Shown here: positions 1 through 57,648 of the stretch, one piece after another | Position numbering within the stretch: the stretch's first letter is position 1 | Layout: the number at the start of each line of letters is the position of its first letter | Origin: Kiritimatiellia bacterium | GTDB lineage: Bacteria; Verrucomicrobiota; Kiritimatiellia; RFP12; UBA1067 | Direction: 5' to 3' | DNA length: 57,648 bases | Assembly: GCA_028700415.1 (NCBI GenBank) | Contig: JAQVSS010000005.1 | Location: 1-57,648, forward strand | The notes under the pieces: generated by a model | Databases searched by the model: none | What the model was told of the DNA's origin: nothing | Seen by the model: the letters and a program-made list of their open reading frames with translations, nothing else | Program-made: the position numbers and the translations under genes

Positions 1-989
1 TCGATGATATCGAAGCCGTTCCCCGTCTCGATCAGAAAATCCATTTCCAACCCGCTTTGGTCGCGCCAGAAATAAAAGGTTCGCCCCGTGTCACAGGCGA
101 GGTCTTTCTTCATGAGTTCAACGAGCACCCAATTTTCAAACAACGGGCCGCGCAGGGGGTGACTCGACAAATCATCCGCCGACCGGAGGCCCAGCAGACG
201 GCAGGCCAGCCCGGTGTCGTAAAAATACAGTTTCGGGGTCTTGATGATTCGCTTACGGAAATTCGTGTGATAGGGATTGAGCCGGAACGCGATAAAACCC
301 GCCTCCAGCACGCTCAGCCATGCGGCGGCGGTCTTCTGGTCAATGCCGCAGTCCGCCCCGAGGCGATTCTGGCTGACCAGTTGCCCGGACGAACCCGCGC
401 ACAGCCGGATGAACTGACGGAATTGCGCCTGGTCCTGAATCTGCTTGAGTTGCTGGACATCCCGTTCGATGTAGGTCTCAATATACGCGTTCAACCAATG
501 CACCGGCGAAACCGGCGAACTGAAGAGCGCCGGATACCCGCCCTTAAACACCGCATCCCAGACGGACCGGCTTCCCGCCGCCGCCGTTTTCAACTCAAAT
601 TCGGCAAGCGGCAGCAAATGAATATGCGCGATACGCCCCGCCAACGACTGTGTGATGCCCGCTTTAAGCGAAAACTGCTGCGACCCGGTGAGGATGTACT
701 GGCCATGCTTTGACGACTGGTCAAGGATCCCCTGAAGGTAGGAGAACAGGCGAGGCACCCGCTGAATCTCGTCGAGAATGGCCCCCTTCGGAAATTGCGC
801 AAGGAAGGCGCGTGGATCCGACAGGGCAAAATCGCGCACATCCGGATCTTCAAGCGTGACATAAGCCTTTTTAGGGAATGCCTGCCGCGCCAGCGTCGTC
901 TTGCCGGATTGGCGGGGCCCGGTAATCGCCAGCGCCTTAAACTCACGCGAAAAGGCGAGCGCCTTTTTTTGGATCAAGCGTGAAATCAT
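1..989 (-). CDS. AAA+ ATPase, DUF4143-type ATP-binding protein (C-terminus cut by window edge)
   Basis: Absent from the ORF track because it runs off the window. Hand translation of the minus strand from ATG 989-987 gives MISRLIQKKALAFSREFKALAITGPRQSGKTTLARQAFPKKAYVTLEDPDVRDF... with Walker A GPRQSGKTT. Further on, in frame, is ...NPYHTNFRKRIIKTPKLYFYDTGLACRLLG..., typical of the DUF4143 region. The listed + ORF 57..713 is its antisense shadow. Confidence 0.8.
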   Translation of the reverse strand, partial: MISRLIQKKALAFSREFKALAITGPRQSGKTTLARQAFPKKAYVTLEDPDVRDFALSDPRAFLAQFPKGAILDEIQRVPRLFSYLQGILDQSSKHGQYILTGSQQFSLKAGITQSLAGRIAHIHLLPLAEFELKTAAAGSRSVWDAVFKGGYPALFSSPVSPVHWLNAYIETYIERDVQQLKQIQDQAQFRQFIRLCAGSSGQLVSQNRLGADCGIDQKTAAAWLSVLEAGFIAFRLNPYHTNFRKRIIKTPKLYFYDTGLACRLLGLRSADDLSSHPLRGPLFENWVLVELMKKDLACDTGRTFYFWRDQSGLEMDFLIETGNGFDII

Positions 990-1008
990 CGGATCTCCGT
1001 TTAGTGTG

Positions 1009-1029
1009 ATTAGGAATTTGATTCCTAAT
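1009..1029. promoter_or_regulatory. Perfect 9-3-9 inverted repeat ATTAGGAAT-TTG-ATTCCTAAT, 20 nt upstream of the ATPase start codon
   Basis: Read directly. It lies in the AT-richer divergent intergenic region between the ATPase (-) and kinase (+) genes. Operator-like or 5'-UTR hairpin. Confidence 0.4.
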
Positions 1030-1135
1030 TTAACAAAACACGGTTACCCAGTCAAGGGGACGATGTTTGCTGAGTGCAGACAGAATTGCGGCCTCCCCCC
1101 TTTTTTCAAAAGAGGCCTGACTTTTTGGTGTCACT

Positions 1136-3634
1136 TTGTTACAGTTCAAATACTCTAAATGGGATGCGATGGCGCGAGGCCTCGAAATGGAAGAACGATT
1201 GAATACTGACAACACCGTGGCTGGATCGAGAACCGAAGCGGCGACCATGGCGACGCGATGCGGTTTGGGCGATGCGGTCACGCTGCCAACGGGCGCCTCA
1301 AGCCGCTTGGGGCAGATCGACCGGTATGCGTTGCTGAGGGAATTGGGAGGGGGCGGTTTCGGGGTGGTGTATCTTGCCCGGGACACCGTCGCCGGCATGG
1401 AGGTGGCGGTAAAAGGCCTGCCGCCCATGGTCAGGAACAACGCTGAAGAGCTGGAGCGCATCCGCGAGAATTTTGTGCTCGTCAGCCGCCTGTACCATCC
1501 GAACATCGCGCCGGCGTTGGTGTTGCACCAAGCACACGAGGTCTCGTATGCGGACGACCATGTCCGGCAAGCCCTGCGGGTCTTGCCCGGCGATTATCTG
1601 ATGGTGATGGCCTATGCGCCGGGGGTCACCTTGAACACGTGGCGCCGGCAGTTCCCCGAAGGGAAGGTTCCGGTGCGGCAGGCGCTCGAGGTTTGCCGGC
1701 AAATCGCTTCGGCGCTCGATTACGCGCACGGCGAGAAGATCATCCACCGGGATGTCAAGCCGTCGAATATTGTGGCGGAAACCCTGGGGGATGGGACCGT
1801 GCGCTGCCGCGTTCTCGACTTCGGGCTGGCCGCCGAAATCCATTCCAGCCTGAGCCGCGTCTCCTCGGAGACCTTTGACACGTCGGGGACGCGGCCCTAT
1901 ATGGCGCCCGAGCAGTGGCAGGGGAAACGGCAAGGGCCGCAGACGGACCAGTATGCGTTGGCGGTTCTTTTTTATGAACTGGTCGGCGGCTCGGTTCCGT
2001 TCGCTCCGGCCTTTGCGACGGGTGATGCGGTCATCATGGTGAACGTTGTGACGCAGCAGAAGCCGGAACCGCTGCCGCAACTTTCTCCGGCTCAGAACGG
2101 GGCGCTGTTGAAAGGGATGGCGAAAGAATCGGCGAACCGTTTCGCCACCTGCGGTGAACTTGTCGCGGCGCTGAACGGTCCGCAAGACGAAGAAAAGAAG
2201 ACGGCGCGTTACGCAAGGGGCGTGAGAGCCGTCGTGATCGCATCGGGGGTGGTTCTGCTGGCGGCCGCTTTTGGCGTGGGTGTCCAGGCGTTTCTGCGCG
2301 CGGCGAGAACGAAAGCCCAGCTTCAGCAGCCCCCGCCTGTGAGGCCGGTGGTAATAAACGGGGTGAAAAAGCCTTTGCCGGTCAAAGTTGAGGCCAAAGA
2401 GGGGCAAGCGCCGCGGGCGGATGGCGTCCAGACCGGTGCGCATCCCGCTGTCGAAATCATTTCGCCTCCGCCGAAGAAGAGTGCCGCGTCGGTTGAGCCC
2501 CAGCCTCCGGTCAAGGCGGAAACGGTGAAAATTCCGGTTGTCTCCGTCACGAACGCCGTTGTGCCTTCGCCGCCTCCGGCGGTGGGGGAGGCCGATGATG
2601 TGTACAGCGGGCTTGTGAAAAACATGGAAGCGGGCTTCCCGTCCGGCTGGGATAAGCCGGTCCGGATTGGGGTTGGGGATTTCTTTAGCGGTGAGACGCG
2701 CCTCATGTCCGCCTATTCCGGGGTTCTGCGGAAAGAGCTGCAGGGGCTTCTCGCCAAGAACAGCCGGTTCCAGCTGGTTTCCGGGGAACGGCTCGCGGCC
2801 CTGCTTGTGGACGGGCACTCGTTGGATCAGCGCGTTTTGGAGGCGGGCGCGGAGGCTGTCCCCGCCCCGTCCGGCGGGCTTGACGCGGTTTTACGGGGAA
2901 GATTCGCAAGGAATGGCGATGAGATAAAGATCAGCGGCGAGGTCGTTTGGCTGACACACGGGAAGGTCGCGAAAGTCGATGTCGCGAGTTCCGCCAAAAA
3001 GATCATGTCCCGTCTCTGGCCGGAATCGGAGCTTAAGCAGATCGGCGCAATGATCCGGTTGGCAGACTTGATGATGCCGCAAAACGAGGCTGGAAGCCTT
3101 AAAAGTCTTGCGGAGATCGAGGCGCGCGCAAAGAAGGTGCCGCATGATTTTGATATCCGGTTGGTGACCGCCGATGCGCGGCGGGACTATGCCGCAGGGG
3201 AAGAATGCCGCTACCGGTTTTCCAGTTCCTGCGATTGTCATGTGGCGGTGTTGTGTCACCAGGTCGACGGCACGTCGGTGGTGTTGTTCCCGAACAAATG
3301 GAGTCAGGAGACTTGGGTGCCGGCGGGTAAGGTGGCCGATATCCCCGGCGCCGCGAAACGGGGTTTCCAGATCGTGGTCAGCCCCCCGTTTGGAGCCGAT
3401 GTCGTGCAGGCGATTGCCTGTACCACGCGGAGTGCCCTGCACCGGCTGGTTGCGGAAGTGTCGTCGCGCGCTGCGCCCCAACAGGCGTTCGGCGTTGTGC
3501 CGCGCGGGGTGTTCACCCGGGGGTTGGACGACAGCCTTAACAACCTTGCCGCACCGCCAAACGGCTCAGAAGCTGTTCGCTGGTCTGAAGTGCGGCTTGT
3601 GATTTGCACGTATCCCCGTTTCATTGACCGATAA
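1136..3634 (+). CDS. Transmembrane Hanks-type Ser/Thr protein kinase with Pro-rich linker, periplasmic alpha/beta (FlgO/LpoB-like) region and C-terminal DUF4384-like domain
   Basis: ORF track 832 aa. Kinase motifs GGGGFGVVY, EVAVK, HRDVKPSN, DFG, YMAPE. One TM segment (AVVIASGVVLLAAAFGVGV). Pro-rich spacer. C-terminal block CDCHVAVLCHQVDGTSVVLFPNKWSQETWVPAGKV resembles DUF4384. True start may be an internal Met (MEERL at 1187 follows GAGG; MATRC at 1247). Confidence 0.9.
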   Translation: MLQFKYSKWDAMARGLEMEERLNTDNTVAGSRTEAATMATRCGLGDAVTLPTGASSRLGQIDRYALLRELGGGGFGVVYLARDTVAGMEVAVKGLPPMVRNNAEELERIRENFVLVSRLYHPNIAPALVLHQAHEVSYADDHVRQALRVLPGDYLMVMAYAPGVTLNTWRRQFPEGKVPVRQALEVCRQIASALDYAHGEKIIHRDVKPSNIVAETLGDGTVRCRVLDFGLAAEIHSSLSRVSSETFDTSGTRPYMAPEQWQGKRQGPQTDQYALAVLFYELVGGSVPFAPAFATGDAVIMVNVVTQQKPEPLPQLSPAQNGALLKGMAKESANRFATCGELVAALNGPQDEEKKTARYARGVRAVVIASGVVLLAAAFGVGVQAFLRAARTKAQLQQPPPVRPVVINGVKKPLPVKVEAKEGQAPRADGVQTGAHPAVEIISPPPKKSAASVEPQPPVKAETVKIPVVSVTNAVVPSPPPAVGEADDVYSGLVKNMEAGFPSGWDKPVRIGVGDFFSGETRLMSAYSGVLRKELQGLLAKNSRFQLVSGERLAALLVDGHSLDQRVLEAGAEAVPAPSGGLDAVLRGRFARNGDEIKISGEVVWLTHGKVAKVDVASSAKKIMSRLWPESELKQIGAMIRLADLMMPQNEAGSLKSLAEIEARAKKVPHDFDIRLVTADARRDYAAGEECRYRFSSSCDCHVAVLCHQVDGTSVVLFPNKWSQETWVPAGKVADIPGAAKRGFQIVVSPPFGADVVQAIACTTRSALHRLVAEVSSRAAPQQAFGVVPRGVFTRGLDDSLNNLAAPPNGSEAVRWSEVRLVICTYPRFIDR

Positions 3635-3698
3635 CTTTAGTGCCTTACAAACCAACAACCACGATAAAAAACAAGTTGTTTGCGAGAATTCATTGGAA

Positions 3699-3763
3699 CC
3701 ACGAAAGACACGGAATAACACGAAAGGGAACAGTCATTTTCGTGTTTTTTGTGTGTTTCGTGG
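3699..3763 (+). repeat. Long imperfect hairpin (about 26-bp stem, 11-nt loop) 65 nt downstream of the kinase stop
   Basis: Arms are ccacgaaagacacggaataacacgaaa and tttcgtgttttttgtgtgtttcgtgg. Hand pairing gives 1 mismatch, 1 bulge and 2 G-U pairs that only work for + strand RNA. No clean U-tract follows. Confidence 0.6.
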
Positions 3764-3799
3764 TTAATCCCGGTTGCGGTGTCGCGTTAGGTTGGGATG

Positions 3800-3882
3800 A
3801 GGATTACGATTAAGAGTACGATTAGGATTAAGATGGAACGGCTACTTTCATAATCGTAATCTTTATCCTAATCTTAATCGGC
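3800..3882. repeat. Low-complexity imperfect inverted repeat built from GATTA/CGATTA units
   Basis: The outer arm cgattaag (3807-3814) pairs with cttaatcg (3873-3880). Inner arms attaggat / atcctaat and aagat / atctt can pair around bulges. Confidence 0.5.
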
Positions 3883-3964
3883 TCCCTCTTGCGGGCTTCT
3901 GCCGCTTGACCCTAGTCAGCGGAACGGGGATGCGCCCGAATTGCTGCTGCGCGGCGTTAATCCG

Positions 3965-3993
3965 TTGACATGTATTCGGGTTGATGTTATTTT
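3965..3993 (+). promoter_or_regulatory. Sigma70-like promoter TTGACA-17-TATTTT for the lipoprotein/caspase operon
   Basis: TTGACA at 3965-3970, a 17-nt spacer, TATTTT at 3988-3993. It sits in an AT-rich patch about 100 nt upstream of the 4091 ATG, which has a GAGGA RBS. Confidence 0.5.
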
Positions 3994-4090
3994 TACGGCA
4001 TAAACTTTAATCCGTCATTATGTTTGGCGGCATCAAAGTGCAACGGTTAAGGTGTAGGGTAAACGTCTAAAAAGAAACGAGGATCAACAA

Positions 4091-4498
4091 ATGAACAAGG
4101 TCACCTCTCTCTGTCTCGCGGCGATCACGGCTGTCTCGCTGACGGGATGCGTGGGTTATAGGAACAGTGTTGCCCAGGGAAATCTGGTGCTAGACATCAA
4201 CACCACGGCGACCTATGACGTCATCGGAGACGCGAAGGGAACCGCGACAGGCGCGACGCTGTTCGGCTTCATTCCGATTGGCGGCGAGAACAAGGGCGGA
4301 TCGATTGGGGCGAGCGGAATGATGATGCTTGGCCCGGTCGAGCAGGCGGCGATTTATAACGCCATCGAGTCTGTGCCAACGGCAGATTCCCTCATGTGGC
4401 CGCGTTTCCAGGTGGAAGTGGCTAATTATATCGTCTATTCCGAAAAGACGGTAACCGTGAAGGGCAAAGCGATCCGCTTCAATCCTTCTGCGAAATGA
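4091..4498 (+). CDS. Small lipoprotein (possibly TRL-like family), paralog 1
   Basis: 135 aa. Signal peptide with lipobox LTGC. RBS GAGGA. The C-terminal 18 aa NYIVYSEKTVTVKGKAIR are identical to the neighbouring paralog despite 8 synonymous nucleotide differences, which indicates purifying selection. TRL-like assignment is tentative. Confidence 0.8.
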   Translation: MNKVTSLCLAAITAVSLTGCVGYRNSVAQGNLVLDINTTATYDVIGDAKGTATGATLFGFIPIGGENKGGSIGASGMMMLGPVEQAAIYNAIESVPTADSLMWPRFQVEVANYIVYSEKTVTVKGKAIRFNPSAK

Positions 4499-4557
4499 CC
4501 TTGATCGGGTTCCCGCAGGGATGATTCTCTACGGAACTTTCTTTCAAAGGAGTCGAA

Positions 4558-5052
4558 ATGAAGTTTGAATGCGGATGGATGGCCGTATTCTTGGCGCTGG
4601 CGGTTTGTGCGGGGTGTGTCGGTTACAGGAGTTCCGCTCCGGAAGCCTGCATGCCCCTCAAGAACACCAAAACCACGGCAAGTTTTGATGTGATTGGGAA
4701 TGCCGAGGGAAGCGCGTCGGGCGCAACGCTGTTCGGGTTCATCGCGATAGGCGGTGAGCGTAAAAGCGGACGGTTGGGTTCGATTCCGACAGACGAGAGG
4801 CAGGTCGACGGTAAGAAAGTGGTTAGCACCATCTTATTCCCGCCGGCACTGCTGTATTGGTGGAAGACTTCCTCGTCCGCGATGGATCCCGTTGAGCAGA
4901 CCGCGCTCTTCAACGCGATCGAGTCAGTCCCGACGGCGGATATGCTTCTGTTGCCGAGGTATCACGTCGAACGTTCCAATTACATCGTCTATTCCGAGAA
5001 AACGGTGACGGTGAAAGGGAAAGCGATCCGGTTGAACAAGTCTGCGAACTGA
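4558..5052 (+). CDS. Small lipoprotein, paralog 2 (carries an internal insertion of about 30 aa)
   Basis: 164 aa. Lipobox CAGC. Strong RBS AAGGAG. Shares GATLFGFI.IGGE, PVEQ.A..NAIESVPTAD and NYIVYSEKTVTVKGKAIR blocks with 4091..4498. Confidence 0.8.
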   Translation: MKFECGWMAVFLALAVCAGCVGYRSSAPEACMPLKNTKTTASFDVIGNAEGSASGATLFGFIAIGGERKSGRLGSIPTDERQVDGKKVVSTILFPPALLYWWKTSSSAMDPVEQTALFNAIESVPTADMLLLPRYHVERSNYIVYSEKTVTVKGKAIRLNKSAN

Positions 5053-5060
5053 ACGATAGT

Positions 5061-5092
5061 ACGCTTCCGGGGCGTCTGCCCCGGAAGCGTTT
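5061..5092 (+). terminator. Strong GC hairpin (13-bp stem, GUCU tetraloop) between lipoprotein 2 and the caspase gene; partial terminator, attenuator or mRNA stabiliser
   Basis: acgcttccggggc-gtct-gccccggaagcgt pairs perfectly and is followed by only about 3 T. It ends 6 nt before the caspase ATG. Confidence 0.5.
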
Positions 5093-5097
5093 CCCCT

Positions 5098-6750
5098 ATG
5101 AAAACACAAGCGCGTCTCTTTATCGCACGGATGGTTCTCCTGTCCGCGGTGGCATTCGTGGGCGGGTGTTCGACCGTCAACAGCACGACGTTTACGCAAG
5201 GCGCGATTCAGTCGGGGCGCAAAAAAAGCGCGGCTGTCGCGCAGGATGGGGAAGGCCGTAAAGGGACGCTGGGGGTCGTTCACGTGCGTTGCTTTACAGA
5301 ATCGCGCGGCCGGAATCATCAGGAGAGTCATAACCTTTGGCTTGCGTATATCCCGATCGCGTGTGTGGGCACGTATTGGGAACGCCCGGATTGGCTCCTC
5401 TGGGACCCAAACCGTTCGGCGTACAAGCCCGTCGGCCTCGATATGGCCGAGGCGCTGTGCCTGGAGTTGGAAGAAACCGGGCTGTTCAATAAAGTCATGC
5501 GCCCGGACGAAGAGGGTTTTGCGGACTGGATCATTGAAGGCGATGTGCAGAAGTTGACCTATGAGATGCGCCCGCATCTCTGCGGCGGCTCCATTCTCCT
5601 GGCCCCCTTTCTCGGGACATTGGGCTTGCCCATGGGAACCTGGTCGGTGGATCAGAAGGTCTGCCTGAAGGTCAAGGCTGCAGCCGACGCCTCGACGCTT
5701 TTCGAAAAGACCGTCGAGACGCATTCGGATGGGCTGATCGGGGCGTGTTACGGGGGCAACCCCATGCAGTACGGGTATCCTTACGGACAAGCGATGGGAC
5801 CGGTCGTGTCCGGGTTGCTTTCGGAATTGCCGGGAAAGCTTGCCGCCGCGCGGAAGACGCTCCCGCCTGCCGGCGGGCTGGCAAAGGCCGCCGGCAAACC
5901 GCCGGTTGCGCCAACGGTTTCCGCGCCTCCCCCAGCCGTTTTGATCCCCCAAGTTTCAACGCGGCCCGGTATCTGTTGGGCCGTGGTGATCGGCATTTCC
6001 GCCTATAAAGATTCCAGGATTCCGGCCCTCCGGTATGCGGCCAGTGATGCGCGGGCATTCTATCACTGGCTGGTCAATCCGCAGGGGGGGCGCTATGCTC
6101 CCGCCAACGTCAAACTGCTGCTGGACGGGGATGCGACGGGTGTCAATATCCGGCAGGCCCTTTTCGACTGGCTGCAACAGGCGGTCGCCGAGGATCAGGT
6201 GACGATTTATTTTGCCGGGCACGGCTCGCCGGATTCACCGGACTCGTCGTCCAATCTTTTTCTGCTCCCCTACGACACGGATTACAGCCGGATTTCTTCA
6301 ACCGCATTTCCCATGTGGGATGTGGAGACCGCGCTGAAACGGTATGTCCGCGCGAAACGGGTGGTCGTGATCGCGGATGCGTGCCATGCGGCGGGGGTGG
6401 GTGAAGGCTTCGATATCGCGCGGCGCTCGGGCCGCGGCATGACCGTTAATCCGATCGACGTGGGCTTGGAGAACCTTGCGAATGTGGGTGAAGGCACCTG
6501 TGTGATCAGCGCCTCGAGCGGAAGCCAAACGTCTCAGGAAGGGGCAAAGTGGGGGGGAGGATACGGCGTCTTCACGTATTTCCTCCTGCAGGGGCTGAAC
6601 GGGCAGGCGGATTTTCCGCGCGACGGGCGGATCACGCTGGGGAAACTCACCCAATACGTTTCTGAACAGGTGCGGCGGGCGACCCGCAACGCGCAAACCC
6701 CCATCGTCTCCGGCCGGTACGACCCGGCCTGGCTCATTGCGCACCCCTGA
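5098..6750 (+). CDS. Lipoprotein-anchored caspase-fold protease (peptidase C14 / orthocaspase-like) with unknown N-terminal domain and Pro-rich linker
   Basis: 550 aa. Signal peptide with lipobox VGGC. C-terminal domain WAVVIGISAYKD...ALRYAASDA has the catalytic dyad context YFAGHGSPD (His) and VVIADACHAAG (Cys). Confidence 0.85.
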   Translation: MKTQARLFIARMVLLSAVAFVGGCSTVNSTTFTQGAIQSGRKKSAAVAQDGEGRKGTLGVVHVRCFTESRGRNHQESHNLWLAYIPIACVGTYWERPDWLLWDPNRSAYKPVGLDMAEALCLELEETGLFNKVMRPDEEGFADWIIEGDVQKLTYEMRPHLCGGSILLAPFLGTLGLPMGTWSVDQKVCLKVKAAADASTLFEKTVETHSDGLIGACYGGNPMQYGYPYGQAMGPVVSGLLSELPGKLAAARKTLPPAGGLAKAAGKPPVAPTVSAPPPAVLIPQVSTRPGICWAVVIGISAYKDSRIPALRYAASDARAFYHWLVNPQGGRYAPANVKLLLDGDATGVNIRQALFDWLQQAVAEDQVTIYFAGHGSPDSPDSSSNLFLLPYDTDYSRISSTAFPMWDVETALKRYVRAKRVVVIADACHAAGVGEGFDIARRSGRGMTVNPIDVGLENLANVGEGTCVISASSGSQTSQEGAKWGGGYGVFTYFLLQGLNGQADFPRDGRITLGKLTQYVSEQVRRATRNAQTPIVSGRYDPAWLIAHP

Positions 6751-6774
6751 GGGCGCGGGCGCTTTCCCGTCCCG

Positions 6775-7896
6775 TCACACGTATCGCCGTTCCACGCGGT
6801 TGCCGAACGAGCAGATGATCTCGTAAGGATGGGTGTTCTTAAGCGCGGCCCAGTCCTCGACCGTTAGGGCGTGGAGGCCCTCGCCGCCGAGACAGACCGC
6901 CACGTCGCCGACCGCGGCGTCGGGCACGCTTTCGAGCGAGACGGTGGTGTAGTCCATGGAGAGGCGCCCCAGCACGGGGCAGGGAATGCCTCGGATGAGC
7001 ACGTAACCGCGGTTCGAGAGCGCGAGCGGCAGGCCGTCCGCATAGCCGGCGGAGACCGTGCCCACGCGGGTCGGGCGGTGAAGCCGGTAGGTGTGGCCGT
7101 ACCCGATGCCGGTGCCCGCGGGCAGGGTCCGGATGGCGGTCAGTCGCGTTTTGAGCGTGAGCACCGGCTTCACCTGCAAGATGCGTTTGCCGGCAGAGTC
7201 GAACGAGCCGTGAAGGTTGATGCCGGTGCGGACGACGTTGAACGGGGGTTGGCAGGCGCGCGGGAAATTGTTGATCGCGTCGCTGTTCGCGATGTGGCGT
7301 TTGGCGAACGTGATGCCGTCGCGCGCGAAGTCGGCGAGGATGTCACAGAAAAGATCCATCTGGCGGTTGGTCAGCTCCGAGCCGGTTTCATAGGCGAAGG
7401 GAAAGTGCGAGAAGATGCCTTCGCGGTGCAGGCCGGGGAGTGTGCGGGTCTTGCGGATGACGTCGGGCGCTTCGCTGGCAAGGATGCCGAGGCGGCCCAT
7501 GCCCGTGTCGAGCTTGAAGTGGACGGTGGCGGTTTTGCCGAGCCGCAGGGCGGCTCCGCTGATGAGCTGGGCGGTGGGGAAATCGGTCACGGGCAGGATC
7601 ACGCCCGCGGCAACCATGGGCTCAATCTCGTCCGGCAGGATGCTGCTGAGGATCTGGACCGGCTGGCCGAGCGGCAGCAGTTGGAGGGCTTCGTGGGGTT
7701 CGGCCACGCCGAAGCCGGATGCGCCCGCTTTCGCGAGCGCCTGGGCAATGGGCAAGACGCCGAGGCCGTAGGCGTTGGCTTTGAGCACGGTGAGCACATC
7801 TGCGGGCGCGACCGCGTCGGCGATCTTGCGGTAATTCCGGGTCAGGGTGTCGAGGCTGATCTCCAGCCAGACTCGTCGGGGAATCGTATCATTCAT
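6775..7896 (-). CDS. alr: Alanine racemase
   Basis: PLP-lysine motif VLKANAYGLG and full-length Alr-like sequence. Start is placed at MNDTIPRRVWLEISL (ATG 7896) rather than the ORF-track upstream Met at 8022. Confidence 0.9.
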   Translation of the reverse strand: MNDTIPRRVWLEISLDTLTRNYRKIADAVAPADVLTVLKANAYGLGVLPIAQALAKAGASGFGVAEPHEALQLLPLGQPVQILSSILPDEIEPMVAAGVILPVTDFPTAQLISGAALRLGKTATVHFKLDTGMGRLGILASEAPDVIRKTRTLPGLHREGIFSHFPFAYETGSELTNRQMDLFCDILADFARDGITFAKRHIANSDAINNFPRACQPPFNVVRTGINLHGSFDSAGKRILQVKPVLTLKTRLTAIRTLPAGTGIGYGHTYRLHRPTRVGTVSAGYADGLPLALSNRGYVLIRGIPCPVLGRLSMDYTTVSLESVPDAAVGDVAVCLGGEGLHALTVEDWAALKNTHPYEIICSFGNRVERRYV

Positions 7897-8020
7897 CTTC
7901 ACACCTTGCCGCCTGTACGGCCAACAGCCTGAACGTTCAGACAGGCGTAAAATAGCAAAGCGGATACGGAGGTTCAAGGTGGAACACGGCACAATCCGTC
8001 CGTGCAGAAGCGGGGAAAAC

Positions 8021-9205
8021 ATGCCATACTCTTACTCGATAGAAGAAACCCCCTTTAAACCGCGAGACCGCTTTATGACCTTTTCCGACATTCATGTGCG
8101 CCCTGACCTGATCGCGGCGTTGGGAAAACAGAACATCACCGAACCGACCCCGATTCAAACCGTGGCGTATCCCGTATTGTTGGAGGGGAAGGACGCCTAT
8201 CTGAACGCGGAGACCGGCACCGGAAAGACGCTGGCTTACCTGTTGCCGCTCTTCTGCCGCATCGACCCGAAGCTGGCGGCGGCACAGCTCGTGATCGTCG
8301 CGCCGACGCACGAGTTGGCCCTTCAGATTCAGCGCCAGTGCTGCGATTTGGCGGTGAACGCGGGCTTTCCGGTTCAGACGCTGTTGTTGATCGGAGGCAC
8401 GCTGATCGACCGGCAGATCGAGAAGCTCAAGAAAAAGCCGCACATCGTTGTCGGTTCGCCCGGCCGCATCCGCGAGCTGATCCAGCTCGGCAAGCTCAAG
8501 GCGCACCAGGTGAAGAGCCTGGTGATCGACGAGGCGGACCGGTTGCTGGTCGAGGAGAGTCTGCCCGCGATCCAAGACCTGCTCCATGTCCTGCCGCGGG
8601 ACCGTCAGTTGGCGTTCGTGTCCGCCACGCGGCAGCCGGAGAGTATGGGGGTCATCGCGTCTCTCGCGCCCGCGCTGGTCATGCTGCAGACCGCGTCCGC
8701 GCCGATGAATCCGGACATCGGGCACTTCGGCCTCGTCTGCGAGGAACGCGATAAGCCGGATCTGTTGCGCAGTCTGTTGCACGCGTTGGAACCCGGGCGC
8801 TGCATCGTTTTTGTTCACCGGACCGAGACGGCGGAGATCGTGGCGGCCAAGCTGGCCTACCACCACATGGCCGTGGCGCAGTTGCACGGCGCGTTCGACA
8901 AGCGGGACCGCAAACAGGCGATGGACGATTTCCGCTGCGGCCGCGCGAAGGTGCTGCTGGCCTCGGACATCGCGGCACGGGGTCTCGACATTCCCGGGGT
9001 CACGCATATTTTCAACCTCGATGCGCCCACGCTCAGCAAGGCGTATCTGCACCGGGTGGGCCGCACAGGCCGGGCCGGGGCGGCGGGCATGGCGGTCACG
9101 CTGTTCACCGGGGCCGAAACGCATCTGGCCCGGCGCTATGAAGAGGAGTTGGGTATCGTGATCCGGCGGTGCCGTCTGCGTGAAGGCCAAATGATCCCGG
9201 CGTGA
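8021..9205 (+). CDS. DEAD-box ATP-dependent RNA helicase
   Basis: Motifs PTPIQ, AETGTGKT, VIDEAD, SAT, HRVGRTGRAG. Start trimmed to MPYSY (8021); MTFSD is also possible. Confidence 0.9.
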   Translation: MPYSYSIEETPFKPRDRFMTFSDIHVRPDLIAALGKQNITEPTPIQTVAYPVLLEGKDAYLNAETGTGKTLAYLLPLFCRIDPKLAAAQLVIVAPTHELALQIQRQCCDLAVNAGFPVQTLLLIGGTLIDRQIEKLKKKPHIVVGSPGRIRELIQLGKLKAHQVKSLVIDEADRLLVEESLPAIQDLLHVLPRDRQLAFVSATRQPESMGVIASLAPALVMLQTASAPMNPDIGHFGLVCEERDKPDLLRSLLHALEPGRCIVFVHRTETAEIVAAKLAYHHMAVAQLHGAFDKRDRKQAMDDFRCGRAKVLLASDIAARGLDIPGVTHIFNLDAPTLSKAYLHRVGRTGRAGAAGMAVTLFTGAETHLARRYEEELGIVIRRCRLREGQMIPA

Positions 9206-9228
9206 ACGGTGAAAGGAGGAGGGTGCGC

Positions 9229-10563
9229 ATGTCGGTTTCGGTCGGGTTTATCAGTCTTGGGTGTTCGAAAAATCTCGTGGATTCGCAGGTGATGGCGGGC
9301 TATTTGAAGCGCGGCCAGATCACCCTCGCGCCATCGCCCGAAGAGGCCGACGTGATTCTGGTGAACACCTGCGCGTTCATCGAGGCCGCGCGTGAAGAGG
9401 CGGCCGAGGCGATCTTGAGCGCGTGCGCGCACAAGAAATCCGGCTGTTGCCGCGCGGTGATCGTGACGGGCTGCATGGTGCAGCGGTACCGGGAACGGCT
9501 GGTCCGGGCGTTCCCCGACGTGGACGCGTTTTTGGGTGTCGACGAGTTGGAACGGGTCGCCGAGGTGGCCGGGCGGGTTGGAGCAAACGAACGCTGCGGT
9601 GTGATCGCCGCAAAAGGCGACCCGGTTAAAGTGTATGACCCGGTCTATCCCACGCTGCTGTTCACGGGCGGACCTTTCGCGTACCTGAAGCTGGCGGAGG
9701 GCTGCGATCACCGCTGCGCGTACTGCGCGATCCCGGGCATCCGCGGCCGTTTCCGGTCGCGTGCGGCAGACGGCCTCGTGAAGGAGGCGTCCGACATGGT
9801 GGGCGCGGGCGTCCGGGAGATCAATCTGATCGCCCAGGATGTTCTCCAGTACGGCTTGGACAAACGCGGTGCGCCGGCCATCGCGGAGTTGATGCGGCGC
9901 ATCGACGCGGTGGAGGGCGAGTTCCGTTTCCGCCTGCTCTACGGGTATCCGTCGGGCGTGACGGACGAGGTGCTGGAGGTGCTGAACACGGCGCGGCATG
10001 TCTGCAAATACCTCGATCTGCCGGTGCAGCACAGTCATCCGGATATCCTGCGGGCGATGAACCGAGGCGTGGCGGTGGCGGCGATAGAGAACCTGGCGGC
10101 GCGGTTGCGCGAGGCCGTTCCGGGTGTGGTGTTGCGCACGACCTGCCTGGTGGGGTTCCCCGGCGAGACTGAGGAGCACTTCGAACATCTGATGGAGTAT
10201 GTCCGGCAGTCGGAGTTCGACCACATGGGCGTGTTCGCGTTTTCGCCGGAAGAAGGGACCCCCGCGTTTGAGATGGACGGTGCGCCGGACCCGGAGGTTG
10301 CAGGAGAGCGCTGTCAGAGGCTGATGGCGCTGCAGAAGAAGATTGTCCGGAAGCGGGTGAACGCGCTGAAAGGCACCGTGGACACGGCGCTGCTGCTCAG
10401 GCGGGAGGGCGACGTTTGGATGGCGCGGTTGCCGCGGCAGGCGCCGGACGTGGACGGTGAAACCCGTGTGGCCCATGTGCCCCGGCAGGCAAGGGCCGGC
10501 GATTTCGTGCGGGTGGAGATCACGGGCGGCAGAGGGTATGATTTGACGGCGAGGGCGGTTTAA
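9229..10563 (+). CDS. rimO: Ribosomal protein S12 methylthiotransferase (MiaB-family radical SAM with TRAM domain)
   Basis: N-terminal FISLGCSKNLVDSQ, radical-SAM CDHRCAYCAIP, C-terminal TRAM-like GDFVRVEITG. The ORF-track start at 9202 overlaps the helicase stop; MSVSV at 9229 is preferred. Confidence 0.85.
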   Translation: MSVSVGFISLGCSKNLVDSQVMAGYLKRGQITLAPSPEEADVILVNTCAFIEAAREEAAEAILSACAHKKSGCCRAVIVTGCMVQRYRERLVRAFPDVDAFLGVDELERVAEVAGRVGANERCGVIAAKGDPVKVYDPVYPTLLFTGGPFAYLKLAEGCDHRCAYCAIPGIRGRFRSRAADGLVKEASDMVGAGVREINLIAQDVLQYGLDKRGAPAIAELMRRIDAVEGEFRFRLLYGYPSGVTDEVLEVLNTARHVCKYLDLPVQHSHPDILRAMNRGVAVAAIENLAARLREAVPGVVLRTTCLVGFPGETEEHFEHLMEYVRQSEFDHMGVFAFSPEEGTPAFEMDGAPDPEVAGERCQRLMALQKKIVRKRVNALKGTVDTALLLRREGDVWMARLPRQAPDVDGETRVAHVPRQARAGDFVRVEITGGRGYDLTARAV

Positions 10564-12575
10564 TGGATACCACTTCCTTCTTTCAGGATTTGGCGGTCAT
10601 TCTGGTGGCGGTCGGGATTGTCTCGGCCGTGTTCATGCGTTTGGGGTGGCCCAAGGTCTTCGGGTACATTCTCGCAGGGGCGGTCATCGGCAAGCACACC
10701 TTCGGCGGGTCGCTCGTCATTAATCAGGGCAGCATCGATGTGCTGGGGCAGATCGGCGTCGTTTTCCTGATGTTCACGCTGGGGCTTGAATTCAGTCTGC
10801 GGAAGTTGAAAAAAGTCGGCCATGTGATTTTCCCGACCGCCCTGTTGGACATGGCGGTGATGATTTGGGCCGGCCATTTTGTGGGTACGAAGATTTTCGG
10901 GTGGGGGTCGGTACAGAGCCTGTTTCTCGGGGCGGCCATCAGCGACTCAGCCACCACGTTGTTGGCGAAGACCATCAACGACATGGGGTGGGGGACGCGG
11001 CGTTTCACCAGGTACATCTTCGGGATCACCATCACCGAGGATATCCTGTGCGTCGGCGTGATCGCGCTGCTCACGGGACTCGTGAGGTCTGGGACGATGC
11101 GTGTGGGCGAGGTGGCGTACAGTATGGGCGGGCTCCTGCTGTTTCTGACCGGGGTGACGGTGTTCGGGCTGCTGGTGGTGCCGCGCGTGTTGAACCGCGT
11201 GGCACGGCTCAAGGACGACGAGTCGCTGTTGTTGACGATGCTCGGGTTCTGTTTTCTGGTCTCGTTTATTGCGGCGAAACTGGATTTCAGCCTGGCGCTG
11301 GGCGCGTTCCTCGTGGGGGTGATGGGGGCGGAATCGGAGCCGCTGAAGCGGATTTACCAGCAGTGTGTGCCCTTGAGGACGATGTTCAGCGCGATTTTCT
11401 TTGTGACGATCGGGCTGCTGATCGATCCGGCGCAGATGCTGGCGAACGGGCAGGCCATTTTGGGGGTCACGCTGGTGGTGATTGTCGGTAAGGCCGTCAA
11501 CTGCACGGTGGGGGCGTTGCTGACGGGACAGGATCTCAAGAACGCGATCCAGACCGGTATCGGGCTGGCGCAGATCGGCGAGTTCGCCTATCTGGTGGCG
11601 CTGATCGGCTTGACCATGAAAGCGGTGGACAGCTCCGTGTACCAGATCGCGGTCGGCGTGTCGGTGCTGACGACGGTGCTGAATCCCTTCCTGTTGCGGG
11701 CGTCGGACCCGTTTTCGGATTGGGTGGTGCGCAAGGTGCCGTTGCGGTGGAAAGAGTGTTTGGAGACCTATTCAAACTGGGCGGGCCGGTTCCTGCATAG
11801 CTCGGCGCCCAACGAAACGGTGAAGGCCCTCCGTTTTAACCTGACACTCGTGTTGCTGCACTTGGCCTTGGTCGCTGTGGTCTACATCGCGGCGGGCATG
11901 TTGGCCCGCGCCGATTATGGCCGGTTTTCGCCGGTGATCGAGGAGAACAAGAAGATGTTGCTGTGGGGCGCGGCCAGCCTGCTGACGGTGCCGAACGCGA
12001 TCTTAATCTTCTTCCGCGCCCGCGTGCTGGGAGGGGTCGTGGCGGATGCCCTGATCCCCGCGAAGGTTGCGGAGACGTTGTGGGCCTTGTCTTTCCGGCG
12101 AATCACCCGCCTGTTGTTTTCGGTTTCCAGTGTTGCCACGCTGTTTTTTGAAAGCGTGATGCTGAGCGGCACCATCATGCCGGAACAGGGGTGGGCGCGG
12201 GTTTTGGTGGGCGTGACGCTGCTGGTGGTTGGCGTGTTCGGTTGGAAGCGGTTCTGGCGCATGGGCGCGGAATCGCTCGAGACGCTGAGGGGCGTGTTGA
12301 CGAAAGAGATCGAGACCGACCCCACCGAATCGGTGGCGGATCTGCTGGACATCCACACCGAAAAAATCAGGGTGGGACGGAGCTCGGAGGTCTGCGGGCG
12401 GTCGCTCCGGGACATCGATTTGCGGGCGCGGGCCGGCGTGAGTGTGATCGGCATCGAACGGCAGGGCACGACCATTGTGAACCCCAAGGCAACCGAGACG
12501 CTGGAATCGGGAGATGTCGTGCTGGTGCTGGGGGATGATGAACAGATCGAGCAGGCGCGGGTTTTTCTGGCCTAA
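10563..12575 (+). CDS. CPA2-family cation:proton antiporter with C-terminal RCK/TrkA-C domain
   Basis: 670 aa polytopic protein. N-terminus LAVILVAVGIVSAVFMRLGWPKVFGYILAGAVIG. C-terminal GRSLRDIDLRARAGVSVIGIERQG...GDVVLVLG. Its ATG overlaps the rimO stop (TAATG). Confidence 0.85.
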   Translation: MDTTSFFQDLAVILVAVGIVSAVFMRLGWPKVFGYILAGAVIGKHTFGGSLVINQGSIDVLGQIGVVFLMFTLGLEFSLRKLKKVGHVIFPTALLDMAVMIWAGHFVGTKIFGWGSVQSLFLGAAISDSATTLLAKTINDMGWGTRRFTRYIFGITITEDILCVGVIALLTGLVRSGTMRVGEVAYSMGGLLLFLTGVTVFGLLVVPRVLNRVARLKDDESLLLTMLGFCFLVSFIAAKLDFSLALGAFLVGVMGAESEPLKRIYQQCVPLRTMFSAIFFVTIGLLIDPAQMLANGQAILGVTLVVIVGKAVNCTVGALLTGQDLKNAIQTGIGLAQIGEFAYLVALIGLTMKAVDSSVYQIAVGVSVLTTVLNPFLLRASDPFSDWVVRKVPLRWKECLETYSNWAGRFLHSSAPNETVKALRFNLTLVLLHLALVAVVYIAAGMLARADYGRFSPVIEENKKMLLWGAASLLTVPNAILIFFRARVLGGVVADALIPAKVAETLWALSFRRITRLLFSVSSVATLFFESVMLSGTIMPEQGWARVLVGVTLLVVGVFGWKRFWRMGAESLETLRGVLTKEIETDPTESVADLLDIHTEKIRVGRSSEVCGRSLRDIDLRARAGVSVIGIERQGTTIVNPKATETLESGDVVLVLGDDEQIEQARVFLA

Positions 12576-12597
12576 GCCGAAAACCGGTTTGACCGGG

Positions 12598-12819
12598 TCA
12601 GGCCTTGTGACGGTAGATGATGCGCCCTTTGCTCAGGTCGTAGGGCGAAATCTCCAGCGTCACCTTGTCGCCCGCCGCGATCTTGATGAAGAACTTGCGC
12701 ATCTTGCCGGAAATGTGAGCCAGCACCTCGTGACCGTTTTCCAGCTTCACCTTGTACATGGTGGCGGGAAGAACTTTAATCACGACTCCAACGACCTCAA
12801 TGGCATCATCGCTCGGCAT
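12598..12819 (-). CDS. infA: Translation initiation factor IF-1
   Basis: [70 protein letters not shown]. Start trimmed from the ORF-track 12912. Confidence 0.95.
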
Positions 12820-12971
12820 AGAACTCCATCCTGAAGGAATAAAAATGAAATGGTTTGTAATATAACACGCCTGTCTGCCGCTGACAAGTCTTGCGCGGGA
12901 AAATCTTTCCATGATTTTCTTTCTTCTTTTCTTTGATTCCGTCCGGGCAAAAGGTAAACTGCTTTCCCGTT

Positions 12972-14261
12972 ATGGCCTATGAAGTCTTAGCACGCAAATG
13001 GCGCCCGCAACAGTTCGGGGATGTGGTCGGGCAGGAACACGTCACGCGCACGCTGAAAAACGCGATCGAAAGCGGGCGCGTGGCTCACGCCTATCTGTTT
13101 GTGGGGCCGCGCGGCATCGGCAAAACTTCGCTGGCGCGTATCTTTGCCAAGGCCTTGGACTGCGAGAAGGGGCCGACGGCAACGCCGTGCTGCGAGTGCG
13201 CCATGTGCCGCGAAATCGCCGCGGGCAACTCGCTGGACGTGCAGGAGATCGACGGCGCGTCGAACAACGGCGTGGATCAGGTGCGCGACCTGCGCGACCA
13301 GATGCAGTTCGCGCCCACGCACGGCACGTATAAAATCATTATCATCGACGAAGTCCACATGCTCTCCACGGCGGCGTTCAACGCCTTGCTGAAGACGTTG
13401 GAGGAGCCGCCGCCGCACGTGAAGTTCATCTTTGCCACGACGGAAGGCGACAAGGTGTTGCCGACCATCATCTCGCGGTGCCAGCGCTTTGACTTGCGCC
13501 GCATCCAGACCCCGCTCATTGTTGAACGGCTGCGCTTCATCTGCGGTGCAGAACGCATCACGGTTGAGGACGACGCGCTGCTGGCCATCGCGCGCGGCGC
13601 GGAAGGCGGCTTGCGCGACGCGATCTCGGCGCTCGACCAGCTCATCTCGTTCAAGGGCGACTCGCTCACCGAGGACGATGTGCTGGCGGTGTTCGGCCTG
13701 GTTTCACGCCGGTCGCTGGAGACCTTGGCCGCAGCCGTGCTCACGGGCGACATGGGCGAGATCCTGCGGCTGGTCGACATGTTCGACAGCGCGGGAAAAG
13801 ACATGCGCAGGCTGGTGGTGGAGCTGATGGAGCACTTCCGGAATCTGTTGATCTACCAATATGTCGGCGAGGGGATGGCCAATCTCGACGCCACGCCGGA
13901 GCAAATCCGCGTGCTGGCTTCGCAGGCCGCGCTGGCGGACTCGACGCGCGTGCTGCAGATTGCCGATCAGTTGGGCGAGACGGAAGGGCGGCTGCGGTAC
14001 GCGCTCTCCGTGCGCACGCTGATCGAGATGTCGCTGATCCGGTGCGCGCGTCTTGCGCGGGCGGTGTCGCTGGAGGAAATCCTCAAAAGGTTGAACGCGT
14101 TGCGCGCGGCCGAACCGCCTGCTGTTGCGGCGGCGCCGACCGCCGACGCCGCCCCTGCCCGGCCGGCCATGAAGGCCGATCTTTACGATGATCCCGCGCT
14201 CAAGCAGGCGATGCGGTTGTTTGAGGGGAAGGTCGTGGCTGTGGAAGAGGGGAACGCTTAG
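12972..14261 (+). CDS. dnaX: DNA polymerase III subunit gamma/tau (short form)
   Basis: MAYEVLARKWRPQQFGDVVGQEHV, Walker A GPRGIGKTS, zinc module CCECAMC, DEVHML, SRCQRF. Confidence 0.9.
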   Translation: MAYEVLARKWRPQQFGDVVGQEHVTRTLKNAIESGRVAHAYLFVGPRGIGKTSLARIFAKALDCEKGPTATPCCECAMCREIAAGNSLDVQEIDGASNNGVDQVRDLRDQMQFAPTHGTYKIIIIDEVHMLSTAAFNALLKTLEEPPPHVKFIFATTEGDKVLPTIISRCQRFDLRRIQTPLIVERLRFICGAERITVEDDALLAIARGAEGGLRDAISALDQLISFKGDSLTEDDVLAVFGLVSRRSLETLAAAVLTGDMGEILRLVDMFDSAGKDMRRLVVELMEHFRNLLIYQYVGEGMANLDATPEQIRVLASQAALADSTRVLQIADQLGETEGRLRYALSVRTLIEMSLIRCARLARAVSLEEILKRLNALRAAEPPAVAAAPTADAAPARPAMKADLYDDPALKQAMRLFEGKVVAVEEGNA

Positions 14262-14303
14262 ACGGGTGCGTTTTTCCCGTGCACGGGCACAGGAGGGGCT
14301 GCG

Positions 14304-17048
14304 ATGGGCTTTTGGAAGCGGGTCGTGCGGTCTTTATGGATCTTCTTTTTGGCGGGGGCGTGCGGCGCGGAGACCGGCGGTCTGGAGATCCCCTATCAGA
14401 AGTTCGTGCTGGACAACGGGCTGACCCTGCTCGTCCACGAAGACCACAAGGCGCCGATTGCGGCGGTGAACATCTGGTATCACGTCGGATCCAAGAATGA
14501 GGAGACCGGGCGGACGGGCTTCGCGCATCTCTTTGAACACCTCATGTTCAACGGCAGCGAGCACTTCAACGACGACTATTTCAAAGCGCTCGAGCGGGTG
14601 GGCGCGACGGGTATAAACGGGACCACGGACGAGGACCGGACCAACTATTTCCAAGAGGTTCCGCGCGACGCGCTGGACCTCGCGCTTTGGATGGAGTCGG
14701 ACCGCATGGGGCATCTGCTGGGCGCGCTTACCCAAGAGCGGCTCGACGAGCAGCGCGGCGTGGTGATGAACGAGAAGCGCCAGTCCGACAACCAGCCGTA
14801 CCGGATCGCTTACCGGCTGATCACCGAGAACACCTGGCCGGAAGGCCACCCGTATTCGTGGGAGGTGATCGGCTCTGAGAAAGATCTCGCGGCGGCAACG
14901 CTCGACGATGCCCGGAGCTGGTTCACGCGGTATTACGGTGCGGCCAACGCCGTGCTGGCGGTGGCGGGCGATGTGGAGGCCGCGAAGGTCTTCGAGAGCG
15001 TGAAGCGCGCTTTCGGCGACATCCCGTCCGGCCCCCCCATTTCCCGCCATACCGCTTACGTGGCGAAACGCGCCGGAACCCGGCGCATGCGGGCGCAGGA
15101 CCGCGTGCCGCAGAGCCGTCTCTTCAAAGTCTGGAACATACCTCCGTATGGCACGCCGGAGGGCAACCGGCTCTCCCTTGCCGGCGCGCTGCTCTCCTCC
15201 GGTAAATCGTCGCGTCTGTACAAGCGTCTGGTCTATGACGAGCAACTCGCCACTGACGTGTCGGCCGGCGCCGACCTCCGGGAAATCGCCGGGCAGTTCG
15301 TGATCGTGGCAACGGCCAAACCGGGCATCACGCTCGACCGGATCGAGCGGGCCATCGACGAAGAACTCGCCCGGTTTCTAAAAAAAGGCCCCACGGGCGA
15401 GGAGCTTCAGCGGGTCAAGACACAGTTTGAGGCCAATTTTGTGCGGGGCTGTGAGCGCATCGGCGGGTTCGGCGGCAAGTCGGATGTCTTGGCCAGCAAT
15501 TTTGTTCTCACGGGAAACCCCGATTACTATAAGACGGTGCTGGAGGAAACCCGCGGGGCAACCCCGCGGGCGATCGCCGAAACGGCGCGCGAATGGCTGT
15601 CTGACGGCCAGTTCGTGCTGGAGCTCGAACCTTTCCCCGCCTACGGCGTGACGACGTCCGGCGTGGACCGCAGTGTGCTGCCGGTGCCGGAGCTGAAAAC
15701 AGAAGCGCGCTTTCCTGAGCTCCGGCGGACTGTGCTCGGCAACGGGCTCAAAGTGGTGTTCGCGGAGCGCCACGGGACGCCGTTGGTGCAGTTCTCCCTG
15801 ATCATCGACGCCGGGTTTGCGGCGGACGCGTCGGCGTTGCCGGGAACGGCCAGCCTGATGGCGGAGATGCTCGACGAAGGCACGCGGCGGCGGACGGCGC
15901 TGGAGATCGGCAGGGAACTGGAGTCGCTCGGCGTGCAGCTCGGCGCGGGCTGCAACATGGACGCGACGGTTGTTTCGCTGAACACGCTCACGCGGCATCT
16001 GGACCAGGCGCTGGACATCTATGCGGACGTGATCCTCGATCCGGTGTTCCCCGAGGCGGACTTCCTGCGGTTGCAGAAACAGCGGCTGGCCGCCATCCGG
16101 CGCGAGAAGTCGGAACCGAACGGTGTGGCCATGCGGATACTGCCGGGGTTGCTCTATGGCAAAGGGCACGCCTATGGCAACCCGTTCAGCGGGAGCGGGG
16201 ACGAGGCCAGCGTTTCCCGCCTGACGCGCGATGATCTGGCGCGCTTTTACGGCATGTGGGTTAAGCCCAATAACGCCACGCTGGTTGTTGCCGGTGACAT
16301 CTCTTTGGCGGAGCTCACCCCGAAGATGGAGCGGCTTTTTGCAGGTTGGCATCCGGGGCCAGTGCCGGACAAACGGGCTGACCGTGTGGTCCTTCCATCG
16401 AGGCCCTCGGTTTATCTCATCGACCGGCCGTCTGCGCCGCAAGCGGTTGTTTTCGCAGGGAGTGTGGCGCCGCCCAAAACGGCGGCGGACGAATATGCGG
16501 TCGAGGCGGCGAATGCCATTCTGGGGGGCACCTTCACCAGCCGCGTGAACATGAATCTGCGGGAGGGGAAGCATTGGAGCTACGGTGCGCGGACGACGCT
16601 TGCGGATGCGCGGGGGCCCCGCGCCTTCTTCTGTGTGGCACCGGTGCAAACCGACAAGGCGGCCGACGCGATGCGCGAGCTGGACCGCGAGTTCCGCGGG
16701 CTGGCCGGCGGGACACCGCCTACGGAACGCGAAGTGGAAAAAGCGGTGACGCAGCTGACCCTCCAGCTGGCCGGGCGCTGGGAAACGCTGGGCGCGGTGG
16801 CCGGGAGCCTTGAGCAGTCCGTCCGTTTCGGGTTGCCGGACACGTATTTTCAGACCTATGCGGACGCGGTGCGGGCGCTCACGCAGCCGGCTGTGGCGCA
16901 GGCCGCCGCGCGTGTCGTCCGGCCCGACAGCCTGGTCTGGCTCGTGGTCGGTGACCGCACGAAGATTGGGAAAAAGCTGCGGCAGCTTGGCTGGGGGGAC
17001 GTGACGGTGCTCGACCCCGACGGGAACCCCGTTGCTGATGCGAGATGA
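14304..17048 (+). CDS. Secreted M16 (pitrilysin/insulinase) family zinc peptidase, double-unit
   Basis: 914 aa. Signal peptide. HxxEH motif in FAHLFEHLMFNGSEH. Second inactive-like M16 repeat in the C-terminal half. Confidence 0.9.
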   Translation: MGFWKRVVRSLWIFFLAGACGAETGGLEIPYQKFVLDNGLTLLVHEDHKAPIAAVNIWYHVGSKNEETGRTGFAHLFEHLMFNGSEHFNDDYFKALERVGATGINGTTDEDRTNYFQEVPRDALDLALWMESDRMGHLLGALTQERLDEQRGVVMNEKRQSDNQPYRIAYRLITENTWPEGHPYSWEVIGSEKDLAAATLDDARSWFTRYYGAANAVLAVAGDVEAAKVFESVKRAFGDIPSGPPISRHTAYVAKRAGTRRMRAQDRVPQSRLFKVWNIPPYGTPEGNRLSLAGALLSSGKSSRLYKRLVYDEQLATDVSAGADLREIAGQFVIVATAKPGITLDRIERAIDEELARFLKKGPTGEELQRVKTQFEANFVRGCERIGGFGGKSDVLASNFVLTGNPDYYKTVLEETRGATPRAIAETAREWLSDGQFVLELEPFPAYGVTTSGVDRSVLPVPELKTEARFPELRRTVLGNGLKVVFAERHGTPLVQFSLIIDAGFAADASALPGTASLMAEMLDEGTRRRTALEIGRELESLGVQLGAGCNMDATVVSLNTLTRHLDQALDIYADVILDPVFPEADFLRLQKQRLAAIRREKSEPNGVAMRILPGLLYGKGHAYGNPFSGSGDEASVSRLTRDDLARFYGMWVKPNNATLVVAGDISLAELTPKMERLFAGWHPGPVPDKRADRVVLPSRPSVYLIDRPSAPQAVVFAGSVAPPKTAADEYAVEAANAILGGTFTSRVNMNLREGKHWSYGARTTLADARGPRAFFCVAPVQTDKAADAMRELDREFRGLAGGTPPTEREVEKAVTQLTLQLAGRWETLGAVAGSLEQSVRFGLPDTYFQTYADAVRALTQPAVAQAAARVVRPDSLVWLVVGDRTKIGKKLRQLGWGDVTVLDPDGNPVADAR

Positions 17049-17186
17049 GACTCCGTCAAGGATCGGGTCTTAAGGAAAAGGGCATGTGGCGTGATTCAGG
17101 CGGCGCCTTGTTTGGGAGGGGTAATGGGTGTTTGTGCCGCACCCGCGTAATCGATGGAAAAATATCGAATCAATGCGCTTTCGCAA

Positions 17187-17215
17187 TTGACGCGGCGCAA
17201 TGGAGACGATATCAT
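17187..17215 (+). promoter_or_regulatory. Sigma70-like promoter TTGACG-17-TATCAT upstream of gap
   Basis: Hexamers and 17-nt spacer read directly. It lies about 70 nt upstream of the gap ATG, which has a GAAGGAG RBS. Confidence 0.5.
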
Positions 17216-17243
17216 TTTTGACCATTCATTCAAGGGGCGTTAG

Positions 17244-18305
<1,062 letters not shown>

Positions 18306-18335
18306 GCGATTTTCGTTAGGTGCCGATTCAAAGAG

Positions 18336-18375
18336 AACGCCGTTCCCGCCAACGCGGGAGCGGCGTTTCCGTTTT
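18336..18375 (+). terminator. Rho-independent terminator after gap
   Basis: 14-bp stem aacgccgttcccgc / gcgggagcggcgtt (one G-U), 4-nt loop, then tttccgtttt. Confidence 0.75.
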
Positions 18376-18454
18376 GTGGGCCAAGGGATTGGCCTGAACG
18401 GCGTTTTCGGCGGTCCGGGACGTCCCGCCGTACTGAAACGGGACAGGACTTCTT

Positions 18455-19456
18455 TCAGTCGCGTTCAGCGTTGCCGTTCACTCTCGCCACCGCCGAGTCC
18501 ATGATCCGGCCGATGAGCTGAGTGTAGGAGACGTTCGCCATGCGGGCGAGAATCGGCAGGTCCGAGTCTTTGGGGTTCAGGCCCGCGAGGGGGTTGACTT
18601 CCAGAAACATGGGGTTCTGGCCGTCGTCGCACCGGATATCAACCCGCCCGCCGTCGCGGCAGCCGAGCGCGCGCCACGCGGCGAGCGCGACCTTTTCAGA
18701 CGCGGCGGCCACGGGATCTTTGGCGGCATCGCCGGGGCGGTAGACCACGCGGTCCTCGTAGTTGCCCTTGTTCTCGTAGGAGTAGACGCCCTTCTCGGCG
18801 TTCGGAAGCAGGACGATCTCCATGGAGCCCACGGCCTTCGCCTGGCGTCCCGTGCCGGTGACGCCTACCGTGAACTCGCGGCCCCCGAGATAGGGCTCGA
18901 TCAGGGCGGGCTGGCGGAAGCGGGCGACGAGGTCATCGCAGACCGCCGCGAGCCTGGCGCGGTCGCGCACGATGGACTTCGCGGAGCAGCCCTTGCCCGT
19001 GCCCTCGGCGACCGGTTTCACGAAGAACGGCGCGCCGAAGCGAATGCCGGCGAGGTCTTCGGCGGTCTCATAGACGCAGAAGTCACTGGTCGGCACGCCC
19101 GCGTCGCGGACGATGCGTTTGGTCATGCCTTTGTGGAGGGTGAGGGCCAGCACGAGGGCGTCGGAGAAGACGTAGGGCACCCCGTAGAGGTCGAGGATCG
19201 CGGGCACCTGCGCTTCGCGCGCGACGCCTTCGAGTCCTTCGCAGATGTTGAAGACGAGATCCCAGCGGTCGCCTGCCTCGAGCCGTTTCACGAGCGCTTT
19301 GGCGTGGCCGATCCGGTCGGTCCCGTAGCCCAGTTCTCGCAGGGCACCCTCAATACCCGCGACCGTGTCTTCTTTGTCGAACTCGGCGGTCTCCTCCATG
19401 GACAGCCCCATGGCGAGATAGTCCGAACGGAGATCATAGGTCAACCCGATGCGCAT
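18455..19456 (-). CDS. D-alanine--D-alanine ligase family ATP-grasp enzyme (substrate unknown)
   Basis: MRIGLTYDLRSDYL... with an ATP-grasp core (FFVKPVAEGTGKG, REFTVGV, FLEVNPLAGL). The ORF-track extension to 19504 uses a TTG and reads through the inverted-repeat arm, so 19456 is preferred. Confidence 0.8.
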   Translation of the reverse strand: MRIGLTYDLRSDYLAMGLSMEETAEFDKEDTVAGIEGALRELGYGTDRIGHAKALVKRLEAGDRWDLVFNICEGLEGVAREAQVPAILDLYGVPYVFSDALVLALTLHKGMTKRIVRDAGVPTSDFCVYETAEDLAGIRFGAPFFVKPVAEGTGKGCSAKSIVRDRARLAAVCDDLVARFRQPALIEPYLGGREFTVGVTGTGRQAKAVGSMEIVLLPNAEKGVYSYENKGNYEDRVVYRPGDAAKDPVAAASEKVALAAWRALGCRDGGRVDIRCDDGQNPMFLEVNPLAGLNPKDSDLPILARMANVSYTQLIGRIMDSAVARVNGNAERD

Positions 19457-19457
19457 A

Positions 19458-19482
19458 GTCGAATGTCCAATATCCAACAAGG
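19458..19482. repeat. Left inverted-repeat arm flanking the four-helix-bundle ORF
   Basis: gtcgaatgtccaatatccaacaagg. Its reverse complement ccttgttggatattggacattcgac matches the right-hand units ccttgggcattggacattcca. Confidence 0.65.
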
Positions 19483-19510
19483 AATGATCAATTTTCAATG
19501 GCAAGAGCGG

Positions 19511-19915
19511 TCATTCGGCACTCCTTGCCGGGCGGGAAACCTTTTCTCCGCTCTTCTCGTTCTTTCGCGCTGTCTCGACACTTTTGAACAAGATGGAAAT
19601 CACCTCGTCATTTTCTTTCAGCAGCGATTGGAGGCAGTCGGCAGACGAAATCAGCCCCGCCCGAACAATGATACGCAACCACACTTTGGTCTCGCGGAGT
19701 TCTTTGAGCGCAATCCTGATTTTGTGAACGAAGTCCGCTCTCGATTCGGCACCCTGTGCTTCGCCATAGTTTGCAGCCGATGATGTTCCGCTCCGCAATA
19801 TCTGCTCGGCAATGTGTTGCCCCGCCAGCGTATTCGGCAAGGATCCCGCCACTTTGATGATCCTGACAGCGAACTCGATCAGACGCTCTTCCAGATCGAA
19901 CTTCCCGTCATACAT
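19511..19915 (-). CDS. Four-helix-bundle protein (23S rRNA intervening-sequence protein family)
   Basis: MYDGKFDLEERLIEFAVRIIKVAGSLPNTLAGQHIAEQILRSGTSSAANYGEAQGAESRADFVHKIRIALKELRETKVWLRII. Strong RBS AAGGAGG 4-5 nt upstream of ATG 19915. The ORF-track N-terminal extension is translated repeat. Confidence 0.85.
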   Translation of the reverse strand: MYDGKFDLEERLIEFAVRIIKVAGSLPNTLAGQHIAEQILRSGTSSAANYGEAQGAESRADFVHKIRIALKELRETKVWLRIIVRAGLISSADCLQSLLKENDEVISILFKSVETARKNEKSGEKVSRPARSAE

Positions 19916-19922
19916 GTGTCCT

Positions 19923-19980
19923 CCTTGGGCATTGGACATTCCATGTTGGGCATTGGGCATTCCCTGTTGGGCATTGGACC
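19923..19980. repeat. Right arm: three tandem ~20-bp units (TTGGGCATTGGRCATTCC) inverted relative to 19458-19482
   Basis: ccttgggcattggacattccatg / ttgggcattgggcattccctg / ttgggcattggacc, read directly. It ends 2 nt before the kamA stop. Confidence 0.65.
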
Positions 19981-19981
19981 T

Positions 19982-21280
<1,299 letters not shown>

Positions 21281-21333
21281 AGTAAACTCCTTGTCAAATC
21301 AGGCCTCGTTTCCTGACCGTGTTACCACACGGC

Positions 21334-21385
21334 ATAGGATGCCCTTTTGCGGCATCCTATTACGCCTGTTTGGCGATCTTGTCAA
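21334..21385 (-). promoter_or_regulatory. Candidate kamA promoter (minus strand TTGACA-17-TAATAG) whose -10 overlaps a perfect 10-bp inverted repeat
   Basis: Plus-strand tgtcaa at 21380-21385 and ctatta at 21357-21362. The IR is ataggatgcc-N7-ggcatcctat at 21334-21360. Confidence 0.4.
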
Positions 21386-21438
21386 GCGTGTCTATTCAAC
21401 TTTTCAGTTTTTTTTCACGCATGCCGCTGGAGAGCACC

Positions 21439-22932
21439 TTACGAACGGTAGTTGGGCGCTTCCTTGATGATTTTCACATCGTGCGGATGGGCTTCGCGCA
21501 CGCCCGCGTTCGTGACGCGGTAGAAGAGCCCGTCGCGCTTGAGTTCGGCGATCGCGCGCGTGCCGCAGTAGCCGAGCGAAGAGCGCAGGCCGCCGCAGAA
21601 TTGGGTCATGATCTTCTTGACCGAACCGGCCAGCGGGACGATACCCTCGATGCCCTGCGGCACGAGGTCGTCCTCTTTCACGTTGTCTTGCCCGTAGCGC
21701 TGGCGGCTGCCCTTGCCCTCCTTCATGGCGGCCAGGCTGCCCATGCCGCGGTAGATGACATAGTGGCGGCCCTCGTGGATGATCTTTTCGCCGGGGCTCT
21801 CTTCGGTGCCCGCCAGGATCGAGCCGAGCATCACGGTGTCCGCGCCCGCGACCAGCGCCTTGGGCACGTCGCCCGAATGGCGGACACCGCCGTCGGCGAT
21901 GACCGGGATCTCGTCGCCGACCGCCTGCGCCGCGTTGTAAACGGCGGTGATCTGAGGGATGCCGACGCCGCACACGACCCGCGTGGTGCAAATGGAGCCG
22001 GGGCCGATGCCGACCTTGACGGCGTGCGCGCCGGCCTTCATCAGGGCCAGGGCGCCTTCGCCCGTGGCCACGTTGCCGCCGACCACGTCGATGTCGGGAT
22101 AGTGCCGGGTGATCCACGTCACCATGTCGAGGATGCCCTTGGAGTGGCCGTGGGCGCTGTCGACCACCACCACGTCGACCTCCTCTTCCGCGAGCATCGC
22201 CATGCGGTTGTGGTCGTCCGCGCTGACCGCGGCGGCCACGCGCAGGCGGTAACGGCTGTCGCGGGTGTAGAGGGGCTGGGCGTTCTCCACCAGCTCCAGC
22301 ACGTCGGTGAAGGAGTAGAGGCCGACGAGCTGCCCGTCGCGGTCGACGAGGGGGAGCTTGCCGATCTTGTTTTCCGTCATGATGGCATAGGCCTGTTCCA
22401 GCGTGGTGCCGGGAGCGGCGGTGATGACGCGGGTGGTCATCACGTCCGAGACACGGGCCGCCGTCTTTTTGGCGAAACGGATGTCGCTGGACGTCACGAT
22501 GCCCGCGAGCCGGTTCTGGTCGTCGAGGATCGGGAACCCGCTGAACGAGAGGTGGTGCTCCTCGCGGTAGTCGCGGATGTAGGCCAGCGTGTCGCTGGCG
22601 CGGAAGGCCACGGGCTTCATGATGAGCCCGTTGAGGTGGTGCTTCACGCGGCGCACATGTTGGGCCTGGACCTCGGGCGGCAGGTTCTTGTGGATCACGC
22701 CGATGCCCCCGAGCATCGCCATGGCGGTCGCCATGCCCGCCTCGGTGACGGTGTCCATCGCGGCGCTGGCAAAGGGGATGTTGAGCGTGATGCGGCTGGT
22801 GAACCGGGAGGCCAAGCTGGTCTCGTCCGGGAGAAAGTCCGCGTAGCGCGTGACGAGTGTGACATCGTCGAACGTCAGCCCCTCATAGGGGAACTGTTTC
22901 ATGAAAGCGGTGACCTGAGAATTGACATGCAT
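21439..22932 (-). CDS. guaB: IMP dehydrogenase
   Basis: 497 aa. LTFDDV, tandem CBS region, catalytic loop [19 protein letters not shown] 6 nt upstream of ATG 22932. Confidence 0.95.
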
Positions 22933-23038
22933 AAAAGACCTCCGAACCCTTTCGCTTTCCCGTTATTATATAACCGATCTGTGCCGGATTAGCAATGCGC
23001 AAGGCGGAAGGGGCCCAAAAAAATATCGGCGGACGCAG

Positions 23039-23067
23039 TTGACATTGATGCGGCGGAATGGTTAAAT
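23039..23067 (+). promoter_or_regulatory. Sigma70-like promoter TTGACA-17-TTAAAT for tRNA-Ala
   Basis: TTGACA at 23039-23044, a 17-nt spacer, TTAAAT at 23062-23067, about 30 nt upstream of the tRNA 5' end. Confidence 0.6.
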
Positions 23068-23096
23068 ACCCCCGTTTTTCGCCTGAAAAGGCTTGT

Positions 23097-23172
<76 letters not shown>

Positions 23173-23188
23173 CTTGAAACAATAAAGG

Positions 23189-23223
23189 AAACCGCGGCTT
23201 CCCGTAGGGGGACGCGGTTTTTT
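23189..23223 (+). terminator. Rho-independent terminator after tRNA-Ala
   Basis: aaaccgcg...cgcggttt stem followed by a T6 run. Confidence 0.7.
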
Positions 23224-23228
23224 GTTTC

Positions 23229-23388
23229 TAACCGCACAGGCCGGCTTCTTTGCTTGTGTTTACCCGTGACACTGAAACGAACTGGACCCGATGTTCGCGC
23301 AAAGGCCGCAGAGTCCGCAGAGTTGATCGAACTCATTCAAGTCGGGATCGGGATTACGATTGAGGCTGTAGGCGGTTAGACTATTAGG
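23229..23388 (+). repeat. Repeat R2, left copy (about 160 bp)
   Basis: The first 51 nt are identical to 28618..28668. By hand alignment the remainder differs by scattered substitutions plus an 8-nt indel. Confidence 0.85.
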
Positions 23389-23408
23389 GGAGAATTGGGA
23401 AGCCAGAT

Positions 23409-23486
23409 GAACGCTCAACGCGGAACTCAGAACGTCGAAGGATTACACTTCAGAGTTGGGCGTTGAACGTTGGACGTTGAGCGTTC
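23409..23486. repeat. Low-complexity hairpin: 12-bp perfect terminal inverted repeat gaacgctcaacg / cgttgagcgttc with CGTTGRR-type internal units
   Basis: Read directly. The right arm is made of tandem cgttgaa-cgttgga-cgttgag-cgttc units. Confidence 0.6.
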
Positions 23487-23685
23487 TATTGGCGCAGTCA
23501 GGACATAGGTAACAAACCAGGCTCAGGATATGGGTGACACTTTCGGATCACTCCCCTCGCCAGGCTGGTGGTTCTCGGGCCCTGGACCGTGCCTTTCATG
23601 GTGGTAGAATCCATAATCCTCCTGTTGGTCGGGGGATCGGGCGACTCCTTCACCAGATTAATGGTTGGGGAAAAGTGGTAAAGTT

Positions 23686-23695
23686 GGGGGGGGGG
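23686..23695 (+). repeat. Homopolymeric G10 tract inside a G-run-rich stretch
   Basis: aagttGGGGGGGGGGagaag, with GGGGG, GGG, GGGG and GGGGG runs nearby (about 23620-23716). Confidence 0.7.
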
Positions 23696-23787
23696 AGAAG
23701 TTCTAAAGTTCGGGGGTTCGTTAGTGCGTTAGTTGGGAAAATACTGAGGACGGAGAGCGGAAGGCGCATTTTGAAAGGCGGTTCGGT

Positions 23788-23816
23788 TTGAACAAACCGG
23801 CTGAACCTGCTAAGAT
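23788..23816 (+). promoter_or_regulatory. Sigma70-like promoter TTGAAC-17-TAAGAT at the head of repeat R1 (left copy), upstream of nqrB
   Basis: Hexamers and 17-nt spacer read directly. The -35 sits inside the 7-2-7 inverted repeat cggtttg-aa-caaaccg (23784-23799). Confidence 0.45.
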
Positions 23817-23918
23817 GCCGACACGATGAAGCGGTGCGTGTTGGCGAATGGAGCTTTTGGAAAGGGGCTGGATATGGGAAATGTACAATGTCAAATTACG
23901 ACCCCACAACAGCCGCCA
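23803..23918 (+). repeat. Repeat R1, left copy (116 bp), directly upstream of nqrB
   Basis: Hand alignment with 28502..28617 gives 5 mismatches in 116 nt and no indels. Confidence 0.9.
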
Positions 23919-23937
23919 AAACAAATCTGGAGGGCGC

Positions 23938-24933
23938 ATGGCGGCAAACGTTAAACTGATCAATTGGCAGAAGCCCATGAAGCATGTCTTGCGCGCCAGC
24001 ACGCCTTTGATGGCATTGTCGATCTATCTGTTCGGTTGGCGCGCTGGCGCGATGTTCCTCTTGACTGCCGCGGCGGCCTTCGCCACGGAAGCGACTTTCA
24101 CGCTCCCGCGCAAAGAGCCGGTCTCTTCCGCCGTTTTCGTTTCCGCCGCGCTTTTCACCTTCTCTCTGCCGCCCACCCTTCCTTTCTGGATGGCGGTTGT
24201 GGGCATCGTCTTCGGCATCGTCTTCGGTAAGATGGTCTACGGTGGGTTCGGACGTAACGTCTTCAACCCCGCGCTGACCGGACGGGCTTTCATCTATATC
24301 AGCTTCGGCAACTTCATGACCGCCCAGTGGTACGAGCCATGGACACGCTTCCCGGCTGGCCTGGCGCACTGGGGCTGGACCGCCGCATCCGCCCCGCCGG
24401 ATGCAATCACCTCGGCCACTCCGGGCGCGCTGCTCAAAATGTCGGCTGAAACTCTAGCCGAGCGCGGCCTCACCGCCGACCTCTCGCTGCGCGCCCTGTT
24501 CATGGGAGATTGCGCCGGTGTGATCGGCGGCACCAGCGCCGCGCTGACCATCCTGTGCGGACTCTACCTGCTGTGGAGCAAGGCCGCCAACTACCGCATC
24601 GTGATCGCGGGCTTTGCAGGCTTCACGGTTGTACAGACCTTTTTTTGGCAACTGGGCGTCGGCAACGCCGCCGATCCTCTGCGCGCCGCCGCCGCCGGCA
24701 GCCTGATCATCGGCATCTTCTTTTATGCCACAGACCCCATCACCGCCTCCCAGACGAATCCCGGACGCTGGATCTACGGCGCTTTCATCGGAGTCATGTC
24801 CTGCCTGATAGCCACCTTCTCGGCCTGGCCGGCCGGCACGATGTTCGCCGTGCTGCTGGCCAACATGTTCGCGCCGATCATGGATCACGTCATCAAACTA
24901 TTGCAGTCCAACCCGGGAAAGGCCGCGACTTGA
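23938..24933 (+). CDS. nqrB: NqrB/RnfD-like membrane subunit (FMN-binding) of an NQR/RNF-type redox pump
   Basis: GFGRNVFNPALTGRAF, flavinylation-type motif PPDAITSATPGALL, YATDPITASQT. Start is set at MAANVK (ATG 23938, GGAGG RBS) because the ORF-track start at 23848 lies inside repeat R1. About 331 aa, which is RnfD-sized. Confidence 0.85.
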   Translation: MAANVKLINWQKPMKHVLRASTPLMALSIYLFGWRAGAMFLLTAAAAFATEATFTLPRKEPVSSAVFVSAALFTFSLPPTLPFWMAVVGIVFGIVFGKMVYGGFGRNVFNPALTGRAFIYISFGNFMTAQWYEPWTRFPAGLAHWGWTAASAPPDAITSATPGALLKMSAETLAERGLTADLSLRALFMGDCAGVIGGTSAALTILCGLYLLWSKAANYRIVIAGFAGFTVVQTFFWQLGVGNAADPLRAAAAGSLIIGIFFYATDPITASQTNPGRWIYGAFIGVMSCLIATFSAWPAGTMFAVLLANMFAPIMDHVIKLLQSNPGKAAT

Positions 24934-25535
24934 TGAATGCCCGCGTCAAAGACGGAGTGCGCACCGCAGGTTTTATGGCGGCGCTGTCGATCGCGCTGAT
25001 CACCTGCATCGCAGCATTGTCTCTAGTCACTGCCGAGCGGGTCCAACGCAACTCCGCGCTCTTCCTGCAAAAGACGGTCATGGCGGTGGCGGGCGAGACT
25101 GTGCCGGACAACCCCGCCGAGGTGGCGGAGTGGTTCAGTACTTCCGTTAAATCCGAGCCGCCCGACGCCCCGTCCCTGTACCGCGTGTACGGCACTGACA
25201 AAATCCGCCCGCGCGCCTTGGTATATAAGCGCAACGCACAAGGCCTGTGGGGCAACATCACCGCCGTGGTCGGCTTCGATCCTGCGCGGCGCGCCTTTCT
25301 GGAGACCCGCTTTATCGAGCATAACGAGACGCCCGGACTAGGTGCGCGCATCAGTGAAGAGTGGTTCGCGCGGCAGACCGCAGGCAAGACCGGGCCTTTC
25401 AAGCTTATGCCCGAAGGCACAAGTTCGCCAGCACCCACGGAGATCGACGCTATCACCGGCGCGACGGTCACATCATCGGCCGTGCGCGACATGCTGAACA
25501 AGCTGCTGCTGGAAATCAAGGAGACCCGGCCATGA
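24933..25535 (+). CDS. nqrC: NqrC/RnfG-like FMN-binding subunit
   Basis: N-terminal TM segment, then the FMN_bind-type motif EIDAITGATVTSSAV. ATG overlaps the nqrB stop (ATGA). About 200 aa, which is RnfG-sized. Confidence 0.85.
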   Translation: MNARVKDGVRTAGFMAALSIALITCIAALSLVTAERVQRNSALFLQKTVMAVAGETVPDNPAEVAEWFSTSVKSEPPDAPSLYRVYGTDKIRPRALVYKRNAQGLWGNITAVVGFDPARRAFLETRFIEHNETPGLGARISEEWFARQTAGKTGPFKLMPEGTSSPAPTEIDAITGATVTSSAVRDMLNKLLLEIKETRP

Positions 25536-26152
25536 CCGCCATCCGCGACTGGAAAATATTCAAAGATAACCTGATGACGCAAAACCCGGTCTTCGTGCAG
25601 GTGCTGGGCATCTGCTCTACACTGGCGGTCACCAATGTGCTTAAAAACACGCTGGTAATGTGCCTGGGCTTGATATTCGTCACGACCCTGTCCAATCTTA
25701 GCCTTTCGCTGCTGCGCGCCTGGATACCCTCGCGCATCCGCATGATGGTGGAAGTGCTGATCATCGCCAGCCTTGTGATCATCGTGGACATATGCCTCAA
25801 AGCCTACTATCCCGACATCTCACGCCAGCTCGGGCCGTACGTGGGACTGATCATTACCAACTGCATCATCATGGGCCGCGCCGAGGCGGTGGCGCTTACC
25901 AGCCCGCCGCGCACAGCCTTGATCGACGGCATATCATCCGGCATCGGCTACTCATACGTGTTGCTGCTGATTGCCTGCTGCCGTGAGCTGCTGGGCACTG
26001 GCGGCATCTGGGGCGTGCGTTTGCTGGGGCAGTCGTGGATCAACTGGTCGATCATGGTCATGGCGCCCGGCGGTTTCTTTGTGTTGGCCGTCTTCATTTG
26101 GATCGTAAAGGGCTGGATTATGCGTCCCGTAACGGGAAAAGCGGGGGCTTAA
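25532..26152 (+). CDS. nqrD: NqrD/RnfE-like membrane subunit
   Basis: QNPVFVQVLGICSTLAVT and LGPYVGLIITNCIIMGRAEA. Start overlaps the nqrC stop. Confidence 0.9.
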   Translation: MTAIRDWKIFKDNLMTQNPVFVQVLGICSTLAVTNVLKNTLVMCLGLIFVTTLSNLSLSLLRAWIPSRIRMMVEVLIIASLVIIVDICLKAYYPDISRQLGPYVGLIITNCIIMGRAEAVALTSPPRTALIDGISSGIGYSYVLLLIACCRELLGTGGIWGVRLLGQSWINWSIMVMAPGGFFVLAVFIWIVKGWIMRPVTGKAGA

Positions 26153-26153
26153 C

Positions 26154-26747
26154 ATGCAGGAACTGGGATTCTTCGCGATTTTGTTCTCAGCGGTGTTCAC
26201 AAACAACATCCTGCTGACCAACTATCTGGGCATGTGCTCATTCCTCGGCTGTTCGCGCGAGATCAAGACCGCGCTGGGGCTGGGTTCGGCCGTGATCTTC
26301 GTCACCGCCGCCACCAGCGTACTCAACTGGCTGGTATACGCCTGCATCCTTGTGCCGCTGGATCTAGTGTACCTGCGTTTCATAGTCTTCATTGTGGTGA
26401 TCGCCGCATTCGTGCAGTTGGTGGAGATGATTATCGAACGCGTCTCCGAACCGCTGTACAACGCGCTGGGCATTTTTCTGCCGCTGATCACGGTAAACTG
26501 CGCGATTTTAGGAGTGAGTCTCTTTATGGTTATTCGCGAATACACGTTCAAACAGGCCGCCGCTTACGGTCTGGGCAGCGGTGTGGGCTGGGCCTTGGCG
26601 ATCATTGCGATGGCTGGCATACGCCAGCGCCTGACGCAGCGTTCGCGCATCCCGCGCGGCCTGGAAGGCCCGGGTATTGCGCTGATCATCGCCGGCACCA
26701 TGGCCCTCGCCTTCATGGGCTTCAACGGCATGATCAACCTTAGCTGA
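26154..26747 (+). CDS. nqrE: NqrE/RnfA-like membrane subunit
   Basis: FSAVFTNNILLTNYLGMCSFLG and LPLITVNCAILGVSL. 197 aa. Confidence 0.9.
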   Translation: MQELGFFAILFSAVFTNNILLTNYLGMCSFLGCSREIKTALGLGSAVIFVTAATSVLNWLVYACILVPLDLVYLRFIVFIVVIAAFVQLVEMIIERVSEPLYNALGIFLPLITVNCAILGVSLFMVIREYTFKQAAAYGLGSGVGWALAIIAMAGIRQRLTQRSRIPRGLEGPGIALIIAGTMALAFMGFNGMINLS

Positions 26748-26772
26748 CTCACAACTCGCCCTCGCCGATCAA

Positions 26773-27873
26773 ATGACCTCCATCCTGATAGCCGTGTCCG
26801 TAATCTGCGCCATCAACACCGCGTTCGCGATTCTCTTGCTGATCGCGGAGGCGCTGATCGTTGACACCGGCGAGTGCCGCATCGTGATTAACGGCGAAAA
26901 GGAACTGGCGGTCAACGGCGGCCGCTCGCTGCTGGCGACGCTCAAAGACGAACAGATCTTCATACCCTCCGCCTGCGGTGGACGCGGTTCCTGCGGCCTC
27001 TGCAAAGTGACGGTATTGGAGGGCGCGGGGCCGTTGTTGCCGACTGAGACGCCCTGGCTGACGCCAGAGGAACAAAAAGGCCAGATTCGCCTGGCCTGCC
27101 AAGTCAAGGTCAGACGTGACCTGCGCATCAAGATCCCTGACGAGCTTTTCAACGTGCGCCAATACTGCACACAGGTTGAGGACATCACCGACCTGACGCA
27201 CGACATCAAACAAATCACCCTCAAGCTACTGGAACCACCTGAAATCGCTTTCAAGGCCGGTCAATTCATCCAGATCGAGGTGCCGCCTTACGCGTTGACC
27301 GACGAGCCGGTCTACCGCGCCTATTCGATCTCTTCAGACCCCGCGGAAAAAGACCACATGGAATTAGAGATCCGCTACGTACCCAACGGCATCTGCACCA
27401 CTTATGTCCACAAGCACCTTAAACCCGGCGACAAAGTTACCCTCAACGGACCCTACGGCGAATTCGGGCTGAGCGCTTCCGACAGCGAGCTCATCTGCAT
27501 TGCCGGCGGTTCCGGCATGGCGCCGATAAAATCGATTCTGCTCGAAATGGCGCGCACCGGCAACCCGCGCCGCTGCCGTTACTTCTTCGGCGCGCGCTCC
27601 GGTCGCGACCTGTTTCTTAATGACCTCATGCGAAGTTTAGAACAAAAGTTGCCAAACTTCAGTTTCATCCCGACCCTTTCTTCGCCGCAGCCGGAGGACC
27701 GTTGGGAAGGCGAGATCGGCAAGGTCACGGATGCCGTGGGACGCCATGTCAAGGATGCCTCACGCGCCGAGGCCTACCTTTGCGGCAGCCCGCTGATGAT
27801 TGACGCTTGCATCAAATTGCTGCGTGAAAAGGACATGCCAGAAGACAAGATTTTTTACGACAAGTTCGCCTGA
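26773..27873 (+). CDS. nqrF: NqrF-like subunit: TM anchor, 2Fe-2S ferredoxin domain and FAD/NADH ferredoxin-reductase domain
   Basis: ACGGRGSCGLCKV...RLACQV (2Fe-2S), YRAYSISS (FAD RxYS), GGSGMAP (NADH). 366 aa. Confidence 0.9.
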   Translation: MTSILIAVSVICAINTAFAILLLIAEALIVDTGECRIVINGEKELAVNGGRSLLATLKDEQIFIPSACGGRGSCGLCKVTVLEGAGPLLPTETPWLTPEEQKGQIRLACQVKVRRDLRIKIPDELFNVRQYCTQVEDITDLTHDIKQITLKLLEPPEIAFKAGQFIQIEVPPYALTDEPVYRAYSISSDPAEKDHMELEIRYVPNGICTTYVHKHLKPGDKVTLNGPYGEFGLSASDSELICIAGGSGMAPIKSILLEMARTGNPRRCRYFFGARSGRDLFLNDLMRSLEQKLPNFSFIPTLSSPQPEDRWEGEIGKVTDAVGRHVKDASRAEAYLCGSPLMIDACIKLLREKDMPEDKIFYDKFA

Positions 27874-27887
27874 ACCGGGAGGCAAGA

Positions 27888-28355
27888 GTGAAACAGAGTG
27901 TCGAATATAACATCATCCAGAACAACATGCAACCGGGCGCGATCACCCGCGACGGTATGCTGGGGCATGACCGGCGGAACCTGCGCGACATCATCGAGAC
28001 GGACGACGCCGCGGTGCGCCGCCTCGGCCTGACGCACATATCCATTGCGGCGCGCATGCGCGAACTGCGTGACGCGGGACGGGAGGGGCTGGGCGAGAAC
28101 GTCACGGTTTCCGGTCGCTTCGACGTGCGGGTGGACAGTGTGCGCGGCAAGCTCCCCTGTCCTTTCCGGCACGAGGGCCTTTTCGACAAAGAGTTCGTCG
28201 AGATTCTCAACCGCGACACCGGCGCGCGCATGACCTTCAGCACGCTTAACATCCACATGATCGAGGAGCACGGCTTTTACGAGGGTCTGGGTTCGCCCTT
28301 TCGTCTCGACCCTGACCTGCTTGCCAGCGTACTCGGCCTGACCCCTGATCCCTGA
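27888..28355 (+). CDS. Hypothetical soluble protein, last gene of the nqr-like operon
   Basis: 155 aa. GTG start with GGGAGG RBS at 5-nt spacing, 15 nt after the nqrF stop. No motif recognised (LNIHMIEEHGFYEGLGSPFRLDP). Confidence 0.6.
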   Translation: MKQSVEYNIIQNNMQPGAITRDGMLGHDRRNLRDIIETDDAAVRRLGLTHISIAARMRELRDAGREGLGENVTVSGRFDVRVDSVRGKLPCPFRHEGLFDKEFVEILNRDTGARMTFSTLNIHMIEEHGFYEGLGSPFRLDPDLLASVLGLTPDP

Positions 28356-28486
28356 CCCCGTGAAATTGGGTTGCGGTTTGCAGGCCGCTGTGGACCACCT
28401 GCTGTCGCATACATTCGCAGGGCGGGCGTCAGCAGGGTCGTATCGGGACATCGAGATAAAAGGCGTTTGTGGAGGGCGGGGAGCGA

Positions 28487-28515
28487 TTGAACAATCAGGC
28501 GGAACCTGCCAAGAT
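28487..28515 (+). promoter_or_regulatory. Promoter-like TTGAAC-17-CAAGAT at the head of repeat R1 (right copy)
   Basis: Same architecture as 23788-23816. The -35 lies inside the 5-2-5 inverted repeat gattg-aa-caatc. The -10 is weaker (C at position 1). Confidence 0.35.
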
Positions 28516-28617
28516 GCCGACACGATGAAGCGGTGCGTGTTGGCGAATGAAGCTTTTGGAAAGGGGCTGGATATGGGGAAGGTACAATGTCAAATGACGA
28601 CCCCACAACAGCCGCCA
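28502..28617 (+). repeat. Repeat R1, right copy (116 bp), here directly fused to R2
   Basis: See the left copy. 111 of 116 positions are identical by hand alignment. Confidence 0.9.
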
Positions 28618-28785
28618 TAACCGCACAGGCCGGCTTCTTTGCTTGTGTTTACCCGTGACACTGAAACGGACTGGACCCGATGTTCGCGCAAAGGACGCAG
28701 AGCCCACAGAGTTGATTGAATTCATTCAAATCGGGATCGGGATGACGAGTAAGGCTGTTAGGCTGTAGGCTGTTAGACTATTAGG
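28618..28785 (+). repeat. Repeat R2, right copy (about 168 bp)
   Basis: Aligned by hand to 23229..23388. Confidence 0.85.
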
Positions 28786-28893
28786 TGAGAGTGCGGGGGA
28801 GGAGAAGGGGTTTAGGCTGTAGGCTTTTAGCCTATTAGGTGAGAAGTGGGACGTTCCGGTCTAACAGCCTAACAGTCTAAATGCCTAACAGCC
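28753..28893. repeat. Low-complexity composite: inverted arms ggctgttaggctgtaggctgttagac / gtctaacagcctaacagtctaaatgcctaacagcc enclosing two ~37-bp direct repeats
   Basis: The arms share 11-nt perfect matches at both ends. The internal direct repeats are ggctgtaggc(t/t)(g/t)ttag(a/c)ctattaggtgaga, starting at 28761 and 28815. Confidence 0.6.
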
Positions 28894-28972
28894 TTCTCCC
28901 TGCCACGCCAAAGCGTTACGCATGTGTGCATTTGCGGCCGCCGCAATAATCGGCTGGAGTTCGGGTGCGTGA

Positions 28973-29569
28973 ATGGGGTACAGTGAAAGAATGATGAAAA
29001 AACAGGTCAATATGGCGCGTGTTTCCGGGCTGGTCCGCCGGCTGCTGGTTGAACTCGGAGAGGACCCGGAACGTGAGGGGCTGAAGCTTACGCCCAAGCG
29101 GATGGCCGAGTCGCTGGCGTTTCTGACAAGCGGATACTTGCAGACGCCGCGGAAGGTTTTGAACGGGGCGGTGTTTCAGGCGCACCACAACCACATGATC
29201 ATTGTGCGGGACATTGAGATTTACAGTTTGTGTGAACATCACCTGCTGCCGTTCTATGGGCGTTGCCATGTGGGATACATCGCGAAAGAAAAGGTCATGG
29301 GCGTCAGCAAGATCGCGCGGATCGTCGATTGTTTCGCCCGCCGCCTGCAGATTCAGGAGCGGCTGACGGAGCAGGTGGCAGAGGCGATTCTGCAGGAGGC
29401 GCAGGCCGAAGGCGTGGGTGTGGTGATGGAGTGCCGTCACCTGTGCATGATGATGCGCGGCGTGGAGAAGCAGAATTCGGTGATGACCACCTCGGTGGTG
29501 CTGGGATCGTTCAGGAACGATCCGGCCACCCGGCAGGAGTTCCTTGCCCTAATCAGAAAATCAGAGTGA
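28973..29569 (+). CDS. folE: GTP cyclohydrolase I (FolE type 1)
   Basis: [43 protein letters not shown]. Start is uncertain among Met codons at 28973, 28991 and 29012. Confidence 0.9.
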
Positions 29570-29639
29570 GCGGCGGATTTTCCCGAGACGGGCGTTTTCA
29601 GGACAGTCGGCGGCACGGCGTCATCTGTAAAAGGAGCGT

Positions 29640-31973
29640 ATGAAAAAAACGGGTGGGGCGCTTTTATTTGCACTGTTTTTCCTCTCCCTTTTAACCGGAG
29701 GATGCGGGCGGAACCGCATTCCGGTTTCTCTCGGGACGAAAACCGCGCAGCTTACCGATGTGCTGTCGTTTTGCCGTCCGGCGCGGGCGGTCAGCGGCAT
29801 GGAGTCGACCTACGACCGCCGGGGCGGCAATGTGGACTGGTGGCAAGTTTTCGTGCCGTGCGAGGGCAAGGAACTGTATGAGGCCATCAGTCTCACCGGG
29901 CCGGGATGCCTGACGCGCATTTGGCAAACGAATTTCCCGGTCACGGAATGGCTTTTTTATTTTGATGGCGAGACGGAGCCGCGGTTGCGGCTCAAGCCGG
30001 AAGAGCTTTTTAGTGGCGACGTGCGGTTCAATCCCCTGCAGGGCGGCACAAGCGGCGGCGCGTATTCGTACCTTCCGCTTCCGTATCAGCAGTCCTTGCG
30101 TGTCGTGGTCCGGATCCCCAACCGGACGCCGGATGCGCGCTCTTACTTTCACATCAATTATGAGCAGTATCCGTCCCGTACGCGCGTGGTCTCATGGCCC
30201 AAACACTATGATGCGGCAACAAGCAATACGGTGATGCAGTGCAACAGCGTGTTGCGCCAGACGCGCGAGACCGTGAAGCAGGCGGCTCAAAGCAAAAGCT
30301 GGGACAAACATGTGCTTGCGCCTAAGCAAGCCACCGAAATTCTTGCGGCAGCCGGGGAGGGGATGATCTCGACGTTGCGGATACGCCTTGATTTTGGAGC
30401 GGCGAATGCGGTTGTCCGGTCACTGATGTTGCGCTGTCTTGTGCTGGAGGCGTATTGGGACGGTTCCCCGCACGCCAGCATTCAGGTCCCGCTGGGCGAC
30501 TTCTTCTGCAACGGGCTGCATCCGCGTGAATTCACGAGTGTGGCGATGGCGTTCGTTGACGGGGTTTATGTGTGCCGGTTGCCGATGCCGTTCCGGAAGG
30601 GCGCACGTTTGCTGATCCGCAACGATGGCCCCCTTGCGGTGAGCGGTGAGATATCTGCCGATGTGAGGCCGGGGGATGTTGCCGACGCGCTTTATCTGCA
30701 CGCTTCCTTCAATTCGGCGGTGTCGGCGGGACAGCCCTTCCGTATGATGCGCACAAGCGGGCAGGGTAAATATGTCGGCTGCTACCTGATCGCGTTGGGG
30801 ATGGACGGCGGGTGGAACATTCTGGAGGGCGATGAGTCCTTTTACCGCGACGGCAGCAAGACTCCCTGCTGCCTTGGGACCGGCTTAGAGGATTATTTCA
30901 ATGGCGGCTGGTATTATTTCGGGCATTTTGAGCTGCCGCTCCACGGGTTGTTGGAGAAAGCCGCCATGCGCACGGCGCAATACCGGTTTCATCTCTCTGA
31001 CCCCGTCACGTTCACCAAGGATTTGCGCATGAATCTTGAGTTTGGCGACGCCAACCGCGCGGGAGGGTATCTCTCCGCCGTCGCTTACTGGTATCAGGAC
31101 CGGCCCGGGCTTGCGGGCAGCGAACTTCAGGCGCCTGAGAAACGTTTCCCCAGTATAGACCGTGTCGGCGCGGTGACCATCATGGATGAATTGTTTGAGC
31201 TCGAGCGGATGGGATTGATCGCTGACGCGCGCGAACGGTGCGAATTTTATGCCGCCGCGTTCGGCAGCAGTGCGGACCGGTTCGTTTTTCAGCTGCGTGC
31301 GGCGGCGTACCGTGAAATGATGGAGGGATATCCGGCGGCGCGCGACACCTATGCGGCGGTGATGGGTTCTCCAGGAATTCCCGGAGAAATTGCCGCGCAG
31401 GCAAAGCTGTTGCTTTGGAGGGGGGAAAAGCCGGGGCGCGCGATTTTTGGCGCGCATGGGTTCGGCGAATACAAGCTGTTTGTTGACGGGAATCCTGTCG
31501 GCGCCGGGAACCATCCGCAGATCTGGCAGGCGTTCCCGGTTGAGCTGGCTCCTGGCGAGCATATTCTTGAGGCCGAAATCATCCCGCACCATCAGTATTC
31601 ATTCATTTCGGTTGGCTTCAGTTCGTTTTTCACAAACGTCGTCAGCGACGTGTCCTGGGACTACCGGGTCCCTTCAGCAGGCGCGGACGATCCGAAATCG
31701 AAGTGGAGGCCGTATGAAGCTGTTCCGGGTATCTTCCCGACCATGGCCTTTTGGCAATTTGTCCCGAATGCGTTTCCGTGTGTGCAGTCCGGCCAGCAGC
31801 ACGGGGGGCCTTTCCCCGGCTGGACGGAGAAAACGGGGCAGGCCGTCCGCATCCGCCGGAAAATCCGCATCCCCGAAAGCGCGGGTAACCGGCCTCCGAT
31901 GCCGGCCCGCGTTTATCAGATGCCGGGCCATGCCGTCCGCCCGGCGGACGACACGTCGAATGCGGACCTGTAG
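29640..31973 (+). CDS. DUF2961 (GH172-like) lipoprotein with C-terminal extension of about 300 aa
   Basis: Lipobox LTGGC. YDRRGGNVDWW, GPGCLTRIWQTN, FYFDGE, YLPLPY, YFHINYEQY, LEGDESFYRDG, GTGLEDYFNGGWYF. Confidence 0.8.
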   Translation: MKKTGGALLFALFFLSLLTGGCGRNRIPVSLGTKTAQLTDVLSFCRPARAVSGMESTYDRRGGNVDWWQVFVPCEGKELYEAISLTGPGCLTRIWQTNFPVTEWLFYFDGETEPRLRLKPEELFSGDVRFNPLQGGTSGGAYSYLPLPYQQSLRVVVRIPNRTPDARSYFHINYEQYPSRTRVVSWPKHYDAATSNTVMQCNSVLRQTRETVKQAAQSKSWDKHVLAPKQATEILAAAGEGMISTLRIRLDFGAANAVVRSLMLRCLVLEAYWDGSPHASIQVPLGDFFCNGLHPREFTSVAMAFVDGVYVCRLPMPFRKGARLLIRNDGPLAVSGEISADVRPGDVADALYLHASFNSAVSAGQPFRMMRTSGQGKYVGCYLIALGMDGGWNILEGDESFYRDGSKTPCCLGTGLEDYFNGGWYYFGHFELPLHGLLEKAAMRTAQYRFHLSDPVTFTKDLRMNLEFGDANRAGGYLSAVAYWYQDRPGLAGSELQAPEKRFPSIDRVGAVTIMDELFELERMGLIADARERCEFYAAAFGSSADRFVFQLRAAAYREMMEGYPAARDTYAAVMGSPGIPGEIAAQAKLLLWRGEKPGRAIFGAHGFGEYKLFVDGNPVGAGNHPQIWQAFPVELAPGEHILEAEIIPHHQYSFISVGFSSFFTNVVSDVSWDYRVPSAGADDPKSKWRPYEAVPGIFPTMAFWQFVPNAFPCVQSGQQHGGPFPGWTEKTGQAVRIRRKIRIPESAGNRPPMPARVYQMPGHAVRPADDTSNADL

Positions 31974-32017
31974 GGCGCATCATCGGGAAACATGCTTTTG
32001 AGATCGGGAGTAAAGCC

Positions 32018-33658
32018 ATGGGATTTCCATCTAAAAAGACGAGTCAGCAAAACGTCCCGGATGTTGATAAAGCTGCGGACGGCACCCAAGGGCTGTCCAT
32101 GCGGAACGCATGGCACGGTCTGGCCGTAACGTGCCTGTTCTTCCTCGTTGCGGCAATCCTGACGTTGCCGAAGTTCCCATATCCGGGCGATAATTTTGTG
32201 CCGCGCAACGAATCCATTCAACTCGCCAAGCGCGGGCAGTTGGGAATCCCGTACGCGATGCGGGAGCTCATTTCGGGGTTTGATCAGCCGCGCGGACAAT
32301 ATTTTTACTCGAACGACAAGAAAGAGCGTTTCTATTCCAAATACGGGATCGCCTATACGGTTGCCTATCTGCCCCCTGTTTGGGCTGAACTCGCATCCAA
32401 CCCCGCCTTTGACGTTAACCGGCAGGCGCAGACGTTCTTTTTCAAGCTTGGCATCTACCAGGTCCTGCTTGGGCTGCTGGTCGTCTATTATCTGTTTAGG
32501 CTCGCCTGGTTGTTTGGGAAGTCACAATGGATCTGTTGCGCGTTTACGTTAGCCACGGTTTACTCCACCTTCCTGTGGCATTACCTGCGTGCGCCCGCGC
32601 TTGAAATCTATCAGCTTCTTGCCTTTACCGGCGCCTGTGCGCATGCGCTGCTTTTTCTGAGGCGACGGCAGGCGGGCGACGGCTCCACGGGATGCTGGAT
32701 GCATTTGCTGGCCGTAACGCTGTGGAGCGGCGCACTGGTGCTCATGAAAAGCACCTTTGTGATCTTCGGGCTCGCGCTCTCGGTTTTCCCGTTCTTCGTC
32801 GGGACGGAAGCCAAAACGGTGTGGCTGCGTCCGTTTGTGAGCTTGAAAAACCACTGGAAATCCTATGCGTGGACGTTGGCTGTTCCGTGGGTGATCATTT
32901 TCGCGATCCTGCTGGCATTCAACGCGATCAAGTTCAGTTCGCCGTTCGACAGCGGATACATGCAGTGGCTTCAAGCGGATGGGAAACCGGTGACGCAGTT
33001 CGGGTGGGCGTTTGTGCGCGGAAACATGAGCCTGTTCCTTGTGAGTCTCCGGAACGATTTCAACCTGTTCCATGCGTATCCGTACGCCTTGGCGGGCGTG
33101 CTCTGTTTTATTCCCTTCGCACGCCGTTGGCGCGTTGACGCGCTGCTGATGCTGGCGGTTGTCCTTCCCGGGATCGGATTCCTGTTGTTCTACAATGCGG
33201 CGCACGGTCAGTGGTGCTACGGCCCGAGGTACTTCATCTTTTATGTCATGCTTTTGGCATTCCCGTTTCTTTGGTGGCTGGACCGTCTCTTCACGCGGCT
33301 GCCGAAGCTGCTCAAACCGTTTGTCGCACTCTCATGCCTGGCCCCGGTCCTGTACATGGCCGGGCTTCAGTTCATGATAAACGGGCTTCAGTATTTTGTC
33401 TCCTATCAACTGGGCGGTTTATTATCGTCAACAAAACATCCGGCGGTGATCGCATACTGTAATCGTTCCCGCGTTCAGTTCTGCCGTGATGTGTTCTGTT
33501 ACGGGCAAGGATGGAGCAGTTACTATCCGCTCGATGTCATCCGTCCCTTGGTTCCTCCGGAGCGGAGAGCGGAGTGGCTTCAATTCAAGGCGACGGTCGA
33601 CTATTTTGCTCAACCCAATTTTTATTTCTTCCCCGGGGAAAAGGCGAAAGATCGGTGA
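32018..33658 (+). CDS. Polytopic membrane protein, putative GT-C-fold glycosyltransferase (ArnT/PMT-like)
   Basis: 546 aa with more than 10 hydrophobic segments. The family call rests on architecture only. Confidence 0.5.
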   Translation: MGFPSKKTSQQNVPDVDKAADGTQGLSMRNAWHGLAVTCLFFLVAAILTLPKFPYPGDNFVPRNESIQLAKRGQLGIPYAMRELISGFDQPRGQYFYSNDKKERFYSKYGIAYTVAYLPPVWAELASNPAFDVNRQAQTFFFKLGIYQVLLGLLVVYYLFRLAWLFGKSQWICCAFTLATVYSTFLWHYLRAPALEIYQLLAFTGACAHALLFLRRRQAGDGSTGCWMHLLAVTLWSGALVLMKSTFVIFGLALSVFPFFVGTEAKTVWLRPFVSLKNHWKSYAWTLAVPWVIIFAILLAFNAIKFSSPFDSGYMQWLQADGKPVTQFGWAFVRGNMSLFLVSLRNDFNLFHAYPYALAGVLCFIPFARRWRVDALLMLAVVLPGIGFLLFYNAAHGQWCYGPRYFIFYVMLLAFPFLWWLDRLFTRLPKLLKPFVALSCLAPVLYMAGLQFMINGLQYFVSYQLGGLLSSTKHPAVIAYCNRSRVQFCRDVFCYGQGWSSYYPLDVIRPLVPPERRAEWLQFKATVDYFAQPNFYFFPGEKAKDR

Positions 33659-33659
33659 T

Positions 33660-34625
33660 ATGAGGTTTTCCCTTTCGACAAATTGGAATGCGGGGCGTCA
33701 TGCGGACGGCGAACCCCTTGTTGACGAGATCCTCGCGTTGGGATTTGAAGCCCTGGAATTGGGGTATCACTTGACCGAGGAACTGGCTGCGGGGGTGAGG
33801 CGCCGTCTGCGGGAGGGTGCCGTCGCGGTCGACAGTGTGCACGCGTACTGCCCGGTTCCGGTCGGCGCGCCGCACGGGTATCCGGAACTCTACCTGCTCG
33901 CCTCTCTTGATGAGGACGAGCGTGCCATGGCCGCCATTCTGCTGGGACGGACGCTGGCGTTTGCCGAGTCGATGGGCGCGGGCGCGGTGGTTCTGCATGC
34001 CGGCCGCGTGTTCCTGAAGGGCTGGTTCCGCGAGTGGAACACCCGGGTTCTGGCGGACGCATTCGAGGGGGCAGAGCCGGAGGGCGGGGAAGCGTATCAA
34101 CGGTTGTTGGCCAAGATGCGGCAACGGCGCATGAGAAAAGCCGGTGTGTATTTCGACGGTTTTTGCCTTTCGTTAGAGACGCTGTTGCCGAAATTCGAGA
34201 AGGCCGGCGTGACGCTTTGTCTGGAGAACCTGCCCTCGATCGAGGCTTTTCCGGACGAGAGCGAGATGATGATGTTGAAGCGGCGTTTTGACACCCCGGC
34301 ACTGGCTTACTGGCACGATATGGGGCACGGTCAGGTGCGGGAAAATTTGGGCTGGATCCGTCACGAGGAGATGGCGCGCATGCTGTTGCCCGTGACGCGG
34401 GGCGTTCATATTCATGACGCCTTACCGCTGATGAACGACCACCTTCCGCCGAGTAAAGGCAAGATCGATTTCGGGGCATTCGCTTTTTTGGGGGCGCCCC
34501 CCGTGATCAAAGTGTTCGAGCCTTCTGAGGACGTGCCGGGGGACGAGCTGGCGGCATCGCTGGCTTTTGTGCGGAACGCATGGGCGCGTGATGCGGTCAA
34601 GCCTGAGGTTGAATCGCCTGTTTGA
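33660..34625 (+). CDS. Sugar phosphate isomerase/epimerase family (xylose-isomerase-like TIM barrel)
   Basis: MRFSLSTNWN...GFEALELGY...VVLHAG...CLENLP...HIHD. Start is set at ATG 33660, just after the upstream stop; the ORF-track start at 33486 overlaps the previous gene. Confidence 0.7.
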   Translation: MRFSLSTNWNAGRHADGEPLVDEILALGFEALELGYHLTEELAAGVRRRLREGAVAVDSVHAYCPVPVGAPHGYPELYLLASLDEDERAMAAILLGRTLAFAESMGAGAVVLHAGRVFLKGWFREWNTRVLADAFEGAEPEGGEAYQRLLAKMRQRRMRKAGVYFDGFCLSLETLLPKFEKAGVTLCLENLPSIEAFPDESEMMMLKRRFDTPALAYWHDMGHGQVRENLGWIRHEEMARMLLPVTRGVHIHDALPLMNDHLPPSKGKIDFGAFAFLGAPPVIKVFEPSEDVPGDELAASLAFVRNAWARDAVKPEVESPV

Positions 34626-35748
34626 AAAAATCCTCGAGGTGTTCAATGTTCCGCGAGCCGTCAAACTGCGCTTCGACGGTTTGACGTCCGGCCTTCGCGA
34701 GCCGCAGGAGGAGCTCTTTTGAGGTGAGCGCCGCGGCGAGGGCGTCGGCCAATGGGCCGGGGGCGTCGGGGGGGACGAGTAGGCCGTTGACGTTGTCGGT
34801 GATCACTTCTGAGGCGGCGCTGGCGATGGACGTGATGACCGGGGTGCCGAGGGCCATCGCTTCCACAAGGACGTTGGCGATGCCGTCCCGGTCCCCGTTG
34901 CCGAGTCTGCGGGAAGGCAGCACGAGCACGGACGCATCCATGATGTGCGAACGGGTCTCTTCCTGCGATTGCCAGCCGACAAAGACGACCGTGTCCATGA
35001 GCCCCAGTTGTTCGCTCAGGCGTTTGAGGGCCTGCATGTCGGGCCCGTCGCCGGCGATGACGCAGGTGAAGTGAAGGCCGCGTGTCAGGAGCAGAGCACA
35101 GGCACGGATAAGGGTGTCGACCCCCTTTTTCGGCTCGAGCCTCCCGGCGAAGAGCACGAGCTGGTCCGGCTGGATGGTGTCGAACGGGAAGTCATTGAGA
35201 GGCAGGCCGTGCCGGATGACGGTTACCTTCTCAGGCGGAATCCCTGCGGCCGTCACGGCGCGGGCGGCCGCTTCCGAGCAGGCGACGATGCCGGACGCCG
35301 TCCGCAAACGGCGGAACAGTTGGCGCGGCGGCGGGGTGAAGACGTCATGGGCGTGAACGGCGCACGTCCATGGCAGGCCCAGCGTGCGGGCGGCGATGGC
35401 GGCGATGTCGGCGGTGATGCCGGCAAAGTGGGCATGGAGCAGCCGGCTGTCGGCGTCGGCCGTCTTTTTGACGAGATAAGCGGCCTGCGGCAGCCGTTTG
35501 AAAATGCGGAAGGCTGACGTTGGCGAACGCGGGATTTCTTCCAGAATGCGCTGGGCGCAGGCTTTAAAGAACCGCCAGCGGAACCCTTCCGGACAACTCA
35601 TCAACGCGAATTTGAGCGGCGCGTTCCCCCCCCTCAGAAACCGGGTAAAGATCGGCCAATTGTGGCGCCGGAGTTGATCCAACTCACGCCGGATGAACGT
35701 TTCGCTCGGGGCGGACTGGTCCAGCAAATAAGTGATGGGGAAGGGCAT
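34597..35748 (-). CDS. Glycosyltransferase family 4 (GT-B)
   Basis: LFAGRLEPKKGVDTLI, VLPSR...DGIANVLVEAMALGTPVI (EX7E-type region). Its 3' end overlaps the convergent gene by 29 nt. Confidence 0.85.
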   Translation of the reverse strand: MPFPITYLLDQSAPSETFIRRELDQLRRHNWPIFTRFLRGGNAPLKFALMSCPEGFRWRFFKACAQRILEEIPRSPTSAFRIFKRLPQAAYLVKKTADADSRLLHAHFAGITADIAAIAARTLGLPWTCAVHAHDVFTPPPRQLFRRLRTASGIVACSEAAARAVTAAGIPPEKVTVIRHGLPLNDFPFDTIQPDQLVLFAGRLEPKKGVDTLIRACALLLTRGLHFTCVIAGDGPDMQALKRLSEQLGLMDTVVFVGWQSQEETRSHIMDASVLVLPSRRLGNGDRDGIANVLVEAMALGTPVITSIASAASEVITDNVNGLLVPPDAPGPLADALAAALTSKELLLRLAKAGRQTVEAQFDGSRNIEHLEDFFKQAIQPQA

Positions 35749-35751
35749 GGC

Positions 35752-36828
35752 TCAGGGCTGTTTGGGGTAGAGGTCAAGGTCGGCGGGAATATTCCGCAGT
35801 GTGGCGCACAGGAGATCGATGGTTTGGGCGGCGTCGTCGAGGCTGAGGATTTCGACCGGGCTGTGCATGTAGCGCAGCGGGATGCTGAGCTGCGCCACGG
35901 CGGCGCCCGAACGCGACAGGCGCATCGCCCACGCGCAGGTGCCGGTGCCGCGGCAGCGGACCTGACGTTGCAGCGGGATGTTCTGCGTGTTGCCCGTTTC
36001 CGTGACGAGTGTGTTGAGCGCGGTGTGGTAGGTGGGGCCGATACCCAAGACCGGGCCGGCGCCCACACGGATGTCGCCCGCGATTTTACGGTCTTCCTTT
36101 TGAGCGTCGGTGGCGAAGGTCACATCCACGCAAATGCCGATATGGGGGTTGAGATCGTATGCGGCGGTTGTGCCGCCGACCAGTCCGACCTCCTCTTGAA
36201 CGCTGGCGACCATATGCAGCGCGACATTCAGGTGTTCGCCCGCAAGGCGGCGCATGGCCTCGGTGACGACGAACGCGCCGATGCGGTTGTCAAAACCCCG
36301 GCAGGCCACGCGGTTGTTGGCGAGATCCAGCCAGCCAGCGGCGACCACAGCGGGGCAGCCGAGGTCGACGCGTTCGAGCGCGTCGGCGCGGTTCTTGGCG
36401 CCGATATCGACAGCGATTTCCCGGATTTCCTTTGGCGCGATCTTTTCGCGTTCCTTGGCGGAGAGCAGGTGGGGGGGGCGGACGCCAAACACGCCATAGA
36501 CCGGCCCGTTCTTTCCCTGGATCGCGATGCGTTCCGCAGCCAGCAGGGGGATGGTGACGCCGCCGAGCGGAGACATGTAAAGGAACCCGTCGTCGTCGAT
36601 ATACTGGACCAAGAAGCCGATCTCGTCGCAATGGCCTTCGATCATGACCCTCAGGGGGGCTTCCGGGTTGAGACAGGCATGCAGATTGCCGTGGACGTCG
36701 ATCTTCAGGCCCGGCACGGCGGCGGCGCGCAGGTGGGTGGCAAGCAGCGACATGCCGGCGGATTCGAAACCGGTCGGCGTGGGAAGTGCGACAAGGTTTT
36801 TCAAGAGCGACAAAGTTTCTTTATCCAT
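35752..36828 (-). CDS. M42 family metallopeptidase (FrvX / glutamyl aminopeptidase-like)
   Basis: LKNLVALPTPTGFE, IEGHCDEIGFLV, FDNRIG, VQEEVGL. Confidence 0.85.
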   Translation of the reverse strand: MDKETLSLLKNLVALPTPTGFESAGMSLLATHLRAAAVPGLKIDVHGNLHACLNPEAPLRVMIEGHCDEIGFLVQYIDDDGFLYMSPLGGVTIPLLAAERIAIQGKNGPVYGVFGVRPPHLLSAKEREKIAPKEIREIAVDIGAKNRADALERVDLGCPAVVAAGWLDLANNRVACRGFDNRIGAFVVTEAMRRLAGEHLNVALHMVASVQEEVGLVGGTTAAYDLNPHIGICVDVTFATDAQKEDRKIAGDIRVGAGPVLGIGPTYHTALNTLVTETGNTQNIPLQRQVRCRGTGTCAWAMRLSRSGAAVAQLSIPLRYMHSPVEILSLDDAAQTIDLLCATLRNIPADLDLYPKQP

Positions 36829-36873
36829 GGATGTGACCTTTCGTGTTTGCCGGAAGCGTGCCCGGAAGAGGGG

Positions 36874-37380
36874 TCATGCCGGCGGATGGAGGAAAGTGAG
36901 GAACCCCCAGTAACACGCATGGTTGATGGCGAGGGCGTACAGGGAGGCGAAGAAATCGTCGATGACGATGCCGGTGCCGCCGTGCAACTCCTGCAAGGCG
37001 CGTGCGGGCGGCGGTTTGATGATGTCGCAAACGCGCGCCACGACGAAGCAGAGCGGAATGAGCCAGAGGTGCCGCATCAGGGGCAGGCCGATCGTGCAGA
37101 TCGGGAAAAGCATCCATTCGTCGGCGCAGATGCGTCCGTCGTCTTTCTTTCCGAGCACGGCCTCCGCGGTGTCGCAGATGGGGATCGCGAGGAAGGTTGC
37201 GCCGACGCACACGAGGATCTGCAGGGGCAGGTGCTGTTGCGTCACCCAGAGGGCCAGCAGGACGCCTGGCAGCGAGCCGGCCGTGCCGGGCGCGATGGGA
37301 GAAACAAGCCCGATGCCGAAGCCGGTGGCGACAAAGACCGATAGTTTTTGCCAAAAAGTGTTTCCCGGAATGATCCTCAT
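36874..37380 (-). CDS. pgpA: Phosphatidylglycerophosphatase A
   Basis: FVATGFGIGLVSPIAPGTAGSLPGVLL, DDGRICADEW, GGTGIVIDD. Start trimmed to MRIIPG (37380). Confidence 0.85.
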   Translation of the reverse strand: MRIIPGNTFWQKLSVFVATGFGIGLVSPIAPGTAGSLPGVLLALWVTQQHLPLQILVCVGATFLAIPICDTAEAVLGKKDDGRICADEWMLFPICTIGLPLMRHLWLIPLCFVVARVCDIIKPPPARALQELHGGTGIVIDDFFASLYALAINHACYWGFLTFLHPPA

Positions 37381-37469
37381 AACCGTCTTCCTGTTTTCAG
37401 GTTTGGGAGCCCTGTTCCCCGGACGCGCTGTGCGCCGGCGGAAACCGTCCCGTCCGCTTGTGTTCCCCG

Positions 37470-38843
37470 TCAAAGGTATTTCGCGGCTGCGGCCGCGAGT
37501 TGGCTGCGCTCGCTGTGGTGCAAGGTGACATGGCCGTGAAGCGTCAGTTCCTTCATCCGCTCGGCCGCATAGGTGAGCCCGTTGCTGGAGGCGTCCAGAT
37601 AGGGGTTGTCGATTTGGTAGGGGTCGCCGGTGAGGATCACTTTCGAGCCTTCTCCGGCGCGGCTGACAACGGTCTTGACCTCGTGGGGCGTGAGGTTTTG
37701 GGCCTCGTCGATGAGGATGAACTGCCTGGAGATGGATCGGCCCCGGATATAGGTGAGCGCCTCCAGTTCAAGCGTGTCGGTGTCGAGCAATTGGCTGATG
37801 CGGTCTTGCGGGGTTAACACCTTGGGCTGTTTTTTTGCGCCTGTGGGCGGCTGGTCGGGCAGGTGTTTGCGGAGCAGGTAGTCGAGGTTGTCGAAAATGG
37901 GCTCCATCCAGTGGGAAAGCTTTTCCTCTTTGTCGCCGGGGAGATACCCGATGTCTTTGCCCAGCGGCACAATCGGGCGCGAGACGAGAATCCTGTCGTA
38001 CAGGTGCTCGCGCTGCACAAGGTGCAGGCCTGCCGCGAGGGCCAGCAACGTTTTTCCCGTGCCGGCCTGCCCGACGAGGGTGACGATGCTGACGGTCGGA
38101 TCCATCAGCAGCTCCAGCGCCATACGCTGCTCGATGTTGCGCGACTGGATCCCGTAGACCGTGTCGATCGCGAGGTTGATTTCGGCGAGCGTCCCGTCCG
38201 GGAAAACGCGCGCGATCGCCTTCATGTCGCTATCTTCGGCGGCGGTCAGGTGGAGGAACATGTTGGGGTAACACTTCGTGGGGACTGAGGAGAGAACCTG
38301 GCCCTCGTAGAGGCGCTTGATGAACTCTTGCGGCACGACGGCCTCGGCATAGCCGCTGTACAGTTCGTCGAAGTTGACTTTCTCGTGCTCGAAATCCTCG
38401 GTTTCGAGGTCGAGGGCGTTGGCTTTGACGCGCACGTTGATGTCCATGGAGACGATAATCACGCGCTCGCCTTTGCGGACGAGGGAATACGCGAGCCGGA
38501 TCAGCGCGTTATCGGGCGTGTCTTCCTCGAGGCCCGCTTTCTCGATCTCCGGGGTGACCAGCACGCGCAGGGTTCCCCCATTGGGAAGAGTGACGCCTTT
38601 TGAGAGCTTTCCCCCGGCCCGTAAGGCATCCAGTTTGCGGATGGACTCCCGGGCGTTGCGTCCGAGCTCGGAACTTTGCGTCTTGAACTTGTCCAGTTCT
38701 TCCAGCACCGCCATGGGCAGGACGACATGGTTGTCATCGAACACGTTCAGCGCCACGGGAGAGTGGAGCAGGACATTGGTGTCGAGGACAAAGGTTTTTG
38801 CGGCGTTTTTTTTCGAACGGCGTAAAACGGTTTTACGAGGCAT
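37470..38843 (-). CDS. PhoH2-type protein: N-terminal PIN domain fused to PhoH-like ATPase
   Basis: FVLDTNVLLHSP (PIN), Walker A GQAGTGKTLLA, LIDEAQN, GDPYQID. Confidence 0.9.
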   Translation of the reverse strand: MPRKTVLRRSKKNAAKTFVLDTNVLLHSPVALNVFDDNHVVLPMAVLEELDKFKTQSSELGRNARESIRKLDALRAGGKLSKGVTLPNGGTLRVLVTPEIEKAGLEEDTPDNALIRLAYSLVRKGERVIIVSMDINVRVKANALDLETEDFEHEKVNFDELYSGYAEAVVPQEFIKRLYEGQVLSSVPTKCYPNMFLHLTAAEDSDMKAIARVFPDGTLAEINLAIDTVYGIQSRNIEQRMALELLMDPTVSIVTLVGQAGTGKTLLALAAGLHLVQREHLYDRILVSRPIVPLGKDIGYLPGDKEEKLSHWMEPIFDNLDYLLRKHLPDQPPTGAKKQPKVLTPQDRISQLLDTDTLELEALTYIRGRSISRQFILIDEAQNLTPHEVKTVVSRAGEGSKVILTGDPYQIDNPYLDASSNGLTYAAERMKELTLHGHVTLHHSERSQLAAAAAKYL

Positions 38844-38856
38844 AAGGCATTATACG

Positions 38857-40353
38857 TTACAGGGTGTGTGTGGGGGGAACATGTTTGCGGTACATTCTCC
38901 AGCCGTAGTCCATGATCACCGCGAAACAGATCAGCGGGAGGACGAATGAGGCTCGCACGCTGGCGAGGGACATGAAGCCCAGGTTAAAGGTGCCCTGGTC
39001 CATGATCCAGCCTTGGAGCGGGGGCATGAGGCAACCGCCGCCGATCGCCATAATCAGGCCGGCCGCGCCGAGTTTGGCGTCGTCCCCGAGACCTTCCAGC
39101 GCGATGCCATAGATGGTCGGGAACATCAGCGACATGCAGGCGGAGACGCCGACCAGCGCCATGAGGCCCGACATGCCGGAGATCAGGAAGGGGGATTTGA
39201 GGTAGACGCCTAAGGCGGCAGAGGCGGAGGCGAGGCCGGTGGCGTCTCCCGTCGCCTGTTGGAGTTGAGCGGTTAAAGCCGCGCCCGCCCCGGGGTTCCC
39301 GCCGCCGAAGATGGTCCAGCCGATCAGCAGGAGACCGCCTGTCGCAAGTGCGAACAGGAGGGCTCCGGGGTTAAAGAACTTGAGCAGGAACGTGCAGATG
39401 AAACGGCTGGTGACGAAGATCATCATGGCGATCATGTTGTAGAATTGGCCGTCCGCTTTGGTCATCCCCAAGGTTTTCTCGGCATATTGGATGATGAACG
39501 TCCAGCACATGATCTGCGTGCCGACATAGAAGGTTTGGGCAATGACGCTGGCGGTGTAGCGGCGGTTTGAGACCAGCCTGCTGAAGGTGGGGGCCAGGTC
39601 GAGTGAAACGTGTCCCTCCTTCTTGTTCCGCGGCAGCTTGGCGATGATGAAAATCGCCATCATGACGAGCACCACAAGCCCCAGCAGCACGTAGGGCAGG
39701 ACGATGACGTCGAGATCGTGATCGGCGATGGCTTTGAATTTAGAGGGGTCGCTGGCCAGCAAGGCCCGTCGGGCCTCCTCGGTCATGGGGTCCAGTTTTT
39801 GGAGGATGAAATTTTTGGCCACAAGCATGCCCGTGAGAGAGCCCATGGGGTTGAACGCCTGTGCGAAGTTGAGTCGGCGGGTGGCCGTCTCTTCAGACCC
39901 CAGCGACAGGATGTAGGGATTGGCGCTGGTTTCGAGGAACGAGAGCCCGCAGGTCATGATGAAATAGGCGAGCAGAAAGGCCCAGAAGGCCATCATCCAG
40001 CCCGAGGGTATGAACAAGAGGCACCCCGTTGCGTACAAGGCGAGCCCGAGGATGAGGCCGGCCTGATAGGAGAAACGCTTGATGAAGATCGCCGCCGGAA
40101 TGGCCATCACGCAATAGCCCCCGTAAAAGGCGAACTGGACAAGGGAACTTTGAAAATTGCTGCTGAGCAGGATGTTTTTAAAGGCCGCGACCATCGGGTT
40201 GGTGATATCGTTCGCGAACCCCCACAAGGCGAACAACGAGGTTGTCAGAACAAACGGGAACACGAAATGCGGCTGCACGACACGGGGGTGAGCCGACGGG
40301 GCCGAAACAACTGCCATAAGGGACGACCTTTCAAAACATTCACGTAGCATCAA
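38857..40353 (-). CDS. FucP/GluP-type sugar:H+ symporter (MFS)
   Basis: SLFALWGFANDITNPMVAAFK and 12-TM architecture. Start is uncertain (TTG 40353, ATG 40350, or MAVV further in). Confidence 0.8.
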   Translation of the reverse strand: MMLRECFERSSLMAVVSAPSAHPRVVQPHFVFPFVLTTSLFALWGFANDITNPMVAAFKNILLSSNFQSSLVQFAFYGGYCVMAIPAAIFIKRFSYQAGLILGLALYATGCLLFIPSGWMMAFWAFLLAYFIMTCGLSFLETSANPYILSLGSEETATRRLNFAQAFNPMGSLTGMLVAKNFILQKLDPMTEEARRALLASDPSKFKAIADHDLDVIVLPYVLLGLVVLVMMAIFIIAKLPRNKKEGHVSLDLAPTFSRLVSNRRYTASVIAQTFYVGTQIMCWTFIIQYAEKTLGMTKADGQFYNMIAMMIFVTSRFICTFLLKFFNPGALLFALATGGLLLIGWTIFGGGNPGAGAALTAQLQQATGDATGLASASAALGVYLKSPFLISGMSGLMALVGVSACMSLMFPTIYGIALEGLGDDAKLGAAGLIMAIGGGCLMPPLQGWIMDQGTFNLGFMSLASVRASFVLPLICFAVIMDYGWRMYRKHVPPTHTL

Positions 40354-40416
40354 CCGTTCATGCCGGTTAAAACGAAGCGATTATATACCCTTTCATCCGG
40401 CAGATAAACCCCATTT

Positions 40417-43290
40417 TTATTGATTGGAAACTGGGCAGCGGGTGGCTCGGCCAGTGAGGTCGAGTATCCGGCCGAAGATACGGAGAAAACGCTCGTCACC
40501 GCCGCCGTTGGCGAGCTCCTCGGGATGGAACTGAACCCCCGCCGCCGGATAGTCGTCGCTCTCGATGACCTCGATAACCCCGTCTGTGGCGCGGGCGGAG
40601 ACCCTGAAGCCGGGGGCAATGTCCCTGACCGCCTGATGATGCAGGCTGTTGACGCCGATCCGGCCCTCTCCGATCAGTTTGGCGAGACGCGAGCCGCGCT
40701 CGACAACGATCTCATGCACGGGTTTAAACCGGCTGTCGCCGCGGCTATGGCGCACGTCCTTGACCGGGAACTCGCTCGGCAAGTCCTGCCAGAGCGTGCC
40801 GCCGAAGAAAATGTTCAGGGCCTGCACGCCGCGGCAGACGCCGAGCATCGGCAGACGGCGCGCCTTGGCCGCGCGCATCAGCGCAAAATCGAATTCGTCC
40901 CGCAGCTTTAGCACCCGACCGAGATGCGGCGACGGTGTCGCCCCGTAGAGCGACGGATCGAAGTCCTCCCCGCCAGAGAGAATGAGCGCGTCGAGTTTGG
41001 CGACCACTTCCGCAAGCGCGTTGGTGTCAGTCATCCGCGGCACGAACACTGGCACGTTCCCGGTCTTGCGGATGCATTCGGCGTAATGCCCGGCCCTTGC
41101 CCACTGGCTCGCCTTGCCTACGGGCGCACACGTGTCCGAGATTCCGATGAAGAGCGGATTCGCGTTCCCGCAGCCATTGCGCTCCAAAGCCTTGAGTTCG
41201 CGGAGCTTGCCATAGAGGAAAGCGACCTTCTCTTGTTCCGCGTGCTGGTCAGCCCACTCCAGAAGCTTGTCAACGCGGCGAATTTCCGCCTGCACGTCAG
41301 CATACGGCCGCTCATCCCAATGCGGCGCGGCGACGCGTACCCCGTCGACCACCACGTTCTTCGCGCCCTTCTCGACGCGGACGCGCTTGTTGACGTCTCC
41401 CGTGACAGTCACACCATCGACGTTGGCGGCGATCGTCAGCTCGCCGTTCAGGCGGCAGCCCTTTTCGAGTACGAGCTCGAGCCGCGAGCGGCGCAGGACG
41501 AGCGGCTTGACGTTCCAGTCCCCGGCGCCCAGATGCACAACCGTCTTCATGGAGTCATCGAGGAGCTTCCGCACCATTTCCGTCGCGTCGTCCTGCGGCG
41601 GCGCGTAGACTTTGAAACCGCGTCCGGCAGGCACGTACTTCGGGCACGTCCAGCCGCCCATGTTACCGTCGAGCACCCACTGAAGCTGGCGTTCGGCGTG
41701 ATACAGCTTCACCAGTTCGTCGAAATACGGCTTCGCGCTTTCCGGCTGGAAATCCTCCGTGCCGACGATCTCGTCGTCCAGCATCGCGCGGACATAGACG
41801 AGCCGCCAGCGCCAGCCGCTGCGCAGGGACGGCAGTATTTCGCGGTCGATCTTGAGCGCGAGCGCCTTCGCCTCGGCGGTGTCGCGTTTCTCCATGAGGT
41901 GTGGACGGTGGTTCTTCTCCAGGAATTCCACGAGCCGCACGAAGTCATCCGGGTCGGCGCCGGCGAAATGGTACGAGCCGTAGCGCCGCAGTATCGCGTC
42001 CACGGTCGTCGAAGGATCGACGTAGAGTCCGGTGATGATCGCCTTGTTGATGTCCTCGTAATTGCCCTCGGAATAGTACTTGAAACCGTCAACCGCATGT
42101 TCACACTGGCGGAAAAGCCGCTCATGGAACTTCGGGAGAGCGATCGCGCCGAAACCGCCCCACGGCACGCGTCCCCACATGCTAATCTCCGGGAAGGTGA
42201 TGAGTCTGGCCTTGCCCGGCAACTTGTGCTTCAGCGGATATTCCGGATACGTGTCGCCGAAGTCGTCGGCCAACACGTAGTCGACCCAGTCGTGGGTCTC
42301 CAAATACGTGTAAAGCCCCTTATAATCGGCGTCGTCGAAGAACCAGGTGCTGACGATATGCTTTGCCGACGGCTGCGCCGCGGAGTTCATGGCGTGAAAC
42401 TTCTCGATGAGCTTCAGAAACCCGTTTCCGCCCCACGGGCGGCACGTCTTGCAGCCGCATCCGCCCTCGTCGTACGGCCAGTAGCAGAAACTGCCTACCT
42501 TGAGGTCGGCGCTTCGCCCGAGGTCTTTCTTCCGGCCCTTGAGCAACGCCTCAAGCGCCCTTGGCTTCGCCGGACAGGCGTTGAAGCCGGTCGGCGGACA
42601 CTTCGGATTTGTGTTGGGCTCGGCGCGGAACTCCTCCGGAGAATCCGTCCGCATCTGGTTGCCGCCACCTCCTACGCCAAAATCACAGTCAAGCGCAATG
42701 ATCCGATTGTAAACCGCCTTGGAAATTCGACTGAACCTTTTCTTCTCGATTTCCGTCATGCGGGCGGCGTCAACGACCGGAATCTCGTACTGGTAAGTGA
42801 ACGAGTTGTTGCCGTCAAGCGCAAGATCGTCGACATGCCTGCAGAGTTCATGTTCATCCGCCTCCATGTAGTAATTGATGAAATGTCTCGCCAGATATGC
42901 CATACGGAAGGATTTCGCTGGTTTGAAATCATACACACCATCCTTGGGACAGAACGACTTGGCGCCGTATTGGAACGACTTGAGCAAAAGGCCAGTGCCG
43001 GCGACAAGTCCACGCAACCGCCCCGCCCTGATTTCAGCCTCGTCACCCTTCACCCAAACCCGCGCCTCTTCGCCCGTAACCGCAGCGTCGAGAACGTATC
43101 TGACACGAAAGGTCCCGTATGAGTCCGACTCTGGCGTCCGCTCGCGGACCCGTTCGGAGAGAAGTCCCCCGATAAACCGCATGGCTTCCGGGATGGACGA
43201 AACAACAACTTCAGTTTCCGAATACAGTGATTCAGCATGGGTAAACAAACCCACAAACACAATTGACACGAAAACAACCATGCATCGCAT
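40417..43290 (-). CDS. Secreted fusion protein: N-terminal glycosidase-like region (possibly DUF4838-like) plus C-terminal class-I glutamine amidotransferase / peptidase C26 (gamma-glutamyl hydrolase-like) domain
   Basis: Signal-peptide-like MRCMVVFVSIVFVGLFTHAES (start set at 43290; the ORF-track start is 43383). Cys-rich WPYDEGGCGCKTCRPWGG. C-terminal LILSGGEDFDP, nucleophile GVCRGVQ, HHQAV, GVQFHPE. Confidence 0.75.
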   Translation of the reverse strand: MRCMVVFVSIVFVGLFTHAESLYSETEVVVSSIPEAMRFIGGLLSERVRERTPESDSYGTFRVRYVLDAAVTGEEARVWVKGDEAEIRAGRLRGLVAGTGLLLKSFQYGAKSFCPKDGVYDFKPAKSFRMAYLARHFINYYMEADEHELCRHVDDLALDGNNSFTYQYEIPVVDAARMTEIEKKRFSRISKAVYNRIIALDCDFGVGGGGNQMRTDSPEEFRAEPNTNPKCPPTGFNACPAKPRALEALLKGRKKDLGRSADLKVGSFCYWPYDEGGCGCKTCRPWGGNGFLKLIEKFHAMNSAAQPSAKHIVSTWFFDDADYKGLYTYLETHDWVDYVLADDFGDTYPEYPLKHKLPGKARLITFPEISMWGRVPWGGFGAIALPKFHERLFRQCEHAVDGFKYYSEGNYEDINKAIITGLYVDPSTTVDAILRRYGSYHFAGADPDDFVRLVEFLEKNHRPHLMEKRDTAEAKALALKIDREILPSLRSGWRWRLVYVRAMLDDEIVGTEDFQPESAKPYFDELVKLYHAERQLQWVLDGNMGGWTCPKYVPAGRGFKVYAPPQDDATEMVRKLLDDSMKTVVHLGAGDWNVKPLVLRRSRLELVLEKGCRLNGELTIAANVDGVTVTGDVNKRVRVEKGAKNVVVDGVRVAAPHWDERPYADVQAEIRRVDKLLEWADQHAEQEKVAFLYGKLRELKALERNGCGNANPLFIGISDTCAPVGKASQWARAGHYAECIRKTGNVPVFVPRMTDTNALAEVVAKLDALILSGGEDFDPSLYGATPSPHLGRVLKLRDEFDFALMRAAKARRLPMLGVCRGVQALNIFFGGTLWQDLPSEFPVKDVRHSRGDSRFKPVHEIVVERGSRLAKLIGEGRIGVNSLHHQAVRDIAPGFRVSARATDGVIEVIESDDYPAAGVQFHPEELANGGGDERFLRIFGRILDLTGRATRCPVSNQ

Positions 43291-43534
43291 TTTTTTATAT
43301 GTGGTCTTCCAAATCATAAAACCGCATCCCGTCCTTATACTTAATGGTTCACTCGCATCCCATAGACTTGACTGTTGAAACATCGGTTCCTATGGTTCGC
43401 ACTTATTGTGTGTGGGGGGGACGGAGAGTGTCAACCCAGAAAAATCAGTGGAAAAAGTGTCCGGAGGGAGTTTTGGACAGCCGCCGGGCGTTTTGTTACG
43501 CTAAAAAACAACAGATAAAGCGAAGGGCGAGGCG

Positions 43535-44566
43535 ATGATGGCGTGGGATGAGCAAGAGGCGGAGGCACTGGTGGCGTTGCAGCGGGGGATCGGGTTGACC
43601 GAGCGCCCGTTTGCCAGACTTGGCGCGTCGTGCGGACTTTCGGAAGAAGCCGTCCTGGCGTTGGCGCAACGGTTATTTGCGGCGGGGGAGGCCCGGCGGT
43701 TCGGGGCGGTGTTTGATTCACGGCGGTTGGGATATAGCAGCGCGCTATGCGCCATGACGGTGCCGCGGGTGCGGATGAGCGAAATCGCGGCCAAAGTGGC
43801 GGGCGTTAAGGGCGTGACGCATGCGTATGAGCGGGGCTGGCCTGCCGGGCTGCCGTCTGATCTGCCCGGGGGGCCCGGCGGAAAGAGTTGGCCGAACCTG
43901 TGGTTCACGCTTGCGGCGCCTTCGGCGGAATTCGCGGCTGAACTGGAGAGGTTGCGTGCGGAGTGCCGGCCGTTTGCGATTCATGAGTTGCCGGCCACGC
44001 GCCGGTTCAAGATCGATGTGGTCTTCGATGTCCGCACGCGCGACCGCGATGAGCGCGTCGAACGGCGGTTGCCGCCCGTCAACGAACGCCCGCAGGGGGT
44101 CGAGTTGACGGCGGAGGAAAAGGGCCTCGTGCGTCTGCTGCAAGGCAATCTGCCGGTCTGCCCGCAATTTTTCGCGCCGCTGGCGGCGCAGGCGGGGATG
44201 AGTGAGCCGGCGCTTTTAGAAAAGCTCCGGGCCTGGCAGGCGTCGGGCGTGCTGCGGCGGATCGGGCTCTTGCTGCGGCACCGCGAGATGGGGTTCAAGG
44301 CCAACGGGATGTGTTGCTGGGATGTGCCCGAGGCGGAGGTGCTGGAGTCTGGGAGGCGTGTGGCAGCGTTTCCGGAGGTCACGCACTGCTATGAGCGCCC
44401 GCGGGTGGACCTCTTCCCGTTCCGTCTCTACGCGATGATCCACACGCCGACTTGGCTGGGCACGCAGCAGCTTTTCGCGCGCATCACGCGCGAAGCCGGA
44501 ATGTCGGGCGGGCAGTTGTTGCTTTCCCTGACCGAGTTCAAAAAAACGAGCATGCAGTTTTTCTAA
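43535..44566 (+). CDS. Fused two-module AsnC/Lrp-like siroheme decarboxylase homolog (AhbA/AhbB or NirDL type)
   Basis: Two tandem modules. The first runs LVALQRGIGLTERPFARLG...EEAVLALAQRLFAAGEARRFGAVFDSRRLGY. The second runs LVRLLQGNLPVCPQFFAPLA...LLEKLRAWQASGVLRRIGLLLRHREMGF. Confidence 0.7.
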   Translation: MMAWDEQEAEALVALQRGIGLTERPFARLGASCGLSEEAVLALAQRLFAAGEARRFGAVFDSRRLGYSSALCAMTVPRVRMSEIAAKVAGVKGVTHAYERGWPAGLPSDLPGGPGGKSWPNLWFTLAAPSAEFAAELERLRAECRPFAIHELPATRRFKIDVVFDVRTRDRDERVERRLPPVNERPQGVELTAEEKGLVRLLQGNLPVCPQFFAPLAAQAGMSEPALLEKLRAWQASGVLRRIGLLLRHREMGFKANGMCCWDVPEAEVLESGRRVAAFPEVTHCYERPRVDLFPFRLYAMIHTPTWLGTQQLFARITREAGMSGGQLLLSLTEFKKTSMQFF

Positions 44567-44567
44567 A

Positions 44568-45722
44568 ATGAAAATCGTTTGCGACAAGAACATGCCGTAT
44601 GCGGCAGAGGCGTTCGGCACCTTGGGTGAGGTGCGGTTGAAAGACGGCCGGCAGATCGCGGCGTCCGACGTGCGTGACGCCGGGCTGTTGATCACGCGCT
44701 CGACAACCAAAATCAATGCCGCCCTGCTGGACGGCAGCGCGGTGCGGTTCTACGGGTCCGGAGTCATCGGTACGGACCACATTGACATCCCCTATCTTGC
44801 GGCGCGCGGGATTGTCTGGGCGGGGGCGCCCGGATGCAATGCGGAAAGTGTGGCCAACTATGTGGCCGCGGCCTTGTTGTGGTTGGGCGGCAAACACGGA
44901 TTCGCGCTGGAGGGCCGGACGCTCGGCGTGATCGGCGTGGGCAATGTTGGGCGGCGCGTCTGCGCCCACGCGCGGGCTCTGGGCTTGCGCGTGTTGGCCA
45001 ACGACCCGCCCCGGCAGCGCGACGCGACGGATGTCGAGGCCCGGGGGTTCGTGCCGCTCGACCGCGTGCTTGAAGAGGCGGACATCATCACCTGTCATGT
45101 GCCATTGACCAAGACCGGGACGGACGCGACGGTCCATCTGTTGTCCGCGGTTCAGTTCGCGAGGATGAAACCCGGGGTGGTTGTGATCAACGCCGCCCGC
45201 GGCCCGGTGATTGAGACCGACGCGCTGCTGCCGGTGTTGGGCGCGCGCGTGGCACATGCGGTGATCGACTGTTGGGAAGGCGAGCCCGCCTATCGGGCTG
45301 ACCTGCTGGCCCGCGCGGATTTGGCGACGCCGCACATTGCTGGGCATTCCTACGAGGGCAAGGTGAACGGAACGGCCATCGTCTACCGGCACGCCTGCGC
45401 GTTCCTAGGTGTGGCGGCCACCTGTCCGTTCGCGCTTCCGCAACCGCCGTTGCCGCATTGGAATGCCGACGCGGCGGGCCGGAGTGACGAAGCCGTTTTG
45501 CGGGAACTCGTGCTGTCCGTATACGATATTGAGGCGGATTCGCTCCGGCTCAAGGGCTCCTGTGTGCCGGACGAAAAGGCGCGGGCCTCGGCGTTCGACG
45601 CGCAACGCAGCCAATACCCGATGCGGCGCGAATTCGCTTCGACGCGGGTTCATGTCGCGAATGCCTCCGATGCGCTCATGGCCAAGATGGCGGGGCTGGG
45701 ATTTGCTGTCCAGCGGCAATGA
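44568..45722 (+). CDS. pdxB: 4-phosphoerythronate dehydrogenase
   Basis: MKIVCDKNMPYAAEAFGTLGEV...GSGVIGTDHID...APGCNAESVANYV parallels the E. coli PdxB N-terminus. GVIGVGNVGRRV is the NAD site. Confidence 0.85.
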   Translation: MKIVCDKNMPYAAEAFGTLGEVRLKDGRQIAASDVRDAGLLITRSTTKINAALLDGSAVRFYGSGVIGTDHIDIPYLAARGIVWAGAPGCNAESVANYVAAALLWLGGKHGFALEGRTLGVIGVGNVGRRVCAHARALGLRVLANDPPRQRDATDVEARGFVPLDRVLEEADIITCHVPLTKTGTDATVHLLSAVQFARMKPGVVVINAARGPVIETDALLPVLGARVAHAVIDCWEGEPAYRADLLARADLATPHIAGHSYEGKVNGTAIVYRHACAFLGVAATCPFALPQPPLPHWNADAAGRSDEAVLRELVLSVYDIEADSLRLKGSCVPDEKARASAFDAQRSQYPMRREFASTRVHVANASDALMAKMAGLGFAVQRQ

Positions 45723-45844
45723 AAAAGGGCGGGGTGTTTCGGTTCGGGACACGCCGTGATGCGGCGGAAGTCCAAGAAAATTCATTTTACTTCCGGCGTT
45801 CAAACGTTTATTTTAATCACTTGTTTAATGAAGGCGAGGTGTGT

Positions 45845-46510
45845 ATGGGACCGAAAAGGCCGTCAAGAAAGAGTGAGTTGGACTCCAAGGACACGCGGGA
45901 GAAAATCCTCAATGCCGCGACGAAAGTGTTTGCCGAACACGGTTTCAGGGATGCGACCACGCGGCTGATCTGTGCGGAGGCGCAGGTGAATGTGGCTTTG
46001 GTGAATTATTACTTCCGTTCGAAGGCCGGGCTCTATAAGGCGGTCATTGCGGCGCTGTTCGAGGGCACAGGCAAGCCGCTGATGGCGCTCCCCGATACGG
46101 TCTGCGATGAGGTGTCCTGGCGGAAGGCGATGGAAACGTGGATCAGGCGGTCGCTCGCGATCTGCGCGGCCAGTAAGCCTCCCGAACTTTGGGTGGCGCG
46201 GCTGATGGGCATGGAGGAGTGTGTGCCGTCGGATCTGGCGCAGGACATTGAGGAGAAGTTCGCCAAACCCGTGCGCGAGGGCTTCATACGCCTGTTGCGC
46301 ATGGGGATGAAGCAGGACGACACGGTGGAGCTGAACCTGTGGGCCAGCACGGTGAACGCGCAATGCGTGATTTATGCGCTCACAAGGGAGAGATGGGCCG
46401 TGCGTTTCTGCCTGCCCGAGATGGAGATCAAGGACTGGCTGGACAGGGTGGCCGCCCATATCTGCGCGGGGATTTTCGCCCGCCTGTCCTTTCAGAGAAA
46501 AGTTGATTGA
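45845..46510 (+). CDS. TetR/AcrR family transcriptional regulator
   Basis: REKILNAATKVFAEHGFRDATTRLICAEAQVNVALVNYYFRSKAGLY. Preceded by an AT-rich promoter-like region (about 45780-45840). Confidence 0.9.
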   Translation: MGPKRPSRKSELDSKDTREKILNAATKVFAEHGFRDATTRLICAEAQVNVALVNYYFRSKAGLYKAVIAALFEGTGKPLMALPDTVCDEVSWRKAMETWIRRSLAICAASKPPELWVARLMGMEECVPSDLAQDIEEKFAKPVREGFIRLLRMGMKQDDTVELNLWASTVNAQCVIYALTRERWAVRFCLPEMEIKDWLDRVAAHICAGIFARLSFQRKVD

Positions 46511-46601
46511 CCGCTGCAGCCTGCGTCTCAAAGCGGCCCGGGCTCGCCGAACACGCTTTTCGCGATGGGGACCCGAAGGTTAGGGAAAAAGGCTTTCAAC
46601 A

Positions 46602-48119
46602 ATGACCCAGAGAGTTTTCAAGGTTGTTTTGCTTGCGGTGTCGGCACTGGCGCTTAACGGTTGCCGCACGCCGGGGTTCGGGGAGCGTGCGGAGTCCGCC
46701 GCGCAACTCCGCGAGGCGCTGCACGGGGAGACGGATGTTTACTTCGCGACCAACAGCGGCGCGCTTACGCTTGCGGACGCGCTGAAGGTGGCACGGTCGC
46801 GAACATTGAAACTGACACAGGCGCAATTGGACCTGCAGCTGTCGAAAATTCAGCGGACGATGGCCTTCTCCACGTTCTTGCCGCAGGTGGAGGCGACCTA
46901 CACGCGGAGCGGAACCGATGTCCCGATCATGCGGTCCTTCGGCGCCCAATCGATCCAGATGAGCAGCAAATACGTGAACGAAGCGTCCATCGCCTTGACC
47001 CAGCCGATCTTTACGCCGGGCGCATGGCTGCTGTTTGTGGAGTCCAAAAATGCGGTGCGCGCCCGGGAACTGGCGCATGCGCGGGCCGGCGAACTGCTCG
47101 ATGTGCAGGTGGCCGCCCTGTTCTATCAAGCCGCGGTGGCTGAGAGCATGTTGAAAACGTATGAGCGGCAGGAGGAGGCGACGCGCGCGCTGGTGGGCCG
47201 GGTCACGGCGCTCGCCAAGGAGGGATACGTCTTGGCCGCACCGCGCGAACGGGCGCTGGCGCGTCTGTTGTCGGATCAATACAACGTGCGGCTGGCGAAA
47301 GACAATCTGTCGCTGACGAGGGCCAAGCTTTTCGAAGTCCTGAGGTTCTGGCCTACGGAAGAGGTGACGCTGGATGGCGGGTCGCTGTTGGACGTGCTGG
47401 GACGCGACTGGATTTTGACGTCCGAGACCGGTGATGCGCGTCGCGTCGCACGCGAACACGTGCAGACTCTCACAACAGAGGAGTGGTTGTGGCAGACATT
47501 GGTGAACCGGAAAGAGTTGTGGGCGGGCGACCAGATCATCGAGCTCCGTAAGACGGAAGTCATTCGGGCCCTGACCGGCTTCTTGCCCAATCTCTACGGA
47601 TCAGCCTCCGGCAACTATTCGTCCGAGATTCTGCAATCGCCCAGTCAATATTGGGCGGGGGCGCTGGGCGCGACGCTATCCCTGTTCAAAGGATTCCAGA
47701 CGGTGGCGGCGTACCGCGAGGCGAAAGCGCGGCGCGCGGCGGAATTCCAGATACAGGAAGACCGGGCGCTTGCTTTCATGGTGTCCACCTATGAGGCCTG
47801 TCAGAACTGGTGCCGGACCGGCGCTCAGCGTGCGGTCGCGGAACAGGCGCGCAAGGCGGCGGAACTGGATTACGACGAAACAAAGGCCCGCTATGAACAG
47901 GATCAGGAGACGCTTTCAGAGGTGCTCGACAAGTTGGCGCTGATGGAGGGCGCGCGCGTGCAGGCGGTCATGGCAGAATATGCCTCCGCGTTAGCCGAGA
48001 TCGTGCTGCGCGACGCGGCGGGCGTGGGTTTGGGCGAGACGCGCGTGATGGAGAAATCGGCGGCAGAGGCGTTCCGCGAAGCAGGTTTGCTGGAAGGGAT
48101 TCTTAAGGATCGGAAGTGA
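46602..48119 (+). CDS. TolC-family efflux outer-membrane factor (lipoprotein, NodT-like)
   Basis: 505 aa. Lipobox LNGC. Two-repeat coiled alpha/beta pattern. Position is upstream of MFP and RND genes. Confidence 0.85.
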   Translation: MTQRVFKVVLLAVSALALNGCRTPGFGERAESAAQLREALHGETDVYFATNSGALTLADALKVARSRTLKLTQAQLDLQLSKIQRTMAFSTFLPQVEATYTRSGTDVPIMRSFGAQSIQMSSKYVNEASIALTQPIFTPGAWLLFVESKNAVRARELAHARAGELLDVQVAALFYQAAVAESMLKTYERQEEATRALVGRVTALAKEGYVLAAPRERALARLLSDQYNVRLAKDNLSLTRAKLFEVLRFWPTEEVTLDGGSLLDVLGRDWILTSETGDARRVAREHVQTLTTEEWLWQTLVNRKELWAGDQIIELRKTEVIRALTGFLPNLYGSASGNYSSEILQSPSQYWAGALGATLSLFKGFQTVAAYREAKARRAAEFQIQEDRALAFMVSTYEACQNWCRTGAQRAVAEQARKAAELDYDETKARYEQDQETLSEVLDKLALMEGARVQAVMAEYASALAEIVLRDAAGVGLGETRVMEKSAAEAFREAGLLEGILKDRK

Positions 48120-48123
48120 GAAT

Positions 48124-49275
48124 ATGGGAAAGAAGTGCGGATCTTTTGCTGTGGCCCTCATGGTTCTGGCTGTGACCGGCGGCTGTAAAAAAGAGGCGAA
48201 ACAGGCTGAGCCCCTGGATGTGCGGCCGCTGGTGAAGGTCGGGAGACTCTTGCCTGTTTACGCATTCATAGACGGCGTACAGGTGCAGGGTTCGGTCCGC
48301 ACGAAATTTTCGGCGGCGGTGGCGTCGCGTGTGACCGGAGCCATCGATGCGGTGATGGCTGATGAGGGGGATCAGGTCAAGGCTGGGCAGCCGTTGTTTC
48401 AGGTGGATAAGGCCACTTTGGAAAACCGTGTGCGGCTCTCCCAAGACGATCTGAACGTGGCCAAAGCGGGGCTGAGGGAGGCCGAGGCGGCCCTCTTGGA
48501 AACGGAGGCCTCCTATGCGAAAGCCGAGGTGGACGCGGGACGCATGAGGAAACTGTACGAGGAAAACAAGGCGGTCACCAAGGACACGTGGGAGAAGGCG
48601 GATCTGCAATTTAAGCTGGCTGCCGCGACGCGTGAGCGCGTACGCGCGGCGGTGGAAAGTTCCACGGTGCGTATTGCGCAGGCCGAGACCGCGTTGTCGG
48701 TTGCCCGGAAAAACCTTTCGGATTCGCAGGGCGTGGCGCCGTTCGACGGGGTCATCACGCGGAAGCGGTTGGACAAAGGCGATTTCGCCGGCATGGGTGC
48801 CGTCGTATTCGAAATGGACGATCCGCGTGTGTACGAGGTCTGCATTTCCATGAACGCAGCCCACTACGACCGCGTTAAGGAAGGCCAGACGCAGGTGCGC
48901 TTTGCGAATGGGAAAGAAGCGGCCGTCACGTATAAGGCGCCGTCGGTGCACCCGGTGACACGCACGTTCGAGATCCGGGTGACGGTGGAGCGCACGCCGG
49001 ATTTGGCGCCGGGCATGATACGGGACGCGTGGGTGGTCTTCCGCCGGTACGACGCGCCGGCGCTGCCCGCCACGGCTTTGGGGCTCTGCGGCGGGACGAA
49101 CGTCGTTTTTGTGGTTAGGAACGCGAAGGTCGCCTCCGTGCCGGTCGACGTCGGGCTCGCGTGGCAGAAACATGTCGAAGTGCGGAATCCTGATGCGATG
49201 AAGGACGCGGAGATCGTGATCGAGGGCATGCTGCTGCTGAACGAAGGCGATGGCGTGCGGGTCAAAAAGGATTAG
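48124..49275 (+). CDS. Efflux RND periplasmic adaptor (HlyD/MFP family)
   Basis: Lipobox TGGC. GQPLFQVD lipoyl-like hairpin, coiled-coil, APFDGVITRK. Confidence 0.9.
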   Translation: MGKKCGSFAVALMVLAVTGGCKKEAKQAEPLDVRPLVKVGRLLPVYAFIDGVQVQGSVRTKFSAAVASRVTGAIDAVMADEGDQVKAGQPLFQVDKATLENRVRLSQDDLNVAKAGLREAEAALLETEASYAKAEVDAGRMRKLYEENKAVTKDTWEKADLQFKLAAATRERVRAAVESSTVRIAQAETALSVARKNLSDSQGVAPFDGVITRKRLDKGDFAGMGAVVFEMDDPRVYEVCISMNAAHYDRVKEGQTQVRFANGKEAAVTYKAPSVHPVTRTFEIRVTVERTPDLAPGMIRDAWVVFRRYDAPALPATALGLCGGTNVVFVVRNAKVASVPVDVGLAWQKHVEVRNPDAMKDAEIVIEGMLLLNEGDGVRVKKD

Positions 49276-49284
49276 AGGTGCCTT

Positions 49285-52200
49285 ATGTTTTTAGCCCAAG
49301 CCTCAACGAAGCGTCCGATCGCGATGATGACGCTGATCATCTGTCTGGTTATGTTCGGCGTTCTGGCGTTTCGCAATGTGGGCGTCGACCTGCTGCCGCA
49401 GGTGGACATCCCGTACATCGCGATTGCGGTTGTGTACCCCGGCGCGTCGCCGGACAAGATCGAGACCACGGTCGCCAAGAAATTGGAGGACGCGGTGGTG
49501 CAGGTGGACGGCATCAAGCACATCACGACCACCTGTCTCAACAATTTCTGCCAGCTTCTTGTCGAGTTCGAACTCAACAGGGATGTGGACGTGTGCGCCA
49601 CGGATATCCGCGAAAAGGTGGACCTGATCCGCGAGGATCTTCCGGACGAGTCGGAAGCGCCGCAGATCGTCAAACTCGACGTGAACGCGAAACCGGTCGT
49701 GACGATCGCGGTCAAGGGGCGGCAGTCGATCGACGAACTCTACGATTACGCCGACAACGCGCTGAGGGACCGGTTCTCGACGCTGGGCGGGGTGGCCAAG
49801 GTGGAGCTCATCGGCGGCGGGAAGCGCGAGGTGCTGGTGAACGTGGATCGAGAGAAACTCGCGTCGCGCGGTCTCTCCCTCGGCGACGTCGTGAAGGCGG
49901 TGGGGCAGGAGAACGTCGACGTGCCGGTCGGGCAGATCGACGACGGGCAGCGCGAGATTTCGGTGAAGTTCAACGGCGAGGCGGCTGAGATTGCGGACTT
50001 GGGCGACATCCAAGTCGGCGTGGTGCGCGGCCAGCGCGTCTATCTGCGCGACATCGCGGCATTCGCGTTCGGCACCGAGCGGAAGAAGAGCGGCGCCACA
50101 TACGACGGCGAGCCCTGCATTGTGCTGAAAATCACCAAAAAGGGCGAGGCGAACGCGGTTGCCGTGGTCGACCGCGTCAGGAAGGTTTTCGGCGAAATCA
50201 GAACGAAGCTGCCCGGGGGCATGGAGCTGGTCTGGTTCCGGGACGACGGCGACTACACGCAAGCGCAGGTTTCCGACGGCTTGGGCAGTATCCGCGACGG
50301 CGTGATTCTCACCGGCATCGTGCTGCTTCTGTTTCTGGCCGATATCCGGACGGCGTTTGTGGCGTTCGTGACGATCCCGGTGACCATGATCATCGCGCTG
50401 ATGACCTTCTCGTGGTTCGGATACACGATGAACATGGTGACGATGAGCGCGTTCGGCATTTCGGTCGGCGTCCTCGTGGCGAATTCCATCGTGGTGCTCG
50501 AGAACGTCGCCAAGGCGTTTGAAACCCACAAAGACGGGGAGGCGGATGTGCCCTCGCTGGTCGAACGCGCCACGTCGCAGGTCGGGCTGGCCGTGGCGGC
50601 CAGCGCGCTCACCAACATCGTGGTGTTTCTGCCGATCGCGGCGATGAAGAGCATTACGGGGAAATTCCTGGCGCCGTTCGCCGTGACGACCGTGGCGGCC
50701 ACGTTCGCCTCGCTGCTCGTGAGTTTCACGCTGACGCCGATTCTCGCCATGTGGCTGGCACCGTATGGCGGAACGGTCAACCGGTTTCTGGTGCGCGTGC
50801 TGGCCCCGTGGAACTGGGTCTACAGGCGGCTGGAGGTCGGTTACGTCCGGTCGGTGCGCGGCGTGTTGAAGGCGCCTCTGCTGTTTGTCGTCGCGGTGAG
50901 TGCGCTCTGCGGTTTCGGCCTGTATTTTTATGCGACGCGGGCGCAGTCCGATTTCGTGCCGCAGACCGACATGGGAGATCTCTCCGTGCGCTTGGAATAC
51001 GCGGCCGACAGCAATCTGGAGCACACGTCCGCGCGGGCGCAGGCGCTGGCCGAACGATTGGCCAAAGATCCCGCCGTGCGGCATGTGCTGGTGACGAATG
51101 GCAAGGTGCAGGGTGTGATCGGACAAGTTTCGGAGGGCAGCTATATGTCCGAAATCCTATTCCGCCTCTCTTCGATGGTCGAGCGCCCTCACGACAGGAT
51201 CGCCGATGTTTTGGAGCGTATCCGCAAGTTGGCGAATGACGAACCCGATTGTCTGTGGTCCGTGATGATTCCGAGCCTGGTGGGCGGCAGCGAGCAGGAC
51301 ACGGTCATCATGGTCTCAGGTGACGATTTGAAAGAGCTGAACCGGATCGGAACCGAGGCCAAGGTGCGTTTCCGCGATGACGCTTCGACGTCTGACGTGA
51401 GCAATTCGGTCCGGCCCGGACGTCCCGAGATTCGCATGCGGCCGAATCGGGCGGTGCTGCACGACATGGGGGTCGCCTCGTCCGATCTCGGGCTGATTTT
51501 GCGAGCCAACGTGGCGGGGCTTAAGACCACCACGTATAAGAAAGGTGACCGTTCCTATGACATCCGCGTCCGGTATGTGCAACAGCCGGGCCGCGAGCAG
51601 ATTCCTGCCATGAACCTGCCGGGACCGGACGGCCGGCCGATGCCGGTCGGCGCGGTCACCGAGGTGTCTGACGAAGTCCAGCCCACGCAGATCGTGCGTT
51701 ACGACAAGGTCCGTTCGGTGACCCTGTACGCCAACGTTGCGAAGGGCTGGGGCATGGGCACGACGGTGGCGCACGAAACCTCGATTCTGAAAAAGCTTCT
51801 TCCCGCCGGATACGAGATGAAGTTCTCGGGTATGGCCGAGAAGATGGCCGAGGCCATGCAGGAGTTCGGTCTGGTCATTGTGGTGGCCATCCTGCTGACG
51901 TATCTTCTGCTGGCCGCTCTGTTGGAATCGTGGACCCAGCCGTTCATCATTCTGCTGACTGTGCCGTTCAGCTATCTGGGTCTCTATATGGCCGTTTACC
52001 ACACCGGCACGTCGGTTTCCATTTTCGGTCAGTTGGCCGGCATCATGCTGGTGGGCGTGGTGGTCAACGCCGCGATTCTGCTGATCGACGAGGTGAACAC
52101 GCTGCGGCGCACGCGCGGCTACCACAAGCGGCAGGCACTGGTGCGGGCAGCGCAGACCAAGTTCCGGCCGATTCTGATGTCCTGCGTGGCGGCGCTCTTC

Positions 52201-52437
52201 GGGATGCTGCCGATGGCCACGGGAACGGGGTTGGGCTCCGAGATGCGCGCCAGCATCGGCATTGGCTCCGTCGGCGGCATCATCGTCTCGTCGGTGCTGT
52301 CGCTCTATTTCATTCCCGCGTTCTACGTGGTGATGGGGCGCTCGGACAAATCGCAGGACCGCATGATCGCGAAAAACTCGGGTAAGAAACTTGCTCCGGC
52401 GGTGACGCCGGAGATTGAAAGCGGAGACCATTTTTAA
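49285..52437 (+). CDS. Efflux RND permease (AcrB/HAE1-like)
   Basis: 1050 aa. STKRPIAMMTLIICLVMFG, 12-TM architecture with two large periplasmic loops. Confidence 0.95.
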   Translation: MFLAQASTKRPIAMMTLIICLVMFGVLAFRNVGVDLLPQVDIPYIAIAVVYPGASPDKIETTVAKKLEDAVVQVDGIKHITTTCLNNFCQLLVEFELNRDVDVCATDIREKVDLIREDLPDESEAPQIVKLDVNAKPVVTIAVKGRQSIDELYDYADNALRDRFSTLGGVAKVELIGGGKREVLVNVDREKLASRGLSLGDVVKAVGQENVDVPVGQIDDGQREISVKFNGEAAEIADLGDIQVGVVRGQRVYLRDIAAFAFGTERKKSGATYDGEPCIVLKITKKGEANAVAVVDRVRKVFGEIRTKLPGGMELVWFRDDGDYTQAQVSDGLGSIRDGVILTGIVLLLFLADIRTAFVAFVTIPVTMIIALMTFSWFGYTMNMVTMSAFGISVGVLVANSIVVLENVAKAFETHKDGEADVPSLVERATSQVGLAVAASALTNIVVFLPIAAMKSITGKFLAPFAVTTVAATFASLLVSFTLTPILAMWLAPYGGTVNRFLVRVLAPWNWVYRRLEVGYVRSVRGVLKAPLLFVVAVSALCGFGLYFYATRAQSDFVPQTDMGDLSVRLEYAADSNLEHTSARAQALAERLAKDPAVRHVLVTNGKVQGVIGQVSEGSYMSEILFRLSSMVERPHDRIADVLERIRKLANDEPDCLWSVMIPSLVGGSEQDTVIMVSGDDLKELNRIGTEAKVRFRDDASTSDVSNSVRPGRPEIRMRPNRAVLHDMGVASSDLGLILRANVAGLKTTTYKKGDRSYDIRVRYVQQPGREQIPAMNLPGPDGRPMPVGAVTEVSDEVQPTQIVRYDKVRSVTLYANVAKGWGMGTTVAHETSILKKLLPAGYEMKFSGMAEKMAEAMQEFGLVIVVAILLTYLLLAALLESWTQPFIILLTVPFSYLGLYMAVYHTGTSVSIFGQLAGIMLVGVVVNAAILLIDEVNTLRRTRGYHKRQALVRAAQTKFRPILMSCVAALFGMLPMATGTGLGSEMRASIGIGSVGGIIVSSVLSLYFIPAFYVVMGRSDKSQDRMIAKNSGKKLAPAVTPEIESGDHF

Positions 52438-52491
52438 GTATAAATGAATTTCACCGTCGCGAACGGGAAAGAAAGGAAAGCGGGTGACGCA

Positions 52492-53016
52492 ATGAAGGCG
52501 ATGTCTGTTGTGGCGTGTTTGGGGCTGGTCGGGTTTTCTGTCTATGCGGGGGGCGGGGCGTTCATCGATTCCGTTTCGGTTGGTGCCGGGCAAAGCCAAG
52601 ACAACATCGATATCTATCGGCTTGGCGTGCGGAAAGACTCGGCTTGTCGCTGGCTGTCCAACAGAACGGGCTGGCTGTCGGTGTATTACGAAGCCTCATT
52701 GAATTATTGGAGAAGGAATGATGAGGATATTTACGGTGCCGCACTCTCGCCGGTTTTTTTCTACACCTTTGGCAAAGAGAACTGGCGGATAAAGCCCTAC
52801 ATCGAGGGGGGGATCGGTGTTGCGGGAATTTCTGACACGGAAATAGGGAACCGCAATATGTCGACCGCTTTCCAGTTTGAAGACCGGATCGGAACCGGGG
52901 TTCGTATCGACAAGGTCGATCTCAGTTGCAGATATATGCACTACTCCAACTGTTCAATCAAACAGCCGAATGATGGCATCGACATCTTTATTTTCACGGT
53001 GGGGTACCGGTTTTAG
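52492..53016 (+). CDS. Acyloxyacyl hydrolase / lipid A 3-O-deacylase (PagL-like) outer-membrane beta-barrel
   Basis: Signal peptide, alternating beta-strand pattern, catalytic-type YMHYSNCS (H-x-S-N), C-terminal aromatic residue (GYRF). An alternative upstream start exists at 52444. Confidence 0.7.
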   Translation: MKAMSVVACLGLVGFSVYAGGGAFIDSVSVGAGQSQDNIDIYRLGVRKDSACRWLSNRTGWLSVYYEASLNYWRRNDEDIYGAALSPVFFYTFGKENWRIKPYIEGGIGVAGISDTEIGNRNMSTAFQFEDRIGTGVRIDKVDLSCRYMHYSNCSIKQPNDGIDIFIFTVGYRF

Positions 53017-53018
53017 TA

Positions 53019-53669
53019 CTAGCGGTCCCCGAGCGGTTTGTCGGCGGGCTGGAGTGTGATGATCGGGGTCAGCGTGAAATTGCGCCAGCGCGCGCGGGTC
53101 TGGTAGGTGGCAAGCCCAAGCGGTTTTGTTTTGTCGATGTCGCTGCCCGGGCGCAGGCTGAAACGGCTCGAGTCGTCATACTCGATGCGGGCGGTATAGA
53201 GGTCTTTGTTCAGGAAAATCTGCAGCACGCCCGGCGTGACCCGCACGCGCAGGGTGTACCAGCGGTTGTTTTCGAAGGCAATGTTTTCGCACCACTGGTT
53301 CTCCGAGGCGTCGGCGTAGTCGAAGGAGGAGATGCCGCAGAGCCCGCCGCCCCAGCCGCCGACAATCACGGTGCAGAAACTCTTGCCGATGGGGATCGTG
53401 AGCGCGGCGAAGAAATCAGAACCTTCGACGCGCATCGCCTCCAGCGAGAGTTCGTAATTCATGGAAGGGAGCGTGTTGGTGTACGCGATGCCGGTCATGG
53501 GGTTTCCGGTCCCGCACTCCACGACACCGTTCGAATAGGCTTTGACGTCTCCCCTGTCCGTCATGTCGGCGATTTTCCAGCCCGACAGGTCTTTCCCGTT
53601 GAAAAGCGCACGCGGCTCGGCCGCGGCCGCAAGGGCTGACAAGGCGATAAAAAAGAGCATGTGTTTCAT
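53019..53669 (-). CDS. DUF1080 (3-keto-disaccharide hydrolase-like) secreted protein
   Basis: MKHMLFFIALSALAAAA...LFNGKDLSGWK...WRNFTL. Start trimmed from the ORF-track 53828. Confidence 0.8.
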   Translation of the reverse strand: MKHMLFFIALSALAAAAEPRALFNGKDLSGWKIADMTDRGDVKAYSNGVVECGTGNPMTGIAYTNTLPSMNYELSLEAMRVEGSDFFAALTIPIGKSFCTVIVGGWGGGLCGISSFDYADASENQWCENIAFENNRWYTLRVRVTPGVLQIFLNKDLYTARIEYDDSSRFSLRPGSDIDKTKPLGLATYQTRARWRNFTLTPIITLQPADKPLGDR

Positions 53670-53739
53670 GGGGACATTATCGTTCAACCGTTTAATTTTT
53701 GAAAGCCGGAAAGCGAGGGAAGTCCGGGGTTGCCGCGGG

Positions 53740-55029
53740 TCATCGGGGGGCATCCACAATGACGGATACGCCGTCCGGAATGACGGTACAGGATGCGTCT
53801 GAACCGTGCCGCCGGAAGGCCATGGCAACCGCCTCAGGCAAGGCGGAGGCGGGTTCCATGTGCAGGGCGCGGATGAGGCGGGCCTCCCACATGTCCGTGA
53901 CGAGGATCACGCGGTGTTTCGCGAGAATACGGGCGAGAATCTGATACTCCCACTGGTCGGGCAGGGTTTTGTCCTGGGGGACGCGGAGGACAGAGTCAAG
54001 CAACGCCTGCGGGCTTGCGGCTTCCGATAGCGCGCGGTAGAAATTTTCTCCCCCGTGCCCATCGCTGCATGCCGCGACCATGATAATCGTGCCTCCCGCC
54101 GCGCAACACGCTTCGGCGGCGGTCATCCCCTTGACGGCCTGATAAAGGTTCTGATCCAAGGGATACCCGCCATTACCGGTGATGACGATGTCGGCTTCGA
54201 CCCGCGGGATTGTGGCGGCCTCGCGCATTTGGCGGCAGCCTTCCGCATGTGCGAGTTCAGGATGCCCGGCGAAAGCGCTCCGGACCGTTTTGTCCGGATG
54301 GAGGGTCACATTGAGGATGAAGGCGAGCCGGGCCCGCTGTGCGGCGAAAAGCATGTCGCGGTGAATGGGGTTCCCGTCGAGGATGCCTGCGCGGGAGCGC
54401 GGATCGGCGATAAAGGCCGCGCAATGGTTTGCAAGGACGGTCTCGCGTCCGGCGATGCCTGGCAGAACGCTTTTGCGCCCGCCTGAGAAACCCGCGAAAA
54501 AATGGGGCTCGATAAAGCCTTCTGAGATCAGCAGGTCGGTCTCCAAGGCGTGGCGGTTCAGCCACAGTTCGCCGCCCGACGGCAAGCGCCCCGCATGGCG
54601 CAGGCTGGAGCGGTCGGCGCAGTCGTGAATAATAAACGTTTCGCGCTCCACGGTCTCGGAACCGAATTTGTCCCGCAGCTCACGGGGAGATGTCGGCCGG
54701 TGGCAGCCGGTGGCGACGAGGACACGGATGTCGATCGTCGGGTTACCTTTCCGCAACCGCCCCAACATGAGCGGCAGCGTGATGTGGCTGGGCACGGGGC
54801 GGGTGTGGTCGCTCGTGATGATGGTGGCGGTCTGTTTGTCGCCGGCCAGTGTTTCAAGGGTGGGCGAACCGATCGGATGGTCGAGCGCGTCCTCCACACT
54901 CTGCCGCTGGGCGTCCGGTGGAGGCGCGGAAGCGCCGTGTCCGGCGGGCGAAAGGATCGCCCGGATATTCCGGTCCGGAATATCCGCCTCCTGACAAGAA
55001 AGGTGGTAGGGGAGTCGGATGCGGGGCAT
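53740..55029 (-). CDS. larA: LarA-family nickel-pincer-dependent 2-hydroxyacid racemase/epimerase homolog
   Basis: ITSDHTRPVP, GFIEPHFFAGFSGGRKSVLPGI (includes the candidate NPN-tethering Lys), GNGGYPLDQNLYQAVKG. Confidence 0.85.
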   Translation of the reverse strand: MPRIRLPYHLSCQEADIPDRNIRAILSPAGHGASAPPPDAQRQSVEDALDHPIGSPTLETLAGDKQTATIITSDHTRPVPSHITLPLMLGRLRKGNPTIDIRVLVATGCHRPTSPRELRDKFGSETVERETFIIHDCADRSSLRHAGRLPSGGELWLNRHALETDLLISEGFIEPHFFAGFSGGRKSVLPGIAGRETVLANHCAAFIADPRSRAGILDGNPIHRDMLFAAQRARLAFILNVTLHPDKTVRSAFAGHPELAHAEGCRQMREAATIPRVEADIVITGNGGYPLDQNLYQAVKGMTAAEACCAAGGTIIMVAACSDGHGGENFYRALSEAASPQALLDSVLRVPQDKTLPDQWEYQILARILAKHRVILVTDMWEARLIRALHMEPASALPEAVAMAFRRHGSDASCTVIPDGVSVIVDAPR

Positions 55030-55036
55030 AGGCTGA

Positions 55037-55969
55037 TTACGGTTTCGGTTCGGGACGTTTCTTTCCGGTCACGACACCGTGGGCGATCCGCTGCAGGATG
55101 GCGGCATCCTCGCGGGTGACATTTCCCGGCACGAAGGTGTTGCCGACTGCGCTTTGGCCGAAGAAGAACTCGAACCAGACGCAGCCCAGCAGATACTCGC
55201 CCAGCGTGCCCGCATGAAACCGGTCTACCGCTAATGTGTATGTGCCGGTCTTGGCGTCTTTACGCCAGCCGCAATATCCGATCAACACGCGCCGCTCGTT
55301 CTTGGGCAGCGCGGGATACACGGCGGTCTTAGGATCGAAGTCGGGATCGGGAACGTACTTGCCCCAGGCTGGGTCTTGGCGGGCGGCTTCCATCGCGTCG
55401 CCGCTTGGAATGATTCTCAGTCCGGTTTCTTTCGCGAACCCGTCATACGTGGCCCGCAACCCCTTGTACATCACGTCCGTATTGAAATCCTTGCGTCCCC
55501 AGAACGTATGGTCGTCGCGGTAGGCCCATGTCTGGTGGATCACGATTTCTGCCTGCGGCGCATACTTTTTGATGTAGGCGATGAGCCGGTCGGCATGCGG
55601 GTGAAAGGTCTCGGGTTTGAAACTTTTGTGGCTCACCTGCTGGATCGTGACATACTCCCATTTGTCTTGGGTCAAAAGCTCCTTCAGGCTCTTTTTACCC
55701 CCGCAATACGGCCGGCCCTCGGGACTGTCCGGATTCGCCTCGAACGCATCCGCATGCCGCATGTGCCGCTCGAAATCGCAGCCGCCGATCATGGCATGAG
55801 CCGTGAGCACCTGGTTGCCAGACGCCTCAACGATGTCACGGAAATAGCGTAGCGCATTGTTGGAAAAACTATTCCCGATCGCGAGGATTTTTGCGGTTTT
55901 GACCTCTGCCCGCGCCATCCCGCAAAAAAAGGCCAGCCCCAACATCAAGACGAATCGTGAATAACGCAT
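55037..55969 (-). CDS. DUF4886 (SGNH-hydrolase-like) secreted protein
   Basis: Signal peptide MRYSRFVLMLGLAFFCGMARA, KILAIGNSFSNN. Start trimmed from 56023. Confidence 0.7.
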   Translation of the reverse strand: MRYSRFVLMLGLAFFCGMARAEVKTAKILAIGNSFSNNALRYFRDIVEASGNQVLTAHAMIGGCDFERHMRHADAFEANPDSPEGRPYCGGKKSLKELLTQDKWEYVTIQQVSHKSFKPETFHPHADRLIAYIKKYAPQAEIVIHQTWAYRDDHTFWGRKDFNTDVMYKGLRATYDGFAKETGLRIIPSGDAMEAARQDPAWGKYVPDPDFDPKTAVYPALPKNERRVLIGYCGWRKDAKTGTYTLAVDRFHAGTLGEYLLGCVWFEFFFGQSAVGNTFVPGNVTREDAAILQRIAHGVVTGKKRPEPKP

Positions 55970-56131
55970 TTTTTTCCCTTTCTTAAAACGGTGCGATTTT
56001 ACATCATCGGGCATGGTTTGCAATGGCGAAATGCGGCCCCCGGCGACGCCGGTTCAAATCTCAGAAAAAGAGTGTCGCATCTAACGTGATATGTGCTAAA
56101 GTTTTTTACGAAAAAGGGAAGGGGCGCAAGG

Positions 56132-57124
56132 ATGAAATACCGGAATCTAGGACTTTCTGATTTAAACGCCTCAGCGGTCGGACTGGGCACCTGGGCGATC
56201 GGCGGCGGCCCGTGGTGGGGCGATACGGACGATGCGGAATCCATTCGCGCGATTCAGGCGTCAATTGACGAGGGCGTGACCCTCATCGACACCGCGCCTG
56301 TGTATGGTTTTGGGCACAGCGAGGAGATTGTGGGTCAAGCCGTCCGGGGACGCCGCGATAAGGTTGTTATTGCCACCAAGTGCGGCCTCTGGTGGGGCGA
56401 CGACACGGGGACGGTTCATTTTGAACAGGACGGGCGCACGGTGCGCCGCTGCCTGGAACCGCGCACGCTCCGTATTGAGGTTGAGGCAAGCCTGCGGCGG
56501 CTGGGCACCGATCACATCGACTTGTATCAGACGCACGCGCAGGCGGTGGAGCCCTTCAAAACGCCCATCGATGACACCATGGCCTGTCTGATAGACTTGC
56601 GCCAAGAGGGCAAGATCCGCGCGGTCGGCGTTTCAAACTGCTCTCCGGCCCAGATGGACGAATACCGCGCGTCAGGCGTGATCGTCAGCAACCAGCCCCG
56701 CTACAGCATCCTCGACCGCACCATCGAGAAGAGTCTGCTCCCCTACTGCCGGCAGCACGATATCGCGGTTCTCGCCTATTCGCCGCTGGAACAGGGGCTC
56801 TTGACCGGAAAGATCGGCATGGACACCACGTTCGCCCAAAAGGCGTTCAGGAACCAGCTCCCGTGGTTTATTCCCGACAAACGGCGCAGTGTGCTCGACC
56901 TGCTTGCGGGATGGAAGAGTCTGACGGATAAATATGCGTGTACGCTGTCGCAGCTGGTGATTGCCTGGACGATCGCGCAGCCGGGAGTAACCGTCGCGCT
57001 GTGCGGCGCGCGCAAGGCCGCCGATGCGCTCGAGAACGCCAGGGCAGGCTCCGTTGACCTCTTGGACGAAGACATTGCCCTCATGCGGAGCGATGCCGAA
57101 GCGCTGGCCCCGTTACATGTGTAA
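56132..57124 (+). CDS. Aldo/keto reductase
   Basis: MKYRNLGLSDLNASAVGLGTWAIGG, IDTAPVYGFGHSEEIVG, DLYQTH, GVSNCS. Confidence 0.9.
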   Translation: MKYRNLGLSDLNASAVGLGTWAIGGGPWWGDTDDAESIRAIQASIDEGVTLIDTAPVYGFGHSEEIVGQAVRGRRDKVVIATKCGLWWGDDTGTVHFEQDGRTVRRCLEPRTLRIEVEASLRRLGTDHIDLYQTHAQAVEPFKTPIDDTMACLIDLRQEGKIRAVGVSNCSPAQMDEYRASGVIVSNQPRYSILDRTIEKSLLPYCRQHDIAVLAYSPLEQGLLTGKIGMDTTFAQKAFRNQLPWFIPDKRRSVLDLLAGWKSLTDKYACTLSQLVIAWTIAQPGVTVALCGARKAADALENARAGSVDLLDEDIALMRSDAEALAPLHV

Positions 57125-57157
57125 ATCAGACTCAGGCCGAACCGTGCGGTGGGCATT

Positions 57158-57648
57158 GTGATAAGAGATCTTTTCCTGCTGATGACGCTTGTTGGATTCG
57201 CTTTTCCCGTTTTCGCGCAAGGACACGCGGACCTTCGGCGGCAACTCTCCCTGCTCCGGCCCGAGGCTGTCCGGCTCGCGCTGGACGACATGGCCGCACG
57301 GTGGCCCCAGACGTGCGCCAAAGCCGACCTCGCCTGGTGCGCCGCACTTGGGGAGCGGCGCGACGCGCTGCTGAAGCGGCTGGACGGGGGTGAACTCCCC
57401 GCCCAAGCCGAAGCCTTCTCCCTGCTCGGGCAGGTCCGCACGGCCCTGCTGGCCAACCCGCTGCTGGACATGGACCGGTTGCTTGTTGTGCGAAGGGGCG
57501 CCAACAACCTCGCCCTGCCCAACAACTGGAACCAGCAGCGCGAAGTCAACCGCAAAGGCCTGATCAACGAGATCGCGGTCATGACCAACCTGCGCGGGCA
57601 GCCCGCCGTTCAGGCGCTCCACAAGGCCGCGCCCGGCACCTATGTCGG
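57158..57648 (+). CDS. Secreted hypothetical protein, 3' truncated by window edge
   Basis: Absent from the ORF track. Hand translation from GTG 57158 (or ATG 57182) gives VIRDLFLLMTLVGFAFPVFAQGHADLRRQLSLLRPEAVRLALDDMAARWPQTCAKADLAW...NLALPNNWNQQREVNRKGLINEIAVMTNLRG, open to the end of the window. The N-terminus looks like a signal peptide. Confidence 0.55.
   Translation, partial: MIRDLFLLMTLVGFAFPVFAQGHADLRRQLSLLRPEAVRLALDDMAARWPQTCAKADLAWCAALGERRDALLKRLDGGELPAQAEAFSLLGQVRTALLANPLLDMDRLLVVRRGANNLALPNNWNQQREVNRKGLINEIAVMTNLRGQPAVQALHKAAPGTYV

What the first reader, a model, noticed from the sequence alone, without database searches (positions are those of the whole stretch)
1136..6750. Envelope module: transmembrane Ser/Thr kinase with periplasmic DUF4384-like domain next to a lipoprotein-anchored caspase-fold protease and two paralogous small lipoproteins
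Seen in the sequence: four co-oriented genes. (a) An 832-aa Hanks kinase has all catalytic motifs, one TM segment, a Pro-rich spacer, an alpha/beta extracytoplasmic region and a C-terminal DUF4384-like block. (b, c) Two small paralogous lipoproteins have their own TTGACA-17-TATTTT promoter. (d) A 550-aa lipoprotein has a C-terminal C14 caspase-fold domain with an intact His/Cys dyad (YFAGHGSPD, DACHAAG). Established knowledge: in bacterial domain architectures DUF4384 is frequently fused C-terminally to peptidase C14 domains, and also occurs with Pkinase. Inference: here the caspase domain and DUF4384 are split between neighbouring proteins, and both are predicted to face the periplasm. That suggests a protease-to-kinase signalling pair, for example envelope-damage or phage-triggered, or regulated proteolysis read out by phosphorylation. 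A periplasmic, lipid-anchored orthocaspase coupled to an eSTK is not a characterised system as far as I know. The DUF4143 AAA+ ATPase immediately upstream may or may not belong to it.
Basis: partly seen in the sequence, partly recalled or inferred. Interest (0 to 1): 0.7.

Follow-up and report, generated by a model that had tools for sequence, protein, structure and literature searches.

The report
Envelope caspase lipoprotein with DUF4384 receptor kinase
A bacterium of the Lentisphaerae/Kiritimatiellae group encodes a membrane receptor kinase next to a lipid-anchored caspase-like protease and two novel small lipoproteins, and comparison with relatives shows that the kinase's outer sensor domain (DUF4384) repeatedly travels with caspase-type proteases, pointing to an uncharacterised protease-linked signalling module in the cell envelope.

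Summary
Four co-oriented genes encode:
- a Hanks kinase with one TM segment, a Pro-rich spacer, a CsgG-like domain and DUF4384 (58.8 bits, cut-off 27);
- two paralogous lipoproteins (56% identical);
- a 550-aa lipoprotein with a C14 domain and an invariant His375/Cys429.

New findings:
1. The strict core is small lipoprotein + "caspN", the CsgG/LptE-fold N-domain of the 550-aa protein. Every caspN gene has the small lipoprotein just upstream. About half of the lineages lack the caspase domain.
2. The small lipoprotein family (~132 clusters) has no Pfam family and no PDB fold match.
3. The DUF4384 ectodomain lies next to the caspase-bearing operon in 4 of 7 lineages with enough flank, and in 0 of 6 caspase-less lineages.
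4. All five ectodomain contexts chosen independently hold a caspase-fold protease: fused C14, Sel1-C14, C14-FGE-sulfatase or TPR-CHAT. All were predicted extracytoplasmic wherever topology was checked.
5. The ectodomain is also fused to cytoplasmic TIR domains.

The kinase is a separate transcription unit and is missing in some relatives. The divergent AAA_14-DUF4143 ATPase is not part of the module.

Functional coupling of protease and DUF4384 receptor is well supported. The mechanism, proteolysis read out by phosphorylation, is inferred.

The parts
1136..3634 (+). Single-pass receptor Ser/Thr kinase (832-aa ORF from a TTG; likely start at ATG 1169 or 1187)
   Evidence: ORF. Pkinase and DUF4384. 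N-terminus compared with L013.
1325..2134 (+). Cytoplasmic Hanks kinase domain (residues 64-333) with G-loop, VAVK, HRD, DFG and APE motifs
   Evidence: Pfam Pkinase 3.3e-36. Motifs read from the translation.
2228..2284 (+). Transmembrane segment (residues 365-383, AVVIASGVVLLAAAFGVGV), followed by a Pro-rich spacer of about 110 aa
   Evidence: Kyte-Doolittle scan gives 2.48 and finds only this one segment.
2657..2995 (+). CsgG-like alpha/beta ectodomain (residues ~508-620)
   Evidence: Aligned family A6. 13 of 22 members hit Pfam CsgG, best 1.6e-5. The window's own copy is below threshold.
3188..3427 (+). DUF4384 core (residues 685-764), with conserved Cys/His/Asp and the LFPN and PFG.D motifs
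   Evidence: PF14326, 58.8 bits against a cut-off of 27. Invariant columns.
3428..3631 (+). Conserved C-terminal extension of the ectodomain (TRG..., RW.E..., TYP)
   Evidence: Conserved across the 22 family members. 44% identity over 323 aa to the standalone L011 protein.
3697..3880 (.). Two long imperfect hairpins after the kinase gene (3697-3765, and 3796-3880 with a 12-nt period). A possible terminator or inserted element, specific to this window.
   Evidence: Fold z = -3.3. Repeats. Absent from the L028 and L013 spacers. No Rfam match.
3965..3993 (+). Promoter-like TTGACA-17-TATTTT with an extended -10 TG, ahead of the lipoprotein-caspase operon
   Evidence: Scan. The hexamers and the leader are conserved in L028 and L013.
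4091..4498 (+). Small lipoprotein A (135 aa, lipobox LTGC), member of an unnamed family
   Evidence: Alignments. 132 clusters with no Pfam hit. AF2 pLDDT 86.6 with no PDB or BFVD fold match.
4558..5052 (+). Small lipoprotein B (164 aa, lipobox CAGC), a paralog of A with a hydrophobic insertion of about 30 aa
   Evidence: 56% identical to A. An orthologous A/B pair is present in L007, L013, L028 and L030.
5098..5862 (+). Signal peptide and lipobox (VGGC) followed by the 'caspN' domain (residues ~25-255), a CsgG/LptE/FlgT-like lipoprotein fold
   Evidence: AF2 model. Foldseek hits to CsgG 4uv2 (5.5e-5), FlgT, the DUF330 protein 2iqi and LptE. Weak TolB_N hit. The domain occurs without a caspase in L014, L015, L018, L032, L034-L036 and L038-L040.
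5863..5973 (+). Pro/Ala-rich flexible tether (residues ~256-292)
   Evidence: pLDDT below 50 at residues 259-287.
5974..6750 (+). Peptidase C14 caspase-fold domain with His375 (6220-6222) and Cys429 (6382-6384)
   Evidence: Pfam 1.3e-14. The dyad is invariant in 51 sequences. Foldseek hits to GSU0716 (1.5e-11), MALT1 and Yca1.

Best explanation
This is an envelope-facing, protease-linked signalling module of the PVC bacteria (Planctomycetes-Verrucomicrobia-Chlamydiae group).

Anatomy:
- One operon, with its own promoter, encodes one or two small beta-rich lipoproteins and a larger lipoprotein.
- The larger lipoprotein has a CsgG/LptE-fold N-domain (caspN) that always pairs with the small lipoprotein. 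This pair probably forms a membrane-anchored platform.
- In this lineage the platform carries a catalytically intact C14 caspase-like protease on a flexible Pro-rich tether of about 35 residues.
- The neighbouring gene encodes a single-pass receptor: a cytoplasmic Hanks kinase, one TM segment, a Pro-rich spacer of about 110 residues, then a CsgG-like domain and DUF4384 outside the cytoplasm.

Proposed mechanism (inferred): the DUF4384 ectodomain is the partner of the caspase-fold protease, either as a docking site or as a substrate. Binding or cleavage in the periplasm changes the activity of the kinase. In relatives the same ectodomain is fused to a TIR domain instead, so an extracytoplasmic proteolytic event would be converted into a cytoplasmic signal.

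My sub-probabilities:
- annotation of the parts, about 0.95;
- real functional coupling between the DUF4384 ectodomain and the caspase-fold protease, about 0.7;
- direct binding or cleavage that controls the kinase, about 0.35.
For: Shown here:
- Domain calls and intact catalytic motifs.
- One TM segment in the kinase, and lipoboxes on the three other proteins (plus direct reading).
- The small lipoprotein sits upstream of caspN in every caspN locus, about 20 loci.
- Kinase-DUF4384 is adjacent in the window, L013 and L028, in L002 and in L004, although the flanking genes differ.
- A standalone copy of the same ectodomain (44% identity over 323 aa, 3e-97) lies two genes downstream of the caspase in L011.
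- DUF4384 is adjacent in 4 of 7 caspase-bearing lineages against 0 of 6 caspase-less caspN lineages (one-sided Fisher p = 0.049).
- P0143 is a single polypeptide with signal peptide, C14, CsgG-like domain and DUF4384. It lies next to a TM kinase and a sigma70-FHA gene.
- TIR-TM-ectodomain is directly followed by GYF-TM-TPR-CHAT.
- Standalone ectodomains lie in operon-like runs with Sel1-C14, with C14-FGE-sulfatase, or with two TPR-CHAT genes. That makes 5 of 5 independently sampled contexts.
- Of the 42 longest members among the top 150 family representatives, 19 carry Pkinase, 5 carry TIR_2 and 2 carry Peptidase_C14.

Precedent from the literature:
- DUF4384 'often co-occurs' with N-terminal kinase domains (PMC6426788).
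Against: - There is no experimental or structural evidence of contact or cleavage. No complex prediction could be run.
- The kinase gene is a separate unit, with a 456-bp spacer, terminator-like hairpins and a separate conserved promoter for the lipoprotein genes.
- No DUF4384 gene lies within the available flanks in L007 (75% identical caspase protein), L008 or L012.
- caspN and the small lipoprotein exist without caspase or DUF4384 in many lineages, so the platform has a function of its own.
- The Fisher test is marginal and the lineages are not independent.
- PVC genomes are rich in Ser/Thr kinases, which raises the rate of chance adjacency for kinases in general, although not for DUF4384.
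- Whether the lipoproteins sit in the inner or the outer membrane is unknown.
Confidence: 0.45

Rival explanations
1. Shared-target model. DUF4384, together with its CsgG-like neighbour domain, binds an envelope or extracellular ligand. It is appended to, or encoded beside, different enzymes (kinase, TIR, caspase, trypsin) so that they act on or sense the same target. On this view the protease and the kinase work in the same process but do not act on each other.
For: - The same ectodomain is mostly standalone. About 108 of the top 150 representatives are 450 aa or shorter.
- It is fused to several unrelated enzymatic domains.
- FGE-sulfatase, a known ligand-binding fold, occupies the same C-terminal position on kinases and caspases in L002 and L046, and in L046 it lies beside a DGR (diversity-generating retroelement)-like reverse transcriptase.
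- Conserved Cys, His and Asp residues in DUF4384 could form a binding site.
Against: - The model does not explain why the partner is specifically a caspase-fold protease in 5 of 5 sampled contexts and in 4 caspN-caspase lineages.
- The Csx29-Csx30 precedent points to a protease-substrate relation.
- No ligand is known.
Confidence: 0.25
2. Independent neighbours. The lipoprotein operon is a self-contained envelope complex: a CsgG/LptE-like platform with a small partner lipoprotein, sometimes carrying a housekeeping periplasmic protease. The kinase is an unrelated envelope sensor that happens to lie nearby in some lineages.
For: - Separate promoter and a long spacer.
- The kinase is missing next to close orthologs in L007, L008 and L012.
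- The pair of small lipoprotein and caspN is conserved without caspase or DUF4384 in at least 6 lineages.
- The window's flanks are housekeeping genes.
Against: - Adjacency recurs in three lineages with different flanks, and the standalone ectodomain is present in L011.
- A fused C14-ectodomain protein exists, and there is an association with CHAT and other C14 proteins in unrelated loci.
- None of 47 loci shows the reverse pattern, that is, DUF4384 next to a caspase-less caspN.
Confidence: 0.18
3. Conflict or defence system. The module senses attack at the envelope (phage adsorption, bacteriocins, predators) and triggers a kinase-, TIR- or caspase-mediated stress or suicide response.
For: - The domain vocabulary (caspase, CHAT, TIR, STK, DGR) is typical of conflict systems.
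- The module sits in different genomic neighbourhoods in different relatives, next to an integrase fragment in L004 and next to a PADLOC candidate-system PDC-S01-type ATPase here.
- GC content is about 5% lower over the first 6 kb.
Against: - The PADLOC kinase and caspase hits are generic domain hits.
- The NCBIfam EACC1-type caspase model scores below its cut-off (96.8 against 140).
- There are no PHROG hits.
- The flanks are housekeeping genes, and other parts of the window have equally low GC.
- The ATPase is not conserved with the module.
Confidence: 0.12

Closest known systems
Bacterial Hanks-type receptor Ser/Thr kinases with C-terminal DUF4384 (the 'Proteo1' family architecture in the bacterial STK atlas, bioRxiv 10.1101/2025.01.12.632604)
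   Same: Cytoplasmic Pkinase, one TM segment and an extracytoplasmic DUF4384. All catalytic motifs are intact.
   Different: No function is known for that architecture. Here there is an extra CsgG-like domain before DUF4384 and a conserved neighbourhood with a caspase lipoprotein operon. Membership of 'Proteo1' itself was not tested.
Orthocaspases / bacterial Peptidase C14 proteins, including C14-DUF4384 fusions (PMC6426788, PMC7475262)
   Same: A p20-type caspase fold with a His/Cys dyad, a metacaspase-like DxCH motif, and an association with DUF4384.
   Different: The protease here is a lipoprotein with a CsgG/LptE-like N-domain. DUF4384 is supplied in trans on a kinase. The characterised orthocaspases are cytoplasmic cyanobacterial enzymes. 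Substrate specificity was not tested here.
Type III-E CRISPR 'Craspase': the TPR-CHAT protease Csx29 cleaving Csx30 (bioRxiv 10.1101/2022.08.17.504292)
   Same: A caspase-fold protease is paired with a partner protein that can carry DUF4384, and proteolysis is converted into a regulatory output.
   Different: No CRISPR, TPR-CHAT, Csx31 or RpoE is present here. The compartment is the periplasm, not the cytoplasm, and the output domain is a kinase. This is an analogy, not membership.
CsgG / LptE / FlgT / PqiC(DUF330)-type envelope lipoproteins
   Same: Lipid-anchored alpha/beta fold. Foldseek matches for caspN (5.5e-5 to 7e-4) and Pfam CsgG hits in 13 of 22 ectodomain relatives.
   Different: TM-scores are low (0.3-0.6 of target) and the window proteins have no Pfam hit of their own. 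There are no curli, Lpt, flagellar or Pqi genes nearby. Pore formation is untested.
Regulated-proteolysis envelope signalling (DegS/RseP-RseA-sigmaE) and protease-activated receptors such as the Toll/Spaetzle cascade
   Same: The logic proposed here is the same: an extracytoplasmic protease acts on a single-pass membrane protein to create a cytoplasmic signal. TIR-TM-ectodomain relatives next to an exported CHAT protease mirror the Toll topology.
   Different: The protease families and receptor domains are unrelated. The comparison rests on established knowledge of those pathways, and nothing here was tested.

Membership tests
Hanks-type Ser/Thr protein kinase (Pfam Pkinase PF00069) | Profile match above the gathering score | tested here: met
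   125.5 bits against a cut-off of 31.7, residues 64-333.
Hanks-type Ser/Thr protein kinase (Pfam Pkinase PF00069) | Catalytic motifs: Gly-rich loop, beta3 Lys, HRD..K..N, DFG and APE | tested here: met
   GGGGFGVV, VAVK, HRDVKPSN, DFG and YMAPE read from the translation.
Hanks-type Ser/Thr protein kinase (Pfam Pkinase PF00069) | Phosphotransfer activity | not testable with these tools
   Needs a biochemical assay.
DUF4384 (PF14326) | Profile match above the gathering score | tested here: met
   58.8 bits against a cut-off of 27 at residues 685-764. All 22 family members match.
Peptidase C14 (caspase / metacaspase / orthocaspase) | Profile match above the gathering score | tested here: met
   54.9 bits against a cut-off of 21.4, residues 294-538.
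Peptidase C14 (caspase / metacaspase / orthocaspase) | Catalytic His-Cys dyad in the conserved motifs | tested here: met
   G374-H375-G376 and D427-x-C429-H430 are invariant in 51 aligned homologs.
Peptidase C14 (caspase / metacaspase / orthocaspase) | Caspase-hemoglobinase fold | tested here: met
   AF2 pLDDT is mostly above 85 over residues 293-548. Foldseek gives GSU0716 at 1.5e-11, plus MALT1, Yca1 and legumain.
Peptidase C14 (caspase / metacaspase / orthocaspase) | Arg/Lys-specific cleavage (the orthocaspase/metacaspase trait) | not testable with these tools
   The only hint is an invariant Asp317 in an 'SDA' motif resembling the metacaspase S1 Asp. That is inference from memory of metacaspase motifs.
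NCBIfam NF047832, caspase of the EACC1-associated type | Score above the curated cut-off | tested here: not met
   96.8 bits against a cut-off of 140. No EACC1 partner was seen.
CsgG family (PF03783) curli-type secretion lipoprotein | Profile match for the window's proteins | tested here: not met
   No hit for caspN or for kinase residues 390-690, even at E<=10. There is only family-level (13 of 22 relatives) and fold-level resemblance.
CsgG family (PF03783) curli-type secretion lipoprotein | Oligomeric outer-membrane pore; curli genes csgE/F/A/B in the neighbourhood | tested here: not met
   No curli genes are in the window. Oligomerisation is not testable here.
TRL-like (PF13146) / DUF6567 (PF20205) small lipoproteins | Profile match above the gathering score | tested here: not met
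   Both window proteins give no hit at E<=10. Among 64 relatives, 9 hit DUF6567 (best 0.0023) and 1 hits TRL (0.0032).
PADLOC PD-T4-6 / mad6 kinase defence genes | Match beyond the generic kinase domain, in a defence context | tested here: inconclusive
   The hits (3.3e-54) cover only the kinase domain, residues 60-357. No partner genes or defence island are nearby.
Type III-E Craspase (Csx29-Csx30) | TPR-CHAT protease together with Cas7-11, a CRISPR array and Csx30/Csx31/RpoE | tested here: not met
   None of these appears in the Pfam scans of the window's genes. It serves only as a functional analogy.

The most novel reading that the evidence does not exclude
DUF4384 ectodomain proteins and exported caspase-fold proteases (C14 or CHAT) together form a widespread, undescribed class of bacterial trans-envelope 'protease-coupled receptors'. 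An extracytoplasmic proteolytic event would be transmitted through a single-pass protein to a cytoplasmic Ser/Thr kinase or TIR domain. That would be a bacterial counterpart of Toll-type or protease-activated receptor signalling, possibly used for surveillance of the envelope against phages or competitors. The PVC version is anchored on a new two-lipoprotein platform.
Probability: 0.25. Interest if true: 0.85.

Novelty: new variant of a known kind. Interest (0 to 1): 0.66.

Why it matters
Bacterial caspase homologs and most bacterial Hanks kinases have no known trigger or substrate. Here a specific, testable pairing emerges: an exported caspase-fold protease and a receptor whose sensor domain (DUF4384) has been an annotation orphan. 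In relatives the same sensor is wired to TIR domains.

If the pairing is real, it would:
- give DUF4384 a function, as a handle or substrate for caspase-fold proteases;
- explain why DUF4384 is fused to proteases, kinases and a class of CRISPR Csx30 proteins;
- reveal a proteolysis-to-phosphorylation or proteolysis-to-TIR route across the bacterial envelope.

The work also defines two unannotated families. One is a small lipoprotein family of about 132 clusters with a confident model but no PDB or viral fold match. The other is a CsgG/LptE-like 'caspN' lipoprotein domain. Together they form an invariant pair in PVC bacteria.

Tried and rejected
- **ATPase as a member.** The AAA_14-DUF4143 ATPase is divergent, on the minus strand, and tblastn finds it in none of the 47 related loci. 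Rejected.
- **TRL-like identity of the small lipoproteins.** Only sub-threshold hits in a minority of relatives. Not a member.
- **EACC1-type caspase.** Below the cut-off.
- **Defence-system call from PADLOC.** The hits are generic kinase and caspase domain hits. PHROGs gave nothing.
- **Sequence search of PDB with caspN and small-lipoprotein profiles.** Only chance-level hits.
- **Foldseek of the small lipoprotein against PDB and BFVD.** No match with E<=0.001.
- **Rfam on 900-7000.** Nothing.
- **Hairpins at 3697-3880 as a conserved regulatory element.** They are absent from the homologous spacers of L028 and L013.
- **Search of the window for FHA-sigma, LPP20-like partners or further kinase, caspase or lipoprotein paralogs.** None found.
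- **Relaxed HMM search for a caspN partner next to distant small-lipoprotein genes (L019-L025).** None found, so the small lipoprotein can also occur alone.
- **Literature searches** for a periplasmic orthocaspase or for this module found no description of it.

Full report
**1. Observation**

The four co-oriented ORFs exist at the stated coordinates.
- **Kinase (1136-3634).** It scores as Pkinase (residues 64-333, 3.3e-36) and as DUF4384 (residues 685-764, 58.8 bits against a cut-off of 27). The G-loop, VAVK, HRDVKPSN, DFG and APE motifs can be read from the translation.
- **Topology.** One hydrophobic segment (residues 365-383) separates the kinase from a Pro-rich spacer and the C-terminal 330 residues.
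- **Start codon.** Alignment with the ortholog in L013 places the true start at the ATG at 1169 or 1187, not the TTG at 1136.
- **Small proteins.** The two are 56% identical and have lipoboxes.
- **550-aa protein.** It has a lipobox and a C-terminal Peptidase_C14 domain (1.3e-14). His375 and Cys429 are invariant in 51 homologs. The modelled fold matches GSU0716, MALT1 and Yca1.
- **Upstream gene.** The AAA_14-DUF4143 ATPase lies on the minus strand (989..<1), divergent from the kinase.

**2. Transcription units**

The kinase gene is followed by a 456-bp spacer.
- The spacer holds two long hairpins, at 3697-3765 and 3796-3880 (z = -3.3). These are absent from the corresponding spacers of the close relatives L028 and L013.
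- The TTGACA-17-TATTTT site at 3965-3993 is not enriched over chance in the region.
- That site and the leader of about 100 nt behind it are nevertheless conserved in L028 and L013.

So the lipoprotein-caspase genes, which have gaps of only 59 and 45 bp, probably form their own operon, separate from the kinase gene.

**3. Whose genome**

Full-length homologs of the caspase lipoprotein and of the small lipoprotein come from Lentisphaeraceae/Lentisphaerales, Kiritimatiellae and Planctomycetota (including Brocadiaceae) MAGs (metagenome-assembled genomes). There is one distant Leptospiraceae hit. The rest of the window is ordinary chromosome: alanine racemase, a DEAD-box helicase, a UPF0004/radical-SAM/TRAM enzyme (MiaB/RimO-like by its Pfam domains), DnaX, GAPDH, Ddl, Nqr and an RND/OEP efflux pump.

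**4.

I built HMMs from session alignments and searched the six-frame ORFs of 40 loci.
- The small lipoprotein lies directly upstream of the N-terminal domain of the 550-aa protein ('caspN', residues ~25-255) in every locus that has caspN.
- caspN occurs with the caspase domain in the window clade, L002, L004, L007, L008, L011, L012 and L016.
- caspN occurs without any caspase domain in L014/L033, L015, L018, L032, L034, L035, L036 and L038-L040.
- More distant small-lipoprotein genes (L019-L025) have no caspN neighbour.
- caspN has no Pfam family. Its AF2 model resembles CsgG (pre-pore form), FlgT, the DUF330/PqiC-like protein 2iqi and LptE.
- A strongly conserved aromatic stretch in caspN (residues 72-108) is modelled with pLDDT below 50. 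I take this as a hint that it folds on a partner or on the membrane. That is inference.
- The small lipoprotein family has about 132 clusters, all unnamed and without Pfam domains. It gives a confident model (pLDDT 86.6, pTM 0.76) with no significant PDB or viral fold match.
- Only sub-threshold DUF6567 and TRL hits appear, in a minority of relatives.
- The window has two tandem paralogs, A and B, where B carries a hydrophobic insertion. L007, L013, L028 and L030 have the same pair. L029 has a single copy that looks like an A/B recombinant.

**5. The caspase domain**

The domain is 60-70% identical to hundreds of caspase domains from Desulfobacterota and other phyla. Those domains follow TPR-PDZ, HEAT, PEGA or unknown N-terminal modules. 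By a crude N-terminal test, about 83 of 100 of these proteins have a lipobox or a hydrophobic leader. Exported or lipid-anchored caspases are therefore the rule in this subfamily. caspN is one of several anchoring modules that carry the same protease at the end of a flexible linker.

**6. The kinase ectodomain**

- Residues 451-832 are 44% identical over 323 residues (3e-97) to a standalone 381-aa exported protein. That protein is encoded two genes downstream of the caspase lipoprotein in L011.
- The family is bipartite. It has a CsgG-like alpha/beta domain (13 of 22 members hit Pfam CsgG) followed by DUF4384 with a conserved C-terminal extension.
- A profile search of 1.84 billion representatives finds 5321 proteins at E<=0.001 and 133 at E<=1e-30.
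- Most of the best 150 are standalone. Of the 42 longest, 19 carry Pkinase, 5 carry TIR_2 and 2 carry Peptidase_C14.
- In the TIR forms a TM segment separates the TIR domain from the ectodomain.
- The ectodomain is thus the outer part of single-pass receptors with kinase or TIR outputs.

**7. Is the kinase-caspase adjacency meaningful?**

Evidence anchored on caspN:
- A DUF4384 gene is adjacent in 4 of 7 caspase-bearing lineages with enough flank. These are the window/L013/L028 clade, L002, L004 and L011.
- It is adjacent in 0 of 6 caspase-less lineages (one-sided Fisher p = 0.049). The test is marginal and the lineages are not independent.
- The flanking genes differ among those loci.

Evidence anchored on the ectodomain, from all five contexts I could fetch:
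- **P0143** is a fused signal-peptide-C14-CsgG-like-DUF4384 protein. It follows a TM kinase, and a sigma70_r2-FHA gene lies divergently upstream.
- **P0135** is TIR-TM-ectodomain, directly followed by GYF-TM-TPR-CHAT.
- **P0134** lies in a same-strand run ending in a signal-peptide-Sel1-C14 protein.
- **P0142** is followed by Pkinase-FGE-sulfatase, an HRDC/reverse-transcriptase pair resembling a diversity-generating retroelement (DGR), and C14-FGE-sulfatase.
- **P0133** is followed by two TPR-CHAT genes.

Caspase-fold proteases are rare genes, so five of five is far beyond what chance adjacency would give. That is inference; no background census was run. Wherever I checked topology (the L041 CHAT protein, P0143 and the L044 Sel1-C14 protein), the protease part is predicted to be outside the cytoplasm, like the ectodomain.

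**8. Mechanism**

Shown: the parts, their predicted topology, and the genomic linkage.

Inferred: the DUF4384 ectodomain is a docking partner or substrate of the caspase-fold protease, and this event controls the cytoplasmic kinase (or the TIR domain in relatives). The published precedent is type III-E CRISPR. [quoted passage not shown]

The long Pro-rich spacers, about 110 aa in the kinase and about 35 aa in the caspase lipoprotein, would let an inner-membrane receptor and a lipoprotein-anchored protease meet across the periplasm. That is also inference.

Against a direct link:
- the transcription units are separate;
- the kinase is missing beside the 75%-identical ortholog in L007, and beside those in L008 and L012;
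- there is no interaction evidence.

The rival explanations are a shared-ligand model, independent neighbours, and a defence role. They are scored in their own section.

**9. Comparison with what is known**

- The Pkinase-DUF4384 architecture is listed in the bacterial STK atlas.
- C14-DUF4384 and trypsin-p20-DUF4384 architectures are noted in orthocaspase surveys.
- None of these has a function assigned.
- I found no description of the lipoprotein platform, of the split kinase/caspase arrangement, or of the TIR-ectodomain/CHAT pairing.
- The module is not an EACC1-type caspase system, not a curli system, and not a recognised PADLOC system beyond generic domain hits.

**10. Verdict**

The protease-DUF4384 link is real at the level of comparative genomics. 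The direction and the trigger of signalling are open.
- The module is modular rather than a fixed four-gene unit.
- Novelty: a new variant of regulated-proteolysis and receptor-kinase signalling, containing two unannotated protein families.
- Interest: 0.66.

Noticed in passing
window 3697-3880: Two long imperfect hairpins lie in the kinase-lipoprotein spacer. The second is built from 12-nt-periodic GATTAnGAnTAC units. They are absent from the homologous spacers of L028 and L013 and have no Rfam match. They may be a small inserted element or a terminator.
   Followed up: partly
window 3955-4090: The leader of about 100 nt behind the promoter-like site is strongly conserved in L028 and L013. 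The motif TAATCCGT occurs both at the -35 hexamer and about 45 nt downstream, so it could be a regulator binding site.
   Followed up: no
window 1-989 (minus strand): An AAA_14 + DUF4143 ATPase matches the PADLOC candidate system PDC-S01 (3.9e-93). It is divergent from the kinase and is found in none of the 47 related loci.
   Followed up: yes
L029:245-2657: A relative with 91-93% DNA identity has one small lipoprotein gene where the window has two. The alignment breakpoints suggest recombination between the tandem paralogs A and B.
   Followed up: partly
L041:8001-14833: A TIR-TM-(CsgG-like + DUF4384) protein is directly followed by a GYF_2-TM-TPR-CHAT protein of 1298 aa and a 433-aa lipoprotein. 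A TIR-WD40 gene and an HSP90-like ATPase lie nearby. The topology resembles Toll, next to an exported caspase-fold protease.
   Followed up: partly
L046:10001-21167: A standalone DUF4384 ectodomain gene is followed by a 1312-aa Pkinase-FGE-sulfatase gene, an HRDC + RVT_1 pair resembling a diversity-generating retroelement, a Peptidase_C14-FGE-sulfatase gene and another kinase gene.
   Followed up: no
L043:1974-7757: A Sigma70_r2-FHA protein is encoded divergently from a TM kinase. The kinase precedes the fused C14-CsgG-like-DUF4384 protein and a 157-aa lipoprotein. The FHA-sigma factor is a candidate output of such kinases.
   Followed up: no
L011:5553-6527 and L044:361-1332: Proteins of 324 and 323 aa are homologous (36% identity, 2e-62) and one gives a weak LPP20 hit. 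Each precedes a standalone DUF4384 ectodomain gene, so they may be an extra component of the kinase-less version. The window has no counterpart.
   Followed up: partly
L002:1946-7121: Two further Pkinase-FGE-sulfatase genes lie in tandem directly upstream of the Pkinase-DUF4384 gene.
   Followed up: no
L038, L039, L040 (caspN genes): These caspN-only proteins have an internal deletion of HMM positions ~124-200. The missing part includes the hydrophobic Gly-rich segment.
   Followed up: no
window 5974-6750 and P0014-P0120: The caspase domain is 60-70% identical to caspase domains of Desulfobacterota and other phyla that carry TPR-PDZ, HEAT or PEGA modules. About 83 of 100 of these have a lipobox or a hydrophobic N-terminus. 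That is unusually high conservation for a shuffled domain.
   Followed up: partly
window 3188-3427 (DUF4384 core): The family has invariant or nearly invariant Cys251, His252, His258, Asp261 and Cys312 (numbering within the 382-aa ectodomain query). These could form a disulfide or a metal or ligand site.
   Followed up: no
window 1-6000: GC content is about 0.58, against 0.64 in the next 4 kb. Several other 2-kb bins in the window are equally low, so this is weak evidence of foreign origin.
   Followed up: partly

Follow-up and report, generated by a model that had tools for sequence, protein, structure and literature searches.

Paired non-coding repeats at the synteny breaks around an Rnf/Nqr-like operon in a Kiritimatiellia bacterium

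Low-copy intergenic repeats and segmental duplications occur at synteny breakpoints of bacterial genomes. The REP, BIME and REPIN sequences of E. coli and Pseudomonas are dispersed intergenic hairpin repeats, and the Correia elements of Neisseria are small repeats that carry promoters. Here we describe two repeats, R1 and R2, on either side of an Rnf/Nqr-like operon in a 57,648-nucleotide stretch of DNA from a Kiritimatiellia bacterium, hereafter the window. Similar to breakpoint repeats, R1 and R2 form two to few diverged non-coding copies where colinearity ends, accompanied by REP-like hairpins and by no mobility genes; unlike them, their order is permuted (R2…R1 on the left, R1R2 on the right) and one module has seemingly been recruited as the upstream region of an operon. 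As in REP, BIME and REPIN sequences, a 26-nt AGGCTGTAGGCTGTTAGACTATTAGG motif is intergenic, occurs in many copies with many flanks and forms hairpins from direct and inverted pairs, but it is built of 7–8-nt tandem units, its copy number comes from metagenome depth, no RAYT transposase turned up in that part of the 57.6-kb window which was scanned, and neither the unique part of R2 nor the 3′ end of R1 is dispersed. R1 shares with Correia elements a short repeated non-coding sequence with sigma-70-like hexamers immediately 5′ of genes; it differs in having few copies, no terminal inverted repeats, no TA target duplication and a promoter that is predicted. We favour, with a probability of about 0.6, the reading that R1 and R2 are low-copy non-coding repeats in filler DNA at the joints of a relocated native operon, a case of ordinary genome plasticity.

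Repeats R1 and R2 and the filler DNA

To delimit the two repeat pairs, the non-coding DNA on the left was compared with the full window by blastn. The R1 copies (23788–23922 and 28487–28621) align over 135 nt at 93.3% identity (E 3e-54), and the R2 copies (23229–23393 and 28618–28790) over 173 columns at 88.4% (E 9e-61), with one 8-bp AGGCTGTT indel between them. On the right, R1 and R2 are contiguous and have AAC in common; on the left, 394–414 bp lie between R2 and R1. No further copy of either was found by blastn inside the window. This layout agrees with an earlier, sequence-only reading of the locus, which had described the R2 pair, the contiguity on the right and the gap on the left, had placed the left R2 directly 3′ of the tRNA-Ala terminator and had seen a hairpin and a G-run in the gap; its count of five mismatches within 23803–23918 of R1 was reproduced exactly. 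The repeats and the DNA around them are as follows.

23229–23393, plus strand: left copy of R2, non-coding in all six frames
23363–23388, plus strand: REP-like motif within the last 30 nt of the left R2
23394–23787, plus strand: spacer S, between left R2 and left R1, parts of which are dispersed repeats
23788–23922, plus strand: left copy of R1, non-coding, stopping 2 nt 5′ of the nqrB RBS region
28387–28486, plus strand: Z′, lineage-specific filler 5′ of the right R1
28487–28621, plus strand: right copy of R1, with its −10-like hexamer altered to CAAGAT
28618–28790, plus strand: right copy of R2, fused to the right R1 with AAC in common
28752–28901, plus strand: REP/REPIN-like tail of (AGGCTGTT)n units

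The left R1 opens with a promoter-like pair, TTGAAC (23788) and, 17 nt further on, TAAGAT (23811–23816), followed right after the −10-like box by a hairpin with a 9-bp stem (23820–23850); the match scores 8/12 in a sigma-70 scan, below the threshold of 9/12 set by the tool. The longest run identical between the R1 copies is 39 nt, which by our own calculation is not statistically unusual (p ~0.07 for one position). At E ≤ 1, the tRNA was the sole Rfam match in a search that returned no described RNA family for R1 or R2, and no compensatory pairs were found in either repeat, in a comparison of two sequences only and thus of low test power.

Spacer S contains an imperfect hairpin of heptamer arrays (about 23410–23471/23486) as well as a G-rich stretch (23667–23716) that includes a 25-bp tandem repeat. 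Two of its parts, 23443–23496 and 23578–23739, occur in Logan contigs at 6–17 times the baseline depth with many differing flanks. S has no significant similarity to Z′ or to the tail, and an 85-aa ORF within it matches no family. Z′ in turn has no match in 161 related loci or elsewhere in the window. In the tail, a second copy of the motif (28811–28851) and an inverted copy (28861–28895) jointly form a long hairpin; its depth is 6–15 times baseline with diverse flanks in X1–X3, and its ends are loose, with an agreement of ~0.5. The tail motif (28752–28790 and 28861–28895) is the only part of the locus that is short, palindromic, intergenic and present in many copies with unrelated flanks, as REP and REPIN sequences are.

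Independent assemblies, drawn from five metagenomes or more, contain all four junctions of the arrangement. L001, a contig in ENA with 99.94% identity to the window, spans 25331–31553, including the right R1–R2 junction, for which there are also exact contigs in X1, X2 and X19. Logan contigs from X1, X2, X19, X25 and X6 cross the terminator–R2, R1–nqrB and R1–R2 junctions exactly. Copy numbers are estimates based on the depth of metagenome contigs, and related organisms can add to that depth. At ~2 times baseline, the unique part of R2 corresponds to two copies and is not dispersed. R1 is multi-copy in its 5′ portion, and in the source metagenomes these copies have other flanks; the extra copies are more diverged, a third copy stands at organism depth in two runs, and the other copies part from the left R1 at 23905, leaving its 3′ end out. 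R1 belongs to a small dispersed family, probably of at least three copies. Abundance of the repeats elsewhere in the genome, which the sequence-only reading had named as speaking against an island, was partly borne out: it applies to R1 in its 5′ portion and to R2 at its REP-like end, both multi-copy with other flanks, and not to the unique part of R2. Neither repeat occurs in any of the 161 related loci (1.94 Mb in total). In the manner of local segmental duplications, R1 and R2 are present in few copies with at least 100 bp of high identity, in the same orientation, a few kb apart and non-coding.

Three conserved blocks and their breaks

The repeats separate three blocks of conserved sequence, A to C, composed as follows.

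21439–22932, minus strand: guaB, IMP dehydrogenase (Pfam IMPDH, 5e-140)
23097–23172, plus strand: intact tRNA-Ala (GGC) (ARAGORN; Rfam tRNA, 67 bits)
23186–23228, plus strand: intrinsic terminator of the tRNA, a hairpin and T-run, at which block A ends
23938–24933, plus strand: RnfD/NqrB-like subunit (PF03116, 9e-78; TIGR01946 rnfD, 220 bits, above cut-off)
24930–25535, plus strand: RnfG/NqrC-like FMN-binding subunit (PF04205; TIGR01947, 8.6e-21, below cut-off)
25532–26152, plus strand: NqrD/RnfE-like subunit (PF02508; NF006777, 225.5 bits, cut-off 235)
26154–26747, plus strand: RnfA/NqrE-like subunit (PF02508; TIGR01943, 224.6 bits, cut-off 229.3)
26773–27873, plus strand: NqrF-like subunit with 2Fe-2S, FAD and NAD domains (Fer2, FAD_binding_6, NAD_binding_1; TIGR01941 nqrF, 298 bits, cut-off 295)
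27888–28355, plus strand: orf155, the sixth gene of the module, with 408 homologues
28356–28386, plus strand: conserved 3′ flank of the nqr module, holding a −35 TTGCGG, at which block B ends
28950–29569, plus strand: start of block C, the folE core promoter and folE (probable start 28991; GTP_cyclohydroI, 8e-72)

Block A, formed by guaB, tRNA-Ala and the terminator, was compared across 63 guaB relatives, most of which have guaB alone in common with the window. The tRNA-Ala also adjoins guaB in L101, L103, L109, L149 and L160. In L160 (93% nt identity) and L103, homology runs up to 23227–23230 and is followed by divergence, and the DNA 3′ of the tRNA differs in every sister. The last 26 nt of the tRNA-Ala occur once in the window and are not duplicated.

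Na+-NQR is composed of NqrABCDEF, and Rnf of RnfABCDEG (PMC12174285). Similar to these complexes, block B encodes RnfD/NqrB, RnfG/NqrC, RnfE/NqrD and RnfA/NqrE, with NqrF as an NADH input module; unlike them, it has neither NqrA/RnfC nor RnfB, and so not all six subunits of Na+-NQR, and instead carries as its sixth gene orf155, whose 155-aa product is conserved. In relatives orf155 is invariably 3′ of nqrF. It has no match in Pfam, NCBIfam or the PDB, and its confident AF2 model matches no PDB fold. The six-gene module is kept across Kiritimatiellia/Lentisphaerae relatives at NqrB identities of 55–92%, with the same six genes in L082–L086, and its neighbours vary from relative to relative. At its 5′ end, L087 and L088 become homologous to the window at 23922–23924, where both have a promoter of their own; in X2 and X6, contigs of sisters carry CCATATCGGTTATT… upstream of the block. 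At its 3′ end, L161 is homologous up to 28386 and then diverges; there, TTGCGG-17-TAGAAT precedes an M42 peptidase gene, and the break at 28386 falls between the −35 and −10 of this promoter. Because the nqr part of L161 is 87–91% identical to the window and the adjoining M42 gene only 75%, the module may have been exchanged between related lineages.

For block C, nine contigs from three sister lineages align colinearly with the window, starting at 28948–28954 and reaching as far as 38069, at 87–92% nt identity. None of the nine matches the window 5′ of that point, and the upstream genes differ in each; among 80 FolE relatives in GTDB genomes, not one has any neighbour in common. A putative folE core promoter (TGGAGT at 28955–28960, 18 nt, TACAGT at 28979–28984), assigned by sequence conservation only, is kept in four lineages and abuts the start codon.

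The sisters (~87–95% nt identity) keep guaB–tRNA-Ala–terminator, the nqr module and folE–GH172 onward, but never adjacent to one another. Sister homology ends at 23227–23230, is back at 23922–23924, ends at 28386 and is back at 28948–28954; the edges of the repeats are synteny breaks, and R2–S–R1 (23229–23922) and Z′–R1–R2–tail (28387–28949) are lineage-specific filler at the rearrangement joints. The closest genomes compared are at ~90–95% nt identity. Sister synteny thus upholds the earlier proposal that the placement of nqr between tRNA-Ala and folE is rearranged, with repeats exactly at the joints, and makes it lineage-specific.

The operon is native in composition. Its six genes have a GC of 0.599 and a GC3 of 0.776, compared with 0.609 ± 0.042 and 0.768 ± 0.070 for the other 37 ORFs of the window (Mann–Whitney p 0.50 for GC and 0.90 for GC3). 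The outlier is guaB, with a GC3 of 0.91, whereas the right neighbours folE, GH172 and a 546-aa gene lie lower than nqr. The lower GC and A/T-ending codons that had been noted by eye were not borne out, and in composition and codon usage the operon is indistinguishable from the rest of the window, the outcome that the sequence-only reading had itself named as speaking against it. Nucleotide identity to the nearest relatives is alike across the blocks (nqrB 89.6%, nqrF 91.5%, folE 92%, guaB 86–95%). As had been observed, no integrase or transposase lies within ~6 kb; a Pfam scan of all ORFs at 17253–37528 returned housekeeping and glycan-related families only, with no integrase or recombinase.

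Origin of the arrangement

Because the locations of the three blocks in the sisters are unrelated, the present block order probably arose by rearrangement. Chromosomal rearrangement in this lineage would have brought blocks A, B and C into their present order, and the repeat pair would be a by-product, formed when repeat modules were duplicated locally or joined illegitimately, with the right copy a fusion of both. The nqr operon is not foreign DNA. The left R1 may now supply the promoter and a leader of ~115 nt to the operon, since the promoter that sisters have just 5′ of the nqrB RBS is replaced by R1. Because folE retains its own conserved core promoter, the right R1–R2 would be a functionless or decaying paralogue. 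Random duplication leaves one coincidence unexplained: the boundary between R1 and R2 in the right copy corresponds exactly both to the start of the left R2 and to the end of the left R1. This pattern may point to a specific recombination event or to a circular intermediate. Excision by R1×R1 recombination, as put forward in the sequence-only reading, is mechanistically possible, the longest identical run being 39 nt.

An integration of the Campbell type, in which a circle with the nqr operon and R2 (or R1) would have recombined with homologous chromosomal sequence 3′ of tRNA-Ala, leaving one copy of that homology on either side, is unlikely. Direct repeats of 135–165 bp around a complete operon are the expected product of a single crossover, and a donor from a related lineage would explain both the native composition and the 7–12% divergence between copies; the disagreement of nqr and M42 distances in L161 and the different operon neighbours in every relative also fit. 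However, two nested repeat pairs require two events, or a circle already carrying R1 twice. The recipient site tRNA-Ala–R2–folE is found in no relative, tRNA-Ala and folE are never neighbours in any sister, and the absence of both repeats from the related loci is joined by the lack of any plasmid or phage match.

The permuted geometry could instead record a small non-autonomous element, R2–S–R1 (23229–23922, 694 bp), moving via a circle or abutted ends, with the right R1–R2 a permuted copy that keeps the end-to-end junction; we consider this distinctly improbable. Its terminator–R2 and R1–nqrB edges map to the single right R1–R2 junction, a geometry like that of attL/attR relative to attP, and both coincide with ends of sister homology. 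AAC stands at all three points, but 3 nt in common are not significant. R1 and parts of S do have more copies, yet R2 has two only, S is not part of the right copy and has no relation to the flanks there, and divergence of the other R1 copies sets in at 23905, short of the proposed end (23922). No inverted repeat links the two ends, 23229 and 23922, as it would in a MITE, the flanks TTTC/TAAC and AAAC/AAAT are not duplicated, which leaves no target-site duplication, and no transposase, RAYT or integrase is nearby.

A further reading, to which we give little credence, makes R1 (alone or together with R2) a cis-regulatory module whose duplicate has been retained under selection, letting the nqr operon and folE answer one signal. 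The conserved folE promoter, the ~370 nt of R2 and hairpins between the right R1 and folE and the mutated −10-like box of the right copy all argue against it, as do the missing Rfam match and compensatory changes and the p of ~0.07 for the invariant run. What speaks for it is the extent of R1, from a −35-like hexamer to just 5′ of the RBS, with its 39-nt invariant block and its hairpin right after the −10-like box, and the presence of more R1-like copies ahead of other sequences. Another long shot is that R1 is a portable promoter/leader module of a small dispersed family that, in this lineage, took the place of the promoter native to a respiratory operon. The permuted geometry would then record a circular or abutted-ends intermediate with a defined crossover at ..GCCGCCA/TAAC..; if true, Kiritimatiellia would have a mobile promoter cassette of a new kind, non-coding and integrase-less.

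The proposal of the sequence-only reading that 23229–28785 is a horizontally acquired island by tRNA-Ala, with R1 and R2 as its attachment-site repeats, is largely refuted and very improbable: the locus resembles tRNA-linked islands in its adjacent tRNA gene, its direct repeats on both flanks and its lineage-specific position, but it has no integrase, its GC, GC3 and codon usage are native, its cargo is an operon conserved clade-wide whose nearest relatives (87–91% nt) are as close as those of the flanking housekeeping blocks, its repeats exclude the tRNA 3′ end, from which the terminator separates them, their order is permuted, unlike attL/attR of islands, and no relative has an empty guaB–tRNA-Ala–folE site.

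Across the genus, synteny blocks are very short and the intergenic DNA is rich in REP-like hairpins.

Extent, nature and copy number of the flanking repeats

Self-comparison of positions 22000-30000 and of the whole window yields only two strong repeat families, both non-coding and both flanking the nqr-like operon:

R1, 23761/23788-23922 and 28460/28487-28621, direct
R2, 23229-23387/23393 and 28618-28776/28790, direct

The two R1 copies are 93.3% identical over 135 nt (blastn, E 3e-54), with a 5′ extension to 23761 that is not significant taken alone, and the two R2 copies are 88.4% identical over 173 columns (E 9e-61) that include a single AGGCTGTT indel of 8 bp. Within the narrower R1 coordinates of the sequence-only reading, we count exactly the five mismatches that it reported, and the layout it described is confirmed. 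On the left, R2 directly follows the terminator of tRNA-Ala(GGC) (tRNA 23097-23172), and a spacer, S (23394-23787), lies between R2 and R1; the hairpins and G-runs reported there resolve into a hairpin of heptamer arrays, a G-run and a tandem repeat of 25 bp. On the right, R1 and R2 are contiguous, the joint reading ..CAGCCGCCA/TAACCGCACAGG... This arrangement is not an assembly artefact, since L001, an ENA contig of independent origin, matches the window at 99.94% identity over 25331-31553, and five unrelated metagenome studies yield Logan contigs in which the terminator/R2, R1/nqrB and R1/R2 junctions recur exactly. The species occurs in metagenomes of wastewater, landfill and manure (runs X1, X2, X19, X25 and X6).

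A protein-coding role for R1 or R2 is ruled out, as each of the six frames has either stops or non-synonymous changes far in excess of synonymous ones; a 42-codon upstream ORF within R1 is not kept between its copies. A known RNA family was also dropped, because Rfam at E<=1 matched the tRNA alone and the consensus folds of R1 and R2 carry no compensatory changes. An integron-like attC site at the R1/R2 junction was rejected for want of a GTTRRRY core, judged by eye, and of an integrase. Plasmids, phages and 161 related loci (1.94 Mb) give no match to R1, R2 or S, and S has no homology above shuffled controls to the right-hand flanks, namely Z′ (28387-28486, upstream of the right R1) and the tail (28752-28901, REP-like hairpin DNA after the right R1-R2).

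Copy numbers were taken from contig depth in metagenomes holding the organism, relative to the organism's baseline, and are upper estimates because related organisms can add to this depth. At ~2x baseline, the final ~15 nt of R1 and the unique R2 segment correspond to just the two known copies. The rest of R1 is deeper, at ~7-8x over 23788-23841 and ~3.5x over 23842-23905, and a third R1 copy, with 13 mismatches and 1 gap, lies on a 471-nt contig that diverges at 23905 and whose depth matches the organism in two runs (15.3 in X1 and 10 in X2). Two parts of S (23443-23496 and 23578-23739) and a 26-nt AGGCTGTAGGCTGTTAGACTATTAGG motif, which forms the end of R2 and recurs in the tail in direct and inverted orientation, stand at 6-17x over baseline in a wide range of sequence contexts; these pieces are therefore REP/REPIN-like dispersed elements. 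At 28752-28901 and 23363-23486 lie hairpins whose 7-8-nt units, (AGGCTGTT)n and (CGTTGAA)n, are repeated in tandem, arrayed both directly and inverted; the source metagenomes contain a marked excess of them, next to varied sequences. Short arrays resembling them are also present at the distant Kiritimatiellia loci L014, L020 and L064.

Conserved blocks, lineage-specific fillers and a native operon

Comparison with related contigs divides the window into three conserved blocks joined by two fillers:

Block A, to 23228, guaB-tRNA-Ala-terminator
Filler 1, R2-S-R1, 694 bp, lineage-specific, joins A and B
Block B, 23923-28386, six-gene nqr module
Filler 2, Z′-R1-R2-tail, 563 bp, lineage-specific, joins B and C
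Block C, from ~28950, folE-GH172 onward

Among 63 GuaB relatives, guaB-tRNA-Ala-terminator is kept in L160 (93% nt), L103, L101, L109 and L149. Homology of block A ends at 23227-23230, the first base of R2, and what follows differs in each sister, a DUF72 gene in L160. For block B, the alignment to L087 (NqrB 92% aa, 89.6% nt) and L088 (85% aa) begins at 23922-23924, in the last R1 bases; both contigs carry their own promoter-like sequence, ..CCATATCGGTTATTGT.., upstream of nqrB, as do sister contigs in runs X2 and X6, and L088 has a divergent dnaK further upstream. At the other end, L161 (nqrF 91.5% nt, orf155 87% nt) is homologous up to 28386 and then diverges, the break falling between the -35 and -10 of the promoter for its next gene, an M42 peptidase. 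Three sister lineages (FolE 94-97% aa) supply nine contigs in which block C is colinear with the window from 28948-28954 to 38069 at the furthest, at 87-92% nt, with the content folE-GH172-546aa-AP_endonuc_2-GT4-M42-PgpA. Upstream of 28948-28954, nothing in the sisters matches the window, and they differ mutually: a 211-aa ORF and deaminase, a lipase or, in one group, contig ends.

Short synteny is general in this group. Most GuaB relatives (80-93% aa) share guaB alone with the window, and none of 80 FolE-anchored GTDB genomes, all distant (85% aa or less), shares any neighbour, so that these genomes were set aside as a source of synteny. The closest GuaB relative, L098 (positions 1-3440, 95% nt, radical-SAM-guaB adjacency kept), loses homology at 23022 (window 22933-23022 compared) and has no tRNA-Ala beside guaB; more distant relatives do have the tRNA there, which makes this a further rearrangement point.

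The module itself is built as follows:

RnfD/NqrB-like gene, above the TIGR01946 cut-off
RnfG/NqrC-like, NqrD/RnfE-like and RnfA/NqrE-like genes, three recognisable subunits
NqrF gene, above the TIGR01941 cut-off
orf155, 27888-28355, 155 aa, no family

RnfD/G/E/A-like membrane subunits are thus joined with an NqrF input subunit (23938-27873), and neither NqrA/RnfC nor RnfB is encoded in the cluster. The names of the best FolE and NqrB relatives mark the organism as an uncultured, Kiritimatiellia-like bacterium of the PVC group. The relatives L082-L086 (NqrB 76-79% identity) have these six genes in identical order, with different neighbours each time; NqrB has 1451 homologues (E<=1e-40) and orf155 has 408. 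This conserved order, together with the homologue counts, identifies the module as a clade-wide native operon. In relatives, orf155 is invariably the sixth gene, with invariant LPCPF and HGFYEG motifs. Its sequence has no match in Pfam, NCBIfam or PDB, and its AF2 model, confidently predicted (pLDDT 94.7, pTM 0.89), has none among PDB folds (best E 0.056, TM 0.17). An NqrA-less Rnf/Nqr-like module with a conserved sixth gene, widespread in Kiritimatiellia/Lentisphaerae, is arguably more interesting than the repeats and merits biochemistry more than they do.

Base composition gives no sign of foreign origin. The sequence-only reading saw lower GC and more A/T-ending codons in the nqr genes; with 43 ORFs of the window called through GC3 frame bias, neither impression survives comparison of the 6 cluster genes with the other 37 (GC 0.599 vs 0.609±0.042, Mann-Whitney p 0.50; GC3 0.776 vs 0.768±0.070, p 0.90). 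The by-eye contrast stems from guaB, whose GC3 of 0.91 is the highest in the window. To the right of the repeats, GC3 falls below that of the nqr genes (folE 0.754, GH172 0.707, 546-aa gene 0.687), and codon-usage distances are typical for genes that long.

Origin of the arrangement

The edges of the repeats fall where homology with sister genomes breaks off, at the two fillers. Of the two origins that the sequence-only reading allowed, rearrangement of the operon is supported, and horizontal acquisition falls to native composition, a clade-wide operon and the lack of an empty site, since no relative joins tRNA-Ala to the operon or to folE. We infer that the present gene order arose by rearrangement within the lineage, that modular repeats of intergenic DNA filled, or made, the joints, and that R1 and R2 would have been duplicated as the joints formed. 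The locus adds an instance to a known kind of feature, in which low-copy and REP-like repeats lie in intergenic DNA where rearranged segments join. The likeness to a tRNA-linked island lies in a tRNA gene and direct repeats around a functional module, whereas the DNA here is native. The case is a caution: such a configuration looks like an island, yet is native DNA shuffled between short synteny blocks.

The repeat edges have an attL/attR versus attP, or abutted-ends, geometry: the left R2 start and the left R1 end match the point where both abut on the right, and AAC is common to all three joints. On this basis two less likely origins are a small circle-forming non-autonomous element, R2-S-R1, and a circle that bore the operon and entered by Campbell-type integration. 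Against either circle stand the lack of inverted ends and of target duplication, the absence of any recombinase found, the two copies only of R2, an S that has no counterpart on the right, and a joint sequence in common of just 3 nt.

An inversion of folE..M42 relative to L161 is geometrically attractive. L161 (1-1609, against window 27369-28386 and 36364-36828) combines nqrF/orf155 at 87-91% nt with an adjoining M42 gene at 75% nt (80% aa), directly downstream on the same strand, and the M42 gene of the window lies 7.4 kb off on the other strand. At 75% nt, however, the L161 gene may be a paralogue, and pgpA precedes M42 in the window and in true sisters. The mismatch could reflect module exchange between related lineages, inversion, a mosaic or an M42 paralogue.

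R1xR1 recombination deleting the operon would be possible at low frequency, given a longest identical run of 39 nt. The R1 copies, however, are 7% diverged and not homogenised, and five metagenomes show one and the same arrangement; Logan contigs, which at 2-15x depth are blind to rare variants or deletions, contain no structural variant or R1xR1 deletion. Apparent differences between run lists are explained by patchy coverage.

Putative promoters at the joints

R1 carries a -35-like TTGAAC (23788), a 17-nt spacer, TAAGAT and a conserved hairpin, and ends just before the nqrB RBS, at the site that holds the sisters' own promoter. The match is 8/12 to consensus, below the scan threshold, and coverage in metatranscriptome X21 is limited to the tRNA and a few conserved pieces. 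Because the tRNA terminator stops upstream read-through and the sisters' promoter site is now R1, the left R1 (or S), judged from sequence, would now have to supply the operon promoter, and one repeat module was probably co-opted for this role. Should R1 prove to drive the operon, the locus would offer a clean natural case of a promoter replaced by a repeat module from intergenic DNA. The tRNA-Ala terminator (23176-23228) is flanked by GAAACAATAAA and TTTTTTGTTTC, and with A- and T-runs on each side it could act in both directions.

The right R1, in which CAAGAT replaces TAAGAT, lies ~370 nt from folE and is regarded as a non-essential paralogue. A predicted core promoter at the start of the sequence common to the sisters (TTGAGT/TGGAGT-18-TACAGT) gives folE its own promoter; it ends six bases before the ATG, which suggests a leaderless or near-leaderless mRNA. 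The conserved segment spans 28950-28993 in four lineages, with the ATG at 28991, and a longer folE ORF start at 28973 is probably unused.

Elsewhere in the window, two adjoining small ORFs at 4091-5052 (135 and 164 aa) are tandem paralogues, 72-73% identical in nucleotides over segments of 120-165 nt. A gene of the 23S rRNA intervening-sequence-protein family at 19511-19991 has a low GC of 0.53 and a GC3 of 0.62, and a 21-bp tandem repeat of 3.2 copies (19925-19991) lies at the 5′ end of this gene, separating it from the radical-SAM gene.

Follow-up and report, generated by a model that had tools for sequence, protein, structure and literature searches.

A six-gene RNF/NQR-type cluster without NqrA is conserved among anaerobic bacteria

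The locus described here raises the question of whether a set of nqrBCDEF-like genes without nqrA is a damaged NQR or a complex of its own kind, and what the sixth gene behind it contributes. The window (the whole 57.6-kb stretch of DNA that was analysed) carries six genes, referred to as B, C, D, E, F and X, packed in this order on the plus strand at positions 23938-28355 (Table 1). B and C, and likewise C and D, overlap by 4 nt, and the gaps are 1 nt between D and E, 25 nt between E and F and 14 nt between F and X. All of the packed or overlapping B to F genes and their motifs that an earlier note had read from this DNA are present, and its sixth ORF has the good ribosome-binding site noted and matches no Pfam or NCBIfam family. 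The note had also seen no NqrA/RnfC or RnfB gene upstream of B and no ApbE gene in the window, and Pfam scans of the approximately 46 large ORFs that span it gave none of these families. Upstream of B, where only repeats and non-coding DNA had been noted, the repeats are indeed found, together with a terminator-like hairpin and a tRNA gene that had gone unmentioned; the next gene upstream of the cluster encodes IMP dehydrogenase on the minus strand.

Table 1 Positions of the six genes and flanking features in the window
Feature	Position	Strand	Remarks
tRNA-Ala(GGC) gene	23097-23172		5' of B
Second flanking repeat, upstream partner	23229-23393		90% identical
135-nt direct repeat	23788-23922	+	ends 16 nt before B start codon
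B	23938-24933	+	331 aa; contains DAITSATPGAL
C	24930-25535	+	201 aa; DAITGATVTS; N-terminal TM helix
D	25532-26152	+	206 aa
E	26154-26747	+	197 aa
F	26773-27873	+	366 aa; TM anchor; SACGGRGSCGLC; RAYS; GGSGMAP
X (ORF6)	27888-28355	+	155 aa; GTG start; GGGAGG 6 nt upstream
Downstream copies of both flanking repeats	28487-28621 and 28618-28790	+	contiguous (28487-28790); the first is the second copy of the 135-nt repeat, 93% identical

The cluster joins an NqrF-type NADH dehydrogenase module (F) to the membrane core that RNF and NQR share (B, C, D and E). F comprises a plant-type 2Fe-2S ferredoxin domain, an FAD domain and an NADH domain (Pfam Fer2, FAD_binding_6 and NAD_binding_1) and is predicted to be the NADH input module of the complex. 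It scores 298 bits against the nqrF model TIGR01941 (cut-off 295) and aligns to Vibrio cholerae NqrF over residues 1-406 (224 bits), with the four cysteines kept and about 27 residues (Vc 177-202) missing. D and E both match Pfam Rnf-Nqr. D reaches 225.5 bits with the NqrD model (cut-off 235) versus 171 bits with RnfE, and 181.7 bits with the V. cholerae NqrD chain versus 135 bits with RnfE in the PDB; E is balanced between the two systems (rnfA, 224.6 bits; nqrE, 224.2 bits; chain matches to NqrE and RnfA, 190 and 186.6 bits). In alignments, D keeps the equivalents of Cys29, Cys112 and D133, and E those of Cys26, Cys120 and E95; the four cysteines are ligands of the intramembrane 2Fe-2S cluster. 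C is an FMN_bind protein (PF04205) with an N-terminal transmembrane anchor and the motif DAITGAT, and scores higher as RnfG than as NqrC (74.9 versus 56.3 bits); its best PDB match is Acetobacterium woodii RnfG (42.9 bits), followed by NqrC at 38 and 32 bits. B, C, D and E all fall below the NQR equivalog cut-offs, and the cofactor motifs of B to F are all retained. The Rnf-like size noted earlier for B and C agrees with these profile and PDB comparisons, while D and F are NQR-like.

The B subunit belongs to PF03116 and matches the rnfD model TIGR01946 over its full length at 220.5 bits, which passes the subfamily cut-off of 207; matches to NqrB models begin only at about model position 124 (211.9 bits, cut-off 414). 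RnfD chains likewise align over the full length of B (121, 111 and 107 bits), and V. cholerae NqrB aligns through residues 142-400 to B residues 48-319 (133 bits). Profiles and alignment thus agree that the N-terminal extension of NqrB, of about 94 residues, is missing from B, which keeps a flavinylation-type motif (DAITSAT) and the equivalents of NqrB E144, D346 and D397. In Vibrio NQR, korormicin and aurachin bind to NqrB residues 1-54, a segment that also touches NqrA residues 330-379, and NqrA is the docking site for NqrF. Because it is without this N-terminus, B has neither the anchor for NqrA nor the quinone-inhibitor pocket of Vibrio NqrB. The B subunits of X-linked clusters score near parity with the two profiles (rnfD, 213-261 bits; nqrB, 207-241 bits), whereas true RnfD proteins score 301-351 versus 186-211 bits and canonical NqrB 167 versus 578 bits. 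In neighbour-joining trees, the common ancestor of X-linked B sequences excludes the canonical NqrB and RnfD anchors in 41 of 50 bootstrap replicates, and the exact clade has a bootstrap of 0/60 (neighbour-joining tree only). On these profile scores and trees, the B subunits of X-linked clusters are probably a third type beside RnfD and NqrB.

To what extent, then, is the arrangement conserved? X has 413 homologues and is found in 254 species-representative genomes. The taxa labelled are Kiritimatiellia, Lentisphaerae, Verrucomicrobiota, Spirochaetota, Sumerlaeota, Krumholzibacteriota, Clostridia and Thermotogota, and the anaerobes that carry the unit belong to at least six phyla. X is preceded by B, C, D, E and F in order at 62 of the 80 best loci; of the others, 15 run into a contig end and 3 are atypical. 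The same order is found in Clostridia, Mesotoga and Pleomorphochaeta, and around the most divergent X homologues. At two loci, X accompanies F alone (L017 and L060, the latter with a soluble F that has no transmembrane anchor). Neighbourhoods of relatives that carry precomputed Pfam annotation list no NQRA, RnfC or ApbE, and none of these is represented among the annotated subset of recurrent neighbour clusters at the best 80 loci. The cluster without NqrA that the earlier note described is therefore the conserved state in many phyla, and the linkage of the 155-aa ORF that it proposed to test holds, X being conserved and placed after F in nearly all relatives; a lack of conserved linkage, which the note had said would count against it, is thus not what we find. 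The best explanation, to which we assign a probability of roughly 0.6, is that the six proteins make up a distinct member of the RNF/NQR superfamily, one that is widely conserved, and not a degraded NQR.

The arrangement without NqrA is not new, as genome papers of 2014 and 2018 already describe nqrBCDEF in Pseudothermotoga thermarum, P. lettingae, Clostridium ultunense, Alkaliphilus metalliredigens and Ca. Izimaplasma (PMC4148951, PMC5924567, PMC6256511). For Pseudothermotoga and C. ultunense, the published analyses report no nqrA anywhere in the genome and give no function. These clusters share the five-gene order and pose the same question of the acceptor, and the same B group includes the subunits of Tissierella (of the class of C. 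ultunense), other Clostridia and the Thermotogota genus Mesotoga; the papers differ in describing five genes, with no mention of a conserved sixth. We found no paper on X, which the loci compared here show to belong to the conserved unit without NqrA in most lineages.

X is conserved as strongly as F and is under strong constraint: the median identity to the window protein is 56% for X and 59% for F, compared with 51% for B and 38% for C. The protein has no hydrophobic segment and is predicted to be soluble. Its structural model is confident (pLDDT of 95.3), and neither Foldseek nor sequence comparison yielded a significant PDB match. The 24 invariant positions include H50, C91, H123 and H128, and position 95 is His in 90 sequences and Asp in 31. 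This invariant His/Cys set suggests a metal site, and X is a putative metalloprotein.

The same residues would fit a metal-handling protein, and X may instead be a maturation or assembly factor, for example a chaperone that supplies metal or Fe-S to F or to the D/E cluster, with a role like that of NqrM, leaving B to F as a five-subunit complex that reduces an unrelated soluble, periplasmic or extracellular acceptor. According to a review, the accessory genes apbE and nqrM sit 3' of nqrF in canonical nqr operons, and Tissierella creatinophila has B to F but no X in the 14.5 kb examined. However, X equals the catalytic F in conservation, lies 14 nt from it in the window, is present in nearly every relative and has no similarity to NqrM, ApbE or known chaperone families, and we regard this role as rather unlikely. 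Less probable still is that X is a small transcription factor that senses metal or redox state and controls the operon and, where present, neighbouring oxidative-stress genes. The operon-terminal position of X, model helices 32-45 and 50-65 around a conserved LGLTH segment, and HTH_50 matches in 22 of 64 members (best E value of 0.0058), with a few HTH_24, AsnC-type and Fis-type matches, point that way, but every one of these matches is sub-threshold, Foldseek gave no significant match to solved structures, DNA-binding folds included, and Fur- and Rrf2-family regulators already stand in the same neighbourhoods; an identity as high as 47% from Clostridia to Kiritimatiellia, together with loops that hold invariant Gly, Asp and Arg residues, is also unusual for a regulator.

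The direct repeats around the operon are context, with at most a putative function: the matches to them were confined to L006 and L008, contigs from the same species, and they are missing from the closest relative (L009), which carries the same six genes. The proposal that repeat-mediated rearrangement removed nqrA from a canonical NQR, which the earlier note had entertained, or that nqrA or rnfC is used from elsewhere in the genome, is largely refuted and very improbable, even though repeats flank the operon and some organisms with nqrBCDEF own a separate rnf operon (genome papers), because the NqrA-less six-gene order recurs across phyla without repeats, B is without the segment that anchors NqrA in Vibrio, the NqrB, NqrC and NqrE equivalog cut-offs are missed widely or clearly, and complete Pseudothermotoga and C. 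ultunense genomes are reported without nqrA.

If the locus encodes a six-protein complex, electrons would, by analogy with NQR and RNF, pass from NADH to the FAD and 2Fe-2S cluster of F, through the D/E 2Fe-2S cluster to the FMN of C at the outer face, and to the FMN/riboflavin of B and back to the cytoplasmic face. Electron flow may be coupled to export of Na+ or H+, since the cluster retains the acidic residues that have been implicated in ion translocation by NQR, and the final acceptor would be other than quinone. X would be a dedicated cytoplasmic subunit, which might provide an electron exit next to B or dock and stabilize F, the role proposed for NqrA.

Such a complex would combine features of both known systems. 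With NqrABCDEF (V. cholerae; PDB 7XK3 and 8A1T) it shares the NqrF-type NADH input (transmembrane anchor, 2Fe-2S and FAD), the four D/E cysteines, the flavinylation motifs of C and B, the acidic residues (NqrB E144, D346 and D397, NqrD D133 and NqrE E95), the B-C-D-E-F order and a D clearly nearer NqrD than RnfE. It differs in that NqrA is missing, X is added, B is about 94 residues shorter N-terminally, C is Rnf-sized (201 versus 257 aa) and F is about 40 residues shorter. A further difference is that the X-type family is found in fermentative anaerobes, which are presumed to be without quinones. With RNF (RnfCDGEAB; A. woodii 9ERI, C. tetanomorphum 7ZC6 and A. vinelandii 8AHX) it shares anaerobic hosts, a B of RnfD length that passes the rnfD cut-off, a C like RnfG in length and best match, and equal RnfA/NqrE scores for E. 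In contrast to RNF, RnfC (NAD+ site, FMN and two [4Fe-4S]) and RnfB (ferredoxin site) are missing, NADH would enter via NqrF on the side where RNF takes ferredoxin, and B is near-equal on the two models where true RnfD is 90-165 bits higher on rnfD than on nqrB. The flavinylated 'NQR/RNF-like' systems (Meheust et al. 2021, eLife 10:e66878) are also partial RNF/NQR machineries that pair an NqrB/RnfD-like protein with an NqrF-like NAD-binding domain, but in a single fusion (N-terminal and C-terminal, respectively) for one-way electron export, mainly in Actinobacteria and CPR, whereas the present cluster encodes B and F as two proteins and has the full set of C, D and E.

The neighbourhoods of the operon bear on the acceptor. 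At 27 of 42 Spirochaetota loci and at 4 of 31 PVC loci, genes for rubredoxin, rubrerythrin, desulfoferrodoxin or flavodiiron proteins stand no more than 10 kb away, counts that are not independent because such neighbourhoods are concentrated in related Spirochaetota. Genes of this kind also occur near the operon at L090, L092 and L095; the window itself and most PVC loci have none. These recurrent neighbours suggest, but do not prove, a non-quinone acceptor. As they recur beside the operon in several phyla, we speculate that the acceptor might be rubredoxin or the rubredoxin-dependent enzymes of oxygen and ROS detoxification. Soluble NADH:rubredoxin oxidoreductases of anaerobes, flavoproteins that conserve no energy, feed rubrerythrin, superoxide reductase and flavodiiron proteins; they are unrelated to the complex and would be a functional analogy only, with the same net reaction if the speculation holds. 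A rubredoxin gene lies 3' of X on the same strand, within 400 nt, at 10 Spirochaetota genome loci (L039, L044, L047, L048, L055, L056, L057, L064, L067 and L070) and likewise in the metagenome contigs L004 and L005, and is divergent, upstream of B, in Lentisphaerae L036 and L049.

The six operon genes are arranged in tandem on the plus strand, with 4-nt overlaps between B and C and between C and D and a gap of 14 nt between F and X. X starts with GTG, and GGGAGG lies 6 nt 5′ of its start. All of the motifs that an earlier note had quoted from these proteins were found, and its observation was confirmed: Pfam scans of approximately 46 large open reading frames (ORFs) across the entire window detected no NqrA, RnfC, RnfB or ApbE family, nor any Complex1_51K, SLBB or Fer4-type RnfB protein. 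The nearest protein gene 5′ of the operon is guaB (21439–22932, minus strand). Between the two lies a tRNA-Ala(GGC) gene, absent from the earlier note and followed by a terminator-like hairpin; repeats also lie upstream of B. Downstream of the operon are folE and a gene for a DUF2961 protein.

Features of the operon, its flanks and rubredoxin-bearing related loci
Feature	Locus	Coordinates	Strand	Product or length	Remarks
tRNA-Ala(GGC)	window	23097-23172			between guaB and the operon
Longer direct repeat	window	23229-23393 and 28618-28790		165-173 nt	copies 90% identical
Shorter direct repeat	window	23788-23922 and 28487-28621		135 nt	copies 93% identical
B (NqrB/RnfD-like)	window	23938-24933	+	331 aa	Pfam NQR2_RnfD_RnfE
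C (NqrC/RnfG-like)	window	24930-25535	+	201 aa	Pfam FMN_bind
D (NqrD/RnfE-like)	window	25532-26152	+	206 aa	Pfam Rnf-Nqr
E (NqrE/RnfA-like)	window	26154-26747	+	197 aa	Pfam Rnf-Nqr
F (NqrF-like)	window	26773-27873	+	366 aa	Pfam Fer2 + FAD_binding_6 + NAD_binding_1
X (sixth gene)	window	27888-28355	+	155 aa	no Pfam or NCBIfam match
B-C-D-E-F-X-rubredoxin	L039, L044, L047, L048, L055, L056, L057, L064, L067, L070				rubredoxin immediately after X
Rubredoxin after X	L004 (metagenome contig)	10614-10772			

We compared the five recognizable subunits with models and structures of NQR (NqrABCDEF) and RNF (RnfCDGEAB). B scored 211.9 bits with the NqrB model NF003756 (cut-off 414; match beginning at about model position 124) and 180.6 bits with TIGR01937 (also NqrB; cut-off 349.9), and matched the rnfD model over its full length at 220.5 bits, above the cut-off of 207.05. 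Residues 48–319 of B align with residues 142–400 of Vibrio cholerae NqrB (133 bits), and RnfD structures align with B over its full length (121, 111 and 107 bits). Relative to NqrB, B lacks about 94 residues at the N terminus; it has 331 residues, compared with about 410 in full-length NqrB. B thus combines an NqrB-like core with an RnfD architecture. C reached 56.3 bits with the NqrC model (cut-off 144) and 74.9 bits with the rnfG model (cut-off 102); its PDB matches were RnfG of A. woodii (42.9 bits) and NqrC (38 and 32 bits). D scored 225.5 bits with NqrD (cut-off 235) and 168.3 bits with rnfE (cut-off 213.4), and E 224.2 bits with NqrE (cut-off 247.55) and 224.6 bits with rnfA (cut-off 229.3). 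Against structures, D gave 181.7 bits with NqrD and 135 bits with RnfE, and E gave 190 bits with NqrE and 186.6 bits with RnfA. F passed the TIGR01941 nqrF equivalog cut-off (298 bits; cut-off 295) and aligns with V. cholerae NqrF over the whole length (224 bits), with about 27 residues missing (V. cholerae 177–202). It has a transmembrane (TM) anchor and an NADH site as well as 2Fe-2S and FAD, with all four 2Fe-2S cysteines of V. cholerae NqrF conserved.

Several functional residues are also kept. B and C have the flavinylation motifs DAITSAT and DAITGAT, respectively, and in alignments the cysteine pairs of the intramembrane 2Fe-2S centre are preserved in D (NqrD Cys29/Cys112) and E (NqrE Cys26/Cys120). 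So are the acidic equivalents of NqrB E144, D346 and D397, NqrD D133 and NqrE E95, residues implicated in Na+ translocation. The operon thus shares the NqrF module, the flavinylation motifs and the D/E cysteine pairs with canonical Na+-NQR and differs from it in having no NqrA, a short B and subunits B to E that fall below the NQR equivalog cut-offs. The segment missing from B includes the pocket for quinone-analogue inhibitors: in V. cholerae, NqrB Met1–Lys54 binds korormicin and aurachin, NqrB Phe34–Leu54 touches NqrA Arg330–Asn379, and NqrF is docked on NqrA (preprint 10.1101/2022.04.19.488743). NqrA, its anchor and the quinone pocket are therefore jointly absent. Compared with RNF, RnfC and RnfB are missing from the window, and F has no RNF counterpart; of the four RNF subfamily cut-offs, rnfD is reached, and rnfG, rnfE and rnfA are missed. 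The operon also differs from the ‘NQR/RNF-like’ type of Meheust, a single fusion of NqrB/RnfD with the NAD-binding part of NqrF, in that it encodes B and F separately and also contains C, D and E.

In its nqrB-C-D-E-F order without nqrA and its short B, the window agrees with the NqrA-less NqrBCDEF on record for Pseudothermotoga thermarum and P. lettingae (PMC4148951) and for C. ultunense and Alkaliphilus (PMC5924567), where its function is unknown, as it is in a passing mention for Ca. Izimaplasma (PMC6256511). NqrA-less clusters lie outside the standard account of NQR evolution and outside its main phylogenetic study, which describes Thermotogae as having no nqr operon (PMC4014512), and the searched passages of a 2025 RNF/NQR review make no mention of the form. 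Our searches found no paper mentioning X, and no study of the complex in the literature on Kiritimatiellales or Mesotoga with Nqr or on rubredoxin with NqrF or NqrB. The five-gene NqrA-less observation is already known; what appears to be new is the conserved X, the wide distribution of the family, the joint absence of the NqrB N-terminal segment and the association with rubredoxin.

To place B among its relatives, we used it as a HMMER query against 1.84 billion representative proteins, which gave 178 matches at <1e-30. Among representatives scored with NCBIfam models, true RnfD proteins gave 301–351 bits with rnfD and 186–211 bits with nqrB, canonical NqrB gave 167 and 578 bits, respectively, and short B subunits of the X-linked type and their allies gave 213–261 and 207–241 bits. 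When the conserved core was used to build a neighbour-joining tree, the X-linked B subunits stood apart from the V. cholerae NqrB clade and from the RnfD clades, in a weakly supported group that takes in Clostridia, Mesotoga, Pleomorphochaeta and an X-less Tissierella. The exact clade of X-linked B subunits was recovered in 0 of 60 bootstrap replicates; in a looser test, their common ancestor excluded the NqrB and RnfD anchors in 41 of 50. Scores and tree together support X-linked B subunits as a probable third lineage of the RNF/NQR superfamily. This lineage may have split off before canonical NQR acquired its NqrB extension and came to depend on NqrA, or may have arisen by later reduction. 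Eight further B-type proteins (P0139, P0150, P0153–P0155, P0159, P0160 and P0130) lie between the known types; their NqrB-like core outscores rnfD, and their N-terminal extension is only 40–50 residues (359–400 aa) and is lacking in P0130. They may be additional RNF/NQR variants.

X is conserved together with this lineage. A collection of proteins clustered at 90% identity holds 413 homologues, all unnamed or ‘hypothetical’, and when each species was represented by a single genome, 254 genomes contained X relatives. We compared the 80 best loci from these 254 genomes by tblastn with the six window proteins; the loci were labelled Kiritimatiellia, Lentisphaerae/Victivallales, Verrucomicrobiota, PVC group, Spirochaetota, Sumerlaeota and Krumholzibacteriota, and the closest was L009, a locus of a Kiritimatiellae metagenome-assembled genome (MAG; 83–95% protein identity), which makes a Kiritimatiellia bacterium the most likely source of the window. 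B, C, D, E and F are colinear ahead of X in 62 of the 80 loci. A further 15 are cut by a contig end, and their visible part agrees with the B-C-D-E-F-X order. The other three are atypical: C was not detected in L054, F is truncated in L013, and L060 (8898–10471) has a soluble F without TM anchor next to X, with no B–E within 10 kb. One of the cut loci, L017 (1071–2749), has F and X preceded by 1.1 kb of unrelated sequence. The pairing of F with X in L060 and L017, both loci of PVC MAGs, without B–E nearby suggests that F and X form a functional pair. The six-gene order is also kept in two Clostridia (X 47% identical), in Mesotoga (Thermotogota), in the cultured spirochaete Pleomorphochaeta and in the two most divergent X homologues that we looked up. 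The five-gene B–F architecture also occurs in Tissierella, other Clostridia and Mesotoga; in Tissierella creatinophila, no X was found in the 14.5 kb examined. Median identities to the window proteins are 51% for B, 38% for C, 68% for D, 75% for E, 59% for F and 56% for X, and the value for X, close to that of F, indicates that it is constrained like a catalytic subunit. Neither the related loci with precomputed Pfam annotation nor the recurrent neighbour clusters whose representatives were annotated include NqrA, RnfC or ApbE, and RnfB is likewise missing from the annotation of these related loci.

The NqrA-less form is therefore shown to be a coherent, widespread lineage, with X in species representatives labelled as at least six phyla, its own conserved sixth protein (no detected fold match) and a B subunit without the quinone/NqrA interface. 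The alternative raised in the earlier note, that nqrA was lost in a repeat-associated rearrangement, is not supported by the locus comparison or by the flanking repeats themselves, which are confined to this one species, where they occur in metagenomic contigs, and absent from L009, in which the downstream region is rearranged. The two repeat families bracket the operon, 395 nt apart upstream and contiguous downstream. Rfam searches of these regions at permissive thresholds yielded no family beyond chance hits to miRNA and lncRNA models of eukaryotes. A promoter and terminator scan did not exceed shuffled expectation. The intergenic stretches 23400–23480 and 28750–28900 contain short palindromic and direct units, for example GAACGCTCAACG...CGTTGAGCGTTC, as well as several copies of AGGCTGTAGGCTGTTAG and inverted copies of CTAACAGCCT, with a REP- or MITE-like look.

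What kind of protein is X? An AlphaFold2 model built with 64 homologues (pLDDT 95.3, pTM 0.89) begins with three helices, continues with a region that forms a four-stranded sheet and closes with two helices at the C terminus. Foldseek found no fold match to this model in the PDB (best E 0.23, TM approximately 0.2), and no NqrA or RnfC chain was among the 50 matches listed. Searching the PDB by sequence and by profile brought up only a chance match to dephospho-CoA kinase (E 0.27–0.5). No Pfam or NCBIfam model matched X at threshold; across the 64 members, HTH_50 was the sole recurrent Pfam match, a weak one (22 of 64, best E 0.0058), and NQRA, RnfC, RnfH, NqrM and ApbE gave no match even at E = 1. 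X has no hydrophobic segment, and its charge and pI are near neutral, which is uninformative on docking to an acidic rubredoxin. In the 64 sequences 24 positions are invariant, including H50, C91, H123 and H128, and in a set of 122 sequences, 90 have His and 31 have Asp at position 95. As metal ligands typically show a His/Asp exchange of this kind, we infer from these sequences that X carries a mononuclear metal site.

Published work on Pseudothermotoga and C. ultunense concluded that, without NqrA, the electron acceptor is unknown (PMC4148951, PMC5924567). Among the genes around the operon, a single theme recurs. In ten Spirochaetota genome loci and in the metagenome contigs L004 and L005, X is followed within 400 nt by a rubredoxin gene of the same orientation. 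Behind this seven-gene Spirochaetota arrangement there are often Fur-family, rubrerythrin, ferritin, desulfoferrodoxin and Rrf2 genes. In two Lentisphaerae, a divergent rubredoxin gene lies just upstream of B. Rubredoxin, rubrerythrin, desulfoferrodoxin or flavodiiron genes are no more than 10 kb away in 27 of 42 Spirochaetota and 4 of 31 PVC loci, counts that are inflated by shared ancestry, although arrangements differ among phyla; ferritin and regulators of the Fur and Rrf2 families are frequently present alongside. Caldicoprobacterales, Mesotoga and the related loci L094 (MsrB) and L095 (desulfoferrodoxin and rubredoxin) also have genes of this sort close to the operon, and none of this kind is present in the window. 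The groups that host B–F with X are fermentative anaerobes that are not generally known to have respiratory quinones.

Because the arrangements differ among phyla, we propose rubredoxin or its dependent enzymes as the acceptor despite the inflated counts, and only tentatively: the complex could deliver electrons from NADH to either. Transfer from NADH through the complex to rubredoxin would span approximately 300 mV, enough to pump ions. In the full form of this proposal, to which we give a probability of roughly one in five, the six-gene unit would be a third functional class of RNF/NQR, an ion-pumping NADH:rubredoxin (or NADH:oxidative-stress-enzyme) oxidoreductase with X as its cytoplasmic electron exit. 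X, a putative novel-fold metalloprotein, would then replace NqrA and quinone, or RnfC. Strictly fermentative anaerobes would in that case conserve energy during the detoxification of O2 and reactive oxygen species.

The ancient family of ion pumps driven by redox reactions has two recognized branches, RNF and NQR, and X as an electron exit would represent a new acceptor chemistry for this family and would bear on the origin of NQR from RNF. The complex is of real interest to bioenergetics, with a mechanism that we infer. An earlier annotation remark (‘acceptor unknown’) has become a defined, testable system for which cultured hosts exist (Mesotoga and Pleomorphochaeta). Annotation is inconsistent, the same genes being called NqrB in some sources and RnfD in others.

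Elsewhere in the window, long antisense ORFs are common at a GC content of approximately 60%, some exceeding the real gene (for example, 21319–22992, plus strand, opposite guaB), so ORF length alone is misleading. The minus-strand ORFs 7937–9190 and 9136–10476 gave no family; plus-strand ORFs opposite 7937–10476 encode a DEAD-box helicase and a radical-SAM methylthiotransferase-like protein. The regions 1136–3634 and 5098–6750 encode a Ser/Thr protein kinase whose C-terminal domain is DUF4384 and, not far from it, a caspase-family (Peptidase_C14) protein. The 988-aa protein at 40417–43383 (minus strand) has a Peptidase_C26/GATase domain in its C-terminal 230 residues, preceded by about 750 residues without a Pfam match. 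At 43535–45722, a NirD/L-like protein (siroheme decarboxylase type) adjoins a PdxB-like 2-hydroxyacid dehydrogenase with DUF3410, and the same PdxB-like gene lies directly 5′ of the B–F–X operon in L094 (2474–3625).
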